A stretch of 64,000 nucleotides of DNA from Desulfatiglandales bacterium (GTDB taxonomy: Bacteria > Desulfobacterota > DSM-4660 > Desulfatiglandales > Desulfatiglandaceae), in NCBI GenBank assembly GCA_963666345.1, contig OY762721.1, positions 1,056,001 to 1,120,000 on the forward strand. Reading direction: 5' to 3'. A program made the position numbers and the translations under genes. The notes beneath the pieces were generated by a model that made no database searches, was not told the origin of the DNA, and was given only the letters and a program-made list of their open reading frames with translations. Positions 1 to 64,000 of this stretch are shown here, one piece after another (positions within the stretch are counted from its first letter, which is position 1; each line of letters starts with the position of its first letter).

Positions 1-140
1 ATAAACATGACAGAGGGTTCAAACAGGATAAGGGTAAAGATACAGGCGGTTGCTCCCATGGTCCAGGCCAGAGGCAAACCTACGACAAGAAGGCTCACGA
101 ATACGGCTATTAGAAGAATCGTGATAAGTTCGATGCTCAT
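1..140 (-). CDS. dctM: TRAP transporter large permease, N-terminal part (runs off window edge)
   Basis: ATG at 138-140 overlaps the dctQ stop (ATGA). Translates MSIELITILLIAVFVSLLVVGLPLAWTMG..., a typical DctM N-terminus. Confidence 0.85.
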   Translation of the reverse strand, partial: MSIELITILLIAVFVSLLVVGLPLAWTMGATACIFTLILFEPSVMF

Positions 141-637
141 AACTCGGTCCCTTTTATAATGAAGTATATGTCACGAATGAATTTTGCAGAGCCTTGCAGA
201 ATAAGCATTGCTACACCAATTACAAAGGCCGACTTGACCGGGTAAACCGGTGGATCCCATGGCGTGCCGGAAGTCTCGAGAAGCTTGATTGAATCAAGCG
301 CGTATTTCATCCCGACCCAGAGCATCATTCCCATGTAAAGGGCGAAAAAGGAGAAGGTTATAATATCCAGTATCCGCTGTCCTCTGGGTGAAAGCTTCTC
401 GTAAACCATGTCGATCTTCACATGCCTGTTATCAAGCATTGTCCAGGCGGCACCCCATACATACAGGAAGGCACATCCGTATACCATGCACTCGCTGGCC
501 CATATGGTGGGACGGTGAAAGACATATCTCATCACAACCTCATAGCATACTATGGCCACTATCGGAAACATGATGAAACTTATGCCCTTGCCGACTACCC
601 GGGAAACGTTGTCAATCCCTGCTAAAAGCCTTTTCAT
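137..637 (-). CDS. dctQ: TRAP transporter small permease
   Basis: 166 aa, about 4 TM helices, EVVMRYVF..PTIW and HVKID motifs. Confidence 0.9.
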   Translation of the reverse strand: MKRLLAGIDNVSRVVGKGISFIMFPIVAIVCYEVVMRYVFHRPTIWASECMVYGCAFLYVWGAAWTMLDNRHVKIDMVYEKLSPRGQRILDIITFSFFALYMGMMLWVGMKYALDSIKLLETSGTPWDPPVYPVKSAFVIGVAMLILQGSAKFIRDIYFIIKGTEL

Positions 638-855
638 AAGCCTTAACCTTTCAGTGGACTCTTTTACTCGAATTAAAGACGGTGCTGATCCGGAAATTAC
701 ATCCCTGTTTATACTGCTCGGAATTCATCCTTAGACCTTAGACAAAAATCAGAGCCTGAATCAAACTCTCAGCCTGATGCTGATAACCGACTATCTCAAA
801 AGGGAAATTCCAATTTCAGGATAGACACCGGCCGGCATTTGGAACATTTTATAAA

Positions 856-878
856 GGGGGGAGAATTCCCCTCCCCCC
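856..878 (-). terminator. Stem-loop just downstream of dctP
   Basis: GGGGGGAG-N7-CTCCCCCC inverted repeat about 12 nt after the dctP stop. Confidence 0.55.
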
Positions 879-890
879 CTTGCTGGGTTT

Positions 891-1922
891 TTATTTCAAT
901 CTTCCAATCTCTTTCAGCCATTCTATCTGGGCGTCTATGACCTTTTTGGACATCGGGCTCTTTTCCGCCCACTGCTTCCAGACGGTTCCCCTTACCAGTT
1001 CCCTGAGCCTTTGGATTTCAGCCTTATCCCATACCAGTGCCTTTGATCCTGTGGCATTCATTTCCCTTATTGCCTTGTAGTCATCCATGGAGCATCTTGC
1101 GAGCTGATCAAAGTTGAGTTCCCTGACCATTGATTTCAAAAGCTGCTTCAGATCGGCCGGAAGTTTTTCCCATTCCTTTACATTGATGGTGAAATCGCTT
1201 ATCGGCATTGAACGAAAGCTGGGCCAGATATAGTATTTTGCTACGCGGCTGAAACCCATCCTGTGATTTACGGATGGCGTTGACCAGTCAGCTCCGTCAA
1301 CCACTCCCTTATCCAGGGCTGAATAGGCCTCCTCACCGGGAAGGATTACAACGCCCGCCCCCAGGATCTTGAGCATATCGGCGGTCATTCCCTGAGGTGA
1401 CCTGAATTTGTGTCCCTTGAAATCCTCCATCTTGTAAACGGGATACTTAATAAACATGGATTCCTTGCCCCACAGCACCACACCTATACAATGGGCGTTA
1501 TAAGGTTTATAAAGCTCATTAATCAGTTCCATGCCCCCTCTGTAGTTGAAAAAGGCATCATATTCCCACGGGTTCTCATATGCGCAGAGAAAATCCGTAA
1601 GAGGAGCGAAGGCCGGTTCTTTACCGGTAAAATAACCGGGCCAGACGTTTATCACCTGAAGGATGTTGTTCTTTACGGCATCAAGAGTCTCAAAGGTCGG
1701 GACTATGGCGCCGGCCGGGAACGGAGCAATCTCTAATCGACCGTCACTGGCAACCTTTACGCGCGCGCAGAAATCCTGGAGGCATTTGTACGGCAGCTCA
1801 CCGGCACTCCAGAGGGTTTGAAGTTTCCATTTCGTAACCTTTCCGGCATACAGGGGAGGCGCAAGAAAGACGGCAACAATTGTCATGACTGTAAGTGTAA
1901 AAAGCACCTTTTTCATTTTCAT
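891..1922 (-). CDS. dctP: TRAP transporter substrate-binding protein
   Basis: Signal peptide; FPAGAIV, DFKGHKFR and YSALDKGVVDG DctP motifs; lies upstream of dctQM. Confidence 0.9.
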   Translation of the reverse strand: MKMKKVLFTLTVMTIVAVFLAPPLYAGKVTKWKLQTLWSAGELPYKCLQDFCARVKVASDGRLEIAPFPAGAIVPTFETLDAVKNNILQVINVWPGYFTGKEPAFAPLTDFLCAYENPWEYDAFFNYRGGMELINELYKPYNAHCIGVVLWGKESMFIKYPVYKMEDFKGHKFRSPQGMTADMLKILGAGVVILPGEEAYSALDKGVVDGADWSTPSVNHRMGFSRVAKYYIWPSFRSMPISDFTINVKEWEKLPADLKQLLKSMVRELNFDQLARCSMDDYKAIREMNATGSKALVWDKAEIQRLRELVRGTVWKQWAEKSPMSKKVIDAQIEWLKEIGRLK

Positions 1923-2056
1923 GGAAAACCTCCTTCAACTCGTTTTTAGAATATTTAGTAAACCCAACACCATAAAAAATAACGCAACAGGCTCTTTTCA
2001 CCTCCTTTCTTTACATTTCAGGTTGATCATCAGTTTCATCTCCTGTTATCAAGCCC

Positions 2057-4103
2057 TATTATCCAATATTATCCTTGTGATCATTTTTTCTCCTAACTTA
2101 ACCGAGGCCGACAGGCATTCGTTTACCGTAATAGAATTGGCTATTCCGTCAAGCCTCCATAAGTTGCTTGACCAGCGTCACGGCTCCTCCTGCATCATGG
2201 CCATAACCATCCGCGCTGATATCATCGGCAAATTTCTGGTTCACAGGAGCACCTCCCACTATGATCCTCACCTTTTCTCTCAGGCCCGCCTCTGTTATGG
2301 CGTCTATGACCTTTTTCATCTGGGGCATGGTCGTTGTGAGAAGCGCGGAGATGCCAAGGATATCGGGCTTTTCCTCGCTAACCCGGCGCACAAAATCCTC
2401 AACCCTTACATTCACCCCGAGATCCACTACGTCAAAGCCGACACCCTTGAGCATCGTGATCACCATGTTCTTGCCTATATCATGAAGATCACCATACACG
2501 GTTCCTACAAGCACCTTTCCGTTGCTGCCCCTGTCGGAACCGGCAAGGTAGGGCTCAAGTATCTTTAATGCCTCGTTCATGGCCCTGGCAGACAGAAGCA
2601 CTTCCGGGATAAATACAGTGCCGTCTTTAAATCTATCCCCGATTACCTCCATGGCCGAAAGCATCCCGCGGTTGAGGATATCAGAGGCACCCACCCCTGC
2701 ATCCAACATCTTTTTCACGTCCTCGCAGATCTTCCTCTCATCGCCTTTCAGCACATCTTCCTGGATCGTACTGTATTCCTCATCAGGCACAAAAGAGGGC
2801 TCGAGCCTTTCAGCCGCCTCCTTTAGCTGTGTATCTGAAACAGGTCTTGCCCCACCCGCCTCCAGGGGAAGCCTTCCGTCTTTTTCAAAACGCTCTGCAA
2901 TGTACATCAGTCTGTCAAAATCCGCGCCCGGAGGTGTGGTGTCACCTATTGAGGCTATGAAACGTTTGCCGGGAGATATCACCTTAAAGAGATGATCCAG
3001 ATAATCCTTCAGTTCCTCCCTGGTTGTAGATTCCTCGAGCAGAAATATCTCCGGAATCCCGCCATGAATGGTCAACCTGTCCGAACGGCACCAACGGTCA
3101 TAATATTCGTCTATCTTTACCTTGGTCATCGGATACGGTGTAACCGCATCCGCGATATCGATCCGTGAATCGGCAATAAGGTCCATAAGGCCTTTATTTT
3201 CACCATCCGGATGATTTACAAGCAGAATGCCCTTCGGACTGAGGCTATCAGCCGCCTTGTGACACCAGGGGAGAAATTCCTTTTCATAAAGGGCTGGATA
3301 GGTAATCATATCGTCCACGTTTGCCGACCACAGAACGGCATCACAGGGAGAGCCGGCAAGGATTCCTATCAGCTGATTGTAGGGTGACTCAAGCGCCTCC
3401 GCCAGTTCTCTCATCTCTTTTTCATAATCCTTGTAGTGGAGATAAAAGTCCGTGGCACCTATGAGTGTCTTTTGAATAAAGTGGACAGGCGAGGTACATG
3501 CTATGCCCAGCCCCTGCCCAACGGCTATACCGTCATCTCCCACATAACCCTTCCATTTGGCAAACCTTTCATAAGCCGGCTTCAGTTTCAGGTTACCGAA
3601 TATGTGCGCAAGCGCCTTGTAATCTTCAGGCCCTTTTATGGCATGCTCCTTGACCCATGTTATGGAGGCGCCCGATTTTTTCATCTCTCCCGTGTACCCA
3701 TGTCTGACGCTTATTTTCCCCACAGGAGTATGGTACTCCACGCGGGTCATGTATTCATCGCCATCCTCCTCGTATTCGACTTTAATTTCCACGTCCGATG
3801 AAAACTCGAAGTCATAGGGGAATTCCTTCAGCCGGTAAAGTCCGATAGCCCGGTGTATGATATCCTCGGGGTTTTCCGGCTTGAGATACTCAGGAATCAT
3901 CTTGTGCAGCGGCCAGCCCATGGCACGATGGATTTCTTCAACACTCCTGCCTTTATGCTCCTCAGGCAGTGTGCCTGAAAGTTCATGGGCATTGTGCCAC
4001 AGGTCAATCCTGGGTACAAAGGGGATCTTGTCTACCATTTCACCCCTGGCTATCTTCAAGAGCCTTTCTCTGTGGGTCATCATCACAACTCCTCTTTGTT
4101 GAT
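2057..4103. repeat. 2047-bp near-identical direct duplication, copy 1 (partner 6724-8770)
   Basis: Constant offset of 4667. Six differences seen (2209, 2284, 4000, 4002, 4012, 4047). Confidence 0.95.
2149..4086 (-). CDS. URO-D-fold methyltransferase fused to a B12 cap and B12-binding (corrinoid) domain, copy 1
   Basis: N-terminal MTHRERLL...NHPDG...IHGGIP URO-D-like barrel; C-terminal GDLHDIGKN (DxHxxG) and SALLTTTM. Start placed at the GTG/ATG after a GAGGAG SD, as in copy 2. Confidence 0.85.
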   Translation of the reverse strand: MMMTHRERLLKIARGEMVDKIPFVPRIDLWHNAHELSGTLPEEHKGRSVEEIHRAMGWPLHKMIPEYLKPENPEDIIHRAIGLYRLKEFPYDFEFSSDVEIKVEYEEDGDEYMTRVEYHTPVGKISVRHGYTGEMKKSGASITWVKEHAIKGPEDYKALAHIFGNLKLKPAYERFAKWKGYVGDDGIAVGQGLGIACTSPVHFIQKTLIGATDFYLHYKDYEKEMRELAEALESPYNQLIGILAGSPCDAVLWSANVDDMITYPALYEKEFLPWCHKAADSLSPKGILLVNHPDGENKGLMDLIADSRIDIADAVTPYPMTKVKIDEYYDRWCRSDRLTIHGGIPEIFLLEESTTREELKDYLDHLFKVISPGKRFIASIGDTTPPGADFDRLMYIAERFEKDGRLPLEAGGARPVSDTQLKEAAERLEPSFVPDEEYSTIQEDVLKGDERKICEDVKKMLDAGVGASDILNRGMLSAMEVIGDRFKDGTVFIPEVLLSARAMNEALKILEPYLAGSDRGSNGKVLVGTVYGDLHDIGKNMVITMLKGVGFDVVDLGVNVRVEDFVRRVSEEKPDILGISALLTTTMPQMKKVIDAITEAGLREKVRIIVGGAPVNQKFADDISADGYGHDAGGAVTLVKQLMEA

Positions 4104-4494
4104 CAAATTTCTTCACTTCCGGGTAAACAGCACGAATTACACCCCATGCGAATTATATTCAGCAAACTCCAAAGTAAAAATATCTGTCATGTTGGTATTG
4201 TAAAATCGAAAAGCATTAGAGAAGATAAACAAGATAATTGACATACGCCGACAGAAACCAGGGCACGCTTTTGATGCAGATAACTTAATGTGTATTATTA
4301 CGGAAACCATAAGAAATCCATCCGCTTATAACACATGCTAAATCAGCCTGCCGATAGGCAAGACATTAATATTTCCGGTAAGCATGAATCTCGTAATTCT
4401 AAACCACTGGCTATTCAAAAATTATAAATTCGAAATCAAAGGCATCCATAGATGCAAGGCATCGCCGGCAAAACCTGAAATGCCTATTATCCCG

Positions 4495-5136
4495 CTAATT
4501 GTGTGAAACAAGCCTTCTTGCCACCTCTACGGCCTGGCCCGCGTCGGCACCATAGCCGTCCGCGCCTATTTTTTCAGCCCATTCCGCATTCACCGGCGCT
4601 CCGCCCACCATTATCTTTATGCTGTCCCTAAGGCCGTTTTCGTTCAACGCGTCAATAAGCTTCTTTATCTCAGGCATGGTTGTCGTAAGAAGCGCGGAAA
4701 GCCCCAATATATCAGGCTTTACACTCTTTACCTGCTCAATGACCTTTTCAGCCGTCAGATCAACACCCAGGTCAATAACGTCAAAACCCGCACCCTGGAG
4801 CATCATGATCACAAGGTTCTTGCCTATGTCATGGATATCCCCTTTCACGGTGCACATTATGATCTTACCCTTCGTCTCCTTATCACCTTCCTGAATCAGG
4901 GCGTTTACTATATCAATGCCCTTTTTCATGGTAACCGCTGAAACAAGCATCTCAGGCACATAGATCTCATTGTTCGAATACTTCTGCCCCACCACGTCCA
5001 TTGCACCGATCATGGCGTCATTTATGATCTTATCCAGCTCCACCTTGTCTTCTATGGCCGCGTTTACAAGCCCTTCGATCTCATTGTGCTTTCCGCCTAT
5101 AATAGCTTCTTTTATCATTTCCAGATGTTCCGCCAT
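4495..5136 (-). CDS. Corrinoid (cobalamin-binding) protein, MtaC/MtbC family, copy A
   Basis: GDIHDIGKN, SALLTTTM and GGAPV motifs. Start trimmed to MAEHLE after a GGAGGG SD. Protein identical to 12374-13015. Confidence 0.9.
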   Translation of the reverse strand: MAEHLEMIKEAIIGGKHNEIEGLVNAAIEDKVELDKIINDAMIGAMDVVGQKYSNNEIYVPEMLVSAVTMKKGIDIVNALIQEGDKETKGKIIMCTVKGDIHDIGKNLVIMMLQGAGFDVIDLGVDLTAEKVIEQVKSVKPDILGLSALLTTTMPEIKKLIDALNENGLRDSIKIMVGGAPVNAEWAEKIGADGYGADAGQAVEVARRLVSHN

Positions 5137-5138
5137 TT
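4495..5138. repeat. Duplication of the corrinoid gene, copy A (partner 12374-13017)
   Basis: Offset of 7879. Identity runs from the stop codon to 2 nt beyond the start codon. Confidence 0.95.
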
Positions 5139-5692
5139 TCCCCTCCCACTCCTGCTCAGAAATGTCATCTATTACAGCGATATACAAAATACTGAAAAAC
5201 CCTAACGATACACATCTTTTCACACCTGCAATCTCATTACGCCCTGCTGCAGTTAACAGTATATGCTCCATACTTGAAAGCTGCTGCCCGCAAAGCAGTT
5301 AAATGATTCAATCATTGAATGACTGCTTGCTTTTGTCAAGAAAATTCAGAGCCATTTATTCCTTTTCATTTAAACCGCATCTCTGCGCATTCATGTCAGG
5401 ATAAAAGTGGGACACTTGCGGAACAGCGATTCTCTCCCCTCAGGCAGGGGCCGGCAGGTTTCATGTTTTTACTCCAAGGAAAATACCAGACGAAAGGCCA
5501 TCTTTGCGGAAAATATCAGAAAGTTTTTAATGGGCTTTTAAGCTATTATTCCTGCCCGGTCAGGCTACTTCTGGAGGATATAGGCATAAATGATATGATA
5601 AATTATTAACCTTCAAAAATTGAGTACCATGCGGTCTGAAATTATCTTTTCAAGCGGTATCCTAGAATTTATCGAGAATACCGCCTCATTAA

Positions 5693-5971
5693 CTAATTTT
5701 GAAGTTTTCTTGCCATCTCTAAAGCCTGGCTCGAGGCCTCCTGGTCGACGCAGTATTAGGGCATTAAGCTGTCAAATCCTATCAATTCCTGTCCGGCCAG
5801 GGCAAGTTAAGCCATGGCTTCTGGATTCAGATGGGCCTCGGGAAAGGAAATGCTCGTTGCATCCATGAGGCCATGTCATGCTATCGAAGTTGGATTGCCC
5901 GCAGGCGGTCTTTCGCCCTTTCTTCCACCATAAAGGGCCGACATCATCAGATTATAGGGTGTCGATTCTAT
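5693..5971 (-). pseudogene. Degenerate MtaA/CmuA-family methyltransferase N-terminus joined in frame to a corrinoid-protein C-terminus
   Basis: After a GGAGG SD (5980-5984), manual translation gives (ATA)ESTPYNLMMSALYGGRKGERPPAGNPTSIA*HGLMDATSISFPEAHLNPEAMA*LALAGQELIGFDSLMP*YCVDQEAS-SQALEMARKLQN*. Three internal stops and a lost start codon. Confidence 0.8.
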
Positions 5972-6061
5972 CTATATTTCCTCCTGACTTTTTCAAGTTT
6001 TTCCCTTTCCGAAGAGTTCTTCAAAGTCGTTTGTCAATATAAAACAATCAATTTATAGATC

Positions 6062-6751
6062 TTATCGAACTTCATAATCTTTTTCATACAGGTCCGCCTC
6101 ATAAGGCGCCCTCCTGTTGGGACAGCCATCTCTCGGGCAGAGCTGACAGTTTTCATAGGCCTTTTCAGTGGCGAACATAATGCGGGAAACAGTTTTTGGA
6201 GGAAGCATAAGGAAGCTGTCGGTCAGCTCTACTCCGATAGCAGACTCAGGATTTCCCAGAAGAGAAAAAAGCCCTTCCTGCTCACTCAAAGGCCAGTCCT
6301 CTATCGACCCGGGGCTCATGTAGGAGGTCTTTCCAGGATCATACCTTTTATTAATATCTGCAATCCCTTTTTCTACTGCACTTCTTAGCGCCATCTCCTT
6401 TATTTTGTCGGCCCAGTAATGCTGAAGCATGTCCTTTATACCCTTTGACCACGCCTCAATCTCCTTGCCGCAGGTGGCTATGATCGGAAACACACGATTT
6501 ACCTTTGAAAGATTCACGCTCATGACTCGACTGCTGAATCTTACTCCGTCTGCCACCACGAAATCCTCACCCCTGTCTTCGATAAAGGCGATCCCGTGGA
6601 CCACTTTTGGTCTTGCTATCTCCCCGGCCTCCCCGGCAAGCCTGACAAGGGTATCTGCATCACGACCATTTTTATCCACATGGAGATCAGTGAAAAGCCC
6701 TTCCATATCAGGTTTGTAGGCTATATTATCCAATATTATCCTTGTGATCAT
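6062..6751 (-). CDS. Methionine synthase activation-domain-like protein (stand-alone)
   Basis: IATCGKEIE, MSPGS..DWPL.EQ, LTDSFLMLP.KTVS and C-terminal CxxCxxxxCxxR motifs; lies in the corrinoid cluster. Confidence 0.75.
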   Translation of the reverse strand: MITRIILDNIAYKPDMEGLFTDLHVDKNGRDADTLVRLAGEAGEIARPKVVHGIAFIEDRGEDFVVADGVRFSSRVMSVNLSKVNRVFPIIATCGKEIEAWSKGIKDMLQHYWADKIKEMALRSAVEKGIADINKRYDPGKTSYMSPGSIEDWPLSEQEGLFSLLGNPESAIGVELTDSFLMLPPKTVSRIMFATEKAYENCQLCPRDGCPNRRAPYEADLYEKDYEVR

Positions 6752-8770
6752 TTTTTCTCCTAACTTAACCGAGGCCGACAGGCATTCGTTTACCGTAATA
6801 GAATTGGCTATTCCGTCAAGCCTCCATAAGTTGCTTGACCAGCGTCACGGCTCCTCCTGCATCATGGCCATAACCGTCCGCGCTGATATCATCGGCAAAT
6901 TTCTGGTTCACAGGAGCACCTCCCACTATGATCCTCACCTTTTCTCTCAGACCCGCCTCTGTTATGGCGTCTATGACCTTTTTCATCTGGGGCATGGTCG
7001 TTGTGAGAAGCGCGGAGATGCCAAGGATATCGGGCTTTTCCTCGCTAACCCGGCGCACAAAATCCTCAACCCTTACATTCACCCCGAGATCCACTACGTC
7101 AAAGCCGACACCCTTGAGCATCGTGATCACCATGTTCTTGCCTATATCATGAAGATCACCATACACGGTTCCTACAAGCACCTTTCCGTTGCTGCCCCTG
7201 TCGGAACCGGCAAGGTAGGGCTCAAGTATCTTTAATGCCTCGTTCATGGCCCTGGCAGACAGAAGCACTTCCGGGATAAATACAGTGCCGTCTTTAAATC
7301 TATCCCCGATTACCTCCATGGCCGAAAGCATCCCGCGGTTGAGGATATCAGAGGCACCCACCCCTGCATCCAACATCTTTTTCACGTCCTCGCAGATCTT
7401 CCTCTCATCGCCTTTCAGCACATCTTCCTGGATCGTACTGTATTCCTCATCAGGCACAAAAGAGGGCTCGAGCCTTTCAGCCGCCTCCTTTAGCTGTGTA
7501 TCTGAAACAGGTCTTGCCCCACCCGCCTCCAGGGGAAGCCTTCCGTCTTTTTCAAAACGCTCTGCAATGTACATCAGTCTGTCAAAATCCGCGCCCGGAG
7601 GTGTGGTGTCACCTATTGAGGCTATGAAACGTTTGCCGGGAGATATCACCTTAAAGAGATGATCCAGATAATCCTTCAGTTCCTCCCTGGTTGTAGATTC
7701 CTCGAGCAGAAATATCTCCGGAATCCCGCCATGAATGGTCAACCTGTCCGAACGGCACCAACGGTCATAATATTCGTCTATCTTTACCTTGGTCATCGGA
7801 TACGGTGTAACCGCATCCGCGATATCGATCCGTGAATCGGCAATAAGGTCCATAAGGCCTTTATTTTCACCATCCGGATGATTTACAAGCAGAATGCCCT
7901 TCGGACTGAGGCTATCAGCCGCCTTGTGACACCAGGGGAGAAATTCCTTTTCATAAAGGGCTGGATAGGTAATCATATCGTCCACGTTTGCCGACCACAG
8001 AACGGCATCACAGGGAGAGCCGGCAAGGATTCCTATCAGCTGATTGTAGGGTGACTCAAGCGCCTCCGCCAGTTCTCTCATCTCTTTTTCATAATCCTTG
8101 TAGTGGAGATAAAAGTCCGTGGCACCTATGAGTGTCTTTTGAATAAAGTGGACAGGCGAGGTACATGCTATGCCCAGCCCCTGCCCAACGGCTATACCGT
8201 CATCTCCCACATAACCCTTCCATTTGGCAAACCTTTCATAAGCCGGCTTCAGTTTCAGGTTACCGAATATGTGCGCAAGCGCCTTGTAATCTTCAGGCCC
8301 TTTTATGGCATGCTCCTTGACCCATGTTATGGAGGCGCCCGATTTTTTCATCTCTCCCGTGTACCCATGTCTGACGCTTATTTTCCCCACAGGAGTATGG
8401 TACTCCACGCGGGTCATGTATTCATCGCCATCCTCCTCGTATTCGACTTTAATTTCCACGTCCGATGAAAACTCGAAGTCATAGGGGAATTCCTTCAGCC
8501 GGTAAAGTCCGATAGCCCGGTGTATGATATCCTCGGGGTTTTCCGGCTTGAGATACTCAGGAATCATCTTGTGCAGCGGCCAGCCCATGGCACGATGGAT
8601 TTCTTCAACACTCCTGCCTTTATGCTCCTCAGGCAGTGTGCCTGAAAGTTCATGGGCATTGTGCCATAAGTCAATCCTCGGTACAAAGGGGATCTTGTCT
8701 ACCATTTCACCCCCGGCTATCTTCAAGAGCCTTTCTCTGTGGGTCATCATCACAACTCCTCTTTGTTGAT
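6724..8770. repeat. 2047-bp near-identical direct duplication, copy 2 (partner 2057-4103)
   Basis: See copy 1. Confidence 0.95.
6816..8753 (-). CDS. URO-D-fold methyltransferase/corrinoid-binding fusion, copy 2
   Basis: Differs from copy 1 by a single residue (Gly versus Arg near the N-terminus). Confidence 0.85.
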   Translation of the reverse strand: MMMTHRERLLKIAGGEMVDKIPFVPRIDLWHNAHELSGTLPEEHKGRSVEEIHRAMGWPLHKMIPEYLKPENPEDIIHRAIGLYRLKEFPYDFEFSSDVEIKVEYEEDGDEYMTRVEYHTPVGKISVRHGYTGEMKKSGASITWVKEHAIKGPEDYKALAHIFGNLKLKPAYERFAKWKGYVGDDGIAVGQGLGIACTSPVHFIQKTLIGATDFYLHYKDYEKEMRELAEALESPYNQLIGILAGSPCDAVLWSANVDDMITYPALYEKEFLPWCHKAADSLSPKGILLVNHPDGENKGLMDLIADSRIDIADAVTPYPMTKVKIDEYYDRWCRSDRLTIHGGIPEIFLLEESTTREELKDYLDHLFKVISPGKRFIASIGDTTPPGADFDRLMYIAERFEKDGRLPLEAGGARPVSDTQLKEAAERLEPSFVPDEEYSTIQEDVLKGDERKICEDVKKMLDAGVGASDILNRGMLSAMEVIGDRFKDGTVFIPEVLLSARAMNEALKILEPYLAGSDRGSNGKVLVGTVYGDLHDIGKNMVITMLKGVGFDVVDLGVNVRVEDFVRRVSEEKPDILGISALLTTTMPQMKKVIDAITEAGLREKVRIIVGGAPVNQKFADDISADGYGHDAGGAVTLVKQLMEA

Positions 8771-8847
8771 TGGTTTACTGGTCTAATAGTAAAAGCAAAG
8801 AGTTCAAGGAAAAACCGCCCCTTTGGCAAAAGGCTTAAGGCCACCGG

Positions 8848-10191
8848 TTATTGATTGAATCCTATCATCATCTCAGGCAGCCACAGCGCGATCTGGGGAA
8901 ACGCCATCAGTACCCCTATGCCTATCAGCTGCAGTGCTATATAGGGCACCACTCCTGAAAACATGTCGGTTATCTTTATCTCAGCCGGTACTATACCCTT
9001 CAGGTAAAAGATCGCCGGTGCCATCGGCGGGGTAAGATAGCTCGTCTGAATCACCACTAGAAAGAGTATGGAAAACCATATAGGGTCAAAACCCAGTTTG
9101 ATAACAATTGGGATAAATATAGGTACAAAGATCAAAAGCACGCTTATCCAATCAAGTAGAAATCCTGCAATAAAGGCCAGGAGCAGGAACAGAAAGATCA
9201 TTGCCCAGGGAGAAAGATTCATTGCCATAAGGAGCTGCTCCGTTACATCGCCTCCTCCCATACCGAGAAAAACTCCCGTATACATAGTGCCTCCCGTGAG
9301 TACCAGCATGATCATTGCGCTGATCCTCAAGGTGTTGATGCTTGCGCCCTTAAATGTCTCCCAGGACATCTTTCCATATATTGTTGTAAGTATGACGGCG
9401 CCAAAGGCCCCCAGTGCCGCAGCTTCTGTAGGTGCAGCCCACCCGAGCAGGATGGTTCCCATGACTGCGAATATCAGCACAAGGGGAGGCAGAAGAGAGG
9501 TCGCCGTAAGCTTAAGCTTGTCCTTTAAGGGCATACCGAATTCCTCGGCAGGCAGCCCAGGTCCGTCCTGAGGCCTGAGCATACATCTTACGATGATGTA
9601 GGTAATATACAAACTTGAAAGGAGTATGCCCGGAAAGACGGCAGCCATAAGTAAACGGCCGACGGAAAGACCTGCGGCAGGACCGTATACCACTATGACG
9701 ACACTTGGTGGTATAATAGTACCAAGCGAACCACCTGCACATATGGTACCGCATATAAGGCCCTTATTATATTTTCGCGCCAGCATGGGAGGTATGGCCA
9801 GAAGCCCTATTACCACCTCGGAGGCACCTATTATTCCTGTTGCAGCGGCAAAAATAGTACACATAATAACCGTACCGATGGCCATTCCACCCCTGAGTCT
9901 CCCTGTCCACTGTATCATGGATTCAAAAAGACGCGCTGCTATACCCGATGCCTCCAGCATTGATCCCATGAAGACGAACAGGGGAACCGCTGCCAGCACA
10001 TAGTTGTTGGCAACATCCCATACCCGGCGAATAAGCATCGCTCCAACAGCATCTCCGAAGCCAAAGATACCGAAAACCATTGACATACCCATGAGAGAAA
10101 AGGCCACAGGAAAACCAAGGAAAATGCACATCAATACGCCCGGGAACATCAACAAAACGAAATAGTCAGAATTAGTCAATGCTTCGATCAT
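8848..10191 (-). CDS. dctM: TRAP transporter large permease
   Basis: LAAVPLFVFMG, GGSLGTIIPPS, APTEAAALG and YLTPPMA motifs. Confidence 0.92.
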   Translation of the reverse strand: MIEALTNSDYFVLLMFPGVLMCIFLGFPVAFSLMGMSMVFGIFGFGDAVGAMLIRRVWDVANNYVLAAVPLFVFMGSMLEASGIAARLFESMIQWTGRLRGGMAIGTVIMCTIFAAATGIIGASEVVIGLLAIPPMLARKYNKGLICGTICAGGSLGTIIPPSVVIVVYGPAAGLSVGRLLMAAVFPGILLSSLYITYIIVRCMLRPQDGPGLPAEEFGMPLKDKLKLTATSLLPPLVLIFAVMGTILLGWAAPTEAAALGAFGAVILTTIYGKMSWETFKGASINTLRISAMIMLVLTGGTMYTGVFLGMGGGDVTEQLLMAMNLSPWAMIFLFLLLAFIAGFLLDWISVLLIFVPIFIPIVIKLGFDPIWFSILFLVVIQTSYLTPPMAPAIFYLKGIVPAEIKITDMFSGVVPYIALQLIGIGVLMAFPQIALWLPEMMIGFNQ

Positions 10192-10712
10192 ATCTCTTTT
10201 CCTCTCACAAGCAGGACAAAGCTTCTTATAAATTCAGCAAACCCTTGAAGTAGCAGCAGAAAAAATCCGACACCCATAAGGCTCTTAAAGGGCCAAAGAA
10301 TCGGCTGCCAGGGTGTAAACTGGGAGACTTCTTTAATTTCATAGGCATCCTTGGCCATATCGATGGCACTTATCAGGAGTATCACCATAACAGGGAAAAA
10401 AATAAAGAGATAGCCCGCCACGTCTATAAAGGCCCTCCCCCTTAAAGGAAATTTCATATAGACAAGATCTATCCTGATATGTCCTTTAACGCGGAGGGTA
10501 TACGCGGCACCAAGGAGAAAGTGCGCGCCGTAGATCATATAGGTTATATCGTAGGACCATATAGTGGGCCTGTGAAAGACATAGCGGGCAACGACCTCGT
10601 AGATGAGGGCCACTATCATCGGAACCGCTATCAAACCCACGGCCCTGCCCGTTTTGTCGCTGATCGTATCAATAATGCTAAGAAGCCTGGAAAGCCTGTT
10701 CATCGGCACCAC
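10188..10712 (-). CDS. dctQ: TRAP transporter small permease
   Basis: EVVARYVF.RPTIW and GHIRID motifs; 4-nt overlap with dctM. Confidence 0.9.
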   Translation of the reverse strand: MVPMNRLSRLLSIIDTISDKTGRAVGLIAVPMIVALIYEVVARYVFHRPTIWSYDITYMIYGAHFLLGAAYTLRVKGHIRIDLVYMKFPLRGRAFIDVAGYLFIFFPVMVILLISAIDMAKDAYEIKEVSQFTPWQPILWPFKSLMGVGFFLLLLQGFAEFIRSFVLLVRGKEI

Positions 10713-10728
10713 CTTTGAGCATAGGTTG

Positions 10729-10755
10729 GCCGGGCGACCATGAAGGTCACCCGGC
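10729..10755 (-). terminator. Stem-loop between dctP and dctQ
   Basis: GCCGGGCGACC-ATGAA-GGTCACCCGGC. Confidence 0.55.
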
Positions 10756-10765
10756 TTTGTTATTT

Positions 10766-11836
10766 TCAGTCAAGATACTGGAAATATCTGATATCTCCCA
10801 CCTGCTTCCATTCCTTTTCAAAGTTGTTCTGGGATTCCATCACCTTCTTGAACCAGGCATTGTCTGCCGCATGTTTTGAAGCCCACTGTTTACCCATCTC
10901 ATGGCACCTGGTCTGGGTTTCCGGAGACAGATGAATGATCTCGTTTCCAGTCTTTCTGAACTCCTCCATGGCACCCATGTCCAGTTTTCCGATTTTGTAC
11001 CAGGAGGTAAATGTGGTCAGCTCGGCCGACTGCTCAATAATTGATTTGAGATCATCGGGAAGGCTGTCCCATTTCTTCTTGTTAATAACCAGCTCAAAGG
11101 GTGCGCTTGGCTGGTGGGCACCTGGGACAATTACATACTTGGCAATCTCATGAAAACCGCTTATCACGTTCTCTCCGGGAGTCGCCCATTCCGTACAGTC
11201 GATCACTTTTCTTTCCAAAGCCTGATAGACTTCGGCTCCCGGCAGAGAGACCGTGGAACCTCCTAAGGTAGGAAGTATCTGAGCCCATGCACCGACTGTT
11301 CTCATCTTAAGACCCTTGAAATCGTCAAGGGTCCTGATCGGCTTATGGGAGTGTGCAAATGCCTCGGGTGGACGAATACCGCAGGGAAATGCCACTACGC
11401 CGAATTTGTCGAGCCTGAATTCATTCCAGAGCTTTTTCCCACCACCTGTATAGAGCCAATGCATCATCGGAACCGATTCCATTCCCCCTGCATATCCCCC
11501 TAGTATCGCGGTAGTCGCATCACGGCCGATGTCGTAGCCTGGCCAGGAATGGCCCATTTCGGCAATGCCCTTCGCGACAGTATCAGTTACCTCGAGGGCC
11601 GGTGCGATTGAGCCGCCTGGAAGGACCTGCACCTTAATCCTGCCGCCAGACATTGCCTCCACATTATTGGCAAAAACTTCTGCCATGTCAGTGTAAAGAG
11701 GAATACCCGAAGGCCAGGCAGTTGCAAGTCTCCACTTGTAGGTCTTTGCAATTGCCGGAGCGCTGAGCATAAAGATACCTACGGTCAAAATCAAAAAAAC
11801 GACTAAAACCTTATTCAATCTAGAGTCCATTTTCAT
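10766..11836 (-). CDS. dctP: TRAP transporter substrate-binding protein
   Basis: Signal peptide; WRLATAWP, DDFKGLKMR and LPGAEVYQALERKVID motifs. Confidence 0.9.
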   Translation of the reverse strand: MKMDSRLNKVLVVFLILTVGIFMLSAPAIAKTYKWRLATAWPSGIPLYTDMAEVFANNVEAMSGGRIKVQVLPGGSIAPALEVTDTVAKGIAEMGHSWPGYDIGRDATTAILGGYAGGMESVPMMHWLYTGGGKKLWNEFRLDKFGVVAFPCGIRPPEAFAHSHKPIRTLDDFKGLKMRTVGAWAQILPTLGGSTVSLPGAEVYQALERKVIDCTEWATPGENVISGFHEIAKYVIVPGAHQPSAPFELVINKKKWDSLPDDLKSIIEQSAELTTFTSWYKIGKLDMGAMEEFRKTGNEIIHLSPETQTRCHEMGKQWASKHAADNAWFKKVMESQNNFEKEWKQVGDIRYFQYLD

Positions 11837-12333
11837 ACCTCCTTGATTTGGGCTAAAGGGTTCCTTGTTTTATTTTGATTCCCCATATAAAAGCAGGCAC
11901 AAACAACTACAACAGGTGCATCGGCATCTTTAGATCATCCTTGAGGCCTGTCTTGAAATCATAAAGTCCCTATAAAGGCATTACTGTAAATCTTCAGGTT
12001 AAAAGACCGAAAAAAGCGAATAATAATTACAAAAGAGCTTCTTATACGATAATCTTCTGAACAACGCCATTAAGGCTTATAATGTTTTTTTATAATACTT
12101 TTTATCGAAATGGTTAATGAGGATCTATTTACAGCAGTCGCTTGGATGAAATTGTAAGGAAACTTCTTTTTTAACGTGAAGAGGGATTTACCCATCAATG
12201 AATCAATTACGAATTCAGATATTCTTTGCTCGATTAGACTGCTGAAGTAAATTTGAGGACATAAACACAAATAGCATGATATATCTTTATCTGTCAAAGA
12301 TAGAGTGCCAAGCGGTCTGGAATTATCTTTTCT

Positions 12334-12366
12334 GGCGGCATCCTCGATTTTATCGAGAATACCGCC
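12334..12366 (-). terminator. Stem-loop after the corrinoid gene; a diverged copy lies near 5654-5685
   Basis: GGCGGCATCCTCGAT-TTT-ATCGAGAATACCGCC. No clear U-tract on the minus strand. Confidence 0.5.
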
Positions 12367-12373
12367 GCATCAA

Positions 12374-13015
12374 CTAATTGTGTGAAACAAGCCTTCTTGC
12401 CACCTCTACGGCCTGGCCCGCGTCGGCACCATAGCCGTCCGCGCCTATTTTTTCAGCCCATTCCGCATTCACCGGCGCTCCGCCCACCATTATCTTTATG
12501 CTGTCCCTAAGGCCGTTTTCGTTCAACGCGTCAATAAGCTTCTTTATCTCAGGCATGGTTGTCGTAAGAAGCGCGGAAAGCCCCAATATATCAGGCTTTA
12601 CACTCTTTACCTGCTCAATGACCTTTTCAGCCGTCAGATCAACACCCAGGTCAATAACGTCAAAACCCGCACCCTGGAGCATCATGATCACAAGGTTCTT
12701 GCCTATGTCATGGATATCCCCTTTCACGGTGCACATTATGATCTTACCCTTCGTCTCCTTATCACCTTCCTGAATCAGGGCGTTTACTATATCAATGCCC
12801 TTTTTCATGGTAACCGCTGAAACAAGCATCTCAGGCACATAGATCTCATTGTTCGAATACTTCTGCCCCACCACGTCCATTGCACCGATCATGGCGTCAT
12901 TTATGATCTTATCCAGCTCCACCTTGTCTTCTATGGCCGCGTTTACAAGCCCTTCGATCTCATTGTGCTTTCCGCCTATAATAGCTTCTTTTATCATTTC
13001 CAGATGTTCCGCCAT
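12374..13015 (-). CDS. Corrinoid (cobalamin-binding) protein, MtaC/MtbC family, copy B
   Basis: DxHxxG (GDIHDIG) motif, cap plus Rossmann domain. Confidence 0.9.
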   Translation of the reverse strand: MAEHLEMIKEAIIGGKHNEIEGLVNAAIEDKVELDKIINDAMIGAMDVVGQKYSNNEIYVPEMLVSAVTMKKGIDIVNALIQEGDKETKGKIIMCTVKGDIHDIGKNLVIMMLQGAGFDVIDLGVDLTAEKVIEQVKSVKPDILGLSALLTTTMPEIKKLIDALNENGLRDSIKIMVGGAPVNAEWAEKIGADGYGADAGQAVEVARRLVSHN

Positions 13016-13032
13016 TTCTTTATCTCCCCCTT

Positions 13033-14136
13033 CTATCTGTTAATAGGGTATTTCCCGTAGTTTTCAGTCGCCTTAAGCATTGCGATGAAGTTGTCAAAAT
13101 TTCCCCAGTCCGTGACCGAATTGCCGGCCGCGACACAATAACCGCCTTTGGGCCCCATCGTCTCGATCAGGTATTTTACCCTGGCATCGATCTCTTCAGG
13201 CGTGGCGCTTCTCAGCAGTTCGTTTGAGACGTTGCCGGCAAAGGCAAGCCTGTCACCATATTTTTCCTTTGTGGCCTTCATGCTCATACATGTCGGGTCT
13301 ATCGGGTGAAGCAGATCACTGCCTATATCAATGATATCCTCCATCAGGGGATTGAGATCCCCATCCGAGTGCTGAAACACAAGCACATTGTTGTCATGAC
13401 ATTTTTTTGCTATCTTCTTATACCATGGAAAAATAAATTTCCTGTAATGATCAGGGGAAATTATCGGCCCGTTTCCAAATGCAAGGTCGTCCACCAGCCA
13501 CACTATGCCCACATAAGGAAGCTCAAATATCTTATCAAGCATCATGAGCTGTATCTCGGCCACCTTCCCGAACACATCCGATACGAGCTGCTCGTCCAGT
13601 ATGAGCTTTGTGGCAAAATTGTTAAATCCCATGAGCATCCACGTGAGGGTAAAGATCTTTCCGGAGTTCGCGATCACCTTCATGCCTTCGGGAAGGTATT
13701 CTCCGACCTCAAACAAGGGGTTCATCAATTCAGGTTTTTCAAGTTCTTCCCAGGGAAAATTCTCAAAGTCCTTTCTATCGTTTATGAAGCTCGTATACTC
13801 CAGGCTCCACTTTGTCATGTCCTCCTTGTCTGAGTCATCTTTCAGCATCCTGTCCCTGATAACCTTGGAAATGGGAGAGGCGTCATCCACCTTGCCGAAT
13901 GCCATGGCGCTCACGGTAATAGGCACCGTGTCATATCCCGCATTATAATAAAATTCCACCTGGGACTTGATATCATCCGATTTCACCTCACGGCCCAGGA
14001 ACTGACTTTGAACAGGATACTCGACAAGACACTCAATAACCGGCACTCTGTCAGGCTCCTCGTGATTGACCGTTTTCTTGATCCTTTCAAAATCAGGGCT
14101 TGGCTTTCTCAAGCCGTAATCTCTATAATCAGCCAT
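13033..14136 (-). CDS. Uroporphyrinogen decarboxylase-fold (MtaA/CmuA-like) methyltransferase
   Basis: EEPDRVP, DDLAFG.GP.ISP, QHSDG, HPIDP, AGNV and GGY.V.AGNS motifs; adjacent to the corrinoid gene. Confidence 0.82.
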   Translation of the reverse strand: MADYRDYGLRKPSPDFERIKKTVNHEEPDRVPVIECLVEYPVQSQFLGREVKSDDIKSQVEFYYNAGYDTVPITVSAMAFGKVDDASPISKVIRDRMLKDDSDKEDMTKWSLEYTSFINDRKDFENFPWEELEKPELMNPLFEVGEYLPEGMKVIANSGKIFTLTWMLMGFNNFATKLILDEQLVSDVFGKVAEIQLMMLDKIFELPYVGIVWLVDDLAFGNGPIISPDHYRKFIFPWYKKIAKKCHDNNVLVFQHSDGDLNPLMEDIIDIGSDLLHPIDPTCMSMKATKEKYGDRLAFAGNVSNELLRSATPEEIDARVKYLIETMGPKGGYCVAAGNSVTDWGNFDNFIAMLKATENYGKYPINR

Positions 14137-14218
14137 ACAATTTTCCTCCTAAATTAACCTGAAATATACAGGGTAATATTCCCCGTGATAAAAGGACATC
14201 CCTATCGGCTCAGGGACA

Positions 14219-15289
14219 TCACAATGTTATCGGATAAAGCCCGTATCTGAAGGCGGCGGCACGCATGGCCATATAATTTTCAAACTTTGACCACTCCGCC
14301 ACCGAGTTGCCGGAGCAGACCATATAACCTCCGCCGGGAGCAACATGCTTGATAAGGTATTTTACCCTTTCCTCTATTTCAATCGGTGTTCCGCTTCGCA
14401 ACAACTCGTTGGCCACGTTGCCGGCAAGGGCAAGGCGGTCCCCGAATTCCTCTTTCACCTTTGCAATATCCATACAGGTAGGATCGATCGGGTGCAGGAG
14501 ATCCGTCCCGATGTCTATTATATCACTCATGAGTTCGGTCAGATCACCGTCTGTGTGCTGAAAAACGAGGATGTCATTTTCATGGCATCTCTTCGCGATC
14601 TCCTTGTACCAGGGAAACACATGCTTCCTGAATGCCTCGGGAGATATCATGGGACCGCTTCCGAAAGCAAGATCATCCACCAGCCATACCGCACCCACAT
14701 GAGACATCTTGAATATCTCTTCAAGGCACTTGAACTGGATCTCAGCCACCTTTCGAAAAACATCGGCAACCAGATCCTCTTCAATAATGAGCTTGGTGGC
14801 AAAATTGTTAAACCCCATGAGCATCCATGTCAGGGTGAATATCTTCCCGGACAGGGCCACCACCTTCATTTTTTCAGGCAGGATTTCCTTTATATCGTGG
14901 AATTTACTGAAATCAAGTTTTCCCAGTATGTCCCAGGGGAATCTCTCGAAATCCTCCCTGTCGTTTATAAAATGGGTATGTTCAAGATTCCATGCATCCT
15001 CATCATCCTTTTCAGATCCCTTGAGCATGTGCTCTTTTATCACCTTCGATATTGCCGATTCCTCGGTAACCTTGCCTGGCGACATCATCCCGACCGTCAA
15101 GGGGATATAATCATATCCCGCGCCTACCCAGAACTCGAGCTGCGCCTCAAGATCGTCCTCCTTCACCTCTCTTCCGAGGAATTGGCTTTGAATCGGGTAA
15201 TCCACCAGGACTTCTATTAAAGGAACCCTGTCAGGTTCTTCATGCCTCACGGTTTTTCTTATTCTCTCAAAATCCGGTCTGGTATCCAT
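14219..15289 (-). CDS. Uroporphyrinogen decarboxylase-fold methyltransferase (paralog of 13033-14136)
   Basis: Shares SGKIFTLTWMLMGFNNFATKLI, QHTDG and DLLHPIDPTCM with its neighbour. Confidence 0.82.
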   Translation of the reverse strand: MDTRPDFERIRKTVRHEEPDRVPLIEVLVDYPIQSQFLGREVKEDDLEAQLEFWVGAGYDYIPLTVGMMSPGKVTEESAISKVIKEHMLKGSEKDDEDAWNLEHTHFINDREDFERFPWDILGKLDFSKFHDIKEILPEKMKVVALSGKIFTLTWMLMGFNNFATKLIIEEDLVADVFRKVAEIQFKCLEEIFKMSHVGAVWLVDDLAFGSGPMISPEAFRKHVFPWYKEIAKRCHENDILVFQHTDGDLTELMSDIIDIGTDLLHPIDPTCMDIAKVKEEFGDRLALAGNVANELLRSGTPIEIEERVKYLIKHVAPGGGYMVCSGNSVAEWSKFENYMAMRAAAFRYGLYPITL

Positions 15290-15354
15290 TTTCTATTTCC
15301 TTTCGACTCTGCACGATAACCGAATTAACGGATTTTTACAAATTCCAACTCAAA

Positions 15355-16686
15355 TCAGAATATCTTGTTTGGAAGCCATGTAACCAATTCGGGGAAAACA
15401 CACATTATAAAGAGTGCCAGCATCTGCAGACCCAGGAAAATAAAGGTCGCCTTATAGAGCTGGGCTATCGGTATCTCCAGTCCCGATTCCTTTGCCACCC
15501 CTTTCACGTAGAATGCCGCATAGGCAAACGGGGGTGAAAGATATGACGCCTGAATCATAACCGCAAACATGATGGCAAACCAGATCGGATCAAAACCCAG
15601 TTTGTAGACAATAGGCGTAAAGACCGGTATGCCTATCAGCAGAACACCGTAGCAGTCTATAAACATTCCCATCACGAGCAGTATGAAAAGTATCACTATT
15701 ATAACGATCCATCTGCTTACATCAAGATTGCTCACGACCTGATTTATCAGATCTCCCCCTCCGAGTCCCAGAAACACTGCGGTAAACATCGACGCACCCA
15801 TGATGATCCACATTATCATGGCGTTCGTCTTCATGGTAAGATAGCAGCACTCCTTGATCATGCCCCAGGTAAACTTCCGGTTGCCTATTGCAACCCCGGC
15901 CGCTCCTACACACCCGAGGGCCGCAGCTTCGGTAGGTGTGGCCCAGCCGAGCATGATTGAACCGAGCACCACAAATATCAGGGTGGTGGTTGGAAGGACT
16001 GATTTCAGTATCATCATGACCTTTTCCCTGGAGCTGTATTGTGCGGCCACCTTGGGATCCACGGCCGGGGCGGAGTCAGGATGGATGACGACTCTTAAGA
16101 TTATATACCCGAGATACAGACCGGCAAGTAAAAGGCCCGGTCCCACACCTCCGGCAAAAAGCTTGCCGATCGATATCTGCGCCTGGGCCCCGTATATGAC
16201 AAGTATTATGCTTGGAGGGATTATCGTTCCCAGACAGCCTGAGGCCATAATCGTCCCGGTTGCCAGATCCATGTCGTATTTATGCTTCATCATGGAGGGA
16301 AGCGCCAGCATGGTCATCAGGGTAATGGAGGCCCCTATGATCCCGCTTGCCGCGGCAAGCAGAGTGCACATTACAACCGTGGCGATTGCAAGCCCGCCCC
16401 TGATTTTTCCAAGGACTATATACATCGAACCGAAAAGGTTTTCAGCGGCTCCGGAGCGTTCCAGTATGGTGCCCATGAAGATAAACAAAGGCACGGAAAC
16501 GTATACTATGCTGCTACAGGTACTTGTAGCACTCCGCATAAAAAGGTTAAGCGCCCCGGGATTACCCCACAGGGTCGCCGCAAAAAGCACGGCCAGCCCG
16601 CCCAGCGTAAAGGCAAGCGGATGGCCCATAAGCAGAACTATTAAAAAGATAACGCCAACAATTAACAGCGACTCTAAAGGTGTCAT
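15355..16686 (-). CDS. dctM: TRAP transporter large permease
   Basis: VPLFIFMG, GCLGTIIPPS, ATPTEAAALG and YLSPPF motifs. Confidence 0.92.
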   Translation of the reverse strand: MTPLESLLIVGVIFLIVLLMGHPLAFTLGGLAVLFAATLWGNPGALNLFMRSATSTCSSIVYVSVPLFIFMGTILERSGAAENLFGSMYIVLGKIRGGLAIATVVMCTLLAAASGIIGASITLMTMLALPSMMKHKYDMDLATGTIMASGCLGTIIPPSIILVIYGAQAQISIGKLFAGGVGPGLLLAGLYLGYIILRVVIHPDSAPAVDPKVAAQYSSREKVMMILKSVLPTTTLIFVVLGSIMLGWATPTEAAALGCVGAAGVAIGNRKFTWGMIKECCYLTMKTNAMIMWIIMGASMFTAVFLGLGGGDLINQVVSNLDVSRWIVIIVILFILLVMGMFIDCYGVLLIGIPVFTPIVYKLGFDPIWFAIMFAVMIQASYLSPPFAYAAFYVKGVAKESGLEIPIAQLYKATFIFLGLQMLALFIMCVFPELVTWLPNKIF

Positions 16687-17189
16687 AAGTCAGTTCCTTT
16701 TATCACGAAGTGTACATCTCTTATCCATTTGGCCAGACCCTGAATGGCAAGAAGAATAAAACTCAGGGCTATCACTATTTTCAGGGGATAGAGCGGCGGC
16801 GCCCACATGCTGAAGGTGCGCTCCAGGATACCGACTGAATAGACGGCCTTTTTGATTGAGTACCAGACCATAACGCCCGTGAAGCTGAAAAAGATCGTGG
16901 AAAAGAAAAAGATGTCAAAGATAGCCTGCCATTTGCGGGAGAGATGTCCATAAATGAGATCGGTGCGGACATGTTTGTCGTCCTTTAGGACCCATGCCCC
17001 GCCCATCACGAACATACCGCCGGCAGTAAGGGCGGCCAGTTCCCAGGACCATTCGGTGGGAGAATTAAAGACATACCGCCTGAGGACTTCCACCGCTTCA
17101 AGCAGCGTCACCGGCAGTAACAGATAGCTGAAGACTTTTCCGGAAAACTCGCTCAGCCAGTCTGCAAAACTCACATATTTTTTAAGCAT
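16683..17189 (-). CDS. dctQ: TRAP transporter small permease
   Basis: EVLRRYVFNSPTEW and HVRTD motifs. Start trimmed to MLKKYV. Confidence 0.85.
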   Translation of the reverse strand: MLKKYVSFADWLSEFSGKVFSYLLLPVTLLEAVEVLRRYVFNSPTEWSWELAALTAGGMFVMGGAWVLKDDKHVRTDLIYGHLSRKWQAIFDIFFFSTIFFSFTGVMVWYSIKKAVYSVGILERTFSMWAPPLYPLKIVIALSFILLAIQGLAKWIRDVHFVIKGTDL

Positions 17190-17222
17190 GCCAGACCCAT
17201 GGCCTCCATTTTTTGATTCAAG

Positions 17223-17259
17223 CCGGGGCCGCTGAGATACCAAGATCCCGCGGCCCCGG
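17223..17259 (-). terminator. GC-rich stem-loop between dctP and dctQ
   Basis: CCGGGGCCGC...GCGGCCCCGG 10-bp stem. Confidence 0.55.
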
Positions 17260-17280
17260 GTTTAATGTCTTAAAAGATAA

Positions 17281-18375
17281 TTATTGTCTGCTTCCCGGCT
17301 CAAAACCCATCTGTTCCTCAGGTTCCAGCTTCTGTCCCCACCATGCGCTTATCGATTTGTAGGGATACCATATTTCCATAAAGTCATAGATCGATTCATA
17401 TGCCTCTTTTGTAAGGCCTTTGTATTTCTTGATATCCTTCTGTTCGATCTCGAACATCTGCTTTCTCAGCGGAACAAACTGTTTTTCGTCCATCCTCATG
17501 AAGTCCATTTTGCCTTTTTTCTTGAGCTCCTTCATGGCAACCGCACTCGTCCACTGGCTCTTTGTCCAGTGGTTGAATTCATCCGACCTGAAGGCCATCT
17601 GAACAATGAGTTTCAGATCTTCAGGAAGCTTTTTCCAGTAATCTTTGTTGATCACGACAGTCGTAACAAAATGCACATTCCAGAAGTCGGGCCATATACC
17701 ATATTTGGCGACATCTGTAAGCCCGAGTCCCTCATTGTATTTCAGGTGCCCGAATTCGGCCATATCCACTGTGCCGGTGGCAAGCCCTGTAAACACCTCT
17801 TCAAGCGGCAGGGTGATACCTGCAACATTGTTCTTTGCAAGCAGGCGGGGATCGGACGTCCTCATCTTTCTTCCCTTCATCTCCTCAATGCTCTTAAAGG
17901 GCTTGTTCGCCATAAGGACCTCTGTTCCCCAGATTTCAACAGCCAGAAGCTTCAGGTTAAGCTTGTCAAATGCCTTCTGAAGGATATCCCAGCCACCGAA
18001 TTCATACATCCATACGTATCTGTCGTGGACATCCATCTGCAGATTCCCTGAAGAACAGGGAAGAAAGGCATATTCCACTCCTCTGGCATATACAGGCCAG
18101 CTTGAATGCATCTCGAATACGCCCTCGCCGCATGCCTGAAATGCCTCAAGACTTGAAACGATCGTGCCGTTCGGAACCACATTGATCTTGAGCCTGCCGT
18201 TTGTGGCCTTAAAAATCTTCTCCGCCGTCTTTTGATTCTGGATAAAATCAGTATGCGCAGGACTGTGGATCACCTGCATCTTCCATTCAAACTCAGGTTT
18301 GTCCGCAGCAATGACATTTGCCGCAAAAAAAACACTCATCAAAACCGCAACCGATAAAACACCTATTTTTCTCAT
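17281..18375 (-). CDS. dctP: TRAP transporter substrate-binding protein
   Basis: Start trimmed to MRKIGVL (AGGAGG SD); signal peptide; EEMKGRKMR and LPLEEVFTGLATGTVD motifs. Confidence 0.85.
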   Translation of the reverse strand: MRKIGVLSVAVLMSVFFAANVIAADKPEFEWKMQVIHSPAHTDFIQNQKTAEKIFKATNGRLKINVVPNGTIVSSLEAFQACGEGVFEMHSSWPVYARGVEYAFLPCSSGNLQMDVHDRYVWMYEFGGWDILQKAFDKLNLKLLAVEIWGTEVLMANKPFKSIEEMKGRKMRTSDPRLLAKNNVAGITLPLEEVFTGLATGTVDMAEFGHLKYNEGLGLTDVAKYGIWPDFWNVHFVTTVVINKDYWKKLPEDLKLIVQMAFRSDEFNHWTKSQWTSAVAMKELKKKGKMDFMRMDEKQFVPLRKQMFEIEQKDIKKYKGLTKEAYESIYDFMEIWYPYKSISAWWGQKLEPEEQMGFEPGSRQ

Positions 18376-18497
18376 CCTTCCTACCTCCTTTAATGGATTA
18401 TTTTTTTGCCATTCACCTGCTGAATACAAAGAGGATAGCTGCGAACCTATTTCCAATACATGAATTCGCCTTACAGTGATTAAACGGATAAAGATAT

Positions 18498-18513
18498 TGC
18501 AATACAGGTGCCG
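18498..18513 (-). promoter_or_regulatory. sigma54 (-24/-12) promoter for the TRAP-methyltransferase operon
   Basis: Minus strand CGGCAC-CTGTA-TTGCA; adjacent to a bEBP gene. Confidence 0.8.
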
Positions 18514-18541
18514 CATTACCTGCGAGCATGCACAAAATCCT

Positions 18542-18554
18542 TAACTTATTGATA
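18542..18554 (-). promoter_or_regulatory. IHF site between promoter and enhancer
   Basis: TATCAA-TAAG-TTA matches WATCAANNNNTTR. Confidence 0.65.
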
Positions 18555-18630
18555 TAATGGTGATTAGGTATTAGATAAAATCGAATCGACAAATTCTGAA
18601 GACAAATAACTGGGGATTAAAAAGGCAATG

Positions 18631-18678
18631 TGCACCTAACGGTTCACCTGTCAGTGCATATTGCACCAATAGGTTCAC
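18631..18678. promoter_or_regulatory. Tandem upstream activator (bEBP) sites
   Basis: TGCACC-N4-GGTTCAC at 18631 and 18662, 31 bp apart. Confidence 0.65.
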
Positions 18679-18965
18679 TTCAAGCCCTCTATAATACTTC
18701 CATTACAGGAAGGGCCTCTGTTGCCGTAACTGGTTACTATTTTGGGATTATCTTACGATTATTTGAAGTTCATCAGGGAAAACAGATGGATCACCTTCAA
18801 CTGAGCAGTTGCAAACCATGAGGGTATTAAAACCCACACTGTGGCAACCCAGTGATTACTTGGATGACAGGCCAGGTTTCATAATGATTACAGTTATTGA
18901 CAATCCGGGAATATCAATCGGTCCGGACCAAGGATCCCAGTGAAAGCCTGGCCAGGCAAAGAACC

Positions 18966-20420
18966 TTAACCGGATATCCTCTTAAGCTTTCCCTGAAGTA
19001 TCCTCCTTGAAATGCCCAGGAACCTGGCCGTCGCGGTCTGATTTCCCTGATTCTTCTTGAGCGCCCTTTTTATTATCTCCTGCTCAAGGAGATCAAGATC
19101 CACTCCCTTGTCCGGGAGTTCAAAATTATCCCGCCCCAGCACAGGTACGCGTGAATAAGAAAAGTCAGGCTGGGAATCAAGGTCACTGACAAAATATAGA
19201 TCATCCGCCTCAACCGTAGCGTCTGTTTTCATTATTGCGAGCCTTTCCATGGCGTTTTTGAGCTGTCTGACATTGCCGGGCCATGAGAATCCGTTCAAAA
19301 AGGTCTCTGCCTCCGGTTTAAACCTTGTGAATCTCTTTCCCTTTCTGGAAAAGGCCCTGCTTATGAACCGTTGAGCAAGGGGAAGGATGTCATCAACCCT
19401 CTCCCTTAAAGGAGGGATATGTATGCTGCCCATGTTTATCCGGTAAAACAGATCAAGTCTGAAGTTCTTACTCGATACCGCCTGCTGAAGATTTTTGTTG
19501 GTGGCGCAGATGATCCTGATATCGACAGGCCTTTCCTCAACACTTCCAAGACGCTGCACCTTTTTATCCTCAATGACTCGAAGCAGTTTTACCTGCAGGT
19601 TCAAGGGCATTTCTCCTATTTCATCAAAGAAGATCGTCCCGCCGCTTGCCGCCTCCAGCTTACCCATTTTCCCCGATCTGGTCGCCCCTGTATATGCGCC
19701 CGGTTCATGTCCAAAAAGCTCTCCTTCTATCAATTCATGGGAAAGTGCCCCGCAGTTTATGGCGATAAAAGGCGTTGTGGTGCTCCCATGGCCGAAGTAA
19801 TGGATATACTGGGCAATCAACTCTTTTCCCGTGCCGCTCTCCCCTTCAATGAGTACCGGTACAGACCTGTCTGAGCTGTATTTTTCAGCCTGATCGATCA
19901 CATCGCGCATGCGTTCGGAATACACAAGGAGCCCGTCGAGCCCTATTTCTTCCAGATAGGAGGCACGAATCCGTGCCGTCTCTCCCCTAACAATACTTTT
20001 TTCTATTTCAATACGCTCGGTAAACTCGCTTTTCAGGGAAAGGTAGTTTCTCCTCAAGGCGGCGTATTCGGCCGAGCGTTCGATGGTTATGGCCAGCTCC
20101 CGGACATTTATTGGTTTGATCAGATAATCAAAGGCCCCGTATTTCAGGGCCTTTATGGCATTGTCCATATCTCCGTGACCGGTTACGACAATCACGTCGA
20201 CAGGTGACTGTTCCACCACCTTGACACGTCTCAGAAGCTCAAGCCCATCCATTTCCGGCATTCGGATATCGGTAATTATGAGATTGAAATCACCGGAATG
20301 GAATGCCTGCAGGCCCTTGCTGCCGTTAAATGCGCAGGTGACATTATGCCCCAGCTTGCCAAGGAAACCGGCAAGGCTCTTGCAGGCATCTCGTTCATCA
20401 TCTATAAGCAGTATCTCCAT
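18966..20420 (-). CDS. sigma54-dependent response regulator (NtrC family)
   Basis: Receiver domain (DIRMP), Walker A GESGTGKE, GAYTGA loop, DEIGE, WPGNVRQL and a Fis-type HTH. Confidence 0.93.
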   Translation of the reverse strand: MEILLIDDERDACKSLAGFLGKLGHNVTCAFNGSKGLQAFHSGDFNLIITDIRMPEMDGLELLRRVKVVEQSPVDVIVVTGHGDMDNAIKALKYGAFDYLIKPINVRELAITIERSAEYAALRRNYLSLKSEFTERIEIEKSIVRGETARIRASYLEEIGLDGLLVYSERMRDVIDQAEKYSSDRSVPVLIEGESGTGKELIAQYIHYFGHGSTTTPFIAINCGALSHELIEGELFGHEPGAYTGATRSGKMGKLEAASGGTIFFDEIGEMPLNLQVKLLRVIEDKKVQRLGSVEERPVDIRIICATNKNLQQAVSSKNFRLDLFYRINMGSIHIPPLRERVDDILPLAQRFISRAFSRKGKRFTRFKPEAETFLNGFSWPGNVRQLKNAMERLAIMKTDATVEADDLYFVSDLDSQPDFSYSRVPVLGRDNFELPDKGVDLDLLEQEIIKRALKKNQGNQTATARFLGISRRILQGKLKRISG

Positions 20421-20617
20421 TTAAATGCCGCCTCTTCATTTAGTTGTCTTGAATTTGTGCCTGGAAATTTGATATCTGAATAATCTTTGGCATGTCAAGA
20501 TGTTTCGGCTTAAGATAGAATCGGTACGGGCATCAACAGACCATTTAACCGGTTTTAGGTTATTCCTAAACCGCTCCGCTGTTCAGTGAACAAAGACCTG
20601 AAAGGGGGACCCTTTTC

Positions 20618-23251
20618 ATGAGTATAAAAAAGAAACGATTCTGCATGGTATTCATACTGGCCTGTCTTTTTTTGACACCGGCATATTCCAATGCAGTGCA
20701 AAAAAGGAACGTCCTCGTGCTTAATTCCTATCATCCCGGTTTCTCCTGGACTGATAGTATACTTAAGGGGATAAGGTCAGTCCTTAAGCCAAAGAACGGC
20801 ATTGAACTTTTTGTGGAATATATGGACACAAAGAGACATGACACAGAAGATTATTTTCAAAGATTGAAAGCCCTATATGAAATCAAATATATGAAAAAGA
20901 AAATAGATGTCATATTGTCTTCGGACGACCATGCCCTTGATTTTCTGCTCAAATACCGTAATGAGCTTTTCCCTGGAGTGCCTGTGGTCTTTTGTGGAGT
21001 GGATCGTGTTGAACCTGAACGCATTGCTGGTCATGACCGCATCTTCGGTGTTGAAGAGGGTTTGGAATTTGAAAAAAATATCCGTATGGCCCTGCGCCTC
21101 CATCCTGAGGTTGAATCCATTGCAATTGTTGGAGATTTTACCAAATCATCACTTTCATATCTTGGAAAAATCAAAAAGATAGAGGCCAAACTCTCGGGCC
21201 AGGTCAGGTTCGATTATCTCACGAATTTGACAGTGAAGGAGCTTCAAAATGCCATAAAGCAACTACCCTATAATTCGTTTATAATGTATCTGATTTTAAC
21301 CCGAGACAGAAACGGCCTGGTCCTGTCTCTAGAGGAAGGCCTTTCGCTAATCGGAAAAAATTCTCACGTTCCTGTCTACATTGCTTGGGAAACCCCCCTT
21401 GGACCTAACGTAATGGGAGGTGATATTGCTAGCGCCTTCAAACAGGGCGCAACATCTGCCAGCCTTGTAAAAAGAATCCTGGCCGGAGAGCCCCTTGAAA
21501 GTCTCCCCAAACTTCAAGTAGGGCCCCATGTAAGGCTCTTCAACTACCCGGTCATGCGCCGGTATGGACTTAAAAAGACCGACCTTCCCAAGGACAGTAT
21601 TATTGTAAATGAGCCCTATTCCTTTTACAGGGAACACAGGACACTTGTCTGGAACGTTATGGCTGCCTTCATGGGGCTCGTATTGATAGTCGTACTCCTT
21701 TCGGTAAACATACTGAGCAGAAAAAGGGCTGAAAAAGAGCTCCTGGCAAGCGAGACACGTCTCAAGTCGCTCCTGGAAACCGCGAACGAAGGCTTCTGGG
21801 AAATAGACAACGATTCCAGGGTAGTCGATCTCAATCCTGAGATGTGCAAGATCGTGGGTAGAGACAGGCAGGAGATTGTGGGTCTCACCGCCTATAATTT
21901 CCTGGATGAACCCAATCAGGAAATCTTCCAAAAGGAGATGGCAATCAGAAAAAAGGGGATAAGGAGTTCCTATGAATTACAGTTTACGCATCCTGACGGG
22001 AAAAATATCCACTGTCTTGTAAACGCAAGCCCCCTTTTCGGTGAGTACCAGGGCAAGATCGGCTCCTTTGCCATGATAACCGACATATCTGAGAGAAAAC
22101 GGGTGGAGGAGCAGCTCATAACGAGCAAAAGGGTGCTTGCACAGTCGGAATCGATGTACAGGGCTATCTCCGAGTTTGCCGATTTCGGCATCATGCTTCT
22201 CGGGCAGAAGGAAATCATATACAGCAACCAGAGGTTGGCCTATTTCATGGATATAAAGGCCGGGTCTATTTCAAAATCCGATCTTTTCGCATGGATATGC
22301 GAGGAAGACCTGTCAGGTTTTAAACGCTCCCTTGGAAATCTTCTCAAGGGTGCATACGAAGGACCTGTCCGGTTTGAATTCCGGGGACAGAACAGCTCAG
22401 GCCTGAGGGATTATCTGGCTCACGCGCAGTTGATGGATTACAGCGAAAACACCGTGGTCCATATGTTCCTGGAAGATATTACGGAACAAAAAGAGATGAC
22501 CAGGAGGGCGAGACTTAACGAACTCAGGATGTATCATGAAGACAGGCTCTCAGCCCTTGGAGTCATGGCTACCGGCATCGCTCACGAACTAAACCAGCCC
22601 CTGAATACCATCAGGGTCCTGACGGAAGGCTTTTTGTTCGGCAGGGACGAGGGATGGGATCTTGATACACAGGAGGTGTTTGATCACCTCGAGATGATTT
22701 CCCGCCAGGTGGTTCGCATGAGCCAGATAATACAGAACATAAGAAACTTCGCCCGTGAGGATAGAGTTCGGGACGCAAATGAAATAGATCCGAACAAGGC
22801 CATAGAGGATGTATTTTCCATGCTCGGCACACAGCTTGAGGTTCACGGTATACGGGTGGAAAAATTCATTGAGGCCAAGGTGCCAAAAATCAGGGCAAAT
22901 TTGAATCGCCTTGAACAGGTCATCATGAATCTGCTTGTCAATGCCAGACAGGCACTGGATGGATGTGAAAAAGAGCGTAAGATTATATGGCTAAAAACAG
23001 GGGCGCGTTACGACCAGGTCTTTATCGAGGTAGGAGATAATGCCACCGGCATCCCTGAAAAAGAGATGTCCAAGATTTTTGACCCCTTTTATTCCACCAA
23101 AGAGGTAGGAAAAGGCACCGGACTGGGGCTTTCAATCAGCAAGACGATCGTATCCGAATTCAGGGGTCGTCTGGAGGCATACAACAACAAGGAAGGCGGC
23201 GCCACTTTTTTCATTACCGTGCCATGCAGCCATGAAACTCAGGAGGTATAA
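20618..23251 (+). CDS. Sensor histidine kinase with periplasmic binding-protein-like domain and PAS domains
   Basis: Signal peptide, VLNSYH periplasmic domain, TM helix, PAS/PAC, GIAHELNQPL H-box, GKGTGLGL G2 box. Confidence 0.92.
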   Translation: MSIKKKRFCMVFILACLFLTPAYSNAVQKRNVLVLNSYHPGFSWTDSILKGIRSVLKPKNGIELFVEYMDTKRHDTEDYFQRLKALYEIKYMKKKIDVILSSDDHALDFLLKYRNELFPGVPVVFCGVDRVEPERIAGHDRIFGVEEGLEFEKNIRMALRLHPEVESIAIVGDFTKSSLSYLGKIKKIEAKLSGQVRFDYLTNLTVKELQNAIKQLPYNSFIMYLILTRDRNGLVLSLEEGLSLIGKNSHVPVYIAWETPLGPNVMGGDIASAFKQGATSASLVKRILAGEPLESLPKLQVGPHVRLFNYPVMRRYGLKKTDLPKDSIIVNEPYSFYREHRTLVWNVMAAFMGLVLIVVLLSVNILSRKRAEKELLASETRLKSLLETANEGFWEIDNDSRVVDLNPEMCKIVGRDRQEIVGLTAYNFLDEPNQEIFQKEMAIRKKGIRSSYELQFTHPDGKNIHCLVNASPLFGEYQGKIGSFAMITDISERKRVEEQLITSKRVLAQSESMYRAISEFADFGIMLLGQKEIIYSNQRLAYFMDIKAGSISKSDLFAWICEEDLSGFKRSLGNLLKGAYEGPVRFEFRGQNSSGLRDYLAHAQLMDYSENTVVHMFLEDITEQKEMTRRARLNELRMYHEDRLSALGVMATGIAHELNQPLNTIRVLTEGFLFGRDEGWDLDTQEVFDHLEMISRQVVRMSQIIQNIRNFAREDRVRDANEIDPNKAIEDVFSMLGTQLEVHGIRVEKFIEAKVPKIRANLNRLEQVIMNLLVNARQALDGCEKERKIIWLKTGARYDQVFIEVGDNATGIPEKEMSKIFDPFYSTKEVGKGTGLGLSISKTIVSEFRGRLEAYNNKEGGATFFITVPCSHETQEV

Positions 23252-23453
23252 ATCAGATTTACTCCGTAATCGGAGAAAACCATGCCCGGATGAACATGAG
23301 CTTTAATATTTGAGAAATGATCGGCTGCCGATCTTTCACAGGGAACACGGGGAAAAAGGCAATGAGTAAAGGAAACCTATCCTGACTTATTCAAACAGGG
23401 CCATTTTTACGACCCGGCTCAGAGGGCAGGGTTTTCTATAATAGGATAAAGGG

Positions 23454-24014
23454 TCAAAGAGGGGGAGGGAAGCCCTGAATCCTTGCAAGCATTTTGTCCA
23501 GCTCCTCCAGCATAAGATGGAGATGATTGTGCAGGTCATGATCATCTTCCACCTCGTGAAGAATGATGCCTTGACCCTGTGGTGATCTTTCGATCAATCC
23601 ATGTATGGCCTCCAAGGGTATCACTTCGTCTCTTATGCCTGCTATGATTACAGATGGAATACCACTAGGTATATAGACAGATGAAAGCATTTTTTCTTGA
23701 ACATCGGTAAATACCCCCGGCACAGCGCCCCCAACGGCCGGTGCCATAAGGACAAGCCCCCTGACCATTTCCGGTTTTTCCATTGCAAACTGAATAGCAG
23801 TAAGCCCTCCCATGGATGTCCCGGTCAGCAGGACCGGCTCTTTTATAGCCTTTTGAGCCTCCCTGAGGCGCTCAGATAACCCGGGGGAAAGCTTAGGGGT
23901 TATGCAATCCGGATAGGTTTCTCTTATAATGCTTCCCTTTGTGCCCCAAGGGCTGCTGTCCAGACCATGAAAAAAGCATATCGGTATTCTTTTTCGACGG
24001 GTTTTTCCAGCCAT
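23454..24014 (-). CDS. Small alpha/beta hydrolase (YqiA/YcfP-like esterase)
   Basis: FHGLDSS, GTSMGG nucleophile elbow, DEVIP and DDHDL motifs. Confidence 0.8.
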   Translation of the reverse strand: MAGKTRRKRIPICFFHGLDSSPWGTKGSIIRETYPDCITPKLSPGLSERLREAQKAIKEPVLLTGTSMGGLTAIQFAMEKPEMVRGLVLMAPAVGGAVPGVFTDVQEKMLSSVYIPSGIPSVIIAGIRDEVIPLEAIHGLIERSPQGQGIILHEVEDDHDLHNHLHLMLEELDKMLARIQGFPPPL

Positions 24015-24375
24015 CTTATTTCCTTAATCAGATTAAGGCATTATCTGCTCTGACCTAACATGCCTTCAATTTAACAGTATAGTATTATTAGGAAGCATTT
24101 GGCAGTTGTAAAGCCTTCCGCGTGAAGATCCGCATTTTATGTTTGGAAACCAGCGCGGTTCTCGCTTTGTTGTTAGTCAAAAGCGATCTTTTACAAAAAC
24201 CATATTGCTTTACAGGCATTATGCCCCGTGATAAAATTATAATAAAGTAGGGTCAATTGACTTAAAAGGGATAAGAAAAGATCTCATGAAGTATTGCCTG
24301 GGTTATCTATTTTATTGTTAATTTAGAATGTGGTGCCACAAACTATTTTAACCCTAATAGATCGAAAGGAGGTCC

Positions 24376-25206
24376 GTGATGAATTTCATTACCATATCGA
24401 GAAAAATCGGAACAGGCGGGAGCATGATCGCCGAGAAAGTCGCGAGGGAAATAGGGTATAATTTTGTAGACACCGAAGCAATCATGAAAAAGGCAGGTGA
24501 AATGGGCTTTTCCGAAGATGTCGAAAAAATTGATGAAAAACGCCCTTCACTTTTTAACAGGCTCTTTTCACATGAACCCGCTATCGGTCTCAACAGGCTC
24601 AATTCGGTAATCTATGAACTTGCAAATGAGGGAGACGCTGTGTTTGTCGGACGGGGCGGACACATGCTTTTAAGATCATTTGACTGCGCCCTGCATGTCA
24701 GGATTACAGGCTCACATGAAACATGTCTGCAAAATCTTGTTAATCGAGGATTTACACCTGATGCTGCAAAACACAGGATAGAGAGTGTCACAAGGGAGAG
24801 ATCCGCCTTTATAAAATACGCCTTTGGAAAGGAAATAGAAGATCCCAAACAGTATGATGTGACATTCAATATGGATAAATTGACAGCGGATTCAGTCATA
24901 GACACCATCGTGCAAATGGCCGGTTCGGACAAGATAAAGGCGGTCTGCTCCTATGACGCCCTGGAGAGCCTGGGGAAACTGGCGCTTCGCGACCGCGTTG
25001 ATGCGGCCCTGCTGGAATCGGGCGTCTCATGGGGTCTTAATTCCACGGTCAATGTATTCGTGGAAGAGGCCGGCCAGGTAATCCTCAAGGGCTCGGTCGA
25101 TGACACCGCATCCACCATAAGGGCTGAAGAGGTATCAAAGGGGGTAAAAGGGGTCGAAAAGGTAATAAACGAAATCAGAATCACACCCGCGGACCGCCAT
25201 GCCTAG
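24376..25206 (+). CDS. Cytidylate kinase-like family protein with a C-terminal BON domain
   Basis: ITISRKIGTGG and VFVGRGG motifs; C-terminal VILKGSV...VKGVEKVINEI. GGAGG SD. Confidence 0.8.
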   Translation: MMNFITISRKIGTGGSMIAEKVAREIGYNFVDTEAIMKKAGEMGFSEDVEKIDEKRPSLFNRLFSHEPAIGLNRLNSVIYELANEGDAVFVGRGGHMLLRSFDCALHVRITGSHETCLQNLVNRGFTPDAAKHRIESVTRERSAFIKYAFGKEIEDPKQYDVTFNMDKLTADSVIDTIVQMAGSDKIKAVCSYDALESLGKLALRDRVDAALLESGVSWGLNSTVNVFVEEAGQVILKGSVDDTASTIRAEEVSKGVKGVEKVINEIRITPADRHA

Positions 25207-25223
25207 GGCTTAAACTAAGATAA

Positions 25224-25258
25224 AAAGCCGCATCCCCCCAAAAAAAGGATGCGGCTTT
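25224..25258. terminator. Likely bidirectional intrinsic terminator between convergent genes
   Basis: AAAGCCGCATCC-N11-GGATGCGGCTTT. Confidence 0.75.
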
Positions 25259-25357
25259 CATATTACAGGCAATTATCAGCCGCACTTTAAGCCGGCACCG
25301 GCAAAACATGCAGTACTGCTGATACGGTTTTGCCGTCCGGATGGTTTTACGGCAAAA

Positions 25358-25576
25358 TCAGCCTTCACCACGTTCTTCATTAGGGAAGATATTCTCAAAT
25401 CCCTTTATATAGCCGTAGACGATAAAGCCAATCGTCCCTATCACCAGCACTCCGCACACTAACGTCACTATATTTGGCCACATGACGAACATCTTACCAT
25501 TGATTACTATTGCCGCGATACCGGCGAGGATAGCCGCAGTGCATATTATCCCGCATATCTTCAAAAACTTTTGCAT
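25358..25576 (-). CDS. Small two-TM membrane protein, unknown function
   Basis: 72 aa, AAGGAG SD, two hydrophobic stretches. Confidence 0.65.
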   Translation of the reverse strand: MQKFLKICGIICTAAILAGIAAIVINGKMFVMWPNIVTLVCGVLVIGTIGFIVYGYIKGFENIFPNEERGEG

Positions 25577-25665
25577 CGCTCGATCTCCTTTATTTCATGA
25601 CTCAAATGGCCTTTCCGCTCTCGGAAATACCAGATAAACTTATCGTTACATGGTTGTATTTTATA

Positions 25666-26139
25666 CTAAACATTTAAGACAAGGCCTTTAAAGGTCAAAT
25701 TACTGTTATTTCTGCGCATCACATTAAGGATCTTTGTAAGATCACTGCTTGAGATTACGCTGAAAAGATAAGCCTTTTCCCTTGCAAGCCTGAATCTCAG
25801 GAACACCGTCGGAATAAAGGAAAGACGAGGGCCCTCGACAATTGTTATGTCCGTCGGTTCGAGGCGAAGCACCCGCCTGAAGCTTCTGAGTTCTATTTTG
25901 CCCTGCTCGTTTACAGCAATCCTGTAGGAAATCGCAAGACACCAGTACCAGGTGTACGCGATCACAAAACCTATCATAGCGAGCTGGCCTATGGGCCAGT
26001 CGGCATTCAACGCCTTTACGCCTATCAGGTAGACGCAGATTGCGGTCCAGGCCAGGAGCAGAAAGTAGAACACGCCCACATACATAAGAGGTGCCTCATA
26101 TACATAACTCTTCTTGGGCGGTTTCAGTCTATCCTTCAT
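25666..26139 (-). CDS. Hypothetical membrane protein (two TM plus a soluble domain)
   Basis: 157 aa ORF co-oriented downstream of dctM. Confidence 0.65.
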   Translation of the reverse strand: MKDRLKPPKKSYVYEAPLMYVGVFYFLLLAWTAICVYLIGVKALNADWPIGQLAMIGFVIAYTWYWCLAISYRIAVNEQGKIELRSFRRVLRLEPTDITIVEGPRLSFIPTVFLRFRLAREKAYLFSVISSSDLTKILNVMRRNNSNLTFKGLVLNV

Positions 26140-26238
26140 AATCCGATATATCCCTAAACTGCGTAAGCGCCCCTGGTAGCAGGGACGCCCATCGCATATG
26201 TTTACATCATATTCCTGTCAGCGTCAAAAAACGCCTGA

Positions 26239-27552
26239 TTAACCGTAAAATAGTTCAGGCAGATAAAGTGAAAGCCATTGGAACTTCATAACGCATATCA
26301 CTCCCAATACCTGAAGCCCTATAAATGGCGCAGCACCCTTCCAGATATCGGTAGTCTTTATCTCCGGCGGTGCCACCCCCTTTAGATAGAACAGGGCGTA
26401 GCCGAATGGTGGCGACAGGAAAGATATCTGCATGTTGGTGGCAAAAAGCACGCCGAACCACACAGGATCGAATCCCAGCTTGCGAACGATGGGTCCGAAT
26501 ATGGGTACGCAGAGCATAATGATCCCGGTCCAGTCGATAAAGCACCCGAGGAAAAGGAGGATACCCTGCATTGTAATAATGATTCCCCATTTTCCCATAC
26601 CTGATCCCATGAGCACCTCGGTAACGAAGTTGCCGCCCCCGCACATTACGTAGAGTCCCACGAATATGTTGGCGCCGAACATTGTCCAGAGGACCATTGC
26701 CGAGGACTTAAGGGTCTTCTCGGCGGCATCCACTATGCCTTTCCATGTAAGCTGCTTCTGGGCACCGGTAAGTATCATCGCGCCAAGCGCGCCCACCCCG
26801 GCCGCCTCCGTGGGAGCCGCGATACCTGTAAATATCGTGCCCAGCACCAGGAATATGATAATTCCGGGAGGCACCAGAGACAGAAGCAACACTACACGCT
26901 CCTTAAAAGGCATCCGCTCTTCCTCCGGCACCGGTGGGCCGAGTTTTGGGTTTATATAGCAGCGAATCGTGACATAACCTATAAAAAGGCTTGCCAGGAG
27001 AAGTCCCGGAAAAATTGCACCAGCATAGAGTTTTCCGATCGAGCTGTTGTCCACAAGGCCGTAAACGATGAGAAGCACGCTTGGCGGGATAAGGATACCA
27101 AGGGTTCCACCTGCAAGAATAGATCCGCAGGCAATGAATTTATTATATTTCCTGTTTAGCATCTGGGGAAGCGCGATAACACCCATTGTCACCTCGCTTG
27201 CACCGATGACGCCGCACATTGCCGCAAGCAGCGTACATGCGGCAACCGTTGCCGATGCGACCCCGCCTTTGATCCTTCCAAGCCACTGGTATGCGGTCTC
27301 ATATATCTTATGGATGATACCGGACTGCTCCAGGATACAGGCCATGAATATGAAAAGGGGAATAGCCGCCAGAAGGTAATTTATCATCAGGCCGAATATA
27401 CGCGTAGGCACGAGATTTACGGCCATAGGACCTTGCAGAATGGCGGTGAAAATAACCCCGATTGATCCGCAGGCAAATGCAACAGGGAGTCCCAGGCCCA
27501 GCAGGAAAAACAAAGAGCCGAACATAACTACTGTAAGCATCTCAATACTCAT
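26239..27552 (-). CDS. dctM: TRAP transporter large permease
   Basis: AIPLFIFMA, GGTLGILIPPS, APTEAAGVG and FLSPPFG motifs. Confidence 0.92.
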   Translation of the reverse strand: MSIEMLTVVMFGSLFFLLGLGLPVAFACGSIGVIFTAILQGPMAVNLVPTRIFGLMINYLLAAIPLFIFMACILEQSGIIHKIYETAYQWLGRIKGGVASATVAACTLLAAMCGVIGASEVTMGVIALPQMLNRKYNKFIACGSILAGGTLGILIPPSVLLIVYGLVDNSSIGKLYAGAIFPGLLLASLFIGYVTIRCYINPKLGPPVPEEERMPFKERVVLLLSLVPPGIIIFLVLGTIFTGIAAPTEAAGVGALGAMILTGAQKQLTWKGIVDAAEKTLKSSAMVLWTMFGANIFVGLYVMCGGGNFVTEVLMGSGMGKWGIIITMQGILLFLGCFIDWTGIIMLCVPIFGPIVRKLGFDPVWFGVLFATNMQISFLSPPFGYALFYLKGVAPPEIKTTDIWKGAAPFIGLQVLGVICVMKFQWLSLYLPELFYG

Positions 27553-28100
27553 TCTTCCATCTCCCTCCCTGTTACTGCAACGTGTATATCACGAATAGTC
27601 CAGACAACGTGTTGCAGGAATAAAAGAACCGCCCCAAAGGGCATCATGAATTTGACGGGATAGTAGGGGGGCGCCCAGTCCGTGAGGGACCTCTCTCCGA
27701 GAACGTGAATGCCCAGAAAGGTGCCTCCACCTTCCATTGTCTGAGAACTCCAGTAGAAATTCCAGGAGGTGTAGATCAGCACCACGAGAAACAAAAAGAA
27801 AAATATACTCGTAAATAGATCCAGGTAGGCCTTTGTCCGCCTCTTCCTTGTGGAATATATCACGTCTACGCGCACGTGAGCACGGTGAAAGTGGCAATAG
27901 CCGGCCACAAACATGTATTGTACGGCGAAAAGGAGCGTCATCAGTTCATGCCCCCAGTTGGTAGGCATGCCGAAGACATAGCGCATTATCACCTCAAAAC
28001 TTATGATGATAACCGCAAACAGCATGATGCCGACATTCACCTTGCCAATGAAGATGTTGGTTTTTTCAACGGCATCAATGAATTTTTTTAGTGCATTCAT
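27549..28100 (-). CDS. dctQ: TRAP transporter small permease
   Basis: EVIMRYVF.MPTNW and HVRVD motifs. Confidence 0.9.
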   Translation of the reverse strand: MNALKKFIDAVEKTNIFIGKVNVGIMLFAVIIISFEVIMRYVFGMPTNWGHELMTLLFAVQYMFVAGYCHFHRAHVRVDVIYSTRKRRTKAYLDLFTSIFFFLFLVVLIYTSWNFYWSSQTMEGGGTFLGIHVLGERSLTDWAPPYYPVKFMMPFGAVLLFLQHVVWTIRDIHVAVTGREMEE

Positions 28101-28187
28101 ATTACTTCCTCACATGTTGCAGATTTCCCGCCGGATACTGACTCCTTGTTAAGATATCTTCTGACCGGCTTCAACTCTGCATCAATA

Positions 28188-28224
28188 GAAAAAAGGGGAA
28201 GGGTACGAGCCCATCCCCTTTTTC
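28188..28224 (-). terminator. Terminator-like hairpin after dctP
   Basis: GAAAAAAGGGGA...TCCCCTTTTTC; U-tract on the minus strand. Confidence 0.7.
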
Positions 28225-28233
28225 AGGTTTCAA

Positions 28234-29373
28234 TTAGAATTTAAGTGGTTTCCCGTCAAGGTCAACCATATCCTTGTCTGTTATGTAGTTCATCTTAACG
28301 GACTTCATGAACTCGAGCTGGGTCTTGAATGCCTTCATGGCAAGAGGAGATTTCTTGGCCCATTTTATCCAGAAGGAAGGAGCAAATCTGCGGAACTTGG
28401 CGATTTCCGCTTCCGGAAGCCTGATGATCTCAACGCCCTGCTCTTGGAATTTAACAAAAGCCTTGATGTCTTCTGCCTGTATTGAACTGTACTGATCCCA
28501 TGAATGCCACTTCACCGCCGCCCTGAAGAAATCCTGCATATAGCCGGGAAGTTTGGCCCATGAACGTTTGTTGATCTCGATCGACATTAAGTCGACAGGC
28601 TGGTGCAGGCATGGGGTTGAAGGCGGACCCATGATGATGTATTTGGCGATCTCGCCGTAACCCAGGTTGTAGTTGATGGCCGCGCCGACAAAGTCGGCAC
28701 CGTCGATAACGCCCTTTTCAAGTGCAGGGTAGACCTCGCCGCCGGGCAGAAGAACCGTTGCGACACCGGCCGCCCTGTAGATATCAGCGATGATTCCACC
28801 GGGATAACGGATTTTCTTGCCCTTGAAGTCCTCGAAGGTCCTGATAGGGACCTTTGAGTGGATCAGGTTATCATCGTGCTGGATTGGTCCGATGTAGATC
28901 ATGTTGTGTTTTCCGTATGCTTCCTGTGCAAACTCTTTTCCACCGAGCTGCGCATACCATGTCTCCCACTGATCGGGCCTGTCAGGGCCGAAGGGATAGG
29001 AACTAAGGAATGTGGCCACAGGCATCTTGCCGGGCCAGTAGCAGTCAAAGCAATGCATGCCGTCAAAGACGCCGGCCTTGACCGCATCGAACATCTCAAA
29101 GGTTCCAACGATTGCGCCGGCTGGAAAACCCTCTATAATAAGTTTTCCCTCTGTCATTTCGCCAACGAGCTTGCAGAATTCCTGGAATTTTACATATCCT
29201 ACCGTACCGGCATCCCAGGCAGTCTGAATTTTGAGTTTAATGGGTTTTGCCGAAGCCGCTTTGGCAAAGGCGGGAACGCCTAAGGTGGTTGCTGCAGCAC
29301 CTGCTACCGCTGCTGTTTTGAGGAAACTACGACGGGACACATCATTTGTCTTTCCTTGATTCTTCTCACTCAT
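28234..29373 (-). CDS. dctP: Tat-exported TRAP substrate-binding protein, lactate/2-hydroxy- or 2-oxo-acid type
   Basis: SRRSFLK Tat motif. IQTAWDAGTVGY, DRPDQWETW and IMGPP.TP..HQPVDLM closely match my recollection of the Thermus lactate-binding protein TTHA0766. Confidence 0.88.
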   Translation of the reverse strand: MSEKNQGKTNDVSRRSFLKTAAVAGAAATTLGVPAFAKAASAKPIKLKIQTAWDAGTVGYVKFQEFCKLVGEMTEGKLIIEGFPAGAIVGTFEMFDAVKAGVFDGMHCFDCYWPGKMPVATFLSSYPFGPDRPDQWETWYAQLGGKEFAQEAYGKHNMIYIGPIQHDDNLIHSKVPIRTFEDFKGKKIRYPGGIIADIYRAAGVATVLLPGGEVYPALEKGVIDGADFVGAAINYNLGYGEIAKYIIMGPPSTPCLHQPVDLMSIEINKRSWAKLPGYMQDFFRAAVKWHSWDQYSSIQAEDIKAFVKFQEQGVEIIRLPEAEIAKFRRFAPSFWIKWAKKSPLAMKAFKTQLEFMKSVKMNYITDKDMVDLDGKPLKF

Positions 29374-29646
29374 ACCTTACCTCCTTAGCACAAAGGATTT
29401 TAGATCATTAATGGACTTACCGAACACGACCGGTATAACCCTGCGAGCTGGGACCGACCGGCGTTGAAGCCCACCTTGCAAAAAAATAAGCCCAGTGCCT
29501 ATTTTTTTTACTGAACATCACATCCTCCGAAAACTCAACGACCTCCTGACACAAGTCAGGTTGCGAGCAGGTCATTAAGATTCATGAGGATATTCTAAAT
29601 TGACTCTCCGGTAAACAAATTTTATGGGCAATATCCTATTTTTTTA

Positions 29647-29657
29647 TGGTAAAACCA
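29647..29657. promoter_or_regulatory. FadR-subfamily (PdhR/LldR/GlcC-like) operator
   Basis: TGGT-AAA-ACCA palindrome upstream of dctP; same form as 47419 and 47634. Confidence 0.45.
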
Positions 29658-29866
29658 GTTCACTCACCGGAGAGGCATATACACAAAATATATACACCCA
29701 AAAAAATACATTTTATGCTAATATTACTGATTTAATATCGTTCTAGAATAGCATATCAAATCATGTCACACTTAAAAATACTCTACTTAGAACGTTTAAC
29801 AAACAGCATTTAAACTGTCAAGCCAAAAAAAATAAGCTTTCCGGGAGGAATTCCCTAGATTTTTTA

Positions 29867-29882
29867 TGCAAACGCCATGCCA
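29867..29882 (-). promoter_or_regulatory. sigma54 promoter for the lactate-type TRAP operon
   Basis: Minus strand TGGCAT-GGCGT-TTGCA; IHF-like TATCAA-AAGG-TTA at 29907-29919. Confidence 0.8.
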
Positions 29883-29976
29883 AAGCAAAAGATTGACTCC
29901 CTGCTTTAACCTTTTGATAAAACTGCAAATATTAGCACGCGCATAAATCAGGGGAGATGTTCACAATAAAATTGCA

Positions 29977-30013
29977 TGTCAAAATATTTTACAAAATGTA
30001 AAATATAATTACA
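29977..30013. promoter_or_regulatory. Upstream activator site(s)
   Basis: TGTCAA-N5-TTTACA followed by TGTAAAATATAATTACA; same motif at 42479. Confidence 0.65.
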
Positions 30014-30028
30014 TAAATGCGACTATTT

Positions 30029-31129
30029 TTACGCCACTTTTAAGCTGGTATTACCATAAGACCGCTTGACCACCAAGACAGGCTCTATCCCCATCTGCCC
30101 GCGTATCCTGTTTATGTCTTTTTCATTAGGGGGAAATGGATAATTGCGCATCTCAGGGCCGGGCCTTGAGTTCGCAAAAGGCCTGTTGCAGGCTACCTGA
30201 CCGTCGTAACCGGTACATCCGCTGGTTCTGAAAGGTTCTCCAGAATCCATAATATTGTCGAGCTTGCTCTGCAACAGCCCGAAATTCATTATTTTTCCTT
30301 CTTCATCGAATATAAAGCGGCTCACATCACTTATTTCATTGTCTATGATATAGCGGGCAAGCTGAATCCTCCTGTACTGATCCAGAGGTGGCTGGGGGTG
30401 ATCCGCCAATGTTGATCCAGGTTCCGGGAAAAAGGAAAAAAGATGGGTATACCCCCCCATTTTCCTTACCCTTTGGATCGCCGTGCACATCTCTTTCTCG
30501 GTCTCGCCCATCCCTACCATAAAATGGGACCCGGCATTACCCTTTCCAAAGATTGAAAGGCAATCTGAAAGGCACTCCCAGTATCGTTCCCATTTGTGAG
30601 GCCCCTTTACACCGCGTCCCCTGTATCTGTCAAAAAGGCTCTCTGTTGCAAGATCAATCGCCACTCCGATTTTATCGGCCCCCGCCTTTTTAAAATCGAC
30701 CAGGTCGTCACGATCAAGAACAGTAGGGGCTATCAAAAGGGACACAGGTACATCAAAGCTGCTCCTAAGTCTTTCGCATATATCACGTGTATCTTTTATG
30801 GCCCGTTTTCTCGTTACCATGGATATACAGACCCTTTTGACCTTATCCTGCCGGTCTGAAATCCTTTTTATTATCTCATCAACACCGTAGGTAGGCCACG
30901 TTACCCTTATAAAGCTTTTTTTGCCGTATTTTCCGGGCCTTGCCTTTGAAAGCCCGCAGTAGGCACATCTTGCCATGCAGCCATCCTGATAGGTCAGCAG
31001 CAGATTTATGCAGTTTAGTTTCGCGTTTCTGTAGAAAAGCCCCTGCTTGAAATCGAGCGTCATTGCCGCGGCAAGACTCATCCTCACATATTCAGGGCTT
31101 TCCTGAGGTTCTATAGCACTATCTTCCAT
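30029..31129 (-). CDS. lipS2: Radical SAM protein, LipS2-type lipoyl synthase subunit
   Basis: CMARCAYC (CX3CX2C); FRTSGC...CNRP resembles the LipS2 TXGCPXC(N/D)RP motif; lies beside lipoate ligases. Confidence 0.75.
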   Translation of the reverse strand: MEDSAIEPQESPEYVRMSLAAAMTLDFKQGLFYRNAKLNCINLLLTYQDGCMARCAYCGLSKARPGKYGKKSFIRVTWPTYGVDEIIKRISDRQDKVKRVCISMVTRKRAIKDTRDICERLRSSFDVPVSLLIAPTVLDRDDLVDFKKAGADKIGVAIDLATESLFDRYRGRGVKGPHKWERYWECLSDCLSIFGKGNAGSHFMVGMGETEKEMCTAIQRVRKMGGYTHLFSFFPEPGSTLADHPQPPLDQYRRIQLARYIIDNEISDVSRFIFDEEGKIMNFGLLQSKLDNIMDSGEPFRTSGCTGYDGQVACNRPFANSRPGPEMRNYPFPPNEKDINRIRGQMGIEPVLVVKRSYGNTSLKVA

Positions 31130-31141
31130 TTGTTTTTCTCC

Positions 31142-32095
31142 TTATGCAGTCTCCCATTGTTCGCCTGACAGGTCCTTTGATACCGAGCAACAGGTTCTTT
31201 GATATTTTATTTTCATTCCCAGTCTTTCGGCCGCAGATATCGCCTCATCAGAGGGAAGGGCCATTCGGTTTATTCCCGCCCGGATAGCAAGTTCCTCAAG
31301 CCTCGTGTTTCCACGCTGTCGCGCGCACCCAAGGCTCATCCTCGTCTCCGGCAGGCTCAGCCGCGCCTCTGCGATTATATCCGCCACCTCTTCGGACACC
31401 GGCAGACGGAACCTTCCCGCCCCCGTTCCCGGCAACTTCATGTAAGATACGATTACAAGCTGTTCCAGGTCAAAATCGGTCAGCCTCGCAATCGCCCTTT
31501 TCTCCCCCTTTATCCTGCCGAAAAAAAGGCCGCACACGATATGAGGCACCAGGGGGATGGATGCCTTTTGAAGCGCCTCCATGGATGCATATATTCGTGA
31601 TACCCCGAAAGGCACATGATATATCTGTTTATACGTCTCATCGTCCCCTATTACGTCTATGAGTGCCTGATCCACGCCTGCCCTCTTGAGCGCAAGTGCC
31701 TTACCTTCATCAACCATCCCGCTGTGTATCGACACAAAAAGGTCGGTCTTATTTTTTATCTCTTCAATTACAGCTAGAAATTCGCTCCATGGAAGACACC
31801 CCTCACTGTCGCAACCCCCGCTCAGCAATACGCCATGGTAGCCCCTGTCCGCCAGCTTTAGGCACTTCTCCTTTAAAGTTGCCGCATCTTCTGCATGAAT
31901 CATTGTCTTTAAAAGGCTTCCCCTGCAATGTTCGCAATCAAGGCTGCAGTTGTTCCCCGTAAGTGATATGGCGGGGTAACGACCCGAAATGCCATTGTAT
32001 CTGAACATGCCCGGCAGAAAAAAGGTTATCTCCCGCCCGAAGTGTTTCCAGGAAAGCTCTCCTGCCCTGTCAATCTTTTCAATTATCTCTTTCAT
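31142..32095 (-). CDS. lipS1: Radical SAM protein, LipS1-type lipoyl synthase subunit
   Basis: CSLDCEHC; GCAR and terminal CC motifs characteristic of LipS1. Confidence 0.78.
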   Translation of the reverse strand: MKEIIEKIDRAGELSWKHFGREITFFLPGMFRYNGISGRYPAISLTGNNCSLDCEHCRGSLLKTMIHAEDAATLKEKCLKLADRGYHGVLLSGGCDSEGCLPWSEFLAVIEEIKNKTDLFVSIHSGMVDEGKALALKRAGVDQALIDVIGDDETYKQIYHVPFGVSRIYASMEALQKASIPLVPHIVCGLFFGRIKGEKRAIARLTDFDLEQLVIVSYMKLPGTGAGRFRLPVSEEVADIIAEARLSLPETRMSLGCARQRGNTRLEELAIRAGINRMALPSDEAISAAERLGMKIKYQRTCCSVSKDLSGEQWETA

Positions 32096-33146
32096 AGTAC
32101 CGTTTATATGAAACCCAGCATTTCCTTATAATGCCGTCGAAATTCTCCCAGTTTTCCTCCATCAGATTTCTTCTGGAACATGCCCTTTCGAGGGTTTCCC
32201 CGAAAAGATCGGACCATTCGTCTTCATACCCGCCAAGGGCCTCAATATCCTTTGAAATTACCGCCTCGGCTGCCCATTTCCCCGCCATTCGACCACCCAT
32301 GACCGCCTGGGACACCCCCGCGCCTGTAATCGGATGCGTGTGCCCGGCCGCATCGCCGGCAAGGATTACGTTGCCCTTGCGGATCTTTCTGGGGCTTTCA
32401 GCAGGTATCCAGCCTGCCATGGTCCTGAAAGATCCCTCCCTGACCTTACCCTCACGGGAAAGTCTCTGCAGAAATTTCTTCAAAACCTCCTGGATAGAAG
32501 GACTCCGTTGATCCCTCTTTTTCATTCCGATTCCTATATTTGCCGTATCACCCTTCGGGAAAACCCATGCATATCCCGCGAAAAAGTCCTTTTCAATGTA
32601 GATCTCGGTAAAATCCATCTGCCTGCTCAGGGGAACCGAGTATTGTATACCTGGTATCAGATTCCTGTTTTCAGACCCGATCCATCTGCCCACGGTGGAA
32701 TGGGGTCCGTCGGCACCGATCACCACCTTGGCATTTACTGATATGTTATCTCCCGCCTTGGTCCTGAGTAAAATTCCTTCCCTGCCCCTCGAAAGGGCGG
32801 AAGTGGAAAGAAAAATCCTTGCACCCGCCTTTTCCGCCGCCTCCGCGATGCATTGATCCAGGATGTCCCTGTTGACCATAAAGCCGGGAGCGATGGTCTC
32901 CTTGTCTTCCTTTCCCGATATAAATGTCTTCATGCCCCTTACGGGCTGGACCACGAAACCACGGCCAAGGCCGATTTCCCCCAGCAACATGCCCGGGATA
33001 TATTCGGCACACCTGACCGGGATTCCCACGGTTTTCCGGCGTTCCGCAACCAGGACCTTAAGCCCCTTTTCAGCGGCGGCAATTGCAGCCGATGACCCGG
33101 CGGGCCCGGCACCCACGATCAGGATATCACATTCTTCTTGCTTCAT
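32079..33146 (-). CDS. Geranylgeranyl reductase-family FAD oxidoreductase (LipT-like)
   Basis: VGAGPAG, VIGADG, GYAWVFPK and GDAAG..HPITGAG motifs; adjacent to lipS1. Confidence 0.8.
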   Translation of the reverse strand: MKQEECDILIVGAGPAGSSAAIAAAEKGLKVLVAERRKTVGIPVRCAEYIPGMLLGEIGLGRGFVVQPVRGMKTFISGKEDKETIAPGFMVNRDILDQCIAEAAEKAGARIFLSTSALSRGREGILLRTKAGDNISVNAKVVIGADGPHSTVGRWIGSENRNLIPGIQYSVPLSRQMDFTEIYIEKDFFAGYAWVFPKGDTANIGIGMKKRDQRSPSIQEVLKKFLQRLSREGKVREGSFRTMAGWIPAESPRKIRKGNVILAGDAAGHTHPITGAGVSQAVMGGRMAGKWAAEAVISKDIEALGGYEDEWSDLFGETLERACSRRNLMEENWENFDGIIRKCWVSYKRYYERDN

Positions 33147-33166
33147 TTGAAAAACCGTTCCGGATA

Positions 33167-34738
33167 TCAGCGACTCCTCCTGACATCTGTGTTGAGGACC
33201 GTGTTCAACAGATCAAGGTTGACTTCGGTCTGGCTCGAGAAGGTCCCGGCGTAGGCGTCTTTCGCCTGGTCAAGTTCGTAACAGGTGGTGCTGTCGATAT
33301 CCAGGAGTATTCCGGGCAGCCCTGCCTTTTCAAAGTCGTCTACATGTTTGGTAAAAAAGGGCTGACAGCAGCAGCCTATATAGGAGGTCACCCCTCTCGC
33401 CTTCATCTTGAGCAATTCCTCCCACAGGTCTTCAAAGCTGACTATGCAGACGGTCTTCATCTTCTTTTTCCTGCCCATCTCCCATGCGGTCCCTATGGTG
33501 CACTTACCACAGGCTCGGCACCCCTTTTTATATCGCAATTCGCAGGTCGTAAGTTTGGAACAGTAGGGAAGGAGAAGGAGCGACGGTTCATCCTTGAGGA
33601 TTTCCTCGAATGTCCCGTTCGTAACCGATATCTTGTTGCAGTGCTCTATGGGGATATCATATTCTGATATGGCAATTTTCTGAAGTATCTGATCCACAGG
33701 CTTTAGAAAATCCTCAAAACCCATTCCTGGTATGGTGATTAATTTATTTTCAAAATACTCCCTGATGATACCATGGATCAGACCTCTGTCGAGACGCAGC
33801 CCTCGAAGGGCCGATTCCATATCAAAGAGGGCCCTGCTTGGAAAGGACAGAAAATCACCTGTAATGAAAATGTCCTTGATCCTCTTCTGGGCCTTATTTA
33901 TCGCCATGGTGAACCTCACCAGGCCCGAGTCGGCCTTATAGGCGGACTGAACCACCTCTTTTTTCTGATACCTGGGATTGACATGGTAGATCCATTCACT
34001 TGATCTGTAATAGTCAAGCTTTTCCCTGAAAAGATCCTTTTCCGATTCCGCAAGCCCCCCCGGTTCGAGTGTGATACCAAGCTCCTTTTCAAAACCCCCG
34101 GCAACGGCATCCTTTATCTCAGACAAAGAGGGGGTATGACCCAGCTCCCAGTTGAGGCACGTGACCCTTTCCTTGACGGAATCTATCTCTTTTGCCTTCA
34201 GCTTTTCCACCGGTATTCGAAGGCTCCTGAGCATCGTATCCACGTCAAAATCAACAAGCATGGTCCCCTGAAAAAGAAAGGCGTCGTCGGAGTCGGTGCC
34301 GCCCGTACCTGATATCTTCCTTCCGTTAACCTCTATGTCGTTTCTGGGCCTGAAATCGGACTCCACCCCGAGGATCCTGAGCGCCTCTACAACGGGGGCG
34401 CAGAGCCGTTTGAACAGTCTCAGATTCGGAAGTTTCACGTCAAAGAATGACTTGGAGCTGATGACCTCCCATCCAAGTTGATTCTCATCAAAAAACAGGG
34501 CACCGCCCCCTGTATTCCGCCTGTTTATCTCAATGTTATTGGCCATGCAGTAATCTACACGGACCTCCTCCTCCACCGACTGATGATAACCCACAAGTAC
34601 GCATCGCGGCGAAAACTGCAGGAAATGAATAGTATCAGGGGTCTCCCCCTTTCCCTTTAATTCCACCAGGGTTTCGTCAAGGGCCATATTTTCAGCCGCC
34701 GTCATTGGCGGTGTATCAAGGAGTCTCCATACCGTCAT
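33167..34738 (-). CDS. Lipoate-protein ligase family protein with an extra Cys-rich (DUF116-like) C-terminal domain
   Basis: NMALDE, RRNTGGGA, RKISGTG and ITGDF motifs; C-terminal LPYC-x5-C-x6-CxxCxxC...GCCC...C. Confidence 0.8.
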   Translation of the reverse strand: MTVWRLLDTPPMTAAENMALDETLVELKGKGETPDTIHFLQFSPRCVLVGYHQSVEEEVRVDYCMANNIEINRRNTGGGALFFDENQLGWEVISSKSFFDVKLPNLRLFKRLCAPVVEALRILGVESDFRPRNDIEVNGRKISGTGGTDSDDAFLFQGTMLVDFDVDTMLRSLRIPVEKLKAKEIDSVKERVTCLNWELGHTPSLSEIKDAVAGGFEKELGITLEPGGLAESEKDLFREKLDYYRSSEWIYHVNPRYQKKEVVQSAYKADSGLVRFTMAINKAQKRIKDIFITGDFLSFPSRALFDMESALRGLRLDRGLIHGIIREYFENKLITIPGMGFEDFLKPVDQILQKIAISEYDIPIEHCNKISVTNGTFEEILKDEPSLLLLPYCSKLTTCELRYKKGCRACGKCTIGTAWEMGRKKKMKTVCIVSFEDLWEELLKMKARGVTSYIGCCCQPFFTKHVDDFEKAGLPGILLDIDSTTCYELDQAKDAYAGTFSSQTEVNLDLLNTVLNTDVRRSR

Positions 34739-35802
34739 TTTTTCTCTTTAACCCCGAGTACCTCCAGCCAGTCTCTGATCTCGATTCCGGGGGTCTCCAC
34801 CTTTCTTTCTCCGTAAAATCTCTCAAGTGCTTCTTGCATATCACTTAAGCGCAATCCTTCAATATAAGACTCAAGCTGGCTTATACCACTCTCCGGGAAA
34901 CAAAAAAAATCGCCTGAGATATGAATCCCCGAAAGCCTTCCATCCGACAGCTGCATTTCGGCCCTTATAAGTCCGCCCATGGCCTTATGCATCCTCCGGA
35001 TGACATTGGTGCCCGCCCTTATTTTTATGTCCCTGCCATCGGGATACCTTCTTCCCCTCTGAAAAAGCCATTCATCGGCAAGCATACGGGATCTCAGTTT
35101 ATCCATAGTCTCTCTTAGCTCATCATCAATTCCGCACGGCTCCATCCGCCCCAAAAGCCTTTCAAACGATTGCCTCATCAGCCGGTTGAGCCTGGGTTCG
35201 GGCCATTCCGATGCACACTCTCCGAGTTCCCGCCTGATAGTGGACAGATTTTCCTTAAGTGTCTTTTGCACCTTGTCTCGGAATTTTTCATCAGGCACCC
35301 TCAACACCCGGCACATCGTCTCATAGTCGAAATCGACTATAAGATTTCCCACAAAGACTATACATTCGCCTATCTCGGAGGCGCCCGTGCCAGATATTTT
35401 CCTGGTACCCGCGATTATGTCGTTTATCGGCCTGTATTCGGCAGGTATTCCTATAGTTCGGTACACCTCTATTGCCGGGGCGAGAAATTTCTTGTAAAAG
35501 GCCTCTTTGTTGGCCGGAACAAGGGGACTTTTTCTTTTCAGTATCAGCTGGAAAAAAAGCTGATTTCCGTCAAGGTAAACCGCGCCTCCCCCGAGATCAC
35601 GCCTGAAAACAGGGATGCCCCTTTCTCTGCAGAAATCAAGATCCACCTCCTGCTCCAGATCCTGGTGAAATCCTATGCAGACATAATGAGAAGAAGGGGA
35701 AACAAGACAAAGCGCCTCTCTTTCCAGTCCGGCAAGGGCGTGGTAAATCAGTTGAGATTCATCCCAGGGAACCTTTCCGAGATTGTAGAGTTTCATGCCC
35801 AT
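34735..35802 (-). CDS. lplA: Lipoate-protein ligase (catalytic plus accessory domain)
   Basis: RRDLGGGAVYLD, RKISGTGA and ISGDFF motifs. Confidence 0.85.
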   Translation of the reverse strand: MGMKLYNLGKVPWDESQLIYHALAGLEREALCLVSPSSHYVCIGFHQDLEQEVDLDFCRERGIPVFRRDLGGGAVYLDGNQLFFQLILKRKSPLVPANKEAFYKKFLAPAIEVYRTIGIPAEYRPINDIIAGTRKISGTGASEIGECIVFVGNLIVDFDYETMCRVLRVPDEKFRDKVQKTLKENLSTIRRELGECASEWPEPRLNRLMRQSFERLLGRMEPCGIDDELRETMDKLRSRMLADEWLFQRGRRYPDGRDIKIRAGTNVIRRMHKAMGGLIRAEMQLSDGRLSGIHISGDFFCFPESGISQLESYIEGLRLSDMQEALERFYGERKVETPGIEIRDWLEVLGVKEKK

Positions 35803-36126
35803 TTTCGTCCGACCTGACCTTCAGAAACAGATTTTCTATTATTAAACCAGAATTCGTCAAAAATACCGTTTGCCGGAAACCAGGCGCTTAAATCACATCT
35901 GTCGGTAATGTCTATAAAAAAACAAGGTACGGACAACACTGTTACCGGAACCCGGATGCTGTCCATACCTTGTTCTCTGTAATGATAATCAAATTTCTCC
36001 CGCCTCCGCCCAAATGGCGGAAGCACACCGCTTTGTTGACAAATGCGGAGGGGATGTATTCCGTCGAAACCACAGGATACTTCCAGGGCCGAATAATAAG
36101 ACCCGATTTTGCCGATAAACTTATAT

Positions 36127-37311
36127 CTAGTCTTTAAGGGCCTTTCTTACCAGCTGAGTTATATCCAAGACCTGAAGGGGAATCTTGTTCCTCCTTACAT
36201 ATGTCGCCATGGTCCTTACGCACTGCTGGCAAGAGGTTATAACCGCATCCGCCCCGGTGCTCAGCACCTCTTCTATCTTTCTTTTTCCCACTTCCGAGGA
36301 AAGACCCGCATCAATCATCTCGAGGTTACCTCCCCCTCCGCAACACTGGGAATTCTCCCTGTTATGCGGCAGTTCCACGAACTTGACACCGGGGATGGAG
36401 CCGATGACCTCTCTTGGTTCATCAAAAACCCTTGCCCCCCTTCCGAGATCACAGGGATCGTGATAGGTCACCGTCATGGAAAGCTCCTTCAGAGGAACCC
36501 TTCCTTCCTTCATCAATTTAAGAAGGTACTGGGTGGCATGAAACAGTTTGAACTCGGAAGGGTAGTACTCCCTCCACATCTGGTAGCAGGAGGGACAGGC
36601 AAAGAGTATTTCCCTTGCTCCTCTTTCCCTTACCGCCTCTACATTGTGGTCTACAAACTGCTTGAACATGTCCATGAGGCCCGCTCCCAGAAGCGGGAAG
36701 CCGCAGCACCATTCATCCTCACCCATAAGGGTCCATTCGACTTCACTGGCATCCAGTATCTCTGCAAGGGCTATCGGAATTTTCTGTACAAGCGGAAAAT
36801 ACGCGGAAGTACAACCGGTAAAATAGACGAGTTCCGCCTTGTCCCTGATATAACTGTCATCAGGTGGATCATCCATATCTTCGACCCAGTCGGCCCGTTC
36901 CTCGTTATCCTCATTAAATACGTTATAGCTCTTTTCCAGATTATCCCTGATCATGTCTATCTTATTGGGATAATTGTCGCTGTGAACAAGGTCCTGACGG
37001 AGTGAAAGCCACAGCTCTTTAAGAGGAATTCCCACCGGACAGATTTCCTGACAGTTTCCGCAAAGAGTGCACTTGAAAACAGTGTCGCTGAAATGCTTGG
37101 CCTGCTCCGGAGTCTCAGGCCTTGCCCCCAAAAGCCTTCCAAAGACGGTCCGTTGTTTCAGAAGCTGCCTTAGGCCGCCGATACGGAAGACAGCGGAAAG
37201 CTCACCATCTTCAGATGCGGATACCACAGGGCACACATCCGCGCACATCTGGCAGTTGGTGCAGGCCCCCATAGAAAGGAGCTGAGTTACACTGTAGTCC
37301 TTGATGCCCAT
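36127..37311 (-). CDS. Fe-S oxidoreductase, two [4Fe-4S] plus two CCG domains (HdrD/GlcF-like)
   Basis: CTNCQMCADVCP and CTLCGNCQEICP; GC..CCG..CPSC and HDPC..CCG..CQQC. Confidence 0.88.
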   Translation of the reverse strand: MGIKDYSVTQLLSMGACTNCQMCADVCPVVSASEDGELSAVFRIGGLRQLLKQRTVFGRLLGARPETPEQAKHFSDTVFKCTLCGNCQEICPVGIPLKELWLSLRQDLVHSDNYPNKIDMIRDNLEKSYNVFNEDNEERADWVEDMDDPPDDSYIRDKAELVYFTGCTSAYFPLVQKIPIALAEILDASEVEWTLMGEDEWCCGFPLLGAGLMDMFKQFVDHNVEAVRERGAREILFACPSCYQMWREYYPSEFKLFHATQYLLKLMKEGRVPLKELSMTVTYHDPCDLGRGARVFDEPREVIGSIPGVKFVELPHNRENSQCCGGGGNLEMIDAGLSSEVGKRKIEEVLSTGADAVITSCQQCVRTMATYVRRNKIPLQVLDITQLVRKALKD

Positions 37312-37312
37312 A

Positions 37313-37735
37313 TTATTCCTGCGCGTATTTCTCTAGATCCGCCGCAATCCACTTTTCGATAGCTTCAGCACCCTTGATGAGGTCTCCAAGTTCGGCCTTG
37401 TCGTCAGGTTTTACCTTGTACATCCAGCCTTCACCGTAACAGTCCTCGTTGATAAGACCGGGATTGATTTCAAGATCCTCATTTACTTCAACGAGTTCTC
37501 CGTTCACAGGGGCAAATGCCTTTCCCAGCCACTTGCCGGACTCCAGTTTCGCGAACTTCTTTCCCTTTTTGAGTCTCTTACCCTCGTCAGGCAGCTGTAC
37601 ATAAACTATATCTCCGGCCATTCTCTGGGCGAAATCATCCATTCCGAGTACGAGCAGATCCCCCTCTTCCCTGACCCAGAGATGATTTTCCTCATAGTAC
37701 AGATCTTCCGGCATATTGTATCCTTGTACTTCCAT
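37313..37735 (-). CDS. gcvH: Glycine cleavage H-like lipoyl carrier protein (LbpA-like)
   Basis: HLWVR, GMDDFAQ, lipoyl-lysine motif LESGKW, and PGLINEDCYGEGW. Confidence 0.88.
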   Translation of the reverse strand: MEVQGYNMPEDLYYEENHLWVREEGDLLVLGMDDFAQRMAGDIVYVQLPDEGKRLKKGKKFAKLESGKWLGKAFAPVNGELVEVNEDLEINPGLINEDCYGEGWMYKVKPDDKAELGDLIKGAEAIEKWIAADLEKYAQE

Positions 37736-37834
37736 TGTTGATCCTCCTCTTACATTTTTTTGATTAGGCAGTCATGATTCAAGAGCCATTATGCTGCCGT
37801 CATTATCCCGCCTCTCGGATTACCCGATCAAAGA

Positions 37835-38935
37835 TCAGTCCTCCTCACGCAGCAGGTTTATAAACTCTGTCGTTGTATATATCTTGAGCTTCTGTTTTCT
37901 CAGTTTAGCATTCGCAAGGTTATGCACGCAGGAGTTACATTCGGTAAGAAGGACCTCCGCCCCTGCCTCCTCGGCCTCCTCAAGCCTTCGCCTTGCCATT
38001 GCGATAGAGTTTGCCGCATAGGCTCCTCTTACACCACCTCCCGCCCCGCAGCAAAGGGCCTTTTCATGGTGATGTCTCATCTCCACGAAATTGGGGGCTA
38101 TCTTTCGTATCGTATCACGCGGCTCTTCATAGATACCGCAATGCCTTCCAAGATCGCAAGGATCATGGTAGGTCACTTTCTTATCGGTCTTGAATCCGAT
38201 ATCGATATCCTTCAGGAACTGGGAAAGATGAATGCATTTCACTCCCTTTTCCTTAAGTTCCGCATATTGTTTCTTGTTGTTGAATGTACGGGAACAATAC
38301 GGACAACCGGTTATGACGGTCTTTGCCCCGGTTGCCATTATAAGATCTATATTCGTCCTTACATGCTTCTCATTTATGGGATGCCCCACATCCTCGAGCA
38401 CACCGCTGCAGCAGACCTCATCTATAAGAGTGTAATCCACCTCAAGATAATCAAGGAGATCGAGTGTTGCCGTTGTCCTCTCGTCCTCTCTGTAGGAGCC
38501 TACGCATCCTATGAAAAAAACATATTCCGCTTTTCCGTTTCGCTCTCTCTCAAAATCTTCAGGTTCGTCCTCGGCATATATATTATCGTGCTCCTTAAGC
38601 ACCTTGTTCATTCCTGTAAATGCAGGATGACATGACCCTATATGCACCATGTCTTTTCTGGCCTGCTTTATAATCTCAGGCACTTCCACCCCTGATGGAC
38701 AGTTTTCGGCACAGGCCCCGCATGTTGTGCACTGAAAAAGGGTTTCAATCAGCTCGTCGTTCAGATCAAGAGTGCCGTCCATTACCTCCTTGAGAAGCAG
38801 CATCTTTCCCCTTGCGTTGTAGGCGGGCCTGAGAGTAGCCCCGAATACCGGACATACCGACTGGCAGAAGCCGCATCTTGAACATTGGAGTACCTGATCG
38901 CGAAATTTTCTTTCAAAATCATATTTGGCTTCCAT
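37835..38935 (-). CDS. Fe-S oxidoreductase, two [4Fe-4S] plus two CCG domains (GlcF/HdrD-like)
   Basis: CSRCGFCQSVCP and CTTCGACAENCP; CCS..CPYC and CCG..CNSC. Start trimmed to MEAKYDF. Confidence 0.88.
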   Translation of the reverse strand: MEAKYDFERKFRDQVLQCSRCGFCQSVCPVFGATLRPAYNARGKMLLLKEVMDGTLDLNDELIETLFQCTTCGACAENCPSGVEVPEIIKQARKDMVHIGSCHPAFTGMNKVLKEHDNIYAEDEPEDFERERNGKAEYVFFIGCVGSYREDERTTATLDLLDYLEVDYTLIDEVCCSGVLEDVGHPINEKHVRTNIDLIMATGAKTVITGCPYCSRTFNNKKQYAELKEKGVKCIHLSQFLKDIDIGFKTDKKVTYHDPCDLGRHCGIYEEPRDTIRKIAPNFVEMRHHHEKALCCGAGGGVRGAYAANSIAMARRRLEEAEEAGAEVLLTECNSCVHNLANAKLRKQKLKIYTTTEFINLLREED

Positions 38936-38936
38936 G

Positions 38937-40319
38937 TTATCCCTCATCAAGCGCCATTTTCCCTGGATTAAGAATATTTTTGGGGTCAACCATCCTCTTG
39001 ATACTTCGCATTACATCCATGGCCACATCGTCATGTTCCCAGCACATGTAGCGTGCCTTCTGCATTCCTATGCCATGCTCTCCGGTCAGCGTGCCGCCCA
39101 GCTCAATCGCCATTCTGAAAAGATCATCGCTGGCAGCCCTTTTGGCCTTTACCTGATCCTGGTCATATCCGTCGTATACAAACTGTGGGTGAAGGTTTCC
39201 ATCCCCTGCGTGACCATATGTTGCTATCATTATGTTATGTTTTTTGGAGATCTCCTGTATGCCCTTCAATGCTTCGGCCAGTCTGCTCATAGGAACCGTG
39301 ACATCCTCAAGCACCTGGTGGGTCTTGAGCCTGGCAAGGACCGCGTAAGCCGACTTTCTGGCCGCCCACAGACCGGCTGCCTCATCCTTGGACTGGGCCT
39401 GTTTAATCTCTTTGGCGTTGTTGGCCTTGAAGACCTCCAGGACCTTTGACATCTGATAATCGGTTTCTTCCTGGGTATAACCGTCGGTCTCCGAAAGCAG
39501 AATGGCATCAACCTCCGGAAGGTTCAGGTCCGTGTTCTGGTTTATGGCCATTATGGCCTCTTTTCCAAGGATCTCAAGAACCGCGGGCAGGATGCCGCTG
39601 TGCATAACCTGGCTTACCGCCCTTCCGGCATCCTCCACATCATCGAAGGTACCGAGCGCGGTAGTGGAAGCGGTCGTCATCGGATTTATCTTAAGCGTAA
39701 TTTCCGTGACAACGCCAAGGGTACCTTCAGAGCCTACAAAGAGTTTAGTGAGGTCGTAGCCGGACACACTCTTGATGCACTGAGATCCTGTCTTCATGAT
39801 TCGTCCGTCAGGAAGGACAACCTGAAGGCCGAGCACATAATCCCTTGTTGTGCCGTATTTGGCCCCCCTTACCCCTCCCGCGTTGGTGGCGACATTTCCG
39901 CCCAGGGTACAAACCTGACTGCTTGCGGGATCAGGGGGGAAAAAGAACCCGTAGGGTGCTATCGCCCTTGCCAGATCGTCATATACCACACCAGGTTCAA
40001 CCACGACCAGACGATCTTCTATGCTTATCTTCTTGATCCTGTTCATGTGATTGAGATCAAGAACGATTCCTCCCTTAAGCGGTATGGCCATACCGGTAAG
40101 GCCAGTCGCCCCCCCCCTCGGTATTACGGGCATCTCTTCCTTGTTGGCCAGCTTCAGGATCTCCGAGACATGCTCGACCGTCTGGGGCCACACACCACAG
40201 GAAGGCCTGTGAGTGTATTCGCTTGCATCGTAAGAATAGGAGACCATATCTATCAGGCTGTCATTGTAGTTCTTCTCCCCTACAATCTCAATCAAGGCCT
40301 TTTTTAGTCTGTCTTCCAA
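38937..40319 (-). CDS. glcD: FAD-linked oxidoreductase, GlcD/D-lactate dehydrogenase family
   Basis: PRGGATG, PPDPAS..CTLGGNVATNAGG, GSEGTLG, GHAGDGNLHP, GEHGIG and LNPGK motifs. Confidence 0.88.
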   Translation of the reverse strand: MEDRLKKALIEIVGEKNYNDSLIDMVSYSYDASEYTHRPSCGVWPQTVEHVSEILKLANKEEMPVIPRGGATGLTGMAIPLKGGIVLDLNHMNRIKKISIEDRLVVVEPGVVYDDLARAIAPYGFFFPPDPASSQVCTLGGNVATNAGGVRGAKYGTTRDYVLGLQVVLPDGRIMKTGSQCIKSVSGYDLTKLFVGSEGTLGVVTEITLKINPMTTASTTALGTFDDVEDAGRAVSQVMHSGILPAVLEILGKEAIMAINQNTDLNLPEVDAILLSETDGYTQEETDYQMSKVLEVFKANNAKEIKQAQSKDEAAGLWAARKSAYAVLARLKTHQVLEDVTVPMSRLAEALKGIQEISKKHNIMIATYGHAGDGNLHPQFVYDGYDQDQVKAKRAASDDLFRMAIELGGTLTGEHGIGMQKARYMCWEHDDVAMDVMRSIKRMVDPKNILNPGKMALDEG

Positions 40320-40376
40320 GGTTTACCTCCTTAAACGTCCCCTGCAGAATGTAAACGGCAGAGGGTCAGCCCTTTA

Positions 40377-42200
40377 TCAGTCGTGATGATCCTCATTTGC
40401 CGCCGCACGCATAGAGAGCATGACAGGCCCCAAAATTATGTGAAACAGGCGACTGAAGGGCAGGTATGCAACAAATATCCCGGTAAGTATCGCATGCAGA
40501 TACCATATGAAGCCGTATATACCTGTCAACCATGTTCCGGAAAATACAAGGCTGATAATATAGCCTAAAAATGCATAGCCTGAGTTGTCCGGCCGGCCTG
40601 TCATGGCGATTCTTATTCCTTCCAGTATGAAGCCTACGACAACAATCCCTCCTATGAGACACAGTGCCAGTCTGTCCTGCCTGGGAAGGCCCCGAGCAGG
40701 ATTTACCTGTCTGAAAAGGCCGCGCACAAAGGCGGAGATTATCCCGGCAATTATCATCAGCCCGGTCAAATCATATAGGAATGCGGTAAGCGGATGGTTC
40801 TTGTATACCATATCCCAGATAAATGATGATTCCGAAGGATGCCATAGAGATCCCAGAAGGGCGAAAAGCCCCCAGAAAAACCTGAACACAAAGGGCAGGA
40901 AAATCAGGCTGTGTATCAACCAGCGTGTCGGAGACTGAAGATAGAGCCTCCTCTGGAGCAGCACATCAAAGAAGAGAGTCTTAATGATCTCCCCGATCTT
41001 TTTTGAAAAGATCGCACCAAACGCGCTTCCGAGAAGAACTCCCAGTTTGGAAAACGGCCCCAACCCCTCTTTGCCTTGAATGGAACCGGAAAGGAGCACT
41101 GAGAAAAACGCCGCCACACCGAATAAAAATACCAGAAGAGAAAGTATCGTAACAGTATCACCCGCGGAAAAGGTGGCGATATGGCAGGGCATGCACAAGA
41201 CCCCTTTTGCCGGCAGCACCATGGCTGCCGCACCCAGGGTATTGCCCGAACTGTGGCATCTTTTGCAGGAGTCATCGTCTTCAAATTCAATCATCTCATG
41301 AATAGAAAGTTTCGAACCGGTTGATGCAGGCCTTTCCCACACTATACGATTTGTTTTTTCATCCTTGACAGGAGTCACCCCTTTGAGATGGCATGCCTCG
41401 CAGGATACCCCGACATGCGCGTCATGGGCCATCTTTTCATCATGAGGATTATGGCAGCGGGTGCAGTCTCCCGGTTTCTGTTCATGGTGATAGTATTGAG
41501 CGGCATTGGGGTGACAGGTCGTGCAGGCCATTGAGGCGTGAGGCGTTTTTTCGTAATCCTTGAGATCTATAAGAGGAAGCGCCTTTGAGGTTATCTTCTG
41601 CGCCTCCTTTTCTCCCTCGCCGTGGCAGTTGGTACAGAGAGAGACGACCTGTTTTTTGCCCTCCGCAGTAACATGGTCGACCTCTCGGTGGCATGTCATG
41701 CAGGCCTCATCGTCTTCAGAAAGCACCGGGAGTTTCGATCGCTCTTCGTGGCAGGCCCCGCACTGGAGGTGACGCGGCCTGGACGGGTCGAATTCGCCCG
41801 CTGCGTTTTCATCCCGACTCTGAAGGTAGTGGGGCTTGTGACAACGTATGCAGAGGCCGTACTTTTCCTTATCCTTTACCTGTCTTGAGCCATGGGTACC
41901 CGATTCAAGGTCATCCATTATATAGTCATGACAATCCAGACATTGTTGGGCTTCGAAAAAATCGACCTTGCCCTTTTTTACATTCGAGGGATCAGGGTGA
42001 ACGGATTCATCCGAGATGGCATAATGACATTCCTGGCAACCTATCTGGCCATGTGCGGAACTGTGGAATCTGGCTTCATCAAGCACCCAGGAGGCTTCGG
42101 CACCCATAGTCGTAATGAAGACCAACCCGGCAACAATCGCTCCTATTGCACCTCTTTTCATAGCTGACTTTAAAATCCTCATAGTTAATCGAAAAAGCAT
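40377..42200 (-). CDS. Multiheme cytochrome c (11 CxxCH) fused to a NarI/HdrE-like membrane cytochrome b domain
   Basis: Eleven CxxCH motifs after a signal peptide, then TM helices with RWLIHSLIF, GFILEG.R, WYLH and YLPFSRLFH. True start may be 42161. Confidence 0.85.
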   Translation of the reverse strand: MLFRLTMRILKSAMKRGAIGAIVAGLVFITTMGAEASWVLDEARFHSSAHGQIGCQECHYAISDESVHPDPSNVKKGKVDFFEAQQCLDCHDYIMDDLESGTHGSRQVKDKEKYGLCIRCHKPHYLQSRDENAAGEFDPSRPRHLQCGACHEERSKLPVLSEDDEACMTCHREVDHVTAEGKKQVVSLCTNCHGEGEKEAQKITSKALPLIDLKDYEKTPHASMACTTCHPNAAQYYHHEQKPGDCTRCHNPHDEKMAHDAHVGVSCEACHLKGVTPVKDEKTNRIVWERPASTGSKLSIHEMIEFEDDDSCKRCHSSGNTLGAAAMVLPAKGVLCMPCHIATFSAGDTVTILSLLVFLFGVAAFFSVLLSGSIQGKEGLGPFSKLGVLLGSAFGAIFSKKIGEIIKTLFFDVLLQRRLYLQSPTRWLIHSLIFLPFVFRFFWGLFALLGSLWHPSESSFIWDMVYKNHPLTAFLYDLTGLMIIAGIISAFVRGLFRQVNPARGLPRQDRLALCLIGGIVVVGFILEGIRIAMTGRPDNSGYAFLGYIISLVFSGTWLTGIYGFIWYLHAILTGIFVAYLPFSRLFHIILGPVMLSMRAAANEDHHD

Positions 42201-42368
42201 ATCTTAATCACGATGTTACGGTGGAAAATCATTACAGGAATAGTCACTTCATCTAAAGAGATCAGTCAATAGCAGATAGCAAATGAGGTGTCAAGAAGCA
42301 AAAGAGCATGCTTAATCCTCACTTTTCAAAATGAAAGCGGGCAATAAGAGCCCATCCCAAGTTTTGTA

Positions 42369-42384
42369 AGCAAGGCGTGTGCCA
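42369..42384 (-). promoter_or_regulatory. sigma54 promoter for the cytochrome-GlcD-lipoate operon
   Basis: Minus strand TGGCAC-ACGCC-TTGCT. Confidence 0.85.
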
Positions 42385-42478
42385 TTATATATGAAAGGTC
42401 CATGACCGGGTAACTGTCTGATTAATTAAGACTGAAATGACATGTCTGATTGGGAAAGGCCGGGTTGGTCGAAAAAAC

Positions 42479-42505
42479 TGTCAATTTTTTTTACACTATG
42501 TAAAA
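42479..42505. promoter_or_regulatory. Upstream activator site
   Basis: TGTCAA-N5-TTTACA-N2-ATGTAAAA, 95 bp from the -24 element exactly as at 29977. Confidence 0.65.
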
Positions 42506-42664
42506 AGGCAGGGCATTCTATCTGAACCGCCGAGCATGAGGATCATGGAACATTTAACCTCTTCCGAGACAGGTTGGCTTATTTCATAATAGAATATCTG
42601 GTTATATGCGTCAGTTTGGGAAAACGGCTCTACGTTAATGATTCGGGTAAAACAGCTGCCTTGC

Positions 42665-42767
42665 AGAAATCGAAAATTTCCTGATGGAGAATTCAGCCGT
42701 CTGTATTCAGCCAAATGACCTGTTTTTTTTATTTCTTTTGCCGACAGCCGATAGCTGAGTGCGAATC
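42665..42767. repeat. Dispersed intergenic repeat of about 100 bp, copy 1 (partner 58165-58274)
   Basis: AGAAATCGAA...TTCAGCC...ATTCAGC..AATGACCTGTTT...TCTTTTGC..ACAGCCGATAGCYGAG...GCGAATC is shared by both copies. Confidence 0.8.
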
Positions 42768-42792
42768 CGGCCCTGTTGACCGGGATTTACTT

Positions 42793-43587
42793 CTAACCCT
42801 TTGATCCAAGACGCAATCCGCCATGGATGAAAAAGACCTCGCCGGCCATAGCCTCGTTTCGGAAAAGTTCCGCAACAAGGCTTGCGACCTCATCAGGTTC
42901 CACAAGCCTCTTTATCGGAACATCCTCCAGTATGCGATCAAGGGCCTTCTGATTCATGCCTTTAACCATGGCAGTGCCCACATACCCGGGAGCTATCGCA
43001 ACGCATCTCAGCCTGCTGGAAAGACCCTTTCTGAAAAATTCAGAGGTTATCACCTTCGGTATTACAGACATTGCAGCCTTTGAAGAAGCATAGTTTATCT
43101 GACCCGCCGTGCCCAAAGATCCGGTTGAAGAAATAAGGCATATCAGCCCCTTGGAACCGGAATTTACCATCTGTTCGCTACATTCCCTTATTGTAAGGAA
43201 TACCCCGCTCAGATTTATATCCAGGACCGATTGGAACTGCTCAAGAGACATCTTTTTCCTTACCTTGCCGGATTCCCTGTCGACAGACAACATAAGGCCG
43301 TCCTTTATTATACCCGCACAGGGAATGACAAGGTTTATGGAACCGAATTTTTCAATAGCAAGTAAGGCAAGGGCCTCGTTATCCTTTTCCCTTGTTACGT
43401 CGCATACCATGGTAACGACCTTACCGCCTGCCTCTTTTACTTCTTCCTCAACGCGATTAAGGCTTTCAGGATCAAGATCAGCCAGAACAAGATTTCCGCC
43501 GTGAGAAGCCCATTTTTTGGCCACGGCCTCTCCTATTCCGCTGCCCCCGCCTGTTATTACAGCCACTGAGCCTGCAATTTCCAGCAT
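42793..43587 (-). CDS. Short-chain dehydrogenase/reductase (FabG/3-hydroxyacyl-CoA dehydrogenase-like)
   Basis: TGGGSGIG and YASSK motifs. Start trimmed to MLEIAG. Confidence 0.88.
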   Translation of the reverse strand: MLEIAGSVAVITGGGSGIGEAVAKKWASHGGNLVLADLDPESLNRVEEEVKEAGGKVVTMVCDVTREKDNEALALLAIEKFGSINLVIPCAGIIKDGLMLSVDRESGKVRKKMSLEQFQSVLDINLSGVFLTIRECSEQMVNSGSKGLICLISSTGSLGTAGQINYASSKAAMSVIPKVITSEFFRKGLSSRLRCVAIAPGYVGTAMVKGMNQKALDRILEDVPIKRLVEPDEVASLVAELFRNEAMAGEVFFIHGGLRLGSKG

Positions 43588-43643
43588 TACCCTATACCCC
43601 CCCACCTGAAAAATGGATTTTTTGCATCCGGGACAAAAACGTC

Positions 43644-45059
43644 TCAGTCCTTCTTGATCATCTCATCGTACAATCCCCGCTTGTCAACAACCCGTTTGGC
43701 CTTGAACTCTGTCCTTTCAAGGGTCCCCGGTTTCATCATCTGGACAACCGTCCTCAGGCCTCTGGCCTTGAGCCGGATCTCAAGCCTTCTGGCCAGTTCA
43801 GGCACAACTGCCTCGTCAACGTCAGGGTTGTATTCACTCTGGACTATGAGTTCATCCATGGTCTTTTCCCTGGTTATGACGATACGAAATTCATCCCCCA
43901 TACCCTCAATGCCTCTTATTGCATCTTCGATAGCGCTTGGATAGACATTTTCCCCCCTCACCACAAACATGTCATCCGCCCTGCCGTATATGCCTCTGGG
44001 CAACCTCGGATAGGTTCTTCCACAGGGGCATTCATCATTCACCCACATGGAAATATCACCCGCCATAAAACGGATCATGGGCTGTGAATCCCGTTCAAGA
44101 TGAGTATATACAGTAACGCCTTCCTCACCGTAGGGAACCCTCTTTAAGGTCCTAGGATCCACCAGTTCGGCATAGACCATATCCTGCCACAGGTGCATGC
44201 CCTTCCTGTATTCGCATTCGCTGTTACTCATCCAAGGGGCCATCTCCGCTGTAGAGCCCGAATCTATACATATCCCGCCGTATATATCTTCTATCCTCTT
44301 TTTTGTGGAAGGCACACCTGCTCCAGGTTCACCGGAAAAAAATAGTATTCGGAAATTGAAATCCTTTCTCGGGTCAAGCCCCTTTTCCTTTGCCTTCTCA
44401 GCCAGGTAGAGGCTGTATGAAGGCGTACCGTAGAATACCGTAGGCCTGACGTCTTTCATCCATTCAAGCGCTCTGTCCGACTGACCTGCCACACCCGCGC
44501 CGAAAGGAAAGGCTGTGGCACCGAGTCTCTCAGCCCCTGCAAGAGCCCCCCAGCTGCCCCAATAAAGGCTGAAAAACGAGCCGACAAAAACAGTGTCCTC
44601 CTGGCGCACCCCGAACCCCCACATGATCCTTGCGTGAGCCTCTGCAATGCGTGCCATATCTCCCTTGCTTATGCCGAAGGCTGTCGGTTTCCCGGTCGTG
44701 CCTGAAGTACCCTGCACCCTGGCCAGATCTTGAGCGGAAACGCATAAATTACTTCCAAAGGGCGGATATTTTGCCTGATCCTCACGGATTTCCTCTTTTT
44801 TGACCACAGGAATTTTTTCAAAATCCTCAAGGCTTTTTATATCCTCCGGCCTGAGACCTGCCTTATCCCACTTATTTCTGTAAAACTGGGAACTTCTGTA
44901 TGCATAATCCAAGACATTTTTGAGTTTTGGAAGGATCACCTTCTCTTCTCGCTCTTCAGGATCCATGGTTTCAAGCTCTTTGTTCCAGTAATAAGAGTCA
45001 GATGAGGGTATATAGGCGCGATCATTCTGAGGGGGCCATATGCTTTTCATATACATCAC
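43644..45059 (-). CDS. Phenylacetate-CoA ligase (PaaK) family acyl-CoA ligase
   Basis: GTSGTTGKP, GTPSY, CPCGRT and GRADDM..VRGENVYPS motifs. Confidence 0.88.
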   Translation of the reverse strand: MMYMKSIWPPQNDRAYIPSSDSYYWNKELETMDPEEREEKVILPKLKNVLDYAYRSSQFYRNKWDKAGLRPEDIKSLEDFEKIPVVKKEEIREDQAKYPPFGSNLCVSAQDLARVQGTSGTTGKPTAFGISKGDMARIAEAHARIMWGFGVRQEDTVFVGSFFSLYWGSWGALAGAERLGATAFPFGAGVAGQSDRALEWMKDVRPTVFYGTPSYSLYLAEKAKEKGLDPRKDFNFRILFFSGEPGAGVPSTKKRIEDIYGGICIDSGSTAEMAPWMSNSECEYRKGMHLWQDMVYAELVDPRTLKRVPYGEEGVTVYTHLERDSQPMIRFMAGDISMWVNDECPCGRTYPRLPRGIYGRADDMFVVRGENVYPSAIEDAIRGIEGMGDEFRIVITREKTMDELIVQSEYNPDVDEAVVPELARRLEIRLKARGLRTVVQMMKPGTLERTEFKAKRVVDKRGLYDEMIKKD

Positions 45060-45136
45060 TCCTTTGTGTTTATGTTATTCCCATTTTTTCATTAATGTGC
45101 CCTATCTTCCGGCAATTTATGCTGTTACCGGGGCGC

Positions 45137-45562
45137 TCAACCCGTCTTCTCAGCCACGAGATTCTTTATAGAGGAAACGATATCCTCACTCGATGCCCCG
45201 GGTGTAAAAACCCCGTCAAATCCCATATCATAGAGGCTATTCCCATCATCAGGAGCAAATACACCTCCGATAATAAAAACCATCTCTTCCCTTAGGCCTT
45301 TCTTTTGAGCCTCTTCAATAAGGGGCTTTCCAAGTGTAAGATGTGCACCGCCGAGAGAACTTACTCCGACGACATCGGCATCTTCCTGAATAGCCGAGCT
45401 TATTATCTCACCTGGAAGCGCATTCCCTATGTAAACGACCTCCATTCCCGCATTGCTCAACTCCTTTGCTACGGTAATAACACCTCTGTTGTGAACATCC
45501 AGACCCAGTTTGGAAAGGATTACTTTGATTTTCTTGACCATAAGGGAATTTTTCTCCTCCAT
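45137..45562 (-). CDS. Acyl-CoA mutase small (cobalamin-binding) subunit
   Basis: KLGLDVHNRG (DxHxxG), GVSSLGGAH, GG and FTPG motifs. Confidence 0.9.
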   Translation of the reverse strand: MEEKNSLMVKKIKVILSKLGLDVHNRGVITVAKELSNAGMEVVYIGNALPGEIISSAIQEDADVVGVSSLGGAHLTLGKPLIEEAQKKGLREEMVFIIGGVFAPDDGNSLYDMGFDGVFTPGASSEDIVSSIKNLVAEKTG

Positions 45563-45591
45563 GTTGTTAAATTATGCGTTAGTAAGGCTTG

Positions 45592-47349
45592 CTATTTCCA
45601 GAGGGCGGGCGGAGTCCATAAACCGAATGAATCCTTAAAGACCCTGAACAGTTCCCCTTCAGTACACCTGGCCCTCGCACAATCCACACTGAACGGCAGG
45701 ATGTTTTTCTTTGTCCTGCATGCATCTTTCAATGCCTCAAGAGCTGACCCCACCTTTTCATTGTCCCTTTTCAATCTCAGTTTCTGAAGACGCTCCTTCT
45801 GCATCTGCTCAACACCTTCAGGGTATTTGAAAACATTTATGGGAGGCGGTTCAATCTCCGATTTGCATGTATTATATGCAACAATAGGGATATCACCTTT
45901 CTCAATATCTCTCTGCTGGTTGGAAAAATAGGAGGATATCTTGTTGTGAAGCAGGCCGCTTTCAATACATGCGACATAACCGCCTTCTGTTTCGATCTCA
46001 TCTAATTCATCCAGAATCCTTTTTTCCATTTCATTTGTGAGGGCCTCTACATAAAAAGATCCACCAAGAGGATCGACCACATCGGTGACGCCTGTCTCCT
46101 TCTGAATTATTTGCTGAGTCCTGAGGGAAACCAGCGCGGCCTCCTCCGTCGGCACTGAATAGGCCTCATCGTAAGAATCGACATGAAGAGACTGAACGCC
46201 ACCGAGAACGGCTGCCAATGCGTGAAAAGAGGACCTGATTATATTATTGAGAGGTTCCTGCTGTATCAGAGATACGCCGGATGTCTGGGCATGGCATCTC
46301 ATCCACATGGCCCTAGCGCTTTTTGCATGGAACCTGTATTTCATTATTTTATACCAGAGTCTTCTTACTGCACGAAGACGAGCTACCTCTTCAAAAAAAT
46401 CGCTTGCAGGCGACCAGAAAAACGCCATCCGATCCGCTACCGAGTCCACATCAAAACCTCTGGATATCATCTCATCCAAGGTTTCGATTCCATTTGCAAT
46501 GGCCACCGCCATTTCTGTAACCGCAGAAGTCCCGAACTCCCTCAAGTTGTACCCGTTTAGAGTAATATAGTTCCATCCGGGTACATTTTTCCTGATGAAT
46601 TCGATGTTGTCACATTGGATCCTGAAACAGTCCTGAGGCGGCGTATATTCAGCTCCGCTCCTGATAATCTCTTCGAGAGTCGTATCATTCTGAACGCTTC
46701 CTCTCAATTTGTCCCATGGGATTCCACGCTCTTCTGCCAATGCGAGATACATGGGAAAAAGGATAGCAGTATTGGAAGGGTAATGGGTGACTATTGAAAC
46801 TGTCACTTCGTCAAGAGGAATATCCTTGAAAAGAAGCTCCATATCCTCCACCGAATCAACGCAGACACCCGACATTCCAACCTGTCCCATGGAAAAAGGA
46901 TCATCTGAATCATACATCTGTATGGTCGGGATATCGAAGAGGACATTCAGCCCGGTTGCGCCGTTATCGATCATGAATTTGATACGGCTGTTGGTATCTT
47001 CAGGAGACCCGAAACCGGTCAACTGCCGCATGGTGAATTCTCTTCCTCGATACATATTTGAGTGGATACCCCTCGAAAAAGGCTCCTCGCCTGAATTGCC
47101 CAGATCCTCAAAGTAATCCAGCCCCGGATTGGAAAGTGGCGTATATAGCATTTCTCTTGGTATGTCGGAGCCAAGGACGGTACGCGGAGTTTTCACCCAT
47201 TCATCTCTGTCCTGCTCCCGGACCGTCTCTCTCATCCATTTTTCAACATGAGCCTTGATTTTCTCAAGCGCATCCGAGTCATATAGAGGGGTCCTTTCCT
47301 TTTGCCGGCCCCGTTCCATCAGTAGATCCCTTGTAGTTTTGTGGTTCAT
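45592..47349 (-). CDS. Acyl-CoA mutase large subunit (methylmalonyl-CoA mutase family, atypical active site)
   Basis: EEPFSRGIH..MYRG, TMRQLTGFG, QND, FFEEVARLRA.RRLW, HAQTSG and GGVQSLH motifs. Confidence 0.9.
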   Translation of the reverse strand: MNHKTTRDLLMERGRQKERTPLYDSDALEKIKAHVEKWMRETVREQDRDEWVKTPRTVLGSDIPREMLYTPLSNPGLDYFEDLGNSGEEPFSRGIHSNMYRGREFTMRQLTGFGSPEDTNSRIKFMIDNGATGLNVLFDIPTIQMYDSDDPFSMGQVGMSGVCVDSVEDMELLFKDIPLDEVTVSIVTHYPSNTAILFPMYLALAEERGIPWDKLRGSVQNDTTLEEIIRSGAEYTPPQDCFRIQCDNIEFIRKNVPGWNYITLNGYNLREFGTSAVTEMAVAIANGIETLDEMISRGFDVDSVADRMAFFWSPASDFFEEVARLRAVRRLWYKIMKYRFHAKSARAMWMRCHAQTSGVSLIQQEPLNNIIRSSFHALAAVLGGVQSLHVDSYDEAYSVPTEEAALVSLRTQQIIQKETGVTDVVDPLGGSFYVEALTNEMEKRILDELDEIETEGGYVACIESGLLHNKISSYFSNQQRDIEKGDIPIVAYNTCKSEIEPPPINVFKYPEGVEQMQKERLQKLRLKRDNEKVGSALEALKDACRTKKNILPFSVDCARARCTEGELFRVFKDSFGLWTPPALWK

Positions 47350-47418
47350 TTGAACACCACTCCTTCCGCCCTAAGGATTAGAACGTGTTAAAAAGATGCA
47401 ATAAAACAATTCATATTC

Positions 47419-47429
47419 TGGTGTTACCA
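47419..47429. promoter_or_regulatory. FadR-subfamily operator upstream of the mutase operon
   Basis: TGGT-GTT-ACCA, just downstream of a minus-strand TTGACA (47450-47455). Confidence 0.6.
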
Positions 47430-47632
47430 ATACAATTATTCTATTTAACTGTCAACCCTCTTCTACGGCTGAAGACTTTCGAAAACTGCCACCCGGCTAC
47501 TAAACATTTATATGTTTTTATATCAACATGTTATGTCTCCATTTGTAAAACATTTCAAAAAATATCTTTCCGGCAATCCTTCCATGCAGGCCGTAAATAT
47601 CTGCAGCCCCTCCCCTTTCGCCTATTCGTTAT

Positions 47633-47682
47633 CTGGTAATACCAGTTTTTAATTTGACAATTTCACGGTGTTCTGTTAGTCT
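47633..47682 (+). promoter_or_regulatory. Operator plus sigma70 promoter of the regulator
   Basis: CTGGT-AAT-ACCAG palindrome (47633-47645), then TTGACA-N17-TAGTCT. Confidence 0.65.
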
Positions 47683-47708
47683 TTTCTCAAATTTTTTGAG
47701 GAAAACAA

Positions 47709-48425
47709 ATGTTCACACCTCTTCATCACAAAAAGTTCTCTGACGAGATAACTGAACAGATAATTGGATTGATAAAAAAGGGGGAATTGAGTCCAGGGGA
47801 CAATCTTCCTTCTGAGAGGCAGATGTGCGAAAGCCTTGGTGTAAGTCGACCCCCTCTGCGAGAGGCGCTCAAGACACTGGAGGTGATGGGATTCGTAGAC
47901 ATTCAACAGCGCCGCAAGATAATGGTAAAATCGATTACCACCAATCCCACCCTCTACGACCCTCTCAGCAAGGCCCTGGAAAACGATCAACAAATGGTAT
48001 TTCAACTTCTTGAATTTAGAAGGATACTGGAATCATGGGCCGTTTCAAGATTAACTCAGACAGCGGGCCCTAAAGAAATAAAACAACTCGAAAAACTTTA
48101 TGGTGAATTAAGGAAGGATTTTGAAACAAATCAACTTGGAGTGGATGCAGACGTCAAATTTCATCTGGCCATCTGCAATGCCGCAGGCAACACCATTGTA
48201 TCGCACATAGCGCACACATCCTTCAAACTGCTTAGAGAATCTCAGAAATTGACACGTCAGGTCATTTATAAGGACGAAAAAAACAGGAGAAGCCTCCTTG
48301 AAAAGCATCGAGCGATTCTTGAGGCGATAAAGGCAAAAAACAGCAAAAAGGCGAAAGCCGCCCTGATATCTCACTTCAATTTTGCAGAGCGGCAATTGAA
48401 AAAATGGATGGCATCTCAGGAGTAG
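47709..48425 (+). CDS. GntR/FadR-family transcriptional regulator
   Basis: LPSER..C..LGVSRPPLREAL wHTH; FCD domain with D.KFH..I..AAGN. Confidence 0.92.
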   Translation: MFTPLHHKKFSDEITEQIIGLIKKGELSPGDNLPSERQMCESLGVSRPPLREALKTLEVMGFVDIQQRRKIMVKSITTNPTLYDPLSKALENDQQMVFQLLEFRRILESWAVSRLTQTAGPKEIKQLEKLYGELRKDFETNQLGVDADVKFHLAICNAAGNTIVSHIAHTSFKLLRESQKLTRQVIYKDEKNRRSLLEKHRAILEAIKAKNSKKAKAALISHFNFAERQLKKWMASQE

Positions 48426-48426
48426 T

Positions 48427-48741
48427 TCAGTTTATATTAAGGCCTTCCTTCCAACCCGCCTTAAGATAATATTTCCCCTGGGAGCTTACTATGACGATTC
48501 CCGCCTGGATCAGATATTCAAGAGCCTTCGGCCGGTAGTCTCTAAGGCCAACGTTAAAAGCCTTTTTCTGAACATAAGGAAGCTCTACCGCATTTACAGA
48601 GTCAAGGGCCTCACGGTTTTCAAGGTCCTTAAGTATAAATTTGCAGGCATTCTTGATCTTCCAGCCCATGACAAACCTGCTCAGAATAAACACCCCCACC
48701 AGCAGTATCAAACCGCATATTATCTGTAGAGCCTCATTCAT
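48427..48741 (-). CDS. Hypothetical protein with an N-terminal TM anchor
   Basis: 104 aa; 4-nt overlap with the upstream ATPase gene. Confidence 0.7.
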   Translation of the reverse strand: MNEALQIICGLILLVGVFILSRFVMGWKIKNACKFILKDLENREALDSVNAVELPYVQKKAFNVGLRDYRPKALEYLIQAGIVIVSSQGKYYLKAGWKEGLNIN

Positions 48742-49445
48742 TGGGAAAACCTGTCCAATGCCAGAAACGTATTCGGATCAAGCCTTACGCTGACATCAGG
48801 GATGGATGGATTATCGTGGTCTTTCAGCAGCTTCAGGTAGACACCGCTCACATCGGGCTGGAGCTGCAAAATAAGGCTGAAAAGGTCATCCAGTTTGTCA
48901 CAGGGATAAGGGATACCTCTTTCATTTACCTCCGATATATGACGATGAGAAAGCGCTGAAAACCATATCTCAATTTGGAAATCCTCTGCGATCTTCTTCA
49001 TTGCCAAAAAAAGCTCTTTTTCCGTATTCTCAAAGTCCAAGCCGTCAAAGATGATGGCATTGGGTTTGAAATCAAGCTTTTCCGCAAGGTTCTGCAGATT
49101 CTTACGCAGTCGCGCCGGCTCAAAACTTCCATGAAGGTAGGACAAAATCATTCTGTTCTTTTCAATAAGGATTCGGGATTCATTTTCGTCTGAAATATCC
49201 AGAGCCTTCAGGAGTTCGTAAAAGATGACATTGTAATAGGACATCACCTTCTCCGGCCCCTCTTCGACTGAGACATGTACCAGTTTTTCCTGATGGTAGA
49301 GCTTGTCGAAGGCTATATGAATCAGACACGCTGTCTTGCCTACACCCGCCCGTGCTATCAACACACCCAGATTTCCGGCTCCGAGGGATCTGCGGGACGA
49401 TTTTTCCAGTATTCTCAATGGGCTGACTGAAATAAAATTTTTCAT
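48738..49445 (-). CDS. RecA/KaiC-like P-loop protein, unknown function
   Basis: Walker [15 protein letters not shown], Walker B IIFDG; 4-nt overlap with fusA. Confidence 0.75.
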
Positions 49446-51529
49446 TTTTTATCTCCCTTTTCTTTTTCCCTTATACTATTTTTTATCCCCTCTGCCAAGG
49501 CTTCCGGGACCTTGGAATATTTCGAAAACTCCATTGTAAATTCCGCCTTTCCCTGAGTTAGGGATCTAAGGTTGGTTGCGTAACCGAACATTTCCGCCAG
49601 AGGAACCTCCGCCTCTACCGTGGTAAAGGCGCCATCTTCCACGGCACTTGTTATTAGACCTCTTCTCTGATTTATGGAAGCCATCACATTCCCCTGAAAT
49701 TCTGTCGGTCCCTCCACCGAAACTTTCATTACAGGCTCCAGGATGACAGGTTTTGCCTTCATGTAGGCCTGCTTGAAGGCCCCTATGGCCGCCTGCATAA
49801 AGGCCATTTCGGATGAATCCACACTGTGACTCTTTCCGTCATTTATCGTTATATCCATACCGACTACAGGGAAACTGAGCAGTTGCCCTTTTTCAAGACA
49901 CGATTTAAAGCCCTTGTCCACCGCCGGGATATATTCGGTGGGAATAGCGCCTCCCTTTATCTGGTTCACAAGGTGGTAGGTCTCATCCTCGGAAGGTGCC
50001 ATAAAACCGCAGACCCTTCCGAACTGGCCGGAACCGCCTGTCTGTTTCTTGTGGGTGTAATCAAACTCCGCCATTCTGGTAATTGCCTCTCTGTAGGCTA
50101 CCTGAGGAATTCCCGTCACCACGTCGGCATCAAACTCCCTCCTCATTCTTTCCACGTAAACATCGAGATGCAGCTCTCCCATTCCTGAGATTATGGTTTC
50201 ACCCGACTCCTCATCAACGTAAGTTCTGAATGTGGGGTCCTCCTTTGTGAAACGGTTTAGCGCCTTTGACATGTTGTTCTGGGCCTTGTTGTCCGAAGGG
50301 GTTACCGTAAGAGAAATCACCGGCTCCGGCACGAACATGGTTGACATGCTGTAGTTCAGCTTCCCGTTGGCAAAAGTGTCCCCTGAATAGCAGTCAATCC
50401 CGAACAGGGCTATGATATCACCAGCCGTAGCCTTTGCTATATCCTCCATCTCGTCGGCATGCATCTTGACAAGACGGCCCACCTTGATCTTTTTTCTGTT
50501 TCTCGTTATAAAAAGGTCATCTCCCTTTGAAATGGAGCCCTGGTATATTCGCATGTAGGTAAGCTGACCGTAGGGCGTTACCTCAAGCTTGAAGGCCAGC
50601 GCCACACAGGGTAGTTCAGGATCGGCCTTCAGCAGGACCTCTTCTTCCGCGTTATCTATGTCAAGGGCGATACTGCTGACCTCATCCGGTGAAGGAAGAT
50701 AGGTGTTTACCGCATCAAGAACAAGTTGAACCCCTACGTTCTTGTATGCCGAGCCGAGGAATACCGGCGTCATTTGTCTGGAAAGGGTCCCCTTTCTTAC
50801 CGCGTCCATAATCATCTCATCGGTGACGCTTTCCGCGAAAATCGCCTCCATCAGTTCATCGGAAAACATGGAAGCTGCGTCAAGGAGCTCCTCCCTTTTG
50901 GCCTTAGCCTCATCAAGGAGATCGGAAGGGATTTCATCCGTCCTTATATCCTGCCCGCTTTGACCTTCAAAGTAATTGGCCTTCATGGTAACCAGATCCA
51001 CGACTCCATTGAACTCACTTTCAAGACCTATCGGAATCTGCATGAGCACCGCATTGTGTTTAAGTTTTTCCCGCAGTTGCTTAGCCACCTTGTATGGATC
51101 GGCTCCCGATCGATCACACTTATTTATAAATGCTATCCTGGGGACCTTATAGCGATTCATCTGACGATCCACGGTGATCGACTGCGATTGAACACCCCCG
51201 ACCGAGCAAAGGATAAGGATCGCGCCATCCATTACTCTCAGTGCCCTTTCCACTTCAATGGTAAAGTCGACGTGTCCCGGGGTATCGATGATATTGATCT
51301 TGTTTCCCTTCCATTCACATTGAGTGGCAGCCGAGGCAATGGTAATGCCTCTTTCCTTCTCAAGCTCCATAGAGTCCATCGTGGCTCCCACACCGTCCTT
51401 ACCTCTTACCTCATGGATCGCGAATATCCTGTTGGTATAAAAGAGTATCCTTTCGGTAAGGGTCGTCTTACCCGAATCTATGTGTGCGCTTATACCTATA
51501 TTTCTTAATTTCCGTATCTCAGTTGACAT
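49442..51529 (-). CDS. fusA: Elongation factor G (stand-alone, spdEFG1/mtEFG1-like)
   Basis: [30 protein letters not shown] and KQTGGSGQF motifs. Start trimmed to MSTEIRK. Confidence 0.95.
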
Positions 51530-51888
51530 CTCAAGACCTCTAAAAAATAGACTGAAAAGTAAACGGCCCAGAGGACCGTTGATTCGCCCCTGAAAGGGGC
51601 CAGTTTGCCATACCGGTATTAAGGACGCCCCCGGTTCCCGTATCAAAAGGATCGCGCCTGTACCGACTACAGGCATCTATCTCATCAGCTGAAAACGCCG
51701 AATGGTCATTAATGGCAAAGATCCCGGGCGAATTTTCCGGAAAAAAGAACTCCCTGTTCCGTAGGCCGGTAGACTAGAGATAGTAAAAAAATGCGATCTT
51801 GCTGTTTTCTAAAAAAATGTAAAGAGATATTATAATACCAAAAACAACTCGCGCAACCCCGTAATTAAAAAAACCATGCACACTTATC

Positions 51889-51918
51889 AAAAAAAACCGG
51901 GCCTGCCCAGGCAGGCCC
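51889..51918 (-). terminator. Intrinsic terminator of the beta-oxidation operon
   Basis: Minus strand GGGCCTGC-CTGG-GCAGGCCC-GG-T8. Confidence 0.8.
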
Positions 51919-51949
51919 TTCTCATGCCATTAGGATATCAAGATGACAT

Positions 51950-53734
51950 TCAGAATGGATATGTTTCAAGTTCAATCACCCTGTCTGCGATATCTCTTTT
52001 AAGGCTCACCGTGTCTATCGGTTGGTAACGGGCAAGCTTTTTCACTCCCGCCAGCTGGGTGCGGAGCATATCTCCCTGCTCGACATAAGCTATGACCTGT
52101 TTCGCCCACATCTCAATTTTCGGAATAACATCATCCACATAGACCTTCACGGCTGCAATCTGATAAGAACTCCTCTCCTCCCCCTGCCCCTGTATGAGCT
52201 TAACGGTCCTTAAAAGCCCGCTTTCCATCGCAAATATCTCCAGTACCATATCCGCTATCTTTGCCAGCACCTCCTGCTCCTTTGCCAGGTCCTGCTGAAA
52301 TTTCTGGGCCGCGACCCCGGCAACCATAAGAGCCAGTTTTTTGCTCATCCTGAGCATATGTTCCTGAAGGGCAAGAGGTGTATCAGGGAGCTGGACGGAC
52401 ATTGGAGAATAACTCATGAGTTCCTTTGTTATGGACTGCGCGGCCGCGAGCAGATTGAGTCGACCCTGCATGGCCCTTCTCATCATGGTACCTGGTATAA
52501 GCATCCTGTTTATCTCGTTTGTACCTTCCCAGATGCGATTTATCCTGGCATCCCTGTAATACCTTTCTGCCGGATATTCCGAACAAAAGCCGTACCCCCC
52601 GAGAGTCTGGACATATTCATCCACGCACAGATCAAGGGTCTCGGAGCCGTACACCTTTGTTATGGAGCATTCGGGAGCGTACTCCTCGATCGCCTTTGCG
52701 TTTTCAGCCCCGCTCTTTTTGGCCTCCGCATCAAGGGTTCCCAGTTTGTCGTCAAACATACCCGCAAGCCTGTACATCATGCTTTCGCTCATGAAGGTGC
52801 GTACGGTCATATCGGCCAGTTTTGTCTTTATCATCCCGAAGGAGCTTATAGGAACCTTGAACTGGATACGCCCGTTTGCATACCTTACCGATCCTTCTAT
52901 GCATTTTTTGCATCCGCCCACGGTCATAGCACCCAGTTTCCATCTGCCGATATTTAGTATATTGAATGCTATCTTATGGCCTTTACCGATCTCAAACATA
53001 AGATTTTCAGCAGGCACCCTGGCATCTTCCAGGATCAGAGGCCTGGTAGAGGAGCCATGAACGCCCATCTTTTTTTCCTCGGCCCCGGTTGAAACACCGG
53101 GAAAATCTTTTTCCACGATAAATCCGGTGAAATGTTCACCGTCGACCTTTGCGTACAGGATAAAACTGCTGGCCCAGCCTGCGTTGGTTATGAACATCTT
53201 TTCACCGTTCAGGATATAATATTTTCCGTCTTCGGAAAGCACCGCCTTTGTCTTGGCGTTCAGGGCGTCGGTACCTGCACCCGATTCAGTGAGGCAGTAA
53301 GAACCGCACCACTCACCTGAGGCAAGCTTCGGTAGATATTTTTTCTTCTGCTCCTCATTTCCGAAATATACTATAGGAAGGGTCGCGATGCCCGTATGTG
53401 CCCCATGAACGACCGCAAAGGGGCCTGCACTGCCGATCGCCTCACCCACCACGGTGGTACTGACCTTGTCAAGACCCAGTCCTCCGTATTCTTCAGGCAC
53501 ATCCGTTCCCAAAAGACCCAGTTCACCCGCCTTGGCGACCAGGGCTAAGACCAGATCATGGTCTTTTTCCTCAAGTCTGTCGATATTGGGGTCCACCTCC
53601 TTTTCGACAAAATCCCTTGCAGTCTGATAGATCATTCTATGTTCTTCGGTAAAATCCTCGGGAGTGAAGATATCCTCCGGAGCCACATCGGTAATAAGGA
53701 ACTCGCCTCCTGCGAAAACTTTTCTGTCAGCCAT
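51950..53734 (-). CDS. fadE: Acyl-CoA dehydrogenase (long, Bacillus FadE-like)
   Basis: YCLTESGAGTDA, NGEKMFITN, GGYGF and RIWEGTNEINR motifs. Start trimmed to MADRKVF. Confidence 0.9.
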   Translation of the reverse strand: MADRKVFAGGEFLITDVAPEDIFTPEDFTEEHRMIYQTARDFVEKEVDPNIDRLEEKDHDLVLALVAKAGELGLLGTDVPEEYGGLGLDKVSTTVVGEAIGSAGPFAVVHGAHTGIATLPIVYFGNEEQKKKYLPKLASGEWCGSYCLTESGAGTDALNAKTKAVLSEDGKYYILNGEKMFITNAGWASSFILYAKVDGEHFTGFIVEKDFPGVSTGAEEKKMGVHGSSTRPLILEDARVPAENLMFEIGKGHKIAFNILNIGRWKLGAMTVGGCKKCIEGSVRYANGRIQFKVPISSFGMIKTKLADMTVRTFMSESMMYRLAGMFDDKLGTLDAEAKKSGAENAKAIEEYAPECSITKVYGSETLDLCVDEYVQTLGGYGFCSEYPAERYYRDARINRIWEGTNEINRMLIPGTMMRRAMQGRLNLLAAAQSITKELMSYSPMSVQLPDTPLALQEHMLRMSKKLALMVAGVAAQKFQQDLAKEQEVLAKIADMVLEIFAMESGLLRTVKLIQGQGEERSSYQIAAVKVYVDDVIPKIEMWAKQVIAYVEQGDMLRTQLAGVKKLARYQPIDTVSLKRDIADRVIELETYPF

Positions 53735-53771
53735 CTTTCCGCTCCTTTCCTGCGAATTTATACCTGTTGTG

Positions 53772-54956
53772 TTAGTAATTCTCAATCTCAAAGATGGCGG
53801 CAGCCCCCATTCCAAAGCCGATACACATGGAAACGAGTCCCCACCTGAGACCCCTGTCCTGCATCTCGTATATGAGTTGAGTGGTCAGCTTTGCCCCGGT
53901 ACAACCCAGGGGGTGCCCCAATGCAATGGCCCCGCCGTTTACATTGGTAATCTCCTCGTCTATTCCAAGTTCTCTGATGCAGTAAATGGCCTGGGCAGCG
54001 AACGCCTCGTTAAGTTCGATAAGCTCCATATCCTCAAGACGCATGCCTGCCAGCTTCAGCACCTTGGGTATGGCCACCCTGGGACCCACCCCCATGTACT
54101 CAGGTTCACACCCTTCGACAGCATGATACCTGAATGTGGCCATCGGCTTAAGACCCAGTTCTTTTGCCTTTTCCTTTGACATCAATACCACCCCTGCCGC
54201 GGCATCGCTTGTCTGCGAGGAATTCCCCGCCGTCACGCTCCCGTTCGGTTTAAACGCCGGCCTGATAACGGAGATGCTCTCCTTTGTGGTTCCCGGGCGC
54301 ACACCCTCGTCCGTATCAAAGACGACCTCTTCGAATTCGAATCTGCCGTTCGGAAGCTTTTTCTGCTTTTTCACCGTAAGAGGTACTATCTGGCTCTTGA
54401 ATCTTCCCGCCTTTATCGCGGCCTCGGCCCGCTGCTGGCTTTTAGCTCCGAACTCGTCCTGCTCATCTCTTCCTATGCCGAATCTTTCAGCCACGTTTTC
54501 AGCCGTAAGCCCCATTCCGCTGAAGGCACCCGGGCGCATATCCACAAGGGCGGGATTGGGATACATCATGCTTCCTCCCATAGGTATCTGACTCATGTTT
54601 TCCACACCACCCGCGACCACGATATCGGAAAAACCGCACATGATCTTCTCAGCCCCTATGGCTATCGACTGAAGTCCTGATGAGCAGAACCTGTTCACCG
54701 TCATTCCGGGGACACGATCGGGCCACCCCATGGACATTACCAGCACCCGGCCCAGGTTGAGCCCCTGGGTCGCCTCCGGAAAAGTGCACCCGATTATGAC
54801 ATCGTCGATCAGGCCGGGATCAAGATCACCTGCCCTTTTGATAAGATCCCCCAGTACCGCACAACCCATATGTTCCGGGCGGGTATCCTTTAGAATTCCA
54901 CGAGGCGCCTTTCCGACCGCCGTTCTGCAGGCAGCAACAACCACGGCTTCTCTCAT
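53772..54956 (-). CDS. fadA: Acetyl-CoA C-acyltransferase (thiolase)
   Basis: NRFCSSG, NEAFA, GHPLG and MCIGFG motifs. Start at MREAVV after GGAGG. Confidence 0.92.
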
Positions 54957-55012
54957 GATATTTTCCTCCATAGATAGGTTATGATAAAAGCGACCTTTTC
55001 ACCGGATCGGGC

Positions 55013-57445
55013 CTAGTTTCTGAGGGGCTTGCCTGTGTTGAGCATATGCTGAATTCTGGCCTGGGTCATCGGATGCCCGCACAGACTCAAAAAAGCCTCC
55101 CTTTCAAGATCCAGCAGGTACTGCTCGCTTACCAGGGTATCTGCCAGGACATTTCCTCCGCAAAGCACATAGCCGACCTTTTCAGAAACGGTCACGTCAT
55201 GATCTGTAATGTACCCCGAGGTATGCATGGTCCAGAGCCCCAGCTTCATCATGGCAAAGTTGTTCTCCCCTGCCACTCGGATCTCCTTTTTAGGGCGGGG
55301 AGGGCTATAACCCTCCAGGTTCATGGCAAGGACCGTCTTTTTGGCATCCCCGATCAGATAATCCCGATTTACGGTCATCTTGTCGGCAGGCCTCAAATAA
55401 CCGAGCTTTATCGCCTCAGGCCCGGAGGTCGCCACCTTGGCCATGGCGATTGTCTCAAAGGCCCTGGCAATATATGGCATCAATTCGATCTGTTTGGGAT
55501 AAAGTCCGCCTCTCGGTACCTCGAAGAGATGTTCCGTATTTCTTATAAGCAGCTCTTTTGTTCCGCCTCCTGCAGGGATAAGACCTACACCGACCTCAAC
55601 CAGCCCCATATATGTCTCGGCCGCGAAACGGACCCTGTCCGAGGCGAGACATATTTCACAGCCTCCTCCCAGCGCCATTCCGGCCGGGGCCGCGACAACC
55701 GGCTTTTCAAGGTATTTTAGCTTCATAAACGAATCCTGGAAGGTCTTGATCATCCAGTCAAGATCATCCCATTCCTCTTCCTGAGCCGTAAAAAGTACCA
55801 GGGGAAGATTTGCACCCACTGAAAAATTTGTACCATGATTTGAGATTACCAGACCTTCGAAATCTCTTGCTACGATGTCCGCTGATTTGAGTACCATATT
55901 CACGATATCATCGCCTATGGCGTTCATCTTGGTATGGAATTCCAGGCAGGCCACCCCGTCATCAAGATCTATAAGAGACGCACCTGTATTCGAATCGATG
56001 ACCTTCTGCCTCTCTTTGAGAGAGGGAAGAAGAATGATCCCCGGAACGGGAGGGATCTCACGGTAATCCTTTGAGTCTTTGTCGTAAAAATAGAGTGCCC
56101 CTTTCTTTTTCATATAAAACGAGTCGTTTCCGCTCTCAAGCATCTGCTCGACCCATCCGGGGATCTCATAGCCCGCCTCTTTCATCCCGGCAACAGACTC
56201 ACCCACCCCGAGGGCATCCCAGATCTCAAAAGGACCTAACTTCCATGCAAACCCCCACTTCATGGCATTATCTATATTGACGATGTCGTCAGCGATTTCA
56301 GGGATACGGTTGGCCGAATAGATCATCATCTCGGATAACTGTCTGAAGGTGAAAAGTCCTGCCTCATCCTTGGCATAATAGAGGGCCTTGATCTTCGGCT
56401 CTGTCCCCGACATTGTCTTTGCCGACTCAAGCGAGGCGAATCTGGTTTTTTTCCGGTCACTATATTCAAGAGTATCACTATCTATAGACAGGATAACCCT
56501 GTTTCCCTCATCGTCCTTGCTCTTTTTATAGAATCCTTTTTTTGTCTTTTCCCCCAAAAGCCCCTTTGAGATCATCCGGGAAACAAAGTCAGGAACCTTG
56601 AACAGTTCCCTTTTTTCGTCGTCAACCGCCCCTTCATATACATTCTCAGCCACATGGACCAGGGTGTCCAGCCCCACCAGGTCAGAGGTCCTGAAAGATG
56701 CACTTTTCGGATGCCCTATTACGGGTCCGGTCAGTTTATCCACAGCCTCAACGGTAAGCCCCATCTCCTCCATCGCCCTCATGATGTAAAGGACATTGAA
56801 GACGCCTATACGGTTTGCCACGAAATTGGGGGTATCCTTTCCATAGACTATGCCTTTTCCAAGCACCCTCTCGCAGGTCCGTGCAAGCAACTCTATTACC
56901 TCCGGCAGTGCGTCCGGTCCCGGAACGATCTCCAGGAGTTTCATATATCTTGGGGGATTAAAAAAATGGGTGATTGCGAAATGTCTTCGAAAGGTCTCAG
57001 ACCTGCCCTCGCACATTGCAGCTGATGAAATACCGGAAGTGTTTGAACTGATGACGGTACCGGGGGTAAGCACGCCTTCTATCTTTTCAAAAACCTTTTT
57101 CTTTATATCAATCCTTTCCACCACCACTTCGATTATCCAGTCCACGCTGCTGAGCCGGTCCAGATTATCCTCCATATTGCCTATGGTGATCATATCGGAG
57201 TTTTCAGGCAGATAGAAGGAGGCTGGTTTTGATTTAAGCGCTGCCTTGAGGCCGTTGGCCGCCAGTCTGTCCCTGAACCTTTTGCTCTCATCTGTGATAC
57301 CCTTTTTTTGATCCTCTTCGGTAAGGGCAGGCGGGACAATATCAAGGAGAAACGTATCGATACCCACATTTGCCAGCTGAGCCGCAATTGTGGCGCCCAT
57401 AACCCCTGCGCCCACGACTCCGGCCCTCTTTATTATCTTCTCCAT
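55013..57445 (-). CDS. fadN: 3-hydroxyacyl-CoA dehydrogenase/enoyl-CoA hydratase fusion (FadN-type)
   Basis: GAGVMG, SNTSG and HFFNPP, then crotonase domain FSVGAN and GGGCE, and terminal GKPLRN. Confidence 0.9.
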   Translation of the reverse strand: MEKIIKRAGVVGAGVMGATIAAQLANVGIDTFLLDIVPPALTEEDQKKGITDESKRFRDRLAANGLKAALKSKPASFYLPENSDMITIGNMEDNLDRLSSVDWIIEVVVERIDIKKKVFEKIEGVLTPGTVISSNTSGISSAAMCEGRSETFRRHFAITHFFNPPRYMKLLEIVPGPDALPEVIELLARTCERVLGKGIVYGKDTPNFVANRIGVFNVLYIMRAMEEMGLTVEAVDKLTGPVIGHPKSASFRTSDLVGLDTLVHVAENVYEGAVDDEKRELFKVPDFVSRMISKGLLGEKTKKGFYKKSKDDEGNRVILSIDSDTLEYSDRKKTRFASLESAKTMSGTEPKIKALYYAKDEAGLFTFRQLSEMMIYSANRIPEIADDIVNIDNAMKWGFAWKLGPFEIWDALGVGESVAGMKEAGYEIPGWVEQMLESGNDSFYMKKKGALYFYDKDSKDYREIPPVPGIILLPSLKERQKVIDSNTGASLIDLDDGVACLEFHTKMNAIGDDIVNMVLKSADIVARDFEGLVISNHGTNFSVGANLPLVLFTAQEEEWDDLDWMIKTFQDSFMKLKYLEKPVVAAPAGMALGGGCEICLASDRVRFAAETYMGLVEVGVGLIPAGGGTKELLIRNTEHLFEVPRGGLYPKQIELMPYIARAFETIAMAKVATSGPEAIKLGYLRPADKMTVNRDYLIGDAKKTVLAMNLEGYSPPRPKKEIRVAGENNFAMMKLGLWTMHTSGYITDHDVTVSEKVGYVLCGGNVLADTLVSEQYLLDLEREAFLSLCGHPMTQARIQHMLNTGKPLRN

Positions 57446-57647
57446 TAACAAACCTCCTTCCTGTAATAATCTGTGTGGTCCAAGGCACATCTATTTCATT
57501 ATGGGAACCCTGCTCCTCTTATCCTGGCTGAATAATACCCCTGTCCGAACAGATCGCTATAAATACCTGATATTTCAGATGGCTAAAATCATTGAACTGC
57601 TTCGCTTCGCACCGCTCCTTTGGGTCGGGCAGGAAATTTTTCAAAAC

Positions 57648-57667
57648 ATGAATGACATTTCATTCAT
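57648..57667. promoter_or_regulatory. TetR-type FadR (YsiA)-like operator
   Basis: ATGAATGA-CATT-TCATTCAT palindrome upstream of fadN. Confidence 0.7.
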
Positions 57668-58082
57668 TTTTTTTGAACTTAAAGCTCCGAAACGCCGATC
57701 TGATTCGGTTCTTTTAAATGGAGATAAAGGGAACAATTTTCCACCCGGAACTCTTACCCGGATGACAAGGCCTGCGTGAAGTCATCAACAACCGCTCAAA
57801 AGTCTTCCTAAACCACCGGTCTGACAGCCTTCAGTTGAAAACCGAGAAACTCCACAGATTTTTTTTGAATCAGCAGGAAAAGCACCTTTAAGATTCCAGT
57901 TTCAGCATTCGCAGCATTCTGGATATATAATTACGGTTGGAAAGGTCGGATGAATTAACTGAAATCCACATATAACTTGTTGAATTGAAGGATACCTCAT
58001 GTTGAGTTTGTTTTCAATCCATATTTTTATTTGCAATGAAATATTTTACTAAACGGCCCTTAAAACTGAATATCATAAAGCA

Positions 58083-58100
58083 TTAATGATATATCATTAA
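58083..58100. promoter_or_regulatory. Second related operator-like palindrome
   Basis: Perfect 18-bp palindrome TTAATGATATATCATTAA. Confidence 0.5.
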
Positions 58101-58164
58101 CATTTATTCAAACATGGAAACCCTGCTCCTCTGAGCCAGGTCAGAACGAGATGGCGCTGGCTGA

Positions 58165-58274
58165 AGAAATCGAAGATATCAGGATGCAGCTTCAGCCATC
58201 AGCATTCAGCTTAATGACCTGTTTCTTCATCTCTTTTGCTTACAGCCGATAGCCGAGCGACCACGGCGCGAATC
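58165..58274. repeat. Dispersed intergenic repeat of about 100 bp, copy 2 (partner 42665-42767)
   Basis: See copy 1. Confidence 0.8.
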
Positions 58275-58421
58275 AGGTAACGGGAGAAAAGCCCCTGCTG
58301 CCGAAGGCCCGGCTAAAAAGGGTGAAAGGCCACGATTACCACCAATCCTGTTCACCGGTTTAATCGGATTGATTAATCAGCAAAAAACGACGGCCTATCA
58401 ACATATTTCAGATGAGGTCTT

Positions 58422-58766
58422 TCAAAGTCTTTCTGTTTCCACCGGTACCGGAGCTGACACGCCGATAAACACGAAGCGATCATTTCCGATGTTTCGCATA
58501 CCATGGACCTGCCCCGCACCTGCAAGCACCGCCATCCCTTTTTTGATAGTATAATGCACCCCGTCACCGGCAAAATAGGTCCCTGATTCACCTTCGATAC
58601 AAATCCATACATCATCAGCGTTTGGATGCTGGTGAAGAAACACCTCCTGCCCAGGTTCAAGGCACCACATGGCCGCGGATGTCTTTTCCGTCTCGTAGAC
58701 CTTTATCTTTTGCGGCTCATTGCCGAATTCGGCCGTTTCAAAGAGATCAAACAAACGTTCTTCCAT
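58422..58766 (-). CDS. Cupin domain protein
   Basis: LEPGQ...HQHP and HGMRN cupin motifs; GGAGG SD. Confidence 0.85.
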   Translation of the reverse strand: MEERLFDLFETAEFGNEPQKIKVYETEKTSAAMWCLEPGQEVFLHQHPNADDVWICIEGESGTYFAGDGVHYTIKKGMAVLAGAGQVHGMRNIGNDRFVFIGVSAPVPVETERL

Positions 58767-59008
58767 TATTACCTCCAGATATTGATGTATTCGTAGAAAG
58801 TCAACCCGGGCCGCATGCTAGAAGCTCTCCCGCCGAGACGGGACAATGCCTGTTCTTCCGGCAATCCGCCCCCCAGAATTCCGAAGGGTGGGACTGAGCG
58901 TAGCGAAGAAAATCAAGGAATTATGCTAAGACGTACCGCAGTACGCCTTCTCAAGTCATCCCGCAGATAGATGCCGGGATTGCGAAAACATTTATTTCCA
59001 AATGGAAA

Positions 59009-59806
59009 CTAGCTATTTTCATCCCCATCCAGGGTGAACCTCCAGGAGCAGTACCACTCTTCAGGATGATGATCGGGAGGACAGCCTATGCATTCGGTCT
59101 TTATTCTGGGATCAATTGCAGTGGCAAAATATGGATATTCCACCACTCCAACCGACTTACAGGGATAATCCTCAAGCCCCTTCCTCTTTCTTGCTGTCTG
59201 GACCCTGCATTCATTCATTCGAAACACAAAGCTGTTGGGGCCCTCATCTGTTATGGACTGTTTATTTATCGAGGCATACATCCTGAAATTGAGGGCCCTT
59301 TTAAGCCCCTTAAGTCCCGCCTTTTCAGGAAGACCGAGGAATCTCCTGATTGACCATGCCTCAAAAGGAGAATACCTCACCCAGCATGAATCATTGCATC
59401 TTTTGGCATCAAACATGCCTCTGGCAAATTCCACTGACTGGAACCAGACACCGTCATTTGCGAGCCAGTTCTTTGCCACATCGCCCATGAGGTCTTTCAG
59501 TGCCTCTTTGGTCATGTTTAAAAGGGGTTCAGGCACTCCCTCCTTCATCTCAAATCCAAGCGCCTTTCCGAGCCTTTTCATCTGGATATCATAGCTTTTC
59601 CCGCTCGCCACCTCCATGATTTCAAGTGCCTTTTTCATGCCCATCTGGTGTTCGACCTCAAGAAACCACAGCCCGTGATGAACCGCGATCCTGTGAAACA
59701 TATCCACTATGAAGCGCGCCATTTGTTCCCGGCTCAGGTCCTCTGTTCGGCAAATTGATTCTTCCATTCCAGTATCTGAATTCCCCCTTCCTGTTTCGAT
59801 TTTCAT
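59009..59806 (-). CDS. DUF6125-like Cys-rich protein with an internal duplication
   Basis: Two HGLWF..VE / DGVWF..VE units; ECRVQ, YPC, CIGCPP and WYC.W motifs. Confidence 0.65.
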   Translation of the reverse strand: MKIETGRGNSDTGMEESICRTEDLSREQMARFIVDMFHRIAVHHGLWFLEVEHQMGMKKALEIMEVASGKSYDIQMKRLGKALGFEMKEGVPEPLLNMTKEALKDLMGDVAKNWLANDGVWFQSVEFARGMFDAKRCNDSCWVRYSPFEAWSIRRFLGLPEKAGLKGLKRALNFRMYASINKQSITDEGPNSFVFRMNECRVQTARKRKGLEDYPCKSVGVVEYPYFATAIDPRIKTECIGCPPDHHPEEWYCSWRFTLDGDENS

Positions 59807-60555
59807 TCGTCCGCTTTACTGCCTTTTTTTACATGATCGGCATACCAGTTTATCTGGCGGCATATGCCCCTTATTACCCTTACCTCCCTTGCCCTCAGCT
59901 GCATCCTGGAAAGAAACCTTCTGATGCTGAGCATCCAGTGTTCAGGATTCTGCGGGTTCAAAAAGCCTATCTTCATCAAGACCTCTTTGAGGTGATCATA
60001 CATCCCCTCCAGCTCAAACCGATTCGCCAGACGCGGCACTGAATCCACGGGTGATTCCTGTTTGGCCAGAAATATCTCGTATGACACTATCATTACGGCC
60101 TGCGCAAGGTTGAGGGATGAAAACTCGGCTGTGGGCACATTGAGTATGGTGTCACAGAACTTAAGATGCTCGTTGGAAAGGCCTCTGTCCTCCGGTCCGA
60201 AGATTACGCATACCTTATTTTGCTGAGAGATGGAGACGAGCCTTTCCGCGATTCTGCGGGGCTGGGTCATGGCAGGGCGCCCAGACCCGATACGTGCTGT
60301 CGTGCCTATGGTATATTGAAATGGACGAAGGGCCTCTCTGAGATCTTCCGACACGGACATCTGTTCGATGATGTCGACCGAGGAGCCGGTAGCCGTCTTC
60401 AGCACCCTGCTTAAATCGCAATTCTTAGGCTCAACAAGCATCAGCCGGCTCAGCCCCATATTGTGCATTGCACGGGCCGCCGATCCGATGTTCTCCGGGA
60501 TCTGAGGCCGGACAAGTATTATACCCACATTTTCAAGATTGACCCTGGTTCTCAT
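59803..60555 (-). CDS. trmJ: tRNA/rRNA methyltransferase, TrmH family (TrmJ/LasT)
   Basis: ENIGSAARAM.NMG, FGPEDRGL and SLNLAQAV motifs. Confidence 0.88.
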   Translation of the reverse strand: MRTRVNLENVGIILVRPQIPENIGSAARAMHNMGLSRLMLVEPKNCDLSRVLKTATGSSVDIIEQMSVSEDLREALRPFQYTIGTTARIGSGRPAMTQPRRIAERLVSISQQNKVCVIFGPEDRGLSNEHLKFCDTILNVPTAEFSSLNLAQAVMIVSYEIFLAKQESPVDSVPRLANRFELEGMYDHLKEVLMKIGFLNPQNPEHWMLSIRRFLSRMQLRAREVRVIRGICRQINWYADHVKKGSKADE

Positions 60556-60769
60556 CCTTCAATATCTTAAGAATCTCCGCCATTAGTTCTTCGCTGTCAA
60601 AGGAAAAGGCAACCGTACCGCAATGGACCTCAAAAAAAATCAGATCACAGTCATGGTCCCCTGCGACTTCCTCCAAAAGCATCCTGAAGGTTACTGCCTC
60701 CGGGTGTTCAGGGCCGTCCACATCGGCTGGAAACAGATCGACCTCTATGAATCCTGAAGGCTCTTCCAT
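60533..60769 (-). CDS. Small acidic hypothetical protein
   Basis: 78 aa between panB and trmJ, co-oriented, overlapping the trmJ start. Confidence 0.55.
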   Translation of the reverse strand: MEEPSGFIEVDLFPADVDGPEHPEAVTFRMLLEEVAGDHDCDLIFFEVHCGTVAFSFDSEELMAEILKILKDENQGQS

Positions 60770-60812
60770 TTCTCATGCACCCTGGTTTTTTCTACCTTTA
60801 ACGCCTGAAGGA

Positions 60813-61643
60813 TCAGAGATCATCCGCCTCCTCCTGTTTCATCTTGAAGGTATGCTCCGGCCCCGGAAAGGCCCCGCTTTCAACCTCTTCTCTATATTGG
60901 ACAAGGGCATCTTTTATAAGGGGGGCAAGATTCATATACTGTTTCACAAACCGCGGCGTAAATCTTTCAAAGAGCCCGACAAGGTCATGATACACCAGCA
61001 CCTGCCCGTCACAGCCTTTTCCCGCACCGATGCCTATTGTCGGAATGGAAAGGGTTGAGGTTATCTTCTCCGCCACCAGATCAGGGATACATTCCATTAC
61101 GATCATGAACGCCCCGGCCTTTTCCAGATCCCTTGCGGAATCGATAAGTTCCTTTGCGCTCTCCGCGTCTTTTCCCTGCACCTTGAAGCCGCTCAGTTTG
61201 GTGGCGGTCTGGGGTGTCAGCCCGATATGGGCGCAGACAGGGATACCTGCACTGACTATCGCCTTAACGACCGGGGCCATTTCACTTCCCCCCTCCAGTT
61301 TGACGCAATCGCACCCCGCCTCCTTTATAAAGCGACCCGCGTTTTCAACCGCCTTTGAAATGCTTACCTGATAAGACATAAAAGGCATGTCTCCGATTAC
61401 AAAGGCCCTCTTTGCCCCCCTGCATACCGCTTTGCAGTGGTGCAGCATCTCTTCCATCGTAACAGGCACCGTGGAATCATAACCGAGAACGACCATAGCC
61501 AAAGAATCACCTACCAGGATAGTATCCATGCCTGACTGGTCCACGATGTTTGCAGTGGGATAATCATAAGCGGTCATCATGGTAATCTTCTTTGCCTGAG
61601 CCTTTTTCTCGTGCAGTTCCGATATGGTAACCTTTTTCTCCAT
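60813..61643 (-). CDS. panB: 3-methyl-2-oxobutanoate hydroxymethyltransferase
   Basis: TAYDY, LVGDSL, GDMPF, KLEGG, HIGLTPQ and IGIGAG..CDGQVLV motifs. Confidence 0.97.
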   Translation of the reverse strand: MEKKVTISELHEKKAQAKKITMMTAYDYPTANIVDQSGMDTILVGDSLAMVVLGYDSTVPVTMEEMLHHCKAVCRGAKRAFVIGDMPFMSYQVSISKAVENAGRFIKEAGCDCVKLEGGSEMAPVVKAIVSAGIPVCAHIGLTPQTATKLSGFKVQGKDAESAKELIDSARDLEKAGAFMIVMECIPDLVAEKITSTLSIPTIGIGAGKGCDGQVLVYHDLVGLFERFTPRFVKQYMNLAPLIKDALVQYREEVESGAFPGPEHTFKMKQEEADDL

Positions 61644-61979
61644 AATTTCCTCCTAACTAAAAGGCTGATAATCTCCATATATTTCAGCTAAAAGAATTAT
61701 TCCAATGCCATGCGCGTTGTCAACCAGAATAAATATGAGCGATGCCCATCAAGCCAAGTCCTTTTACTGATTCGCCCTTTCAGAAGCCCGCCGCGGTAAA
61801 TGAAAACAATAATGCCTCTACGCTGCGGCAGAAGATCCATTTTCTGGTTGAATAGCACCCTTTTCTGTGTATAATAATTGACAAATTCGGCCTACCGCCG
61901 CTACCGTACGACACCAGGACATCCTAACCGACAGGGATGCGGCATTTCTCCTATTACCTAAAGCCTCTGGGAGGTATAA

Positions 61980-63062
61980 ATGGCACAGATAGATGCTTTT
62001 TTCAAACTCATGAATGAACAGGGCGCCTCGGATCTTCATCTTGTAGCCGGGCAGCAGCCGGTCCTTAGGATACGCGGAGAGATGGAGAGGGTCAAATACA
62101 AGGAGCTTGAGACCGACGATTTAAGATCAATGCTCTATGAGATCGCGCCCGAGGAAAAGGTCAAGGTCTTTGAAGAAACGGGCGACGTGGATTTCGCCTA
62201 TGAGATACCTGGTCTTGCAAGATATCGCGCCAATTTTTTCATGCAGAAAAACGGCGTGGGTGCCGTATTTAGAGAAATCCCGTCAGAAATACTCACATGC
62301 GAGCAGCTGGGGCTTCCTTCCGTGATAAGAAGGCTTGCGACTCTTCCAAGAGGTCTGGTCCTGGTTACAGGGCCTACCGGAAGCGGAAAGTCAACCACGC
62401 TTGCCGCCATAATCGACGAGGCGAACAAGGTCAGGAAGGATCATATAATCACCATAGAAGACCCTATCGAATTCGTGCACAAAAGCGACAAGGCGGTAAT
62501 AAATCACAGGGAGGTGGGCCTTCACACAAAGACATTCTCGGCCGCTCTCAGGGGGGCGCTCAGGGAGGACCCCGACATAATACTGGTGGGAGAGATGAGG
62601 GATCTTGAGACCATCTCACTGGCAATAGAGGCATCCTCGACAGGCCACCTCGTATTCGGAACTCTCCATACCACAAGTGCCGCCAAGACGGTTGACAGGA
62701 CGATAGAGGTGTTTCCCACCAACCAGCAGGAACAGATCAGAAACACGCTTGCAGACGGCATAAGGGCGGTGGTGGCGCAGAATCTTTTCAAAAGAGTGGA
62801 CAGAAGAGGAAGGGTCGCAGCACTCGAGATCATGATAGCCACGCCGGCGGTAAGGAATCTTATCCGTGAAGGAAAGACCTTCCAGATCCCTTCCATGATA
62901 CAGACAGGGAAAAAATACGGGATGCAGACACTTGATGACGCCATAATGGGTCTTCTTCAAAAAAAGATCATCAGTCCTGATGAAGCTTATGCCAAGGCGG
63001 TTGAAAAAGCCAAATTCGTGGGCTTTCTCAAAAACCCGCCCGCGGATTTTACCGAAGCATAA
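61980..63062 (+). CDS. pilT: Type IV pilus retraction ATPase
   Basis: ASDLHL, GPTGSGKST, TIEDPIE, GEMRD, TGHLVFGTLHT and AVRNLIRE motifs. Confidence 0.95.
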   Translation: MAQIDAFFKLMNEQGASDLHLVAGQQPVLRIRGEMERVKYKELETDDLRSMLYEIAPEEKVKVFEETGDVDFAYEIPGLARYRANFFMQKNGVGAVFREIPSEILTCEQLGLPSVIRRLATLPRGLVLVTGPTGSGKSTTLAAIIDEANKVRKDHIITIEDPIEFVHKSDKAVINHREVGLHTKTFSAALRGALREDPDIILVGEMRDLETISLAIEASSTGHLVFGTLHTTSAAKTVDRTIEVFPTNQQEQIRNTLADGIRAVVAQNLFKRVDRRGRVAALEIMIATPAVRNLIREGKTFQIPSMIQTGKKYGMQTLDDAIMGLLQKKIISPDEAYAKAVEKAKFVGFLKNPPADFTEA

Positions 63063-63080
63063 ACAAGTGGAGAACATGAG

Positions 63081-64000
63081 ATGAGACGTCAACAGATAGA
63101 TTACATACTCACCAGTATGTTGGAATCCCATGACAACGTTTCGGATCTCAACATGACGGCGGATAAACCTTTCCAGGTAGAATCCTCCGGCGAATTGATG
63201 CCGGTTGAGCTCAACCCCCCCATAAGCCGCATAACCCCCTTTCAGGCCGAGATGTTCGCCCTCAATATAATAAACGGTGACAGACGCCTCACAAGGACAC
63301 TGTTGACCGAAGGGTCCTGCGATACGTCCTATCAACTCGCAGGAAAGGCCCGCTTCAGGGTCAATATTTTTTCACAGAAAGGAAATTATTCGGTTGTCAT
63401 GCGACAACTTGCAACAAGGGTTCCCACCATCCAGGAACTGGGTCTTCCCGCCGCATTCAATAAAATGACCGGAGAAAAGAACGGAATCATCCTTGTAACA
63501 GGGGCGACAGGCAGCGGAAAATCCACCTCGCTCGCCGCCTTTCTGGACCAGATAAACGAGACCAGATCCGTTCATGTGGTTACCCTGGAAGACCCTGTGG
63601 AATATGTACATTCACAGAAAAAGGCCACCTTTAACCAGAGGGAGCTGGGCATGGATTTCGAATCCTTTGCCCTGGGGCTGAGGGCAGCCCTCAGACAGGC
63701 GCCGAAGGTCATCCTGGTCGGGGAAATGAGAGACAGGGAAACGGTGGAGATAGGACTTTCAGCCGCGGAAACAGGCCACCTTGTTCTCGCCACACTCCAC
63801 ACGGTTGATTCAGGTCAGACAGTAAACAGGATAGTCGGCATGTTTGACACGGAGGAGGAAAAACAGATCAGGATCAGGCTTGCCGATACGGTCAGATGGA
63901 TCGTCTGCCAGAGGCTTCTTCCAAAGGTGGGAGGAGGACGGGTGGCGGCCTTTGAGATAATGGGCTCCAACTTGAGGGTCAAGGACTCCATCCTCAACGG
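63081..64000 (+). CDS. Second PilT/PilU-family ATPase (partial, runs off window)
   Basis: Manual translation MRRQQIDYILTSMLESHDNVSDLN...GATGSGKST...TLEDPVE...GEMRD...TGHLVLATLHT; no stop before the edge. Confidence 0.9.
   Translation, partial: MRRQQIDYILTSMLESHDNVSDLNMTADKPFQVESSGELMPVELNPPISRITPFQAEMFALNIINGDRRLTRTLLTEGSCDTSYQLAGKARFRVNIFSQKGNYSVVMRQLATRVPTIQELGLPAAFNKMTGEKNGIILVTGATGSGKSTSLAAFLDQINETRSVHVVTLEDPVEYVHSQKKATFNQRELGMDFESFALGLRAALRQAPKVILVGEMRDRETVEIGLSAAETGHLVLATLHTVDSGQTVNRIVGMFDTEEEKQIRIRLADTVRWIVCQRLLPKVGGGRVAAFEIMGSNLRVKDSILN

Follow-up and report, generated by a model that had tools for sequence, protein, structure and literature searches.

We favor the reading, held as a whole with moderate confidence, that the locus described here specifies a redox system that is modular, linked to the membrane and built on its own lipoylated carrier protein, D. 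The lipoyl group on this protein probably carries electrons to the membrane, because the carrier gene sits among genes for HdrD-like proteins, a hydroxyacid dehydrogenase and a cytochrome. The ten genes of the locus (A to J) lie at positions 42200-30029 of the 64-kb window, the whole stretch of DNA that was analysed, and are all on the minus strand, in the single co-oriented run that a sequence-only reading had described. The sigma54 promoter that it had placed ahead of A was also found. This -24/-12 element, TGGCACACGCCTTGCT (42369..42384, minus strand), lies 169 nucleotides upstream of the ATG of A and is the only match to TGGCAC-N5-TTGCW with zero mismatches in the 64-kb window. Such a site is not conserved, being present with at most one mismatch within 450 nucleotides upstream of A in 1 of 37 related loci. 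A second, putative sigma54-like site with one mismatch, TGGCATGGCGTTTGCA (29867..29882, minus strand), is located about 490 nucleotides upstream of the dctP ATG. Behind it, after J and on the same strand, are genes for a TRAP transporter identified by Pfam (DctP with a Tat signal, DctQ and DctM; 26239..29373), which, like this second site, are absent from the sequence-only account. DctPQM likely serve substrate uptake for the lipoyl-carrier system; TRAP genes on either strand are found in 10 of 80 related loci. The host genome is of the sulfate-reducer type. Four metatranscriptome libraries from one marine-sediment study contain contigs that match the window at 95-99% and include stretches of A, B, C, D, E and DctPQM, which is consistent with expression of the locus but does not prove it.

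Domain content was assigned by Pfam and NCBIfam model searches. The scanned set comprised 49 of the 50 non-overlapping window ORFs of at least 90 amino acids, the one left out being a 96-aa ORF at 5319-5609 (plus strand). Among these 49 ORFs we found no gcvP/T, E1/E2/E3 or HdrA-type domains, in line with the observation that genes for glycine-cleavage P/T, 2-oxoacid dehydrogenase, dihydrolipoamide dehydrogenase and HdrA are missing from the window.

The conserved core of the locus is A-D-E, i.e., the cytochrome/NarI fusion, the carrier and the second CCG protein (CCG2). At least 578 relatives of E are present in one-genome-per-species contigs, and the loci of the best 80 were compared, with D counted at 50% identity or above. 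D is found in 71 of these 80 loci and in 71 of the 73 informative ones; seven of the other nine have less than 350 nucleotides upstream of E and are uninformative, and in the remaining two (2/73), which speak against the favored reading, E comes immediately after A and D is missing. D is beside E in 68 of the 73 informative loci, with or without B and C, and its linkage to A and E spans many families. In 55 loci A is found upstream of E at a distance of no more than 9 kb, and the gene orders are A-B-C-D-E (26), A-D-E (21), B-D-A-C-E (3), B-C-A-D-E (2), A-E (2) and A-C-D-E (1). Because several orders keep the same members, membership of the module survives reshuffling. The synteny comparison thus bears out the earlier suggestion that the gene set is a real conserved unit. 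That suggestion had also cast the unit as a hydroxyacid oxidation system, which does not describe the primary function: GlcD (B) and CCG1 (C) occur in 31 of the 55 loci with A upstream of E. GlcD and CCG1 form an exchangeable input module, one of several partners. Thirteen GlcD-less loci were examined (54 of 162 unlabelled ORFs submitted), seven of which have genes for E1, E2 and/or E3 upstream of A. L065 carries an E3 gene and a LipB/LipA-type fusion, and L059 carries AcoX-like and SDR genes. Acetoin or 2-oxoacid dehydrogenase genes are often found beside A-D-E in GlcD-less loci, with E3 in five of those examined. The fusion in L076, one of the seven, is LipB-LipA, so that a single operon holds distinct lipoylation genes for E2 and for D.

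A (40377..42200, minus strand; 607 aa) fuses a periplasmic cytochrome c with 11 haems to a membrane domain of five helices that resembles NarI and EtfD; a cytochrome c/NarI-like fusion had been recognised without database searches. It has 11 CXXCH motifs, a signal-like N-terminal segment and approximately five C-terminal hydrophobic helices. In Pfam it matches multihaem families and, weakly, NarI (19.5 bits against a cut-off of 22.9). Among 47 homologs, 30 have 11 CXXCH motifs and 10 have 10, and every one of 40 sequences has H430, R440, H569 and H587. Modelled with AF2 (pLDDT 85.2), residues 300-607 align with the membrane domain of EtfD (9ojn, residues 2-261; VIA-align Z 15.2, rmsd 3.9, 237 residues aligned) and with NarI (Z 9.3-9.7), whereas unrelated rows reach at most 6.2. 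The spacing between the invariant H430 and H587 (157 residues) is close to that between His78 and His241 (163 residues), given as the haem ligands of EtfD in the cited part of its description (PMC13083937). The cofactor content of the membrane domain is uncertain, since the invariant Arg R440 in helix 2 occupies one NarI-type haem ligand position.

E (CCG2; 36127..37311, minus strand) is an HdrD-like Fe-S protein, predicted to pair with the membrane domain of A on the cytoplasmic side. All 18 of its cysteines, making up two ferredoxin motifs and two sets of five CCG-domain cysteines, are invariant in 76 of 76 sequences. Its nearest solved relative is the soluble part of EtfD (2.8e-43), from which it differs in the first CCG motif, where E has CC and EtfD has CT, a threonine replacing the second cysteine. 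Both CCG domains of E have the Hdr-type five-cysteine pattern, which is not kept in EtfD. C (CCG1; 37835..38989, minus strand) is a soluble HdrD-like Fe-S protein. It contains the CX2CX2CX3C motif twice, along with two CCG domains, and its full length aligns with E at 31% identity. All eight ferredoxin cysteines and the CCG-domain cysteines (5+5) of C are kept in 37-38 of 38 homologs. Both CCG proteins thus carry full Hdr-type cysteine sets, which supports the sequence-only reading and suggests that Hdr-type chemistry is retained in C and E. The start of C is uncertain, with a TTG at 38989 that overlaps B and in-frame ATGs at 38947 and 38935. C adjoins B in related loci, apart from those ordered B-D-A-C-E (3) and A-C-D-E (1).

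D (37313..37735, minus strand; 140 aa; GCV_H in Pfam, 1e-39) is a GcvH-paralog lipoyl carrier whose predicted lipoyl-lysine, K68, lies in the ESGKW of a LESGKW motif. All 44 sequences in the alignment share E65, S66, G67, K68, W69, G71 and C99, whereas canonical GcvH has ESVKA and a proline at position 99. In a tree of 102 GcvH-family rows, eight gcvP/T-adjacent genes fall on one side of a branch with an SH-aLRT of 100, separate from the 83 rows that adjoin A, C or E. The host encodes its true GcvH at 4.06 Mb, in the operon gcvT-gcvH-gcvPA-gcvPB-LipB-type gene-lipA. The clade, the motif and the separate gcv operon suggest that D is distinct from the glycine-cleavage H protein, as the sequence-only reading had held. 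No E2 acyltransferase (PF00198) was found in the host genome (a single contig, 96.7% complete), and D would appear to have no 2-oxoacid complex to serve there; a pure redox role of the lipoyl arm is therefore the simplest reading. In co-folding of the carrier with a CCG protein, a check that had been proposed, E + D scored 0.54 (median of three runs) and the best of three controls 0.00, with at least 85% of contacts agreeing between runs and a partner pLDDT of at least 88. Of 157 solved complexes, 116 reach the pass mark, as do 2 of 215 mismatched pairs; among those that pass, 18 of the 157 solved complexes and both mismatched pairs score at or below 0.60, and the counts hold only roughly for our home-made alignments. 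The model lends weak support to a contact between E and D.

Genes F to J resemble lipoylation genes. F (34735..35802, minus strand; 355 aa) is an LplA-type lipoate-protein ligase with LplA-B_cat and Lip_prot_lig_C (Pfam), scoring 127 bits against TIGR00545 (cut-off 280); it keeps RKISGTG and is 34% identical to G. G (33167..34738, minus strand; 523 aa) has the same two domains and a C-terminal Cys-rich DUF116 (Pfam), and all 25 sequences aligned for it share C393, C399, C407, C410, C413, C456-458 and C486. I (31142..32095, minus strand) and J (30029..31129, minus strand) are radical SAM proteins, LipS1-like (NF053742, 3.5e-63, 213.7 bits, just under the cut-off of 230) and LipS2-like (NF053743, 1.7e-68, 231.2 bits, under the cut-off of 270), respectively. 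H (32079..33146, minus strand) is a LipT-like flavoprotein of the geranylgeranyl-reductase family (TIGR02032, 210.7 bits against a cut-off of 158.8); LipT is presented, in the cited part of its source, as an FAD-binding oxidoreductase that may feed electrons to LipS1/S2 (PMC10332631). The carrier thus has a candidate lipoylation pathway of its own, as predicted, with sLpl/LipT/LipS1/LipS2-like genes here and the LipB-LipA pair in the glycine-cleavage operon. Among 47 loci with at least 6.5 kb downstream, lipoylation genes are beside the carrier in 35 and no lipoylation gene lies downstream of E in 12, a point against the favored reading; the run G-H-I-J follows E in 21.

B (38937..40319, minus strand; 460 aa) is a GlcD-type FAD D-2-hydroxyacid dehydrogenase with FAD_binding_4 and FAD-oxidase_C (Pfam), which scores 474.7 bits against the TIGR00387 glcD model, under the cut-off of 567.9. 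Its best solved relatives are glycolate oxidase 9qgz (1.4e-93), LctD 7qh2_C (3.8e-83) and mitochondrial D-lactate dehydrogenase (3.3e-82), and HAGDGNLHP and GEHGIG are conserved in the alignments with 9qgz and 7qh2_C.

From gene neighbourhood and motifs we infer the following scheme. E, whose two ferredoxin motifs are of the cubane type and whose two CCG domains are Hdr-type, would dock from the cytoplasmic side on the membrane domain of A that resembles NarI and EtfD, and A and E would form a split HdrDE/DsrMK/EtfD-like complex with 11 c-type haems added on the periplasmic side. The cytoplasmic substrate of this membrane Hdr-like complex would be the dithiolane/dithiol of lipoyl-K68 on D, a proposal to which we give slightly better than even chances. 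Electrons would move between lipoyl-D, the CCG clusters, the [4Fe-4S] clusters and a proximal haem b (H430/H587), and from there to menaquinone and/or the c-haems. On the input side, B may oxidise a D-lactate- or glycolate-type D-2-hydroxyacid, for which the neighbouring TRAP system is probably the importer, and pass electrons to C, its own HdrD-like subunit, and on to lipoyl-D. The putative order is thus lactate, FAD, CCG1, lipoyl, CCG2 and haem; elsewhere, acetoin/2-oxoacid dehydrogenase genes may fill the input place beside A-D-E. F, G, H, I and J would lipoylate D, apart from the LipB-LipA pair that lies with GcvH in the glycine-cleavage operon.

The direction of flow could also be the reverse. 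Periplasmic cytochromes or menaquinol would then reduce lipoyl-D in the cytoplasm, as HdrDE/DsrMK do disulfides, and dihydrolipoyl-D would be a reductant, possibly for lipoyl-dependent peroxidases, 2-oxoacid reduction by C-B, or reversed glycine cleavage. The characterised relatives HdrDE and DsrMKJOP do run toward disulfide reduction. Reverse flow would also remove a thermodynamic objection: the potentials are approximately -190 mV for lactate/pyruvate, -90 mV for glycolate/glyoxylate and -290 mV for lipoamide, and transfer from a hydroxyacid to the lipoyl group is therefore uphill by about 100-200 mV (about 100 mV for lactate). LctD, the second-best solved relative of B, is a subunit of an NAD+/ferredoxin-linked lactate dehydrogenase, in which reduced ferredoxin is needed to drive lactate electrons onto NAD+. 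However, transfer from menaquinol (about -74 mV) to the lipoyl group would itself need energy input, and no peroxidase, Ohr or OsmC gene is present among the 49 window ORFs scanned. Moreover, the core has catabolic dehydrogenases and a TRAP importer for neighbours, a setting that suggests that substrates supply the electrons. We consider reverse flow unlikely.

Alternatively, B-C might be an ordinary GlcD/GlcF-like hydroxyacid dehydrogenase whose electrons go straight to quinone or, by protein contacts, to E/A, with D outside electron transfer; D could then act as a spare H protein or a regulator, or donate lipoyl groups to some other process. E-like proteins can work without a dithiol carrier, which counts against our favored reading. 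A paralog of E (45% identity) lies in a GlcD-GlcE-CCG cluster of the host genome with no GcvH gene. EtfD, in the cited part of its description, has a non-catalytic, shielded linear [3Fe-4S] cluster and is proposed to accept electrons from ETF and deliver them to menaquinone, an Fe-S/CCG/haem b architecture moving electrons with no disulfide substrate (PMC13083937). D also scores above the NCBIfam GcvH cut-offs (TIGR00527, 116.6 vs 115.85; NF002270, 142.2 vs 117). However, D stays beside E whether or not B-C is there, has clade-specific invariant residues around the lipoyl-lysine, and has dedicated lipoylation genes next to it in most loci, and the catalytic-type cysteine pattern lost in EtfD is kept in C and E. 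Direct transfer that bypasses D is, in our judgment, quite improbable.

We give little credence to sulfur handling, in which sulfane sulfur on the lipoyl arm would be oxidised or reduced by the CCG proteins. In the parts of the literature cited, sHdr-LbpA is the only published GcvH-like lipoyl protein with an Hdr-like complex and sLpl/LipS1/LipS2/LipT (PMC6067878; PMC10332631), and the host is of the sulfate-reducer type. Yet no HdrA, TusA, DsrE or rhodanese domain is found among the 49 window ORFs scanned, and the core neighbours are carbon-substrate dehydrogenases. D has the single conserved C99, whereas LbpA typically has a pair of N- and C-terminal cysteines, according to the cited part of a preprint (10.64898/2026.10.01.755906). 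That D is a second glycine-cleavage H protein in a coincidental neighbourhood is hardly credible: it passes both GcvH models and its 14 solved relatives are all true H proteins, but the host has a complete gcvT-H-PA-PB operon with a LipB-type gene and lipA elsewhere, D-type rows stand apart from gcvP/T-adjacent genes in the tree, and D is linked to A and E across many families.

We return to the reading in which lipoyl-D is the substrate of a membrane Hdr-like complex. Our literature search found no description of a lipoyl-carrier A-D-E operon and, as far as that search shows, this operon is undescribed yet widely conserved.

The ten genes of the operon lie head to tail on the minus strand (42200-30029), and their assignments are based on Pfam, NCBIfam and translations read directly. 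A (40377-42200), the membrane cytochrome, has 607 aa: its N-terminus is signal-like, 11 CXXCH motifs extend to residue 340, and approximately five hydrophobic helices follow. B belongs to the GlcD-type flavoproteins. C, an Fe-S protein, carries a pair of CCG domains and two CX2CX2CX3C motifs, and D is a GCV_H protein of 140 aa with the motif LESGKW. E has the same build as C and shares 31% full-length identity with it. F and G are LplA-type ligases with 34% mutual identity, both of which keep RKISGTG, and G also carries a Cys-rich DUF116 domain. H is a geranylgeranyl-reductase-family flavoprotein, and I and J are radical SAM proteins that fall just under the LipS1 (I, 213.7 vs the cut-off of 230) and LipS2 (J, 231.2 vs 270) models. 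The co-oriented gene run described by the sequence-only reading is thus confirmed. The scan of the window took in 49 of its 50 non-overlapping ORFs of at least 90 aa, together with two intergenic regions checked for small genes (35803-36126 and 42201-42792), neither of which holds a convincing one. No gcvP/T, E1, E2, E3, ETF, HdrA or sulfurtransferase domains were found in these 49 ORFs, which bears out the earlier statement that the window lacks glycine-cleavage P/T, 2-oxoacid dehydrogenase, E3 and HdrA genes. The DUF116 part of G has nine Cys residues that are invariant in 25 of 25 sequences, which suggests, as far as the alignment goes, that a site for a metal or an Fe-S cluster is joined to the lipoate ligase.

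At least 578 relatives of E were found in a search of one genome per species, and the best 80 loci are 54-76% identical to it. Most of these 80 loci are labelled Desulfobacterota, and the few labelled Acidobacteriota, Leptospirales, Bacteroidales or Anaerolineales may be binning errors. Among 301 evenly sampled genomes of the phylum, 20 carry E orthologs of at least 56% identity, and a more distant E group (43-45% identity) is present in all 9 genomes of one family. Gene order was counted by tblastn with the window proteins, because longest-ORF calling is noisy in GC-rich loci. D was found in 71 of the 80 loci; seven of the other nine have less than 350 nt upstream of E, and in two A is directly followed by E. 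In 55 loci A is found no more than 9 kb upstream of E, and there the orders are A-B-C-D-E (26 loci), A-D-E (21), B-D-A-C-E (3), B-C-A-D-E (2), A-E (2) and A-C-D-E (1). These counts indicate that the invariant unit consists of the cytochrome/NarI protein, the carrier and the second CCG protein, and by gene order GlcD and CCG1 are an insert in about half of the loci. The linkage expected by the sequence-only reading is therefore conserved, but around an A-D-E core, with glcD-CCG1 as a part-time member. Five loci (L016, L050, L064, L088 and L089) have extra GlcD-like and CCG genes beside the core, 41-60% identical to B and E, so more than one hydroxyacid dehydrogenase module can cluster with one carrier.

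The genes downstream of E also vary. Among the 47 loci with at least 6.5 kb of sequence there, E is followed by G-H-I-J in 21, by F in 12 (then B in one of them), by F-I in 2, by further GlcD/CCG genes in 4 and by no query gene in 8. In the window, both F and the DUF116-bearing G come after E (33167-35802); none of the 80 related loci has both, the alternatives there being F or G-H-I-J. Loci lacking GlcD were represented by 13 of the 21 A-D-E loci, from which 54 of 162 unlabelled ORFs were submitted. In seven of these 13, genes for E1alpha/beta, E2 and/or E3 lie ahead of A. AcoX-like NAD-kinase-fold and SDR genes, which we take to be typical of acetoin operons, are present in several of the seven and in L059. 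In L065 an E3 gene is accompanied by a fusion of the LipB/LipA type, and such a fusion directly precedes A in L071, L076 and L080. The one in L076 was typed as LipB-LipA, so that E2 and D each have their own lipoylation genes there, side by side.

We propose that A and E would together form a split Hdr/EtfD-like membrane complex whose cytoplasmic substrate would be lipoylated D, and that C would be the matching soluble Hdr-like subunit, coupling D to the flavoprotein B. In such a modular frame, different dehydrogenases could share one carrier and one membrane outlet. On balance we favour this reading, in which lipoyl-D shuttles electrons towards the membrane complex. The route first suggested, from a 2-hydroxyacid through FAD, CCG1, lipoamide and CCG2 to haem and quinone, keeps its lipoyl shuttle, which agrees with the A-D-E core and the kept Cys residues, but its GlcD/CCG1 entry now appears as one of several exchangeable inputs.

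B, which has the FAD_binding_4 and FAD-oxidase_C domains of Pfam, aligns end to end with three solved enzymes, namely glycolate oxidase (1.4e-93), LctD (3.8e-83) and mitochondrial D-lactate dehydrogenase (3.3e-82). Its HAGDGNLHP and GEHGIG stretches are conserved in the glycolate oxidase and LctD alignments. We take the H-x-GDGN-x-H and GEHG stretches to bind metal and substrate, and with both conserved B looks catalytically intact. B scores below the equivalog cut-offs (474.7 vs 567.9 for TIGR00387 and 338.6 vs 897 for NF008408) and thus below the level of the glycolate oxidase GlcD equivalog, so its substrate is not fixed by the models. By standard potentials, electron transfer from a hydroxyacid to lipoamide is uphill by 100-200 mV. 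It would run only if pulled by product removal, as the malate dehydrogenase reaction likewise is; otherwise the flow may be reversed. A reverse flow is in our judgement unlikely. Another GlcD-like gene of the same genome lies 22 kb upstream of the window in a carrier-free cluster on the minus strand (G000:C1:1032346-1041427; L119 4346-13427), with malate-thiokinase-like ATP-grasp and CoA-ligase, HpcH/malyl-CoA-lyase-like, GlcE-like, CCG and Fe-ADH genes. Its CCG Fe-S protein is 45% identical to E, and its gene content suggests that the cluster is probably a glycolate/glyoxylate route.

The Cys sets of both CCG proteins comprise two ferredoxin motifs and two CX(n)CCX(n)CXXC motifs. In E, the eight ferredoxin Cys and the 5+5 CCG-domain Cys are invariant in 76 of 76 homologs, and the same positions are kept in 37-38 of 38 homologs of C. 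In these alignments C and E keep every Cys expected of an HdrD-type protein. Among solved structures, E comes closest to the soluble part of mycobacterial EtfD (2.8e-43), whereas HdrB chains match at only ~1e-4. The WCCG of E is aligned against TCTG of EtfD, and E thus keeps the Hdr-type pattern. According to the accessible text of the EtfD structure paper (EMBO J 2026, PMC13083937), EtfD takes electrons from ETF, a linear, shielded [3Fe-4S] cluster sits in its first CCG domain because Thr539 takes the place of the Hdr Cys, and its five transmembrane helices carry one haem b (His78 and His241) with an adjoining menaquinone site.

The membrane domain of A (residues 300-607) was modelled from 38 sequences with a pLDDT of 85.2. 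A Foldseek search of the PDB gave no match for this domain at E <= 0.001; in VIA-align comparisons, the model superposes on residues 2-261 of EtfD with a Z of 15.2 (rmsd 3.9 over 237 residues) and on NarI with a Z of 9.3-9.7, whereas unrelated rows reach at most 6.2. The Pfam NarI match of A (19.5) is below the cut-off of 22.9. All 40 sequences compared keep H430, H569 and H587. The H430/H587 spacing resembles that of the EtfD haem ligands, and the 18-residue gap between H569 and H587 is presumably like that of the NarI helix-5 pair (NarI numbering). We take the second helix-2 haem ligand of NarI to correspond to the position ten residues after H430, which in A is an Arg without exception (R440). 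In this part of A (40377-41213, residues 330-607), a single residue separates the end of the eleventh CXXCH from helix 1. Because the usual helix-2 ligand position is an Arg, we propose that the distal haem b may be replaced by the c-haem of this last motif (C336-H340, bordering helix 1), with the invariant H569 as its sixth ligand; alternatively, a second haem b may be bound in some other manner.

A and E resemble HdrDE of Methanosarcina, DsrMK(JOP), TmcABCD and HmcABCDEF in having a predicted NarI-like membrane domain, which in those complexes is a cytochrome b module, and a cytoplasmic subunit of the HdrD-like type that combines CCG domains with two ferredoxin motifs. In those complexes this subunit acts on a thiol/disulfide couple (CoM-S-S-CoB or DsrC), for which lipoyl-D is the candidate counterpart here. 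TmcABCD and HmcABCDEF also share periplasmic multihaem cytochromes c with A. E and C do match the DsrK, TmcB and HmcF models, but far below the family cut-offs (E, 97.3 vs 400, 88.2 vs 735 and 69.3 vs 750, respectively; C lower still). Unlike these systems, the c-haems here are fused to the membrane domain, one helix-2 haem-ligand position of A is an Arg, and E adjoins a lipoyl carrier rather than DsrC. EtfD (PDB 9ojn) is the closest solved structure for both the membrane domain of A and E, and the accessible text gives it five transmembrane helices, a haem b near the cytoplasmic face and an Fe-S chain, of which counterparts are predicted for A and E. EtfD is nevertheless a single polypeptide without c-haems, whereas A and E are separate genes with an adjoining lipoyl carrier; and while EtfD, as described there, has an ETF partner and a Thr, E has a Cys and no ETF was found among the 49 scanned ORFs of the window.

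The dehydrogenase could also work independently of the carrier. E-like proteins work without a dithiol carrier, as in EtfD and the GlcD-GlcE-CCG cluster, and two loci have no D between A and E, both of which count against a lipoyl shuttle. B shares the GlcD fold and motifs, and C the GlcF/HdrD-like architecture, with GlcDEF and the GlcD-CCG D-lactate dehydrogenases of sulfate reducers. In contrast to GlcDEF, the operon has no GlcE, both proteins are below the equivalog cut-offs (C scores 71.2 vs 333 on the GlcF model), and in 26 of the 55 loci the B-C pair has A on one side and D on the other. When E was co-folded with D, the score was 0.54 (median of three runs with alignments of 44 rows each), compared with 0.00 for the best of three controls. 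Among 157 solved complexes 116 attain the pass mark, and among 215 mismatched pairs 2 do so; passes at 0.60 or below comprise 18 of the 157 solved complexes and both passing mismatched pairs. The runs agree in at least 85% of contacts, with a partner pLDDT of at least 88, and the models speak weakly in favour of contact between E and D. A carrier-independent dehydrogenase seems to us a little less credible than a reversed flow.

A role in sulfur metabolism would be suggested by sHdr-LbpA, in which, according to the accessible parts of Cao 2018 (PMC6067878) and Tanabe 2023 (PMC10332631), a GcvH-like lipoyl protein goes with Hdr-like CCG proteins, and, as the latter describes, a private ligase/LipT/LipS1/LipS2 set stands beside the canonical lipoylation pathway. 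The lipoylation genes here are of the same kind: H passes the GGR family model, LipS1 and LipS2 are below their cut-offs, and the ligases score 100-121 vs 550 on LplAB. However, the locus has no HdrA or sulfurtransferase in the 49 scanned ORFs, its CCG proteins are of the fused HdrD type rather than split into HdrB and HdrC, and it has a membrane cytochrome and carbon dehydrogenase partners. LbpA has two terminal conserved Cys residues in the accessible text of 10.64898/2026.10.01.755906. D is without these two and is set apart from LbpA by that description; the carrier comparison took in GcvH paralogs, LbpA was compared by description, and no LbpA chain is among the 14 PDB matches. We regard a sulfur role as improbable.

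The genome, a single contig of 4.16 Mb that is 96.7% complete, has four full GCV_H genes. The first is in a gcvT-gcvH-gcvPA-gcvPB operon at 4.06 Mb, followed by a LipB-type gene and lipA, with an adjoining E3-like gene. The second is beside another ligase and a LipS2-like gene (1375585-1378242); in this set (G000:C1:1375585-1378242; L008 9585-12242), which adjoins hisD, the GcvH paralog carries the motif QSRKW, the ligase is of the LplA type and the LipS2-like product is a radical SAM protein. In the third, GCV_H is the C-terminal domain of a 324-aa protein with a Gly at the lipoyl-lysine position. This gene (G000:C1:2612533-2613507; L009 9533-10507) has a PAS/GAF histidine kinase and a sigma54 response regulator as its neighbours, and open frames of 300-460 aa with a GCV_H match recur in relatives. 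The fourth is D. No E2 acyltransferase was found in this 96.7% complete genome, and every lipoyl protein it encodes seems to belong to the H-protein type.

A quick maximum-likelihood tree was built from 102 GcvH-family rows from 80 related loci and 21 genomes; it is unrooted and based on a short alignment. The eight rows adjoining gcvP/T fall on one side of a branch (SH-aLRT 100), the seven GcvH genes adjoining a lone ligase, which are relatives of the QSRKW protein, form their own group (SH-aLRT 97), and the long fused forms make a third (SH-aLRT 96). The 83 D-type rows, which adjoin A, C or E, are apart from all three. The D-type label requires two changes on the tree, presumably owing to two long-branch extra copies in L050. 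E65, S66, G67, K68, W69, G71 and C99 are invariant in 44 of 44 D-type sequences, whereas gcvP/T-linked GcvH has ESVKA at the motif and a Pro at position 99 instead of ESGKW and C99. C99 is the single Cys of D, and exactly one Cys is present in 75 of the 83 D-type rows. D passes the NCBIfam GcvH cut-offs (116.6 vs 115.85 for TIGR00527 and 142.2 vs 117 for NF002270), so public annotation will call it GcvH. The separation from GcvH on which the sequence-only reading depended is seen in both tree and motif, and by sequence D is a paralog rather than the glycine-cleavage H protein. That D is a plain GcvH, as its model scores would have it, is highly improbable.

The window was scanned with what we take to be the sigma54 consensus, and TGGCACACGCCTTGCT at 42384-42369 on the minus strand, 169 nt upstream of A, is its sole perfect match. 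A second sigma54-like site with one mismatch (29882-29867) is upstream of DctPQM TRAP transporter genes, which lie downstream of the operon on the same strand. When up to two mismatches are allowed, the window has 19 sites where 29.7 would be expected, so the motif shows no enrichment. A site with at most one mismatch within 450 nt upstream of A was found in 1 of 37 loci, compared with 0.5% of random 450-nt segments; the promoter noted before A is thus unique within the window but not conserved in relatives. A scan of 26000-43000 for consensus promoters and terminators was not above shuffles and gave nothing usable. Contigs that are 95-99% similar to the window come from four metatranscriptome libraries, all from one marine-sediment study. 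They span parts of each of the genes A to E, with record depths listed as ~3-12, and DctPQM at ~7-90, and include small pieces only of I, J and F. The depth is zero in all four runs over ~31456-34375 (H, most of G and part of I), which is no proof of silence. The uneven depth fits RNA better than contaminating DNA, although contigs are no proof of transcription.

On the same strand upstream of the operon (42793-47349) are genes for an SDR, a CoA ligase resembling PaaK, a B12-binding protein of small size and the large subunit of a methylmalonyl-CoA-mutase-family protein, and by gene content this is an acyl-CoA mutase pathway. A divergent GntR/FCD regulator is at 47709-48425. Three TRAP transporter sets at 137-18516 are interspersed with URO-D/MtaA-like methyltransferases and corrinoid (B12-binding) proteins. 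Identical Pfam scores were obtained for two large proteins of the B12-binding type there (2149-4116 and 6816-8753), and these genes are adjoined by those for a sigma54 response regulator (at 18966-20420) and a histidine kinase with a PAS domain (20618-23251).

Beyond this operon, a lipoylated GcvH paralog could serve as a general soluble two-electron carrier in anaerobic respiration, taking electrons from exchangeable dehydrogenases to an Hdr-like complex and on to 11 periplasm-reaching c-haems, an extension that we hold only tentatively. Its inputs would be GlcD/CCG hydroxyacid dehydrogenases here and acetoin or 2-oxoacid dehydrogenases elsewhere, and the arrangement would be a carbon-metabolism counterpart of DsrC-DsrMK.

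No description of a module with a cytochrome/NarI, a GcvH-like and an HdrD-like protein was found in the full-text literature, subscription journals and supplements aside, and the accessible portions of PMC10332631, 10.64898/2026.10.01.755906, PMC6067878, PMC5109826, PMC10553843 and 10.1101/2025.07.15.664484 do not mention it. For Pelobacter carbinolicus it was speculated that the Act membrane cytochrome complex exchanges electrons with a 'lipoyl carrier protein LarG', a GcvH-like protein that would then be reoxidised by dihydrolipoamide dehydrogenase, as the accessible text has it (Aklujkar 2012, PMC3543383). Unlike the module studied here, Act as presented there is of the alternative-complex-III type, has no CCG protein and concerns one genome. 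The LarG speculation is the nearest printed idea. On our reading the module would be a variant within a known kind, the Hdr-like complexes that have a protein-bound dithiol carrier.

We know of no established physiological substrates for most bacterial HdrD-like (CCG) proteins and, to our knowledge, no acceptor has been identified for the electrons that the GlcD/CCG lactate dehydrogenases release in sulfate reducers. A conserved lipoyl carrier wedged among HdrD-like and GlcD proteins is a concrete, testable candidate. The module is common, with at least 578 relatives of E in species-representative genomes and orthologs of at least 56% identity in 20 of 301 genomes of the phylum. Lipoate otherwise acts in acyl and aminomethyl transfer and in sHdr sulfur oxidation; if the proposal is true, a respiratory shuttle to a membrane cytochrome would be a third role. 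sHdr is present in only 42% of LipS1/S2-containing bacteria, according to the accessible text of PMC10332631, and such a shuttle would explain part of the occurrence of LipS1 and LipS2 outside the sulfur oxidisers.
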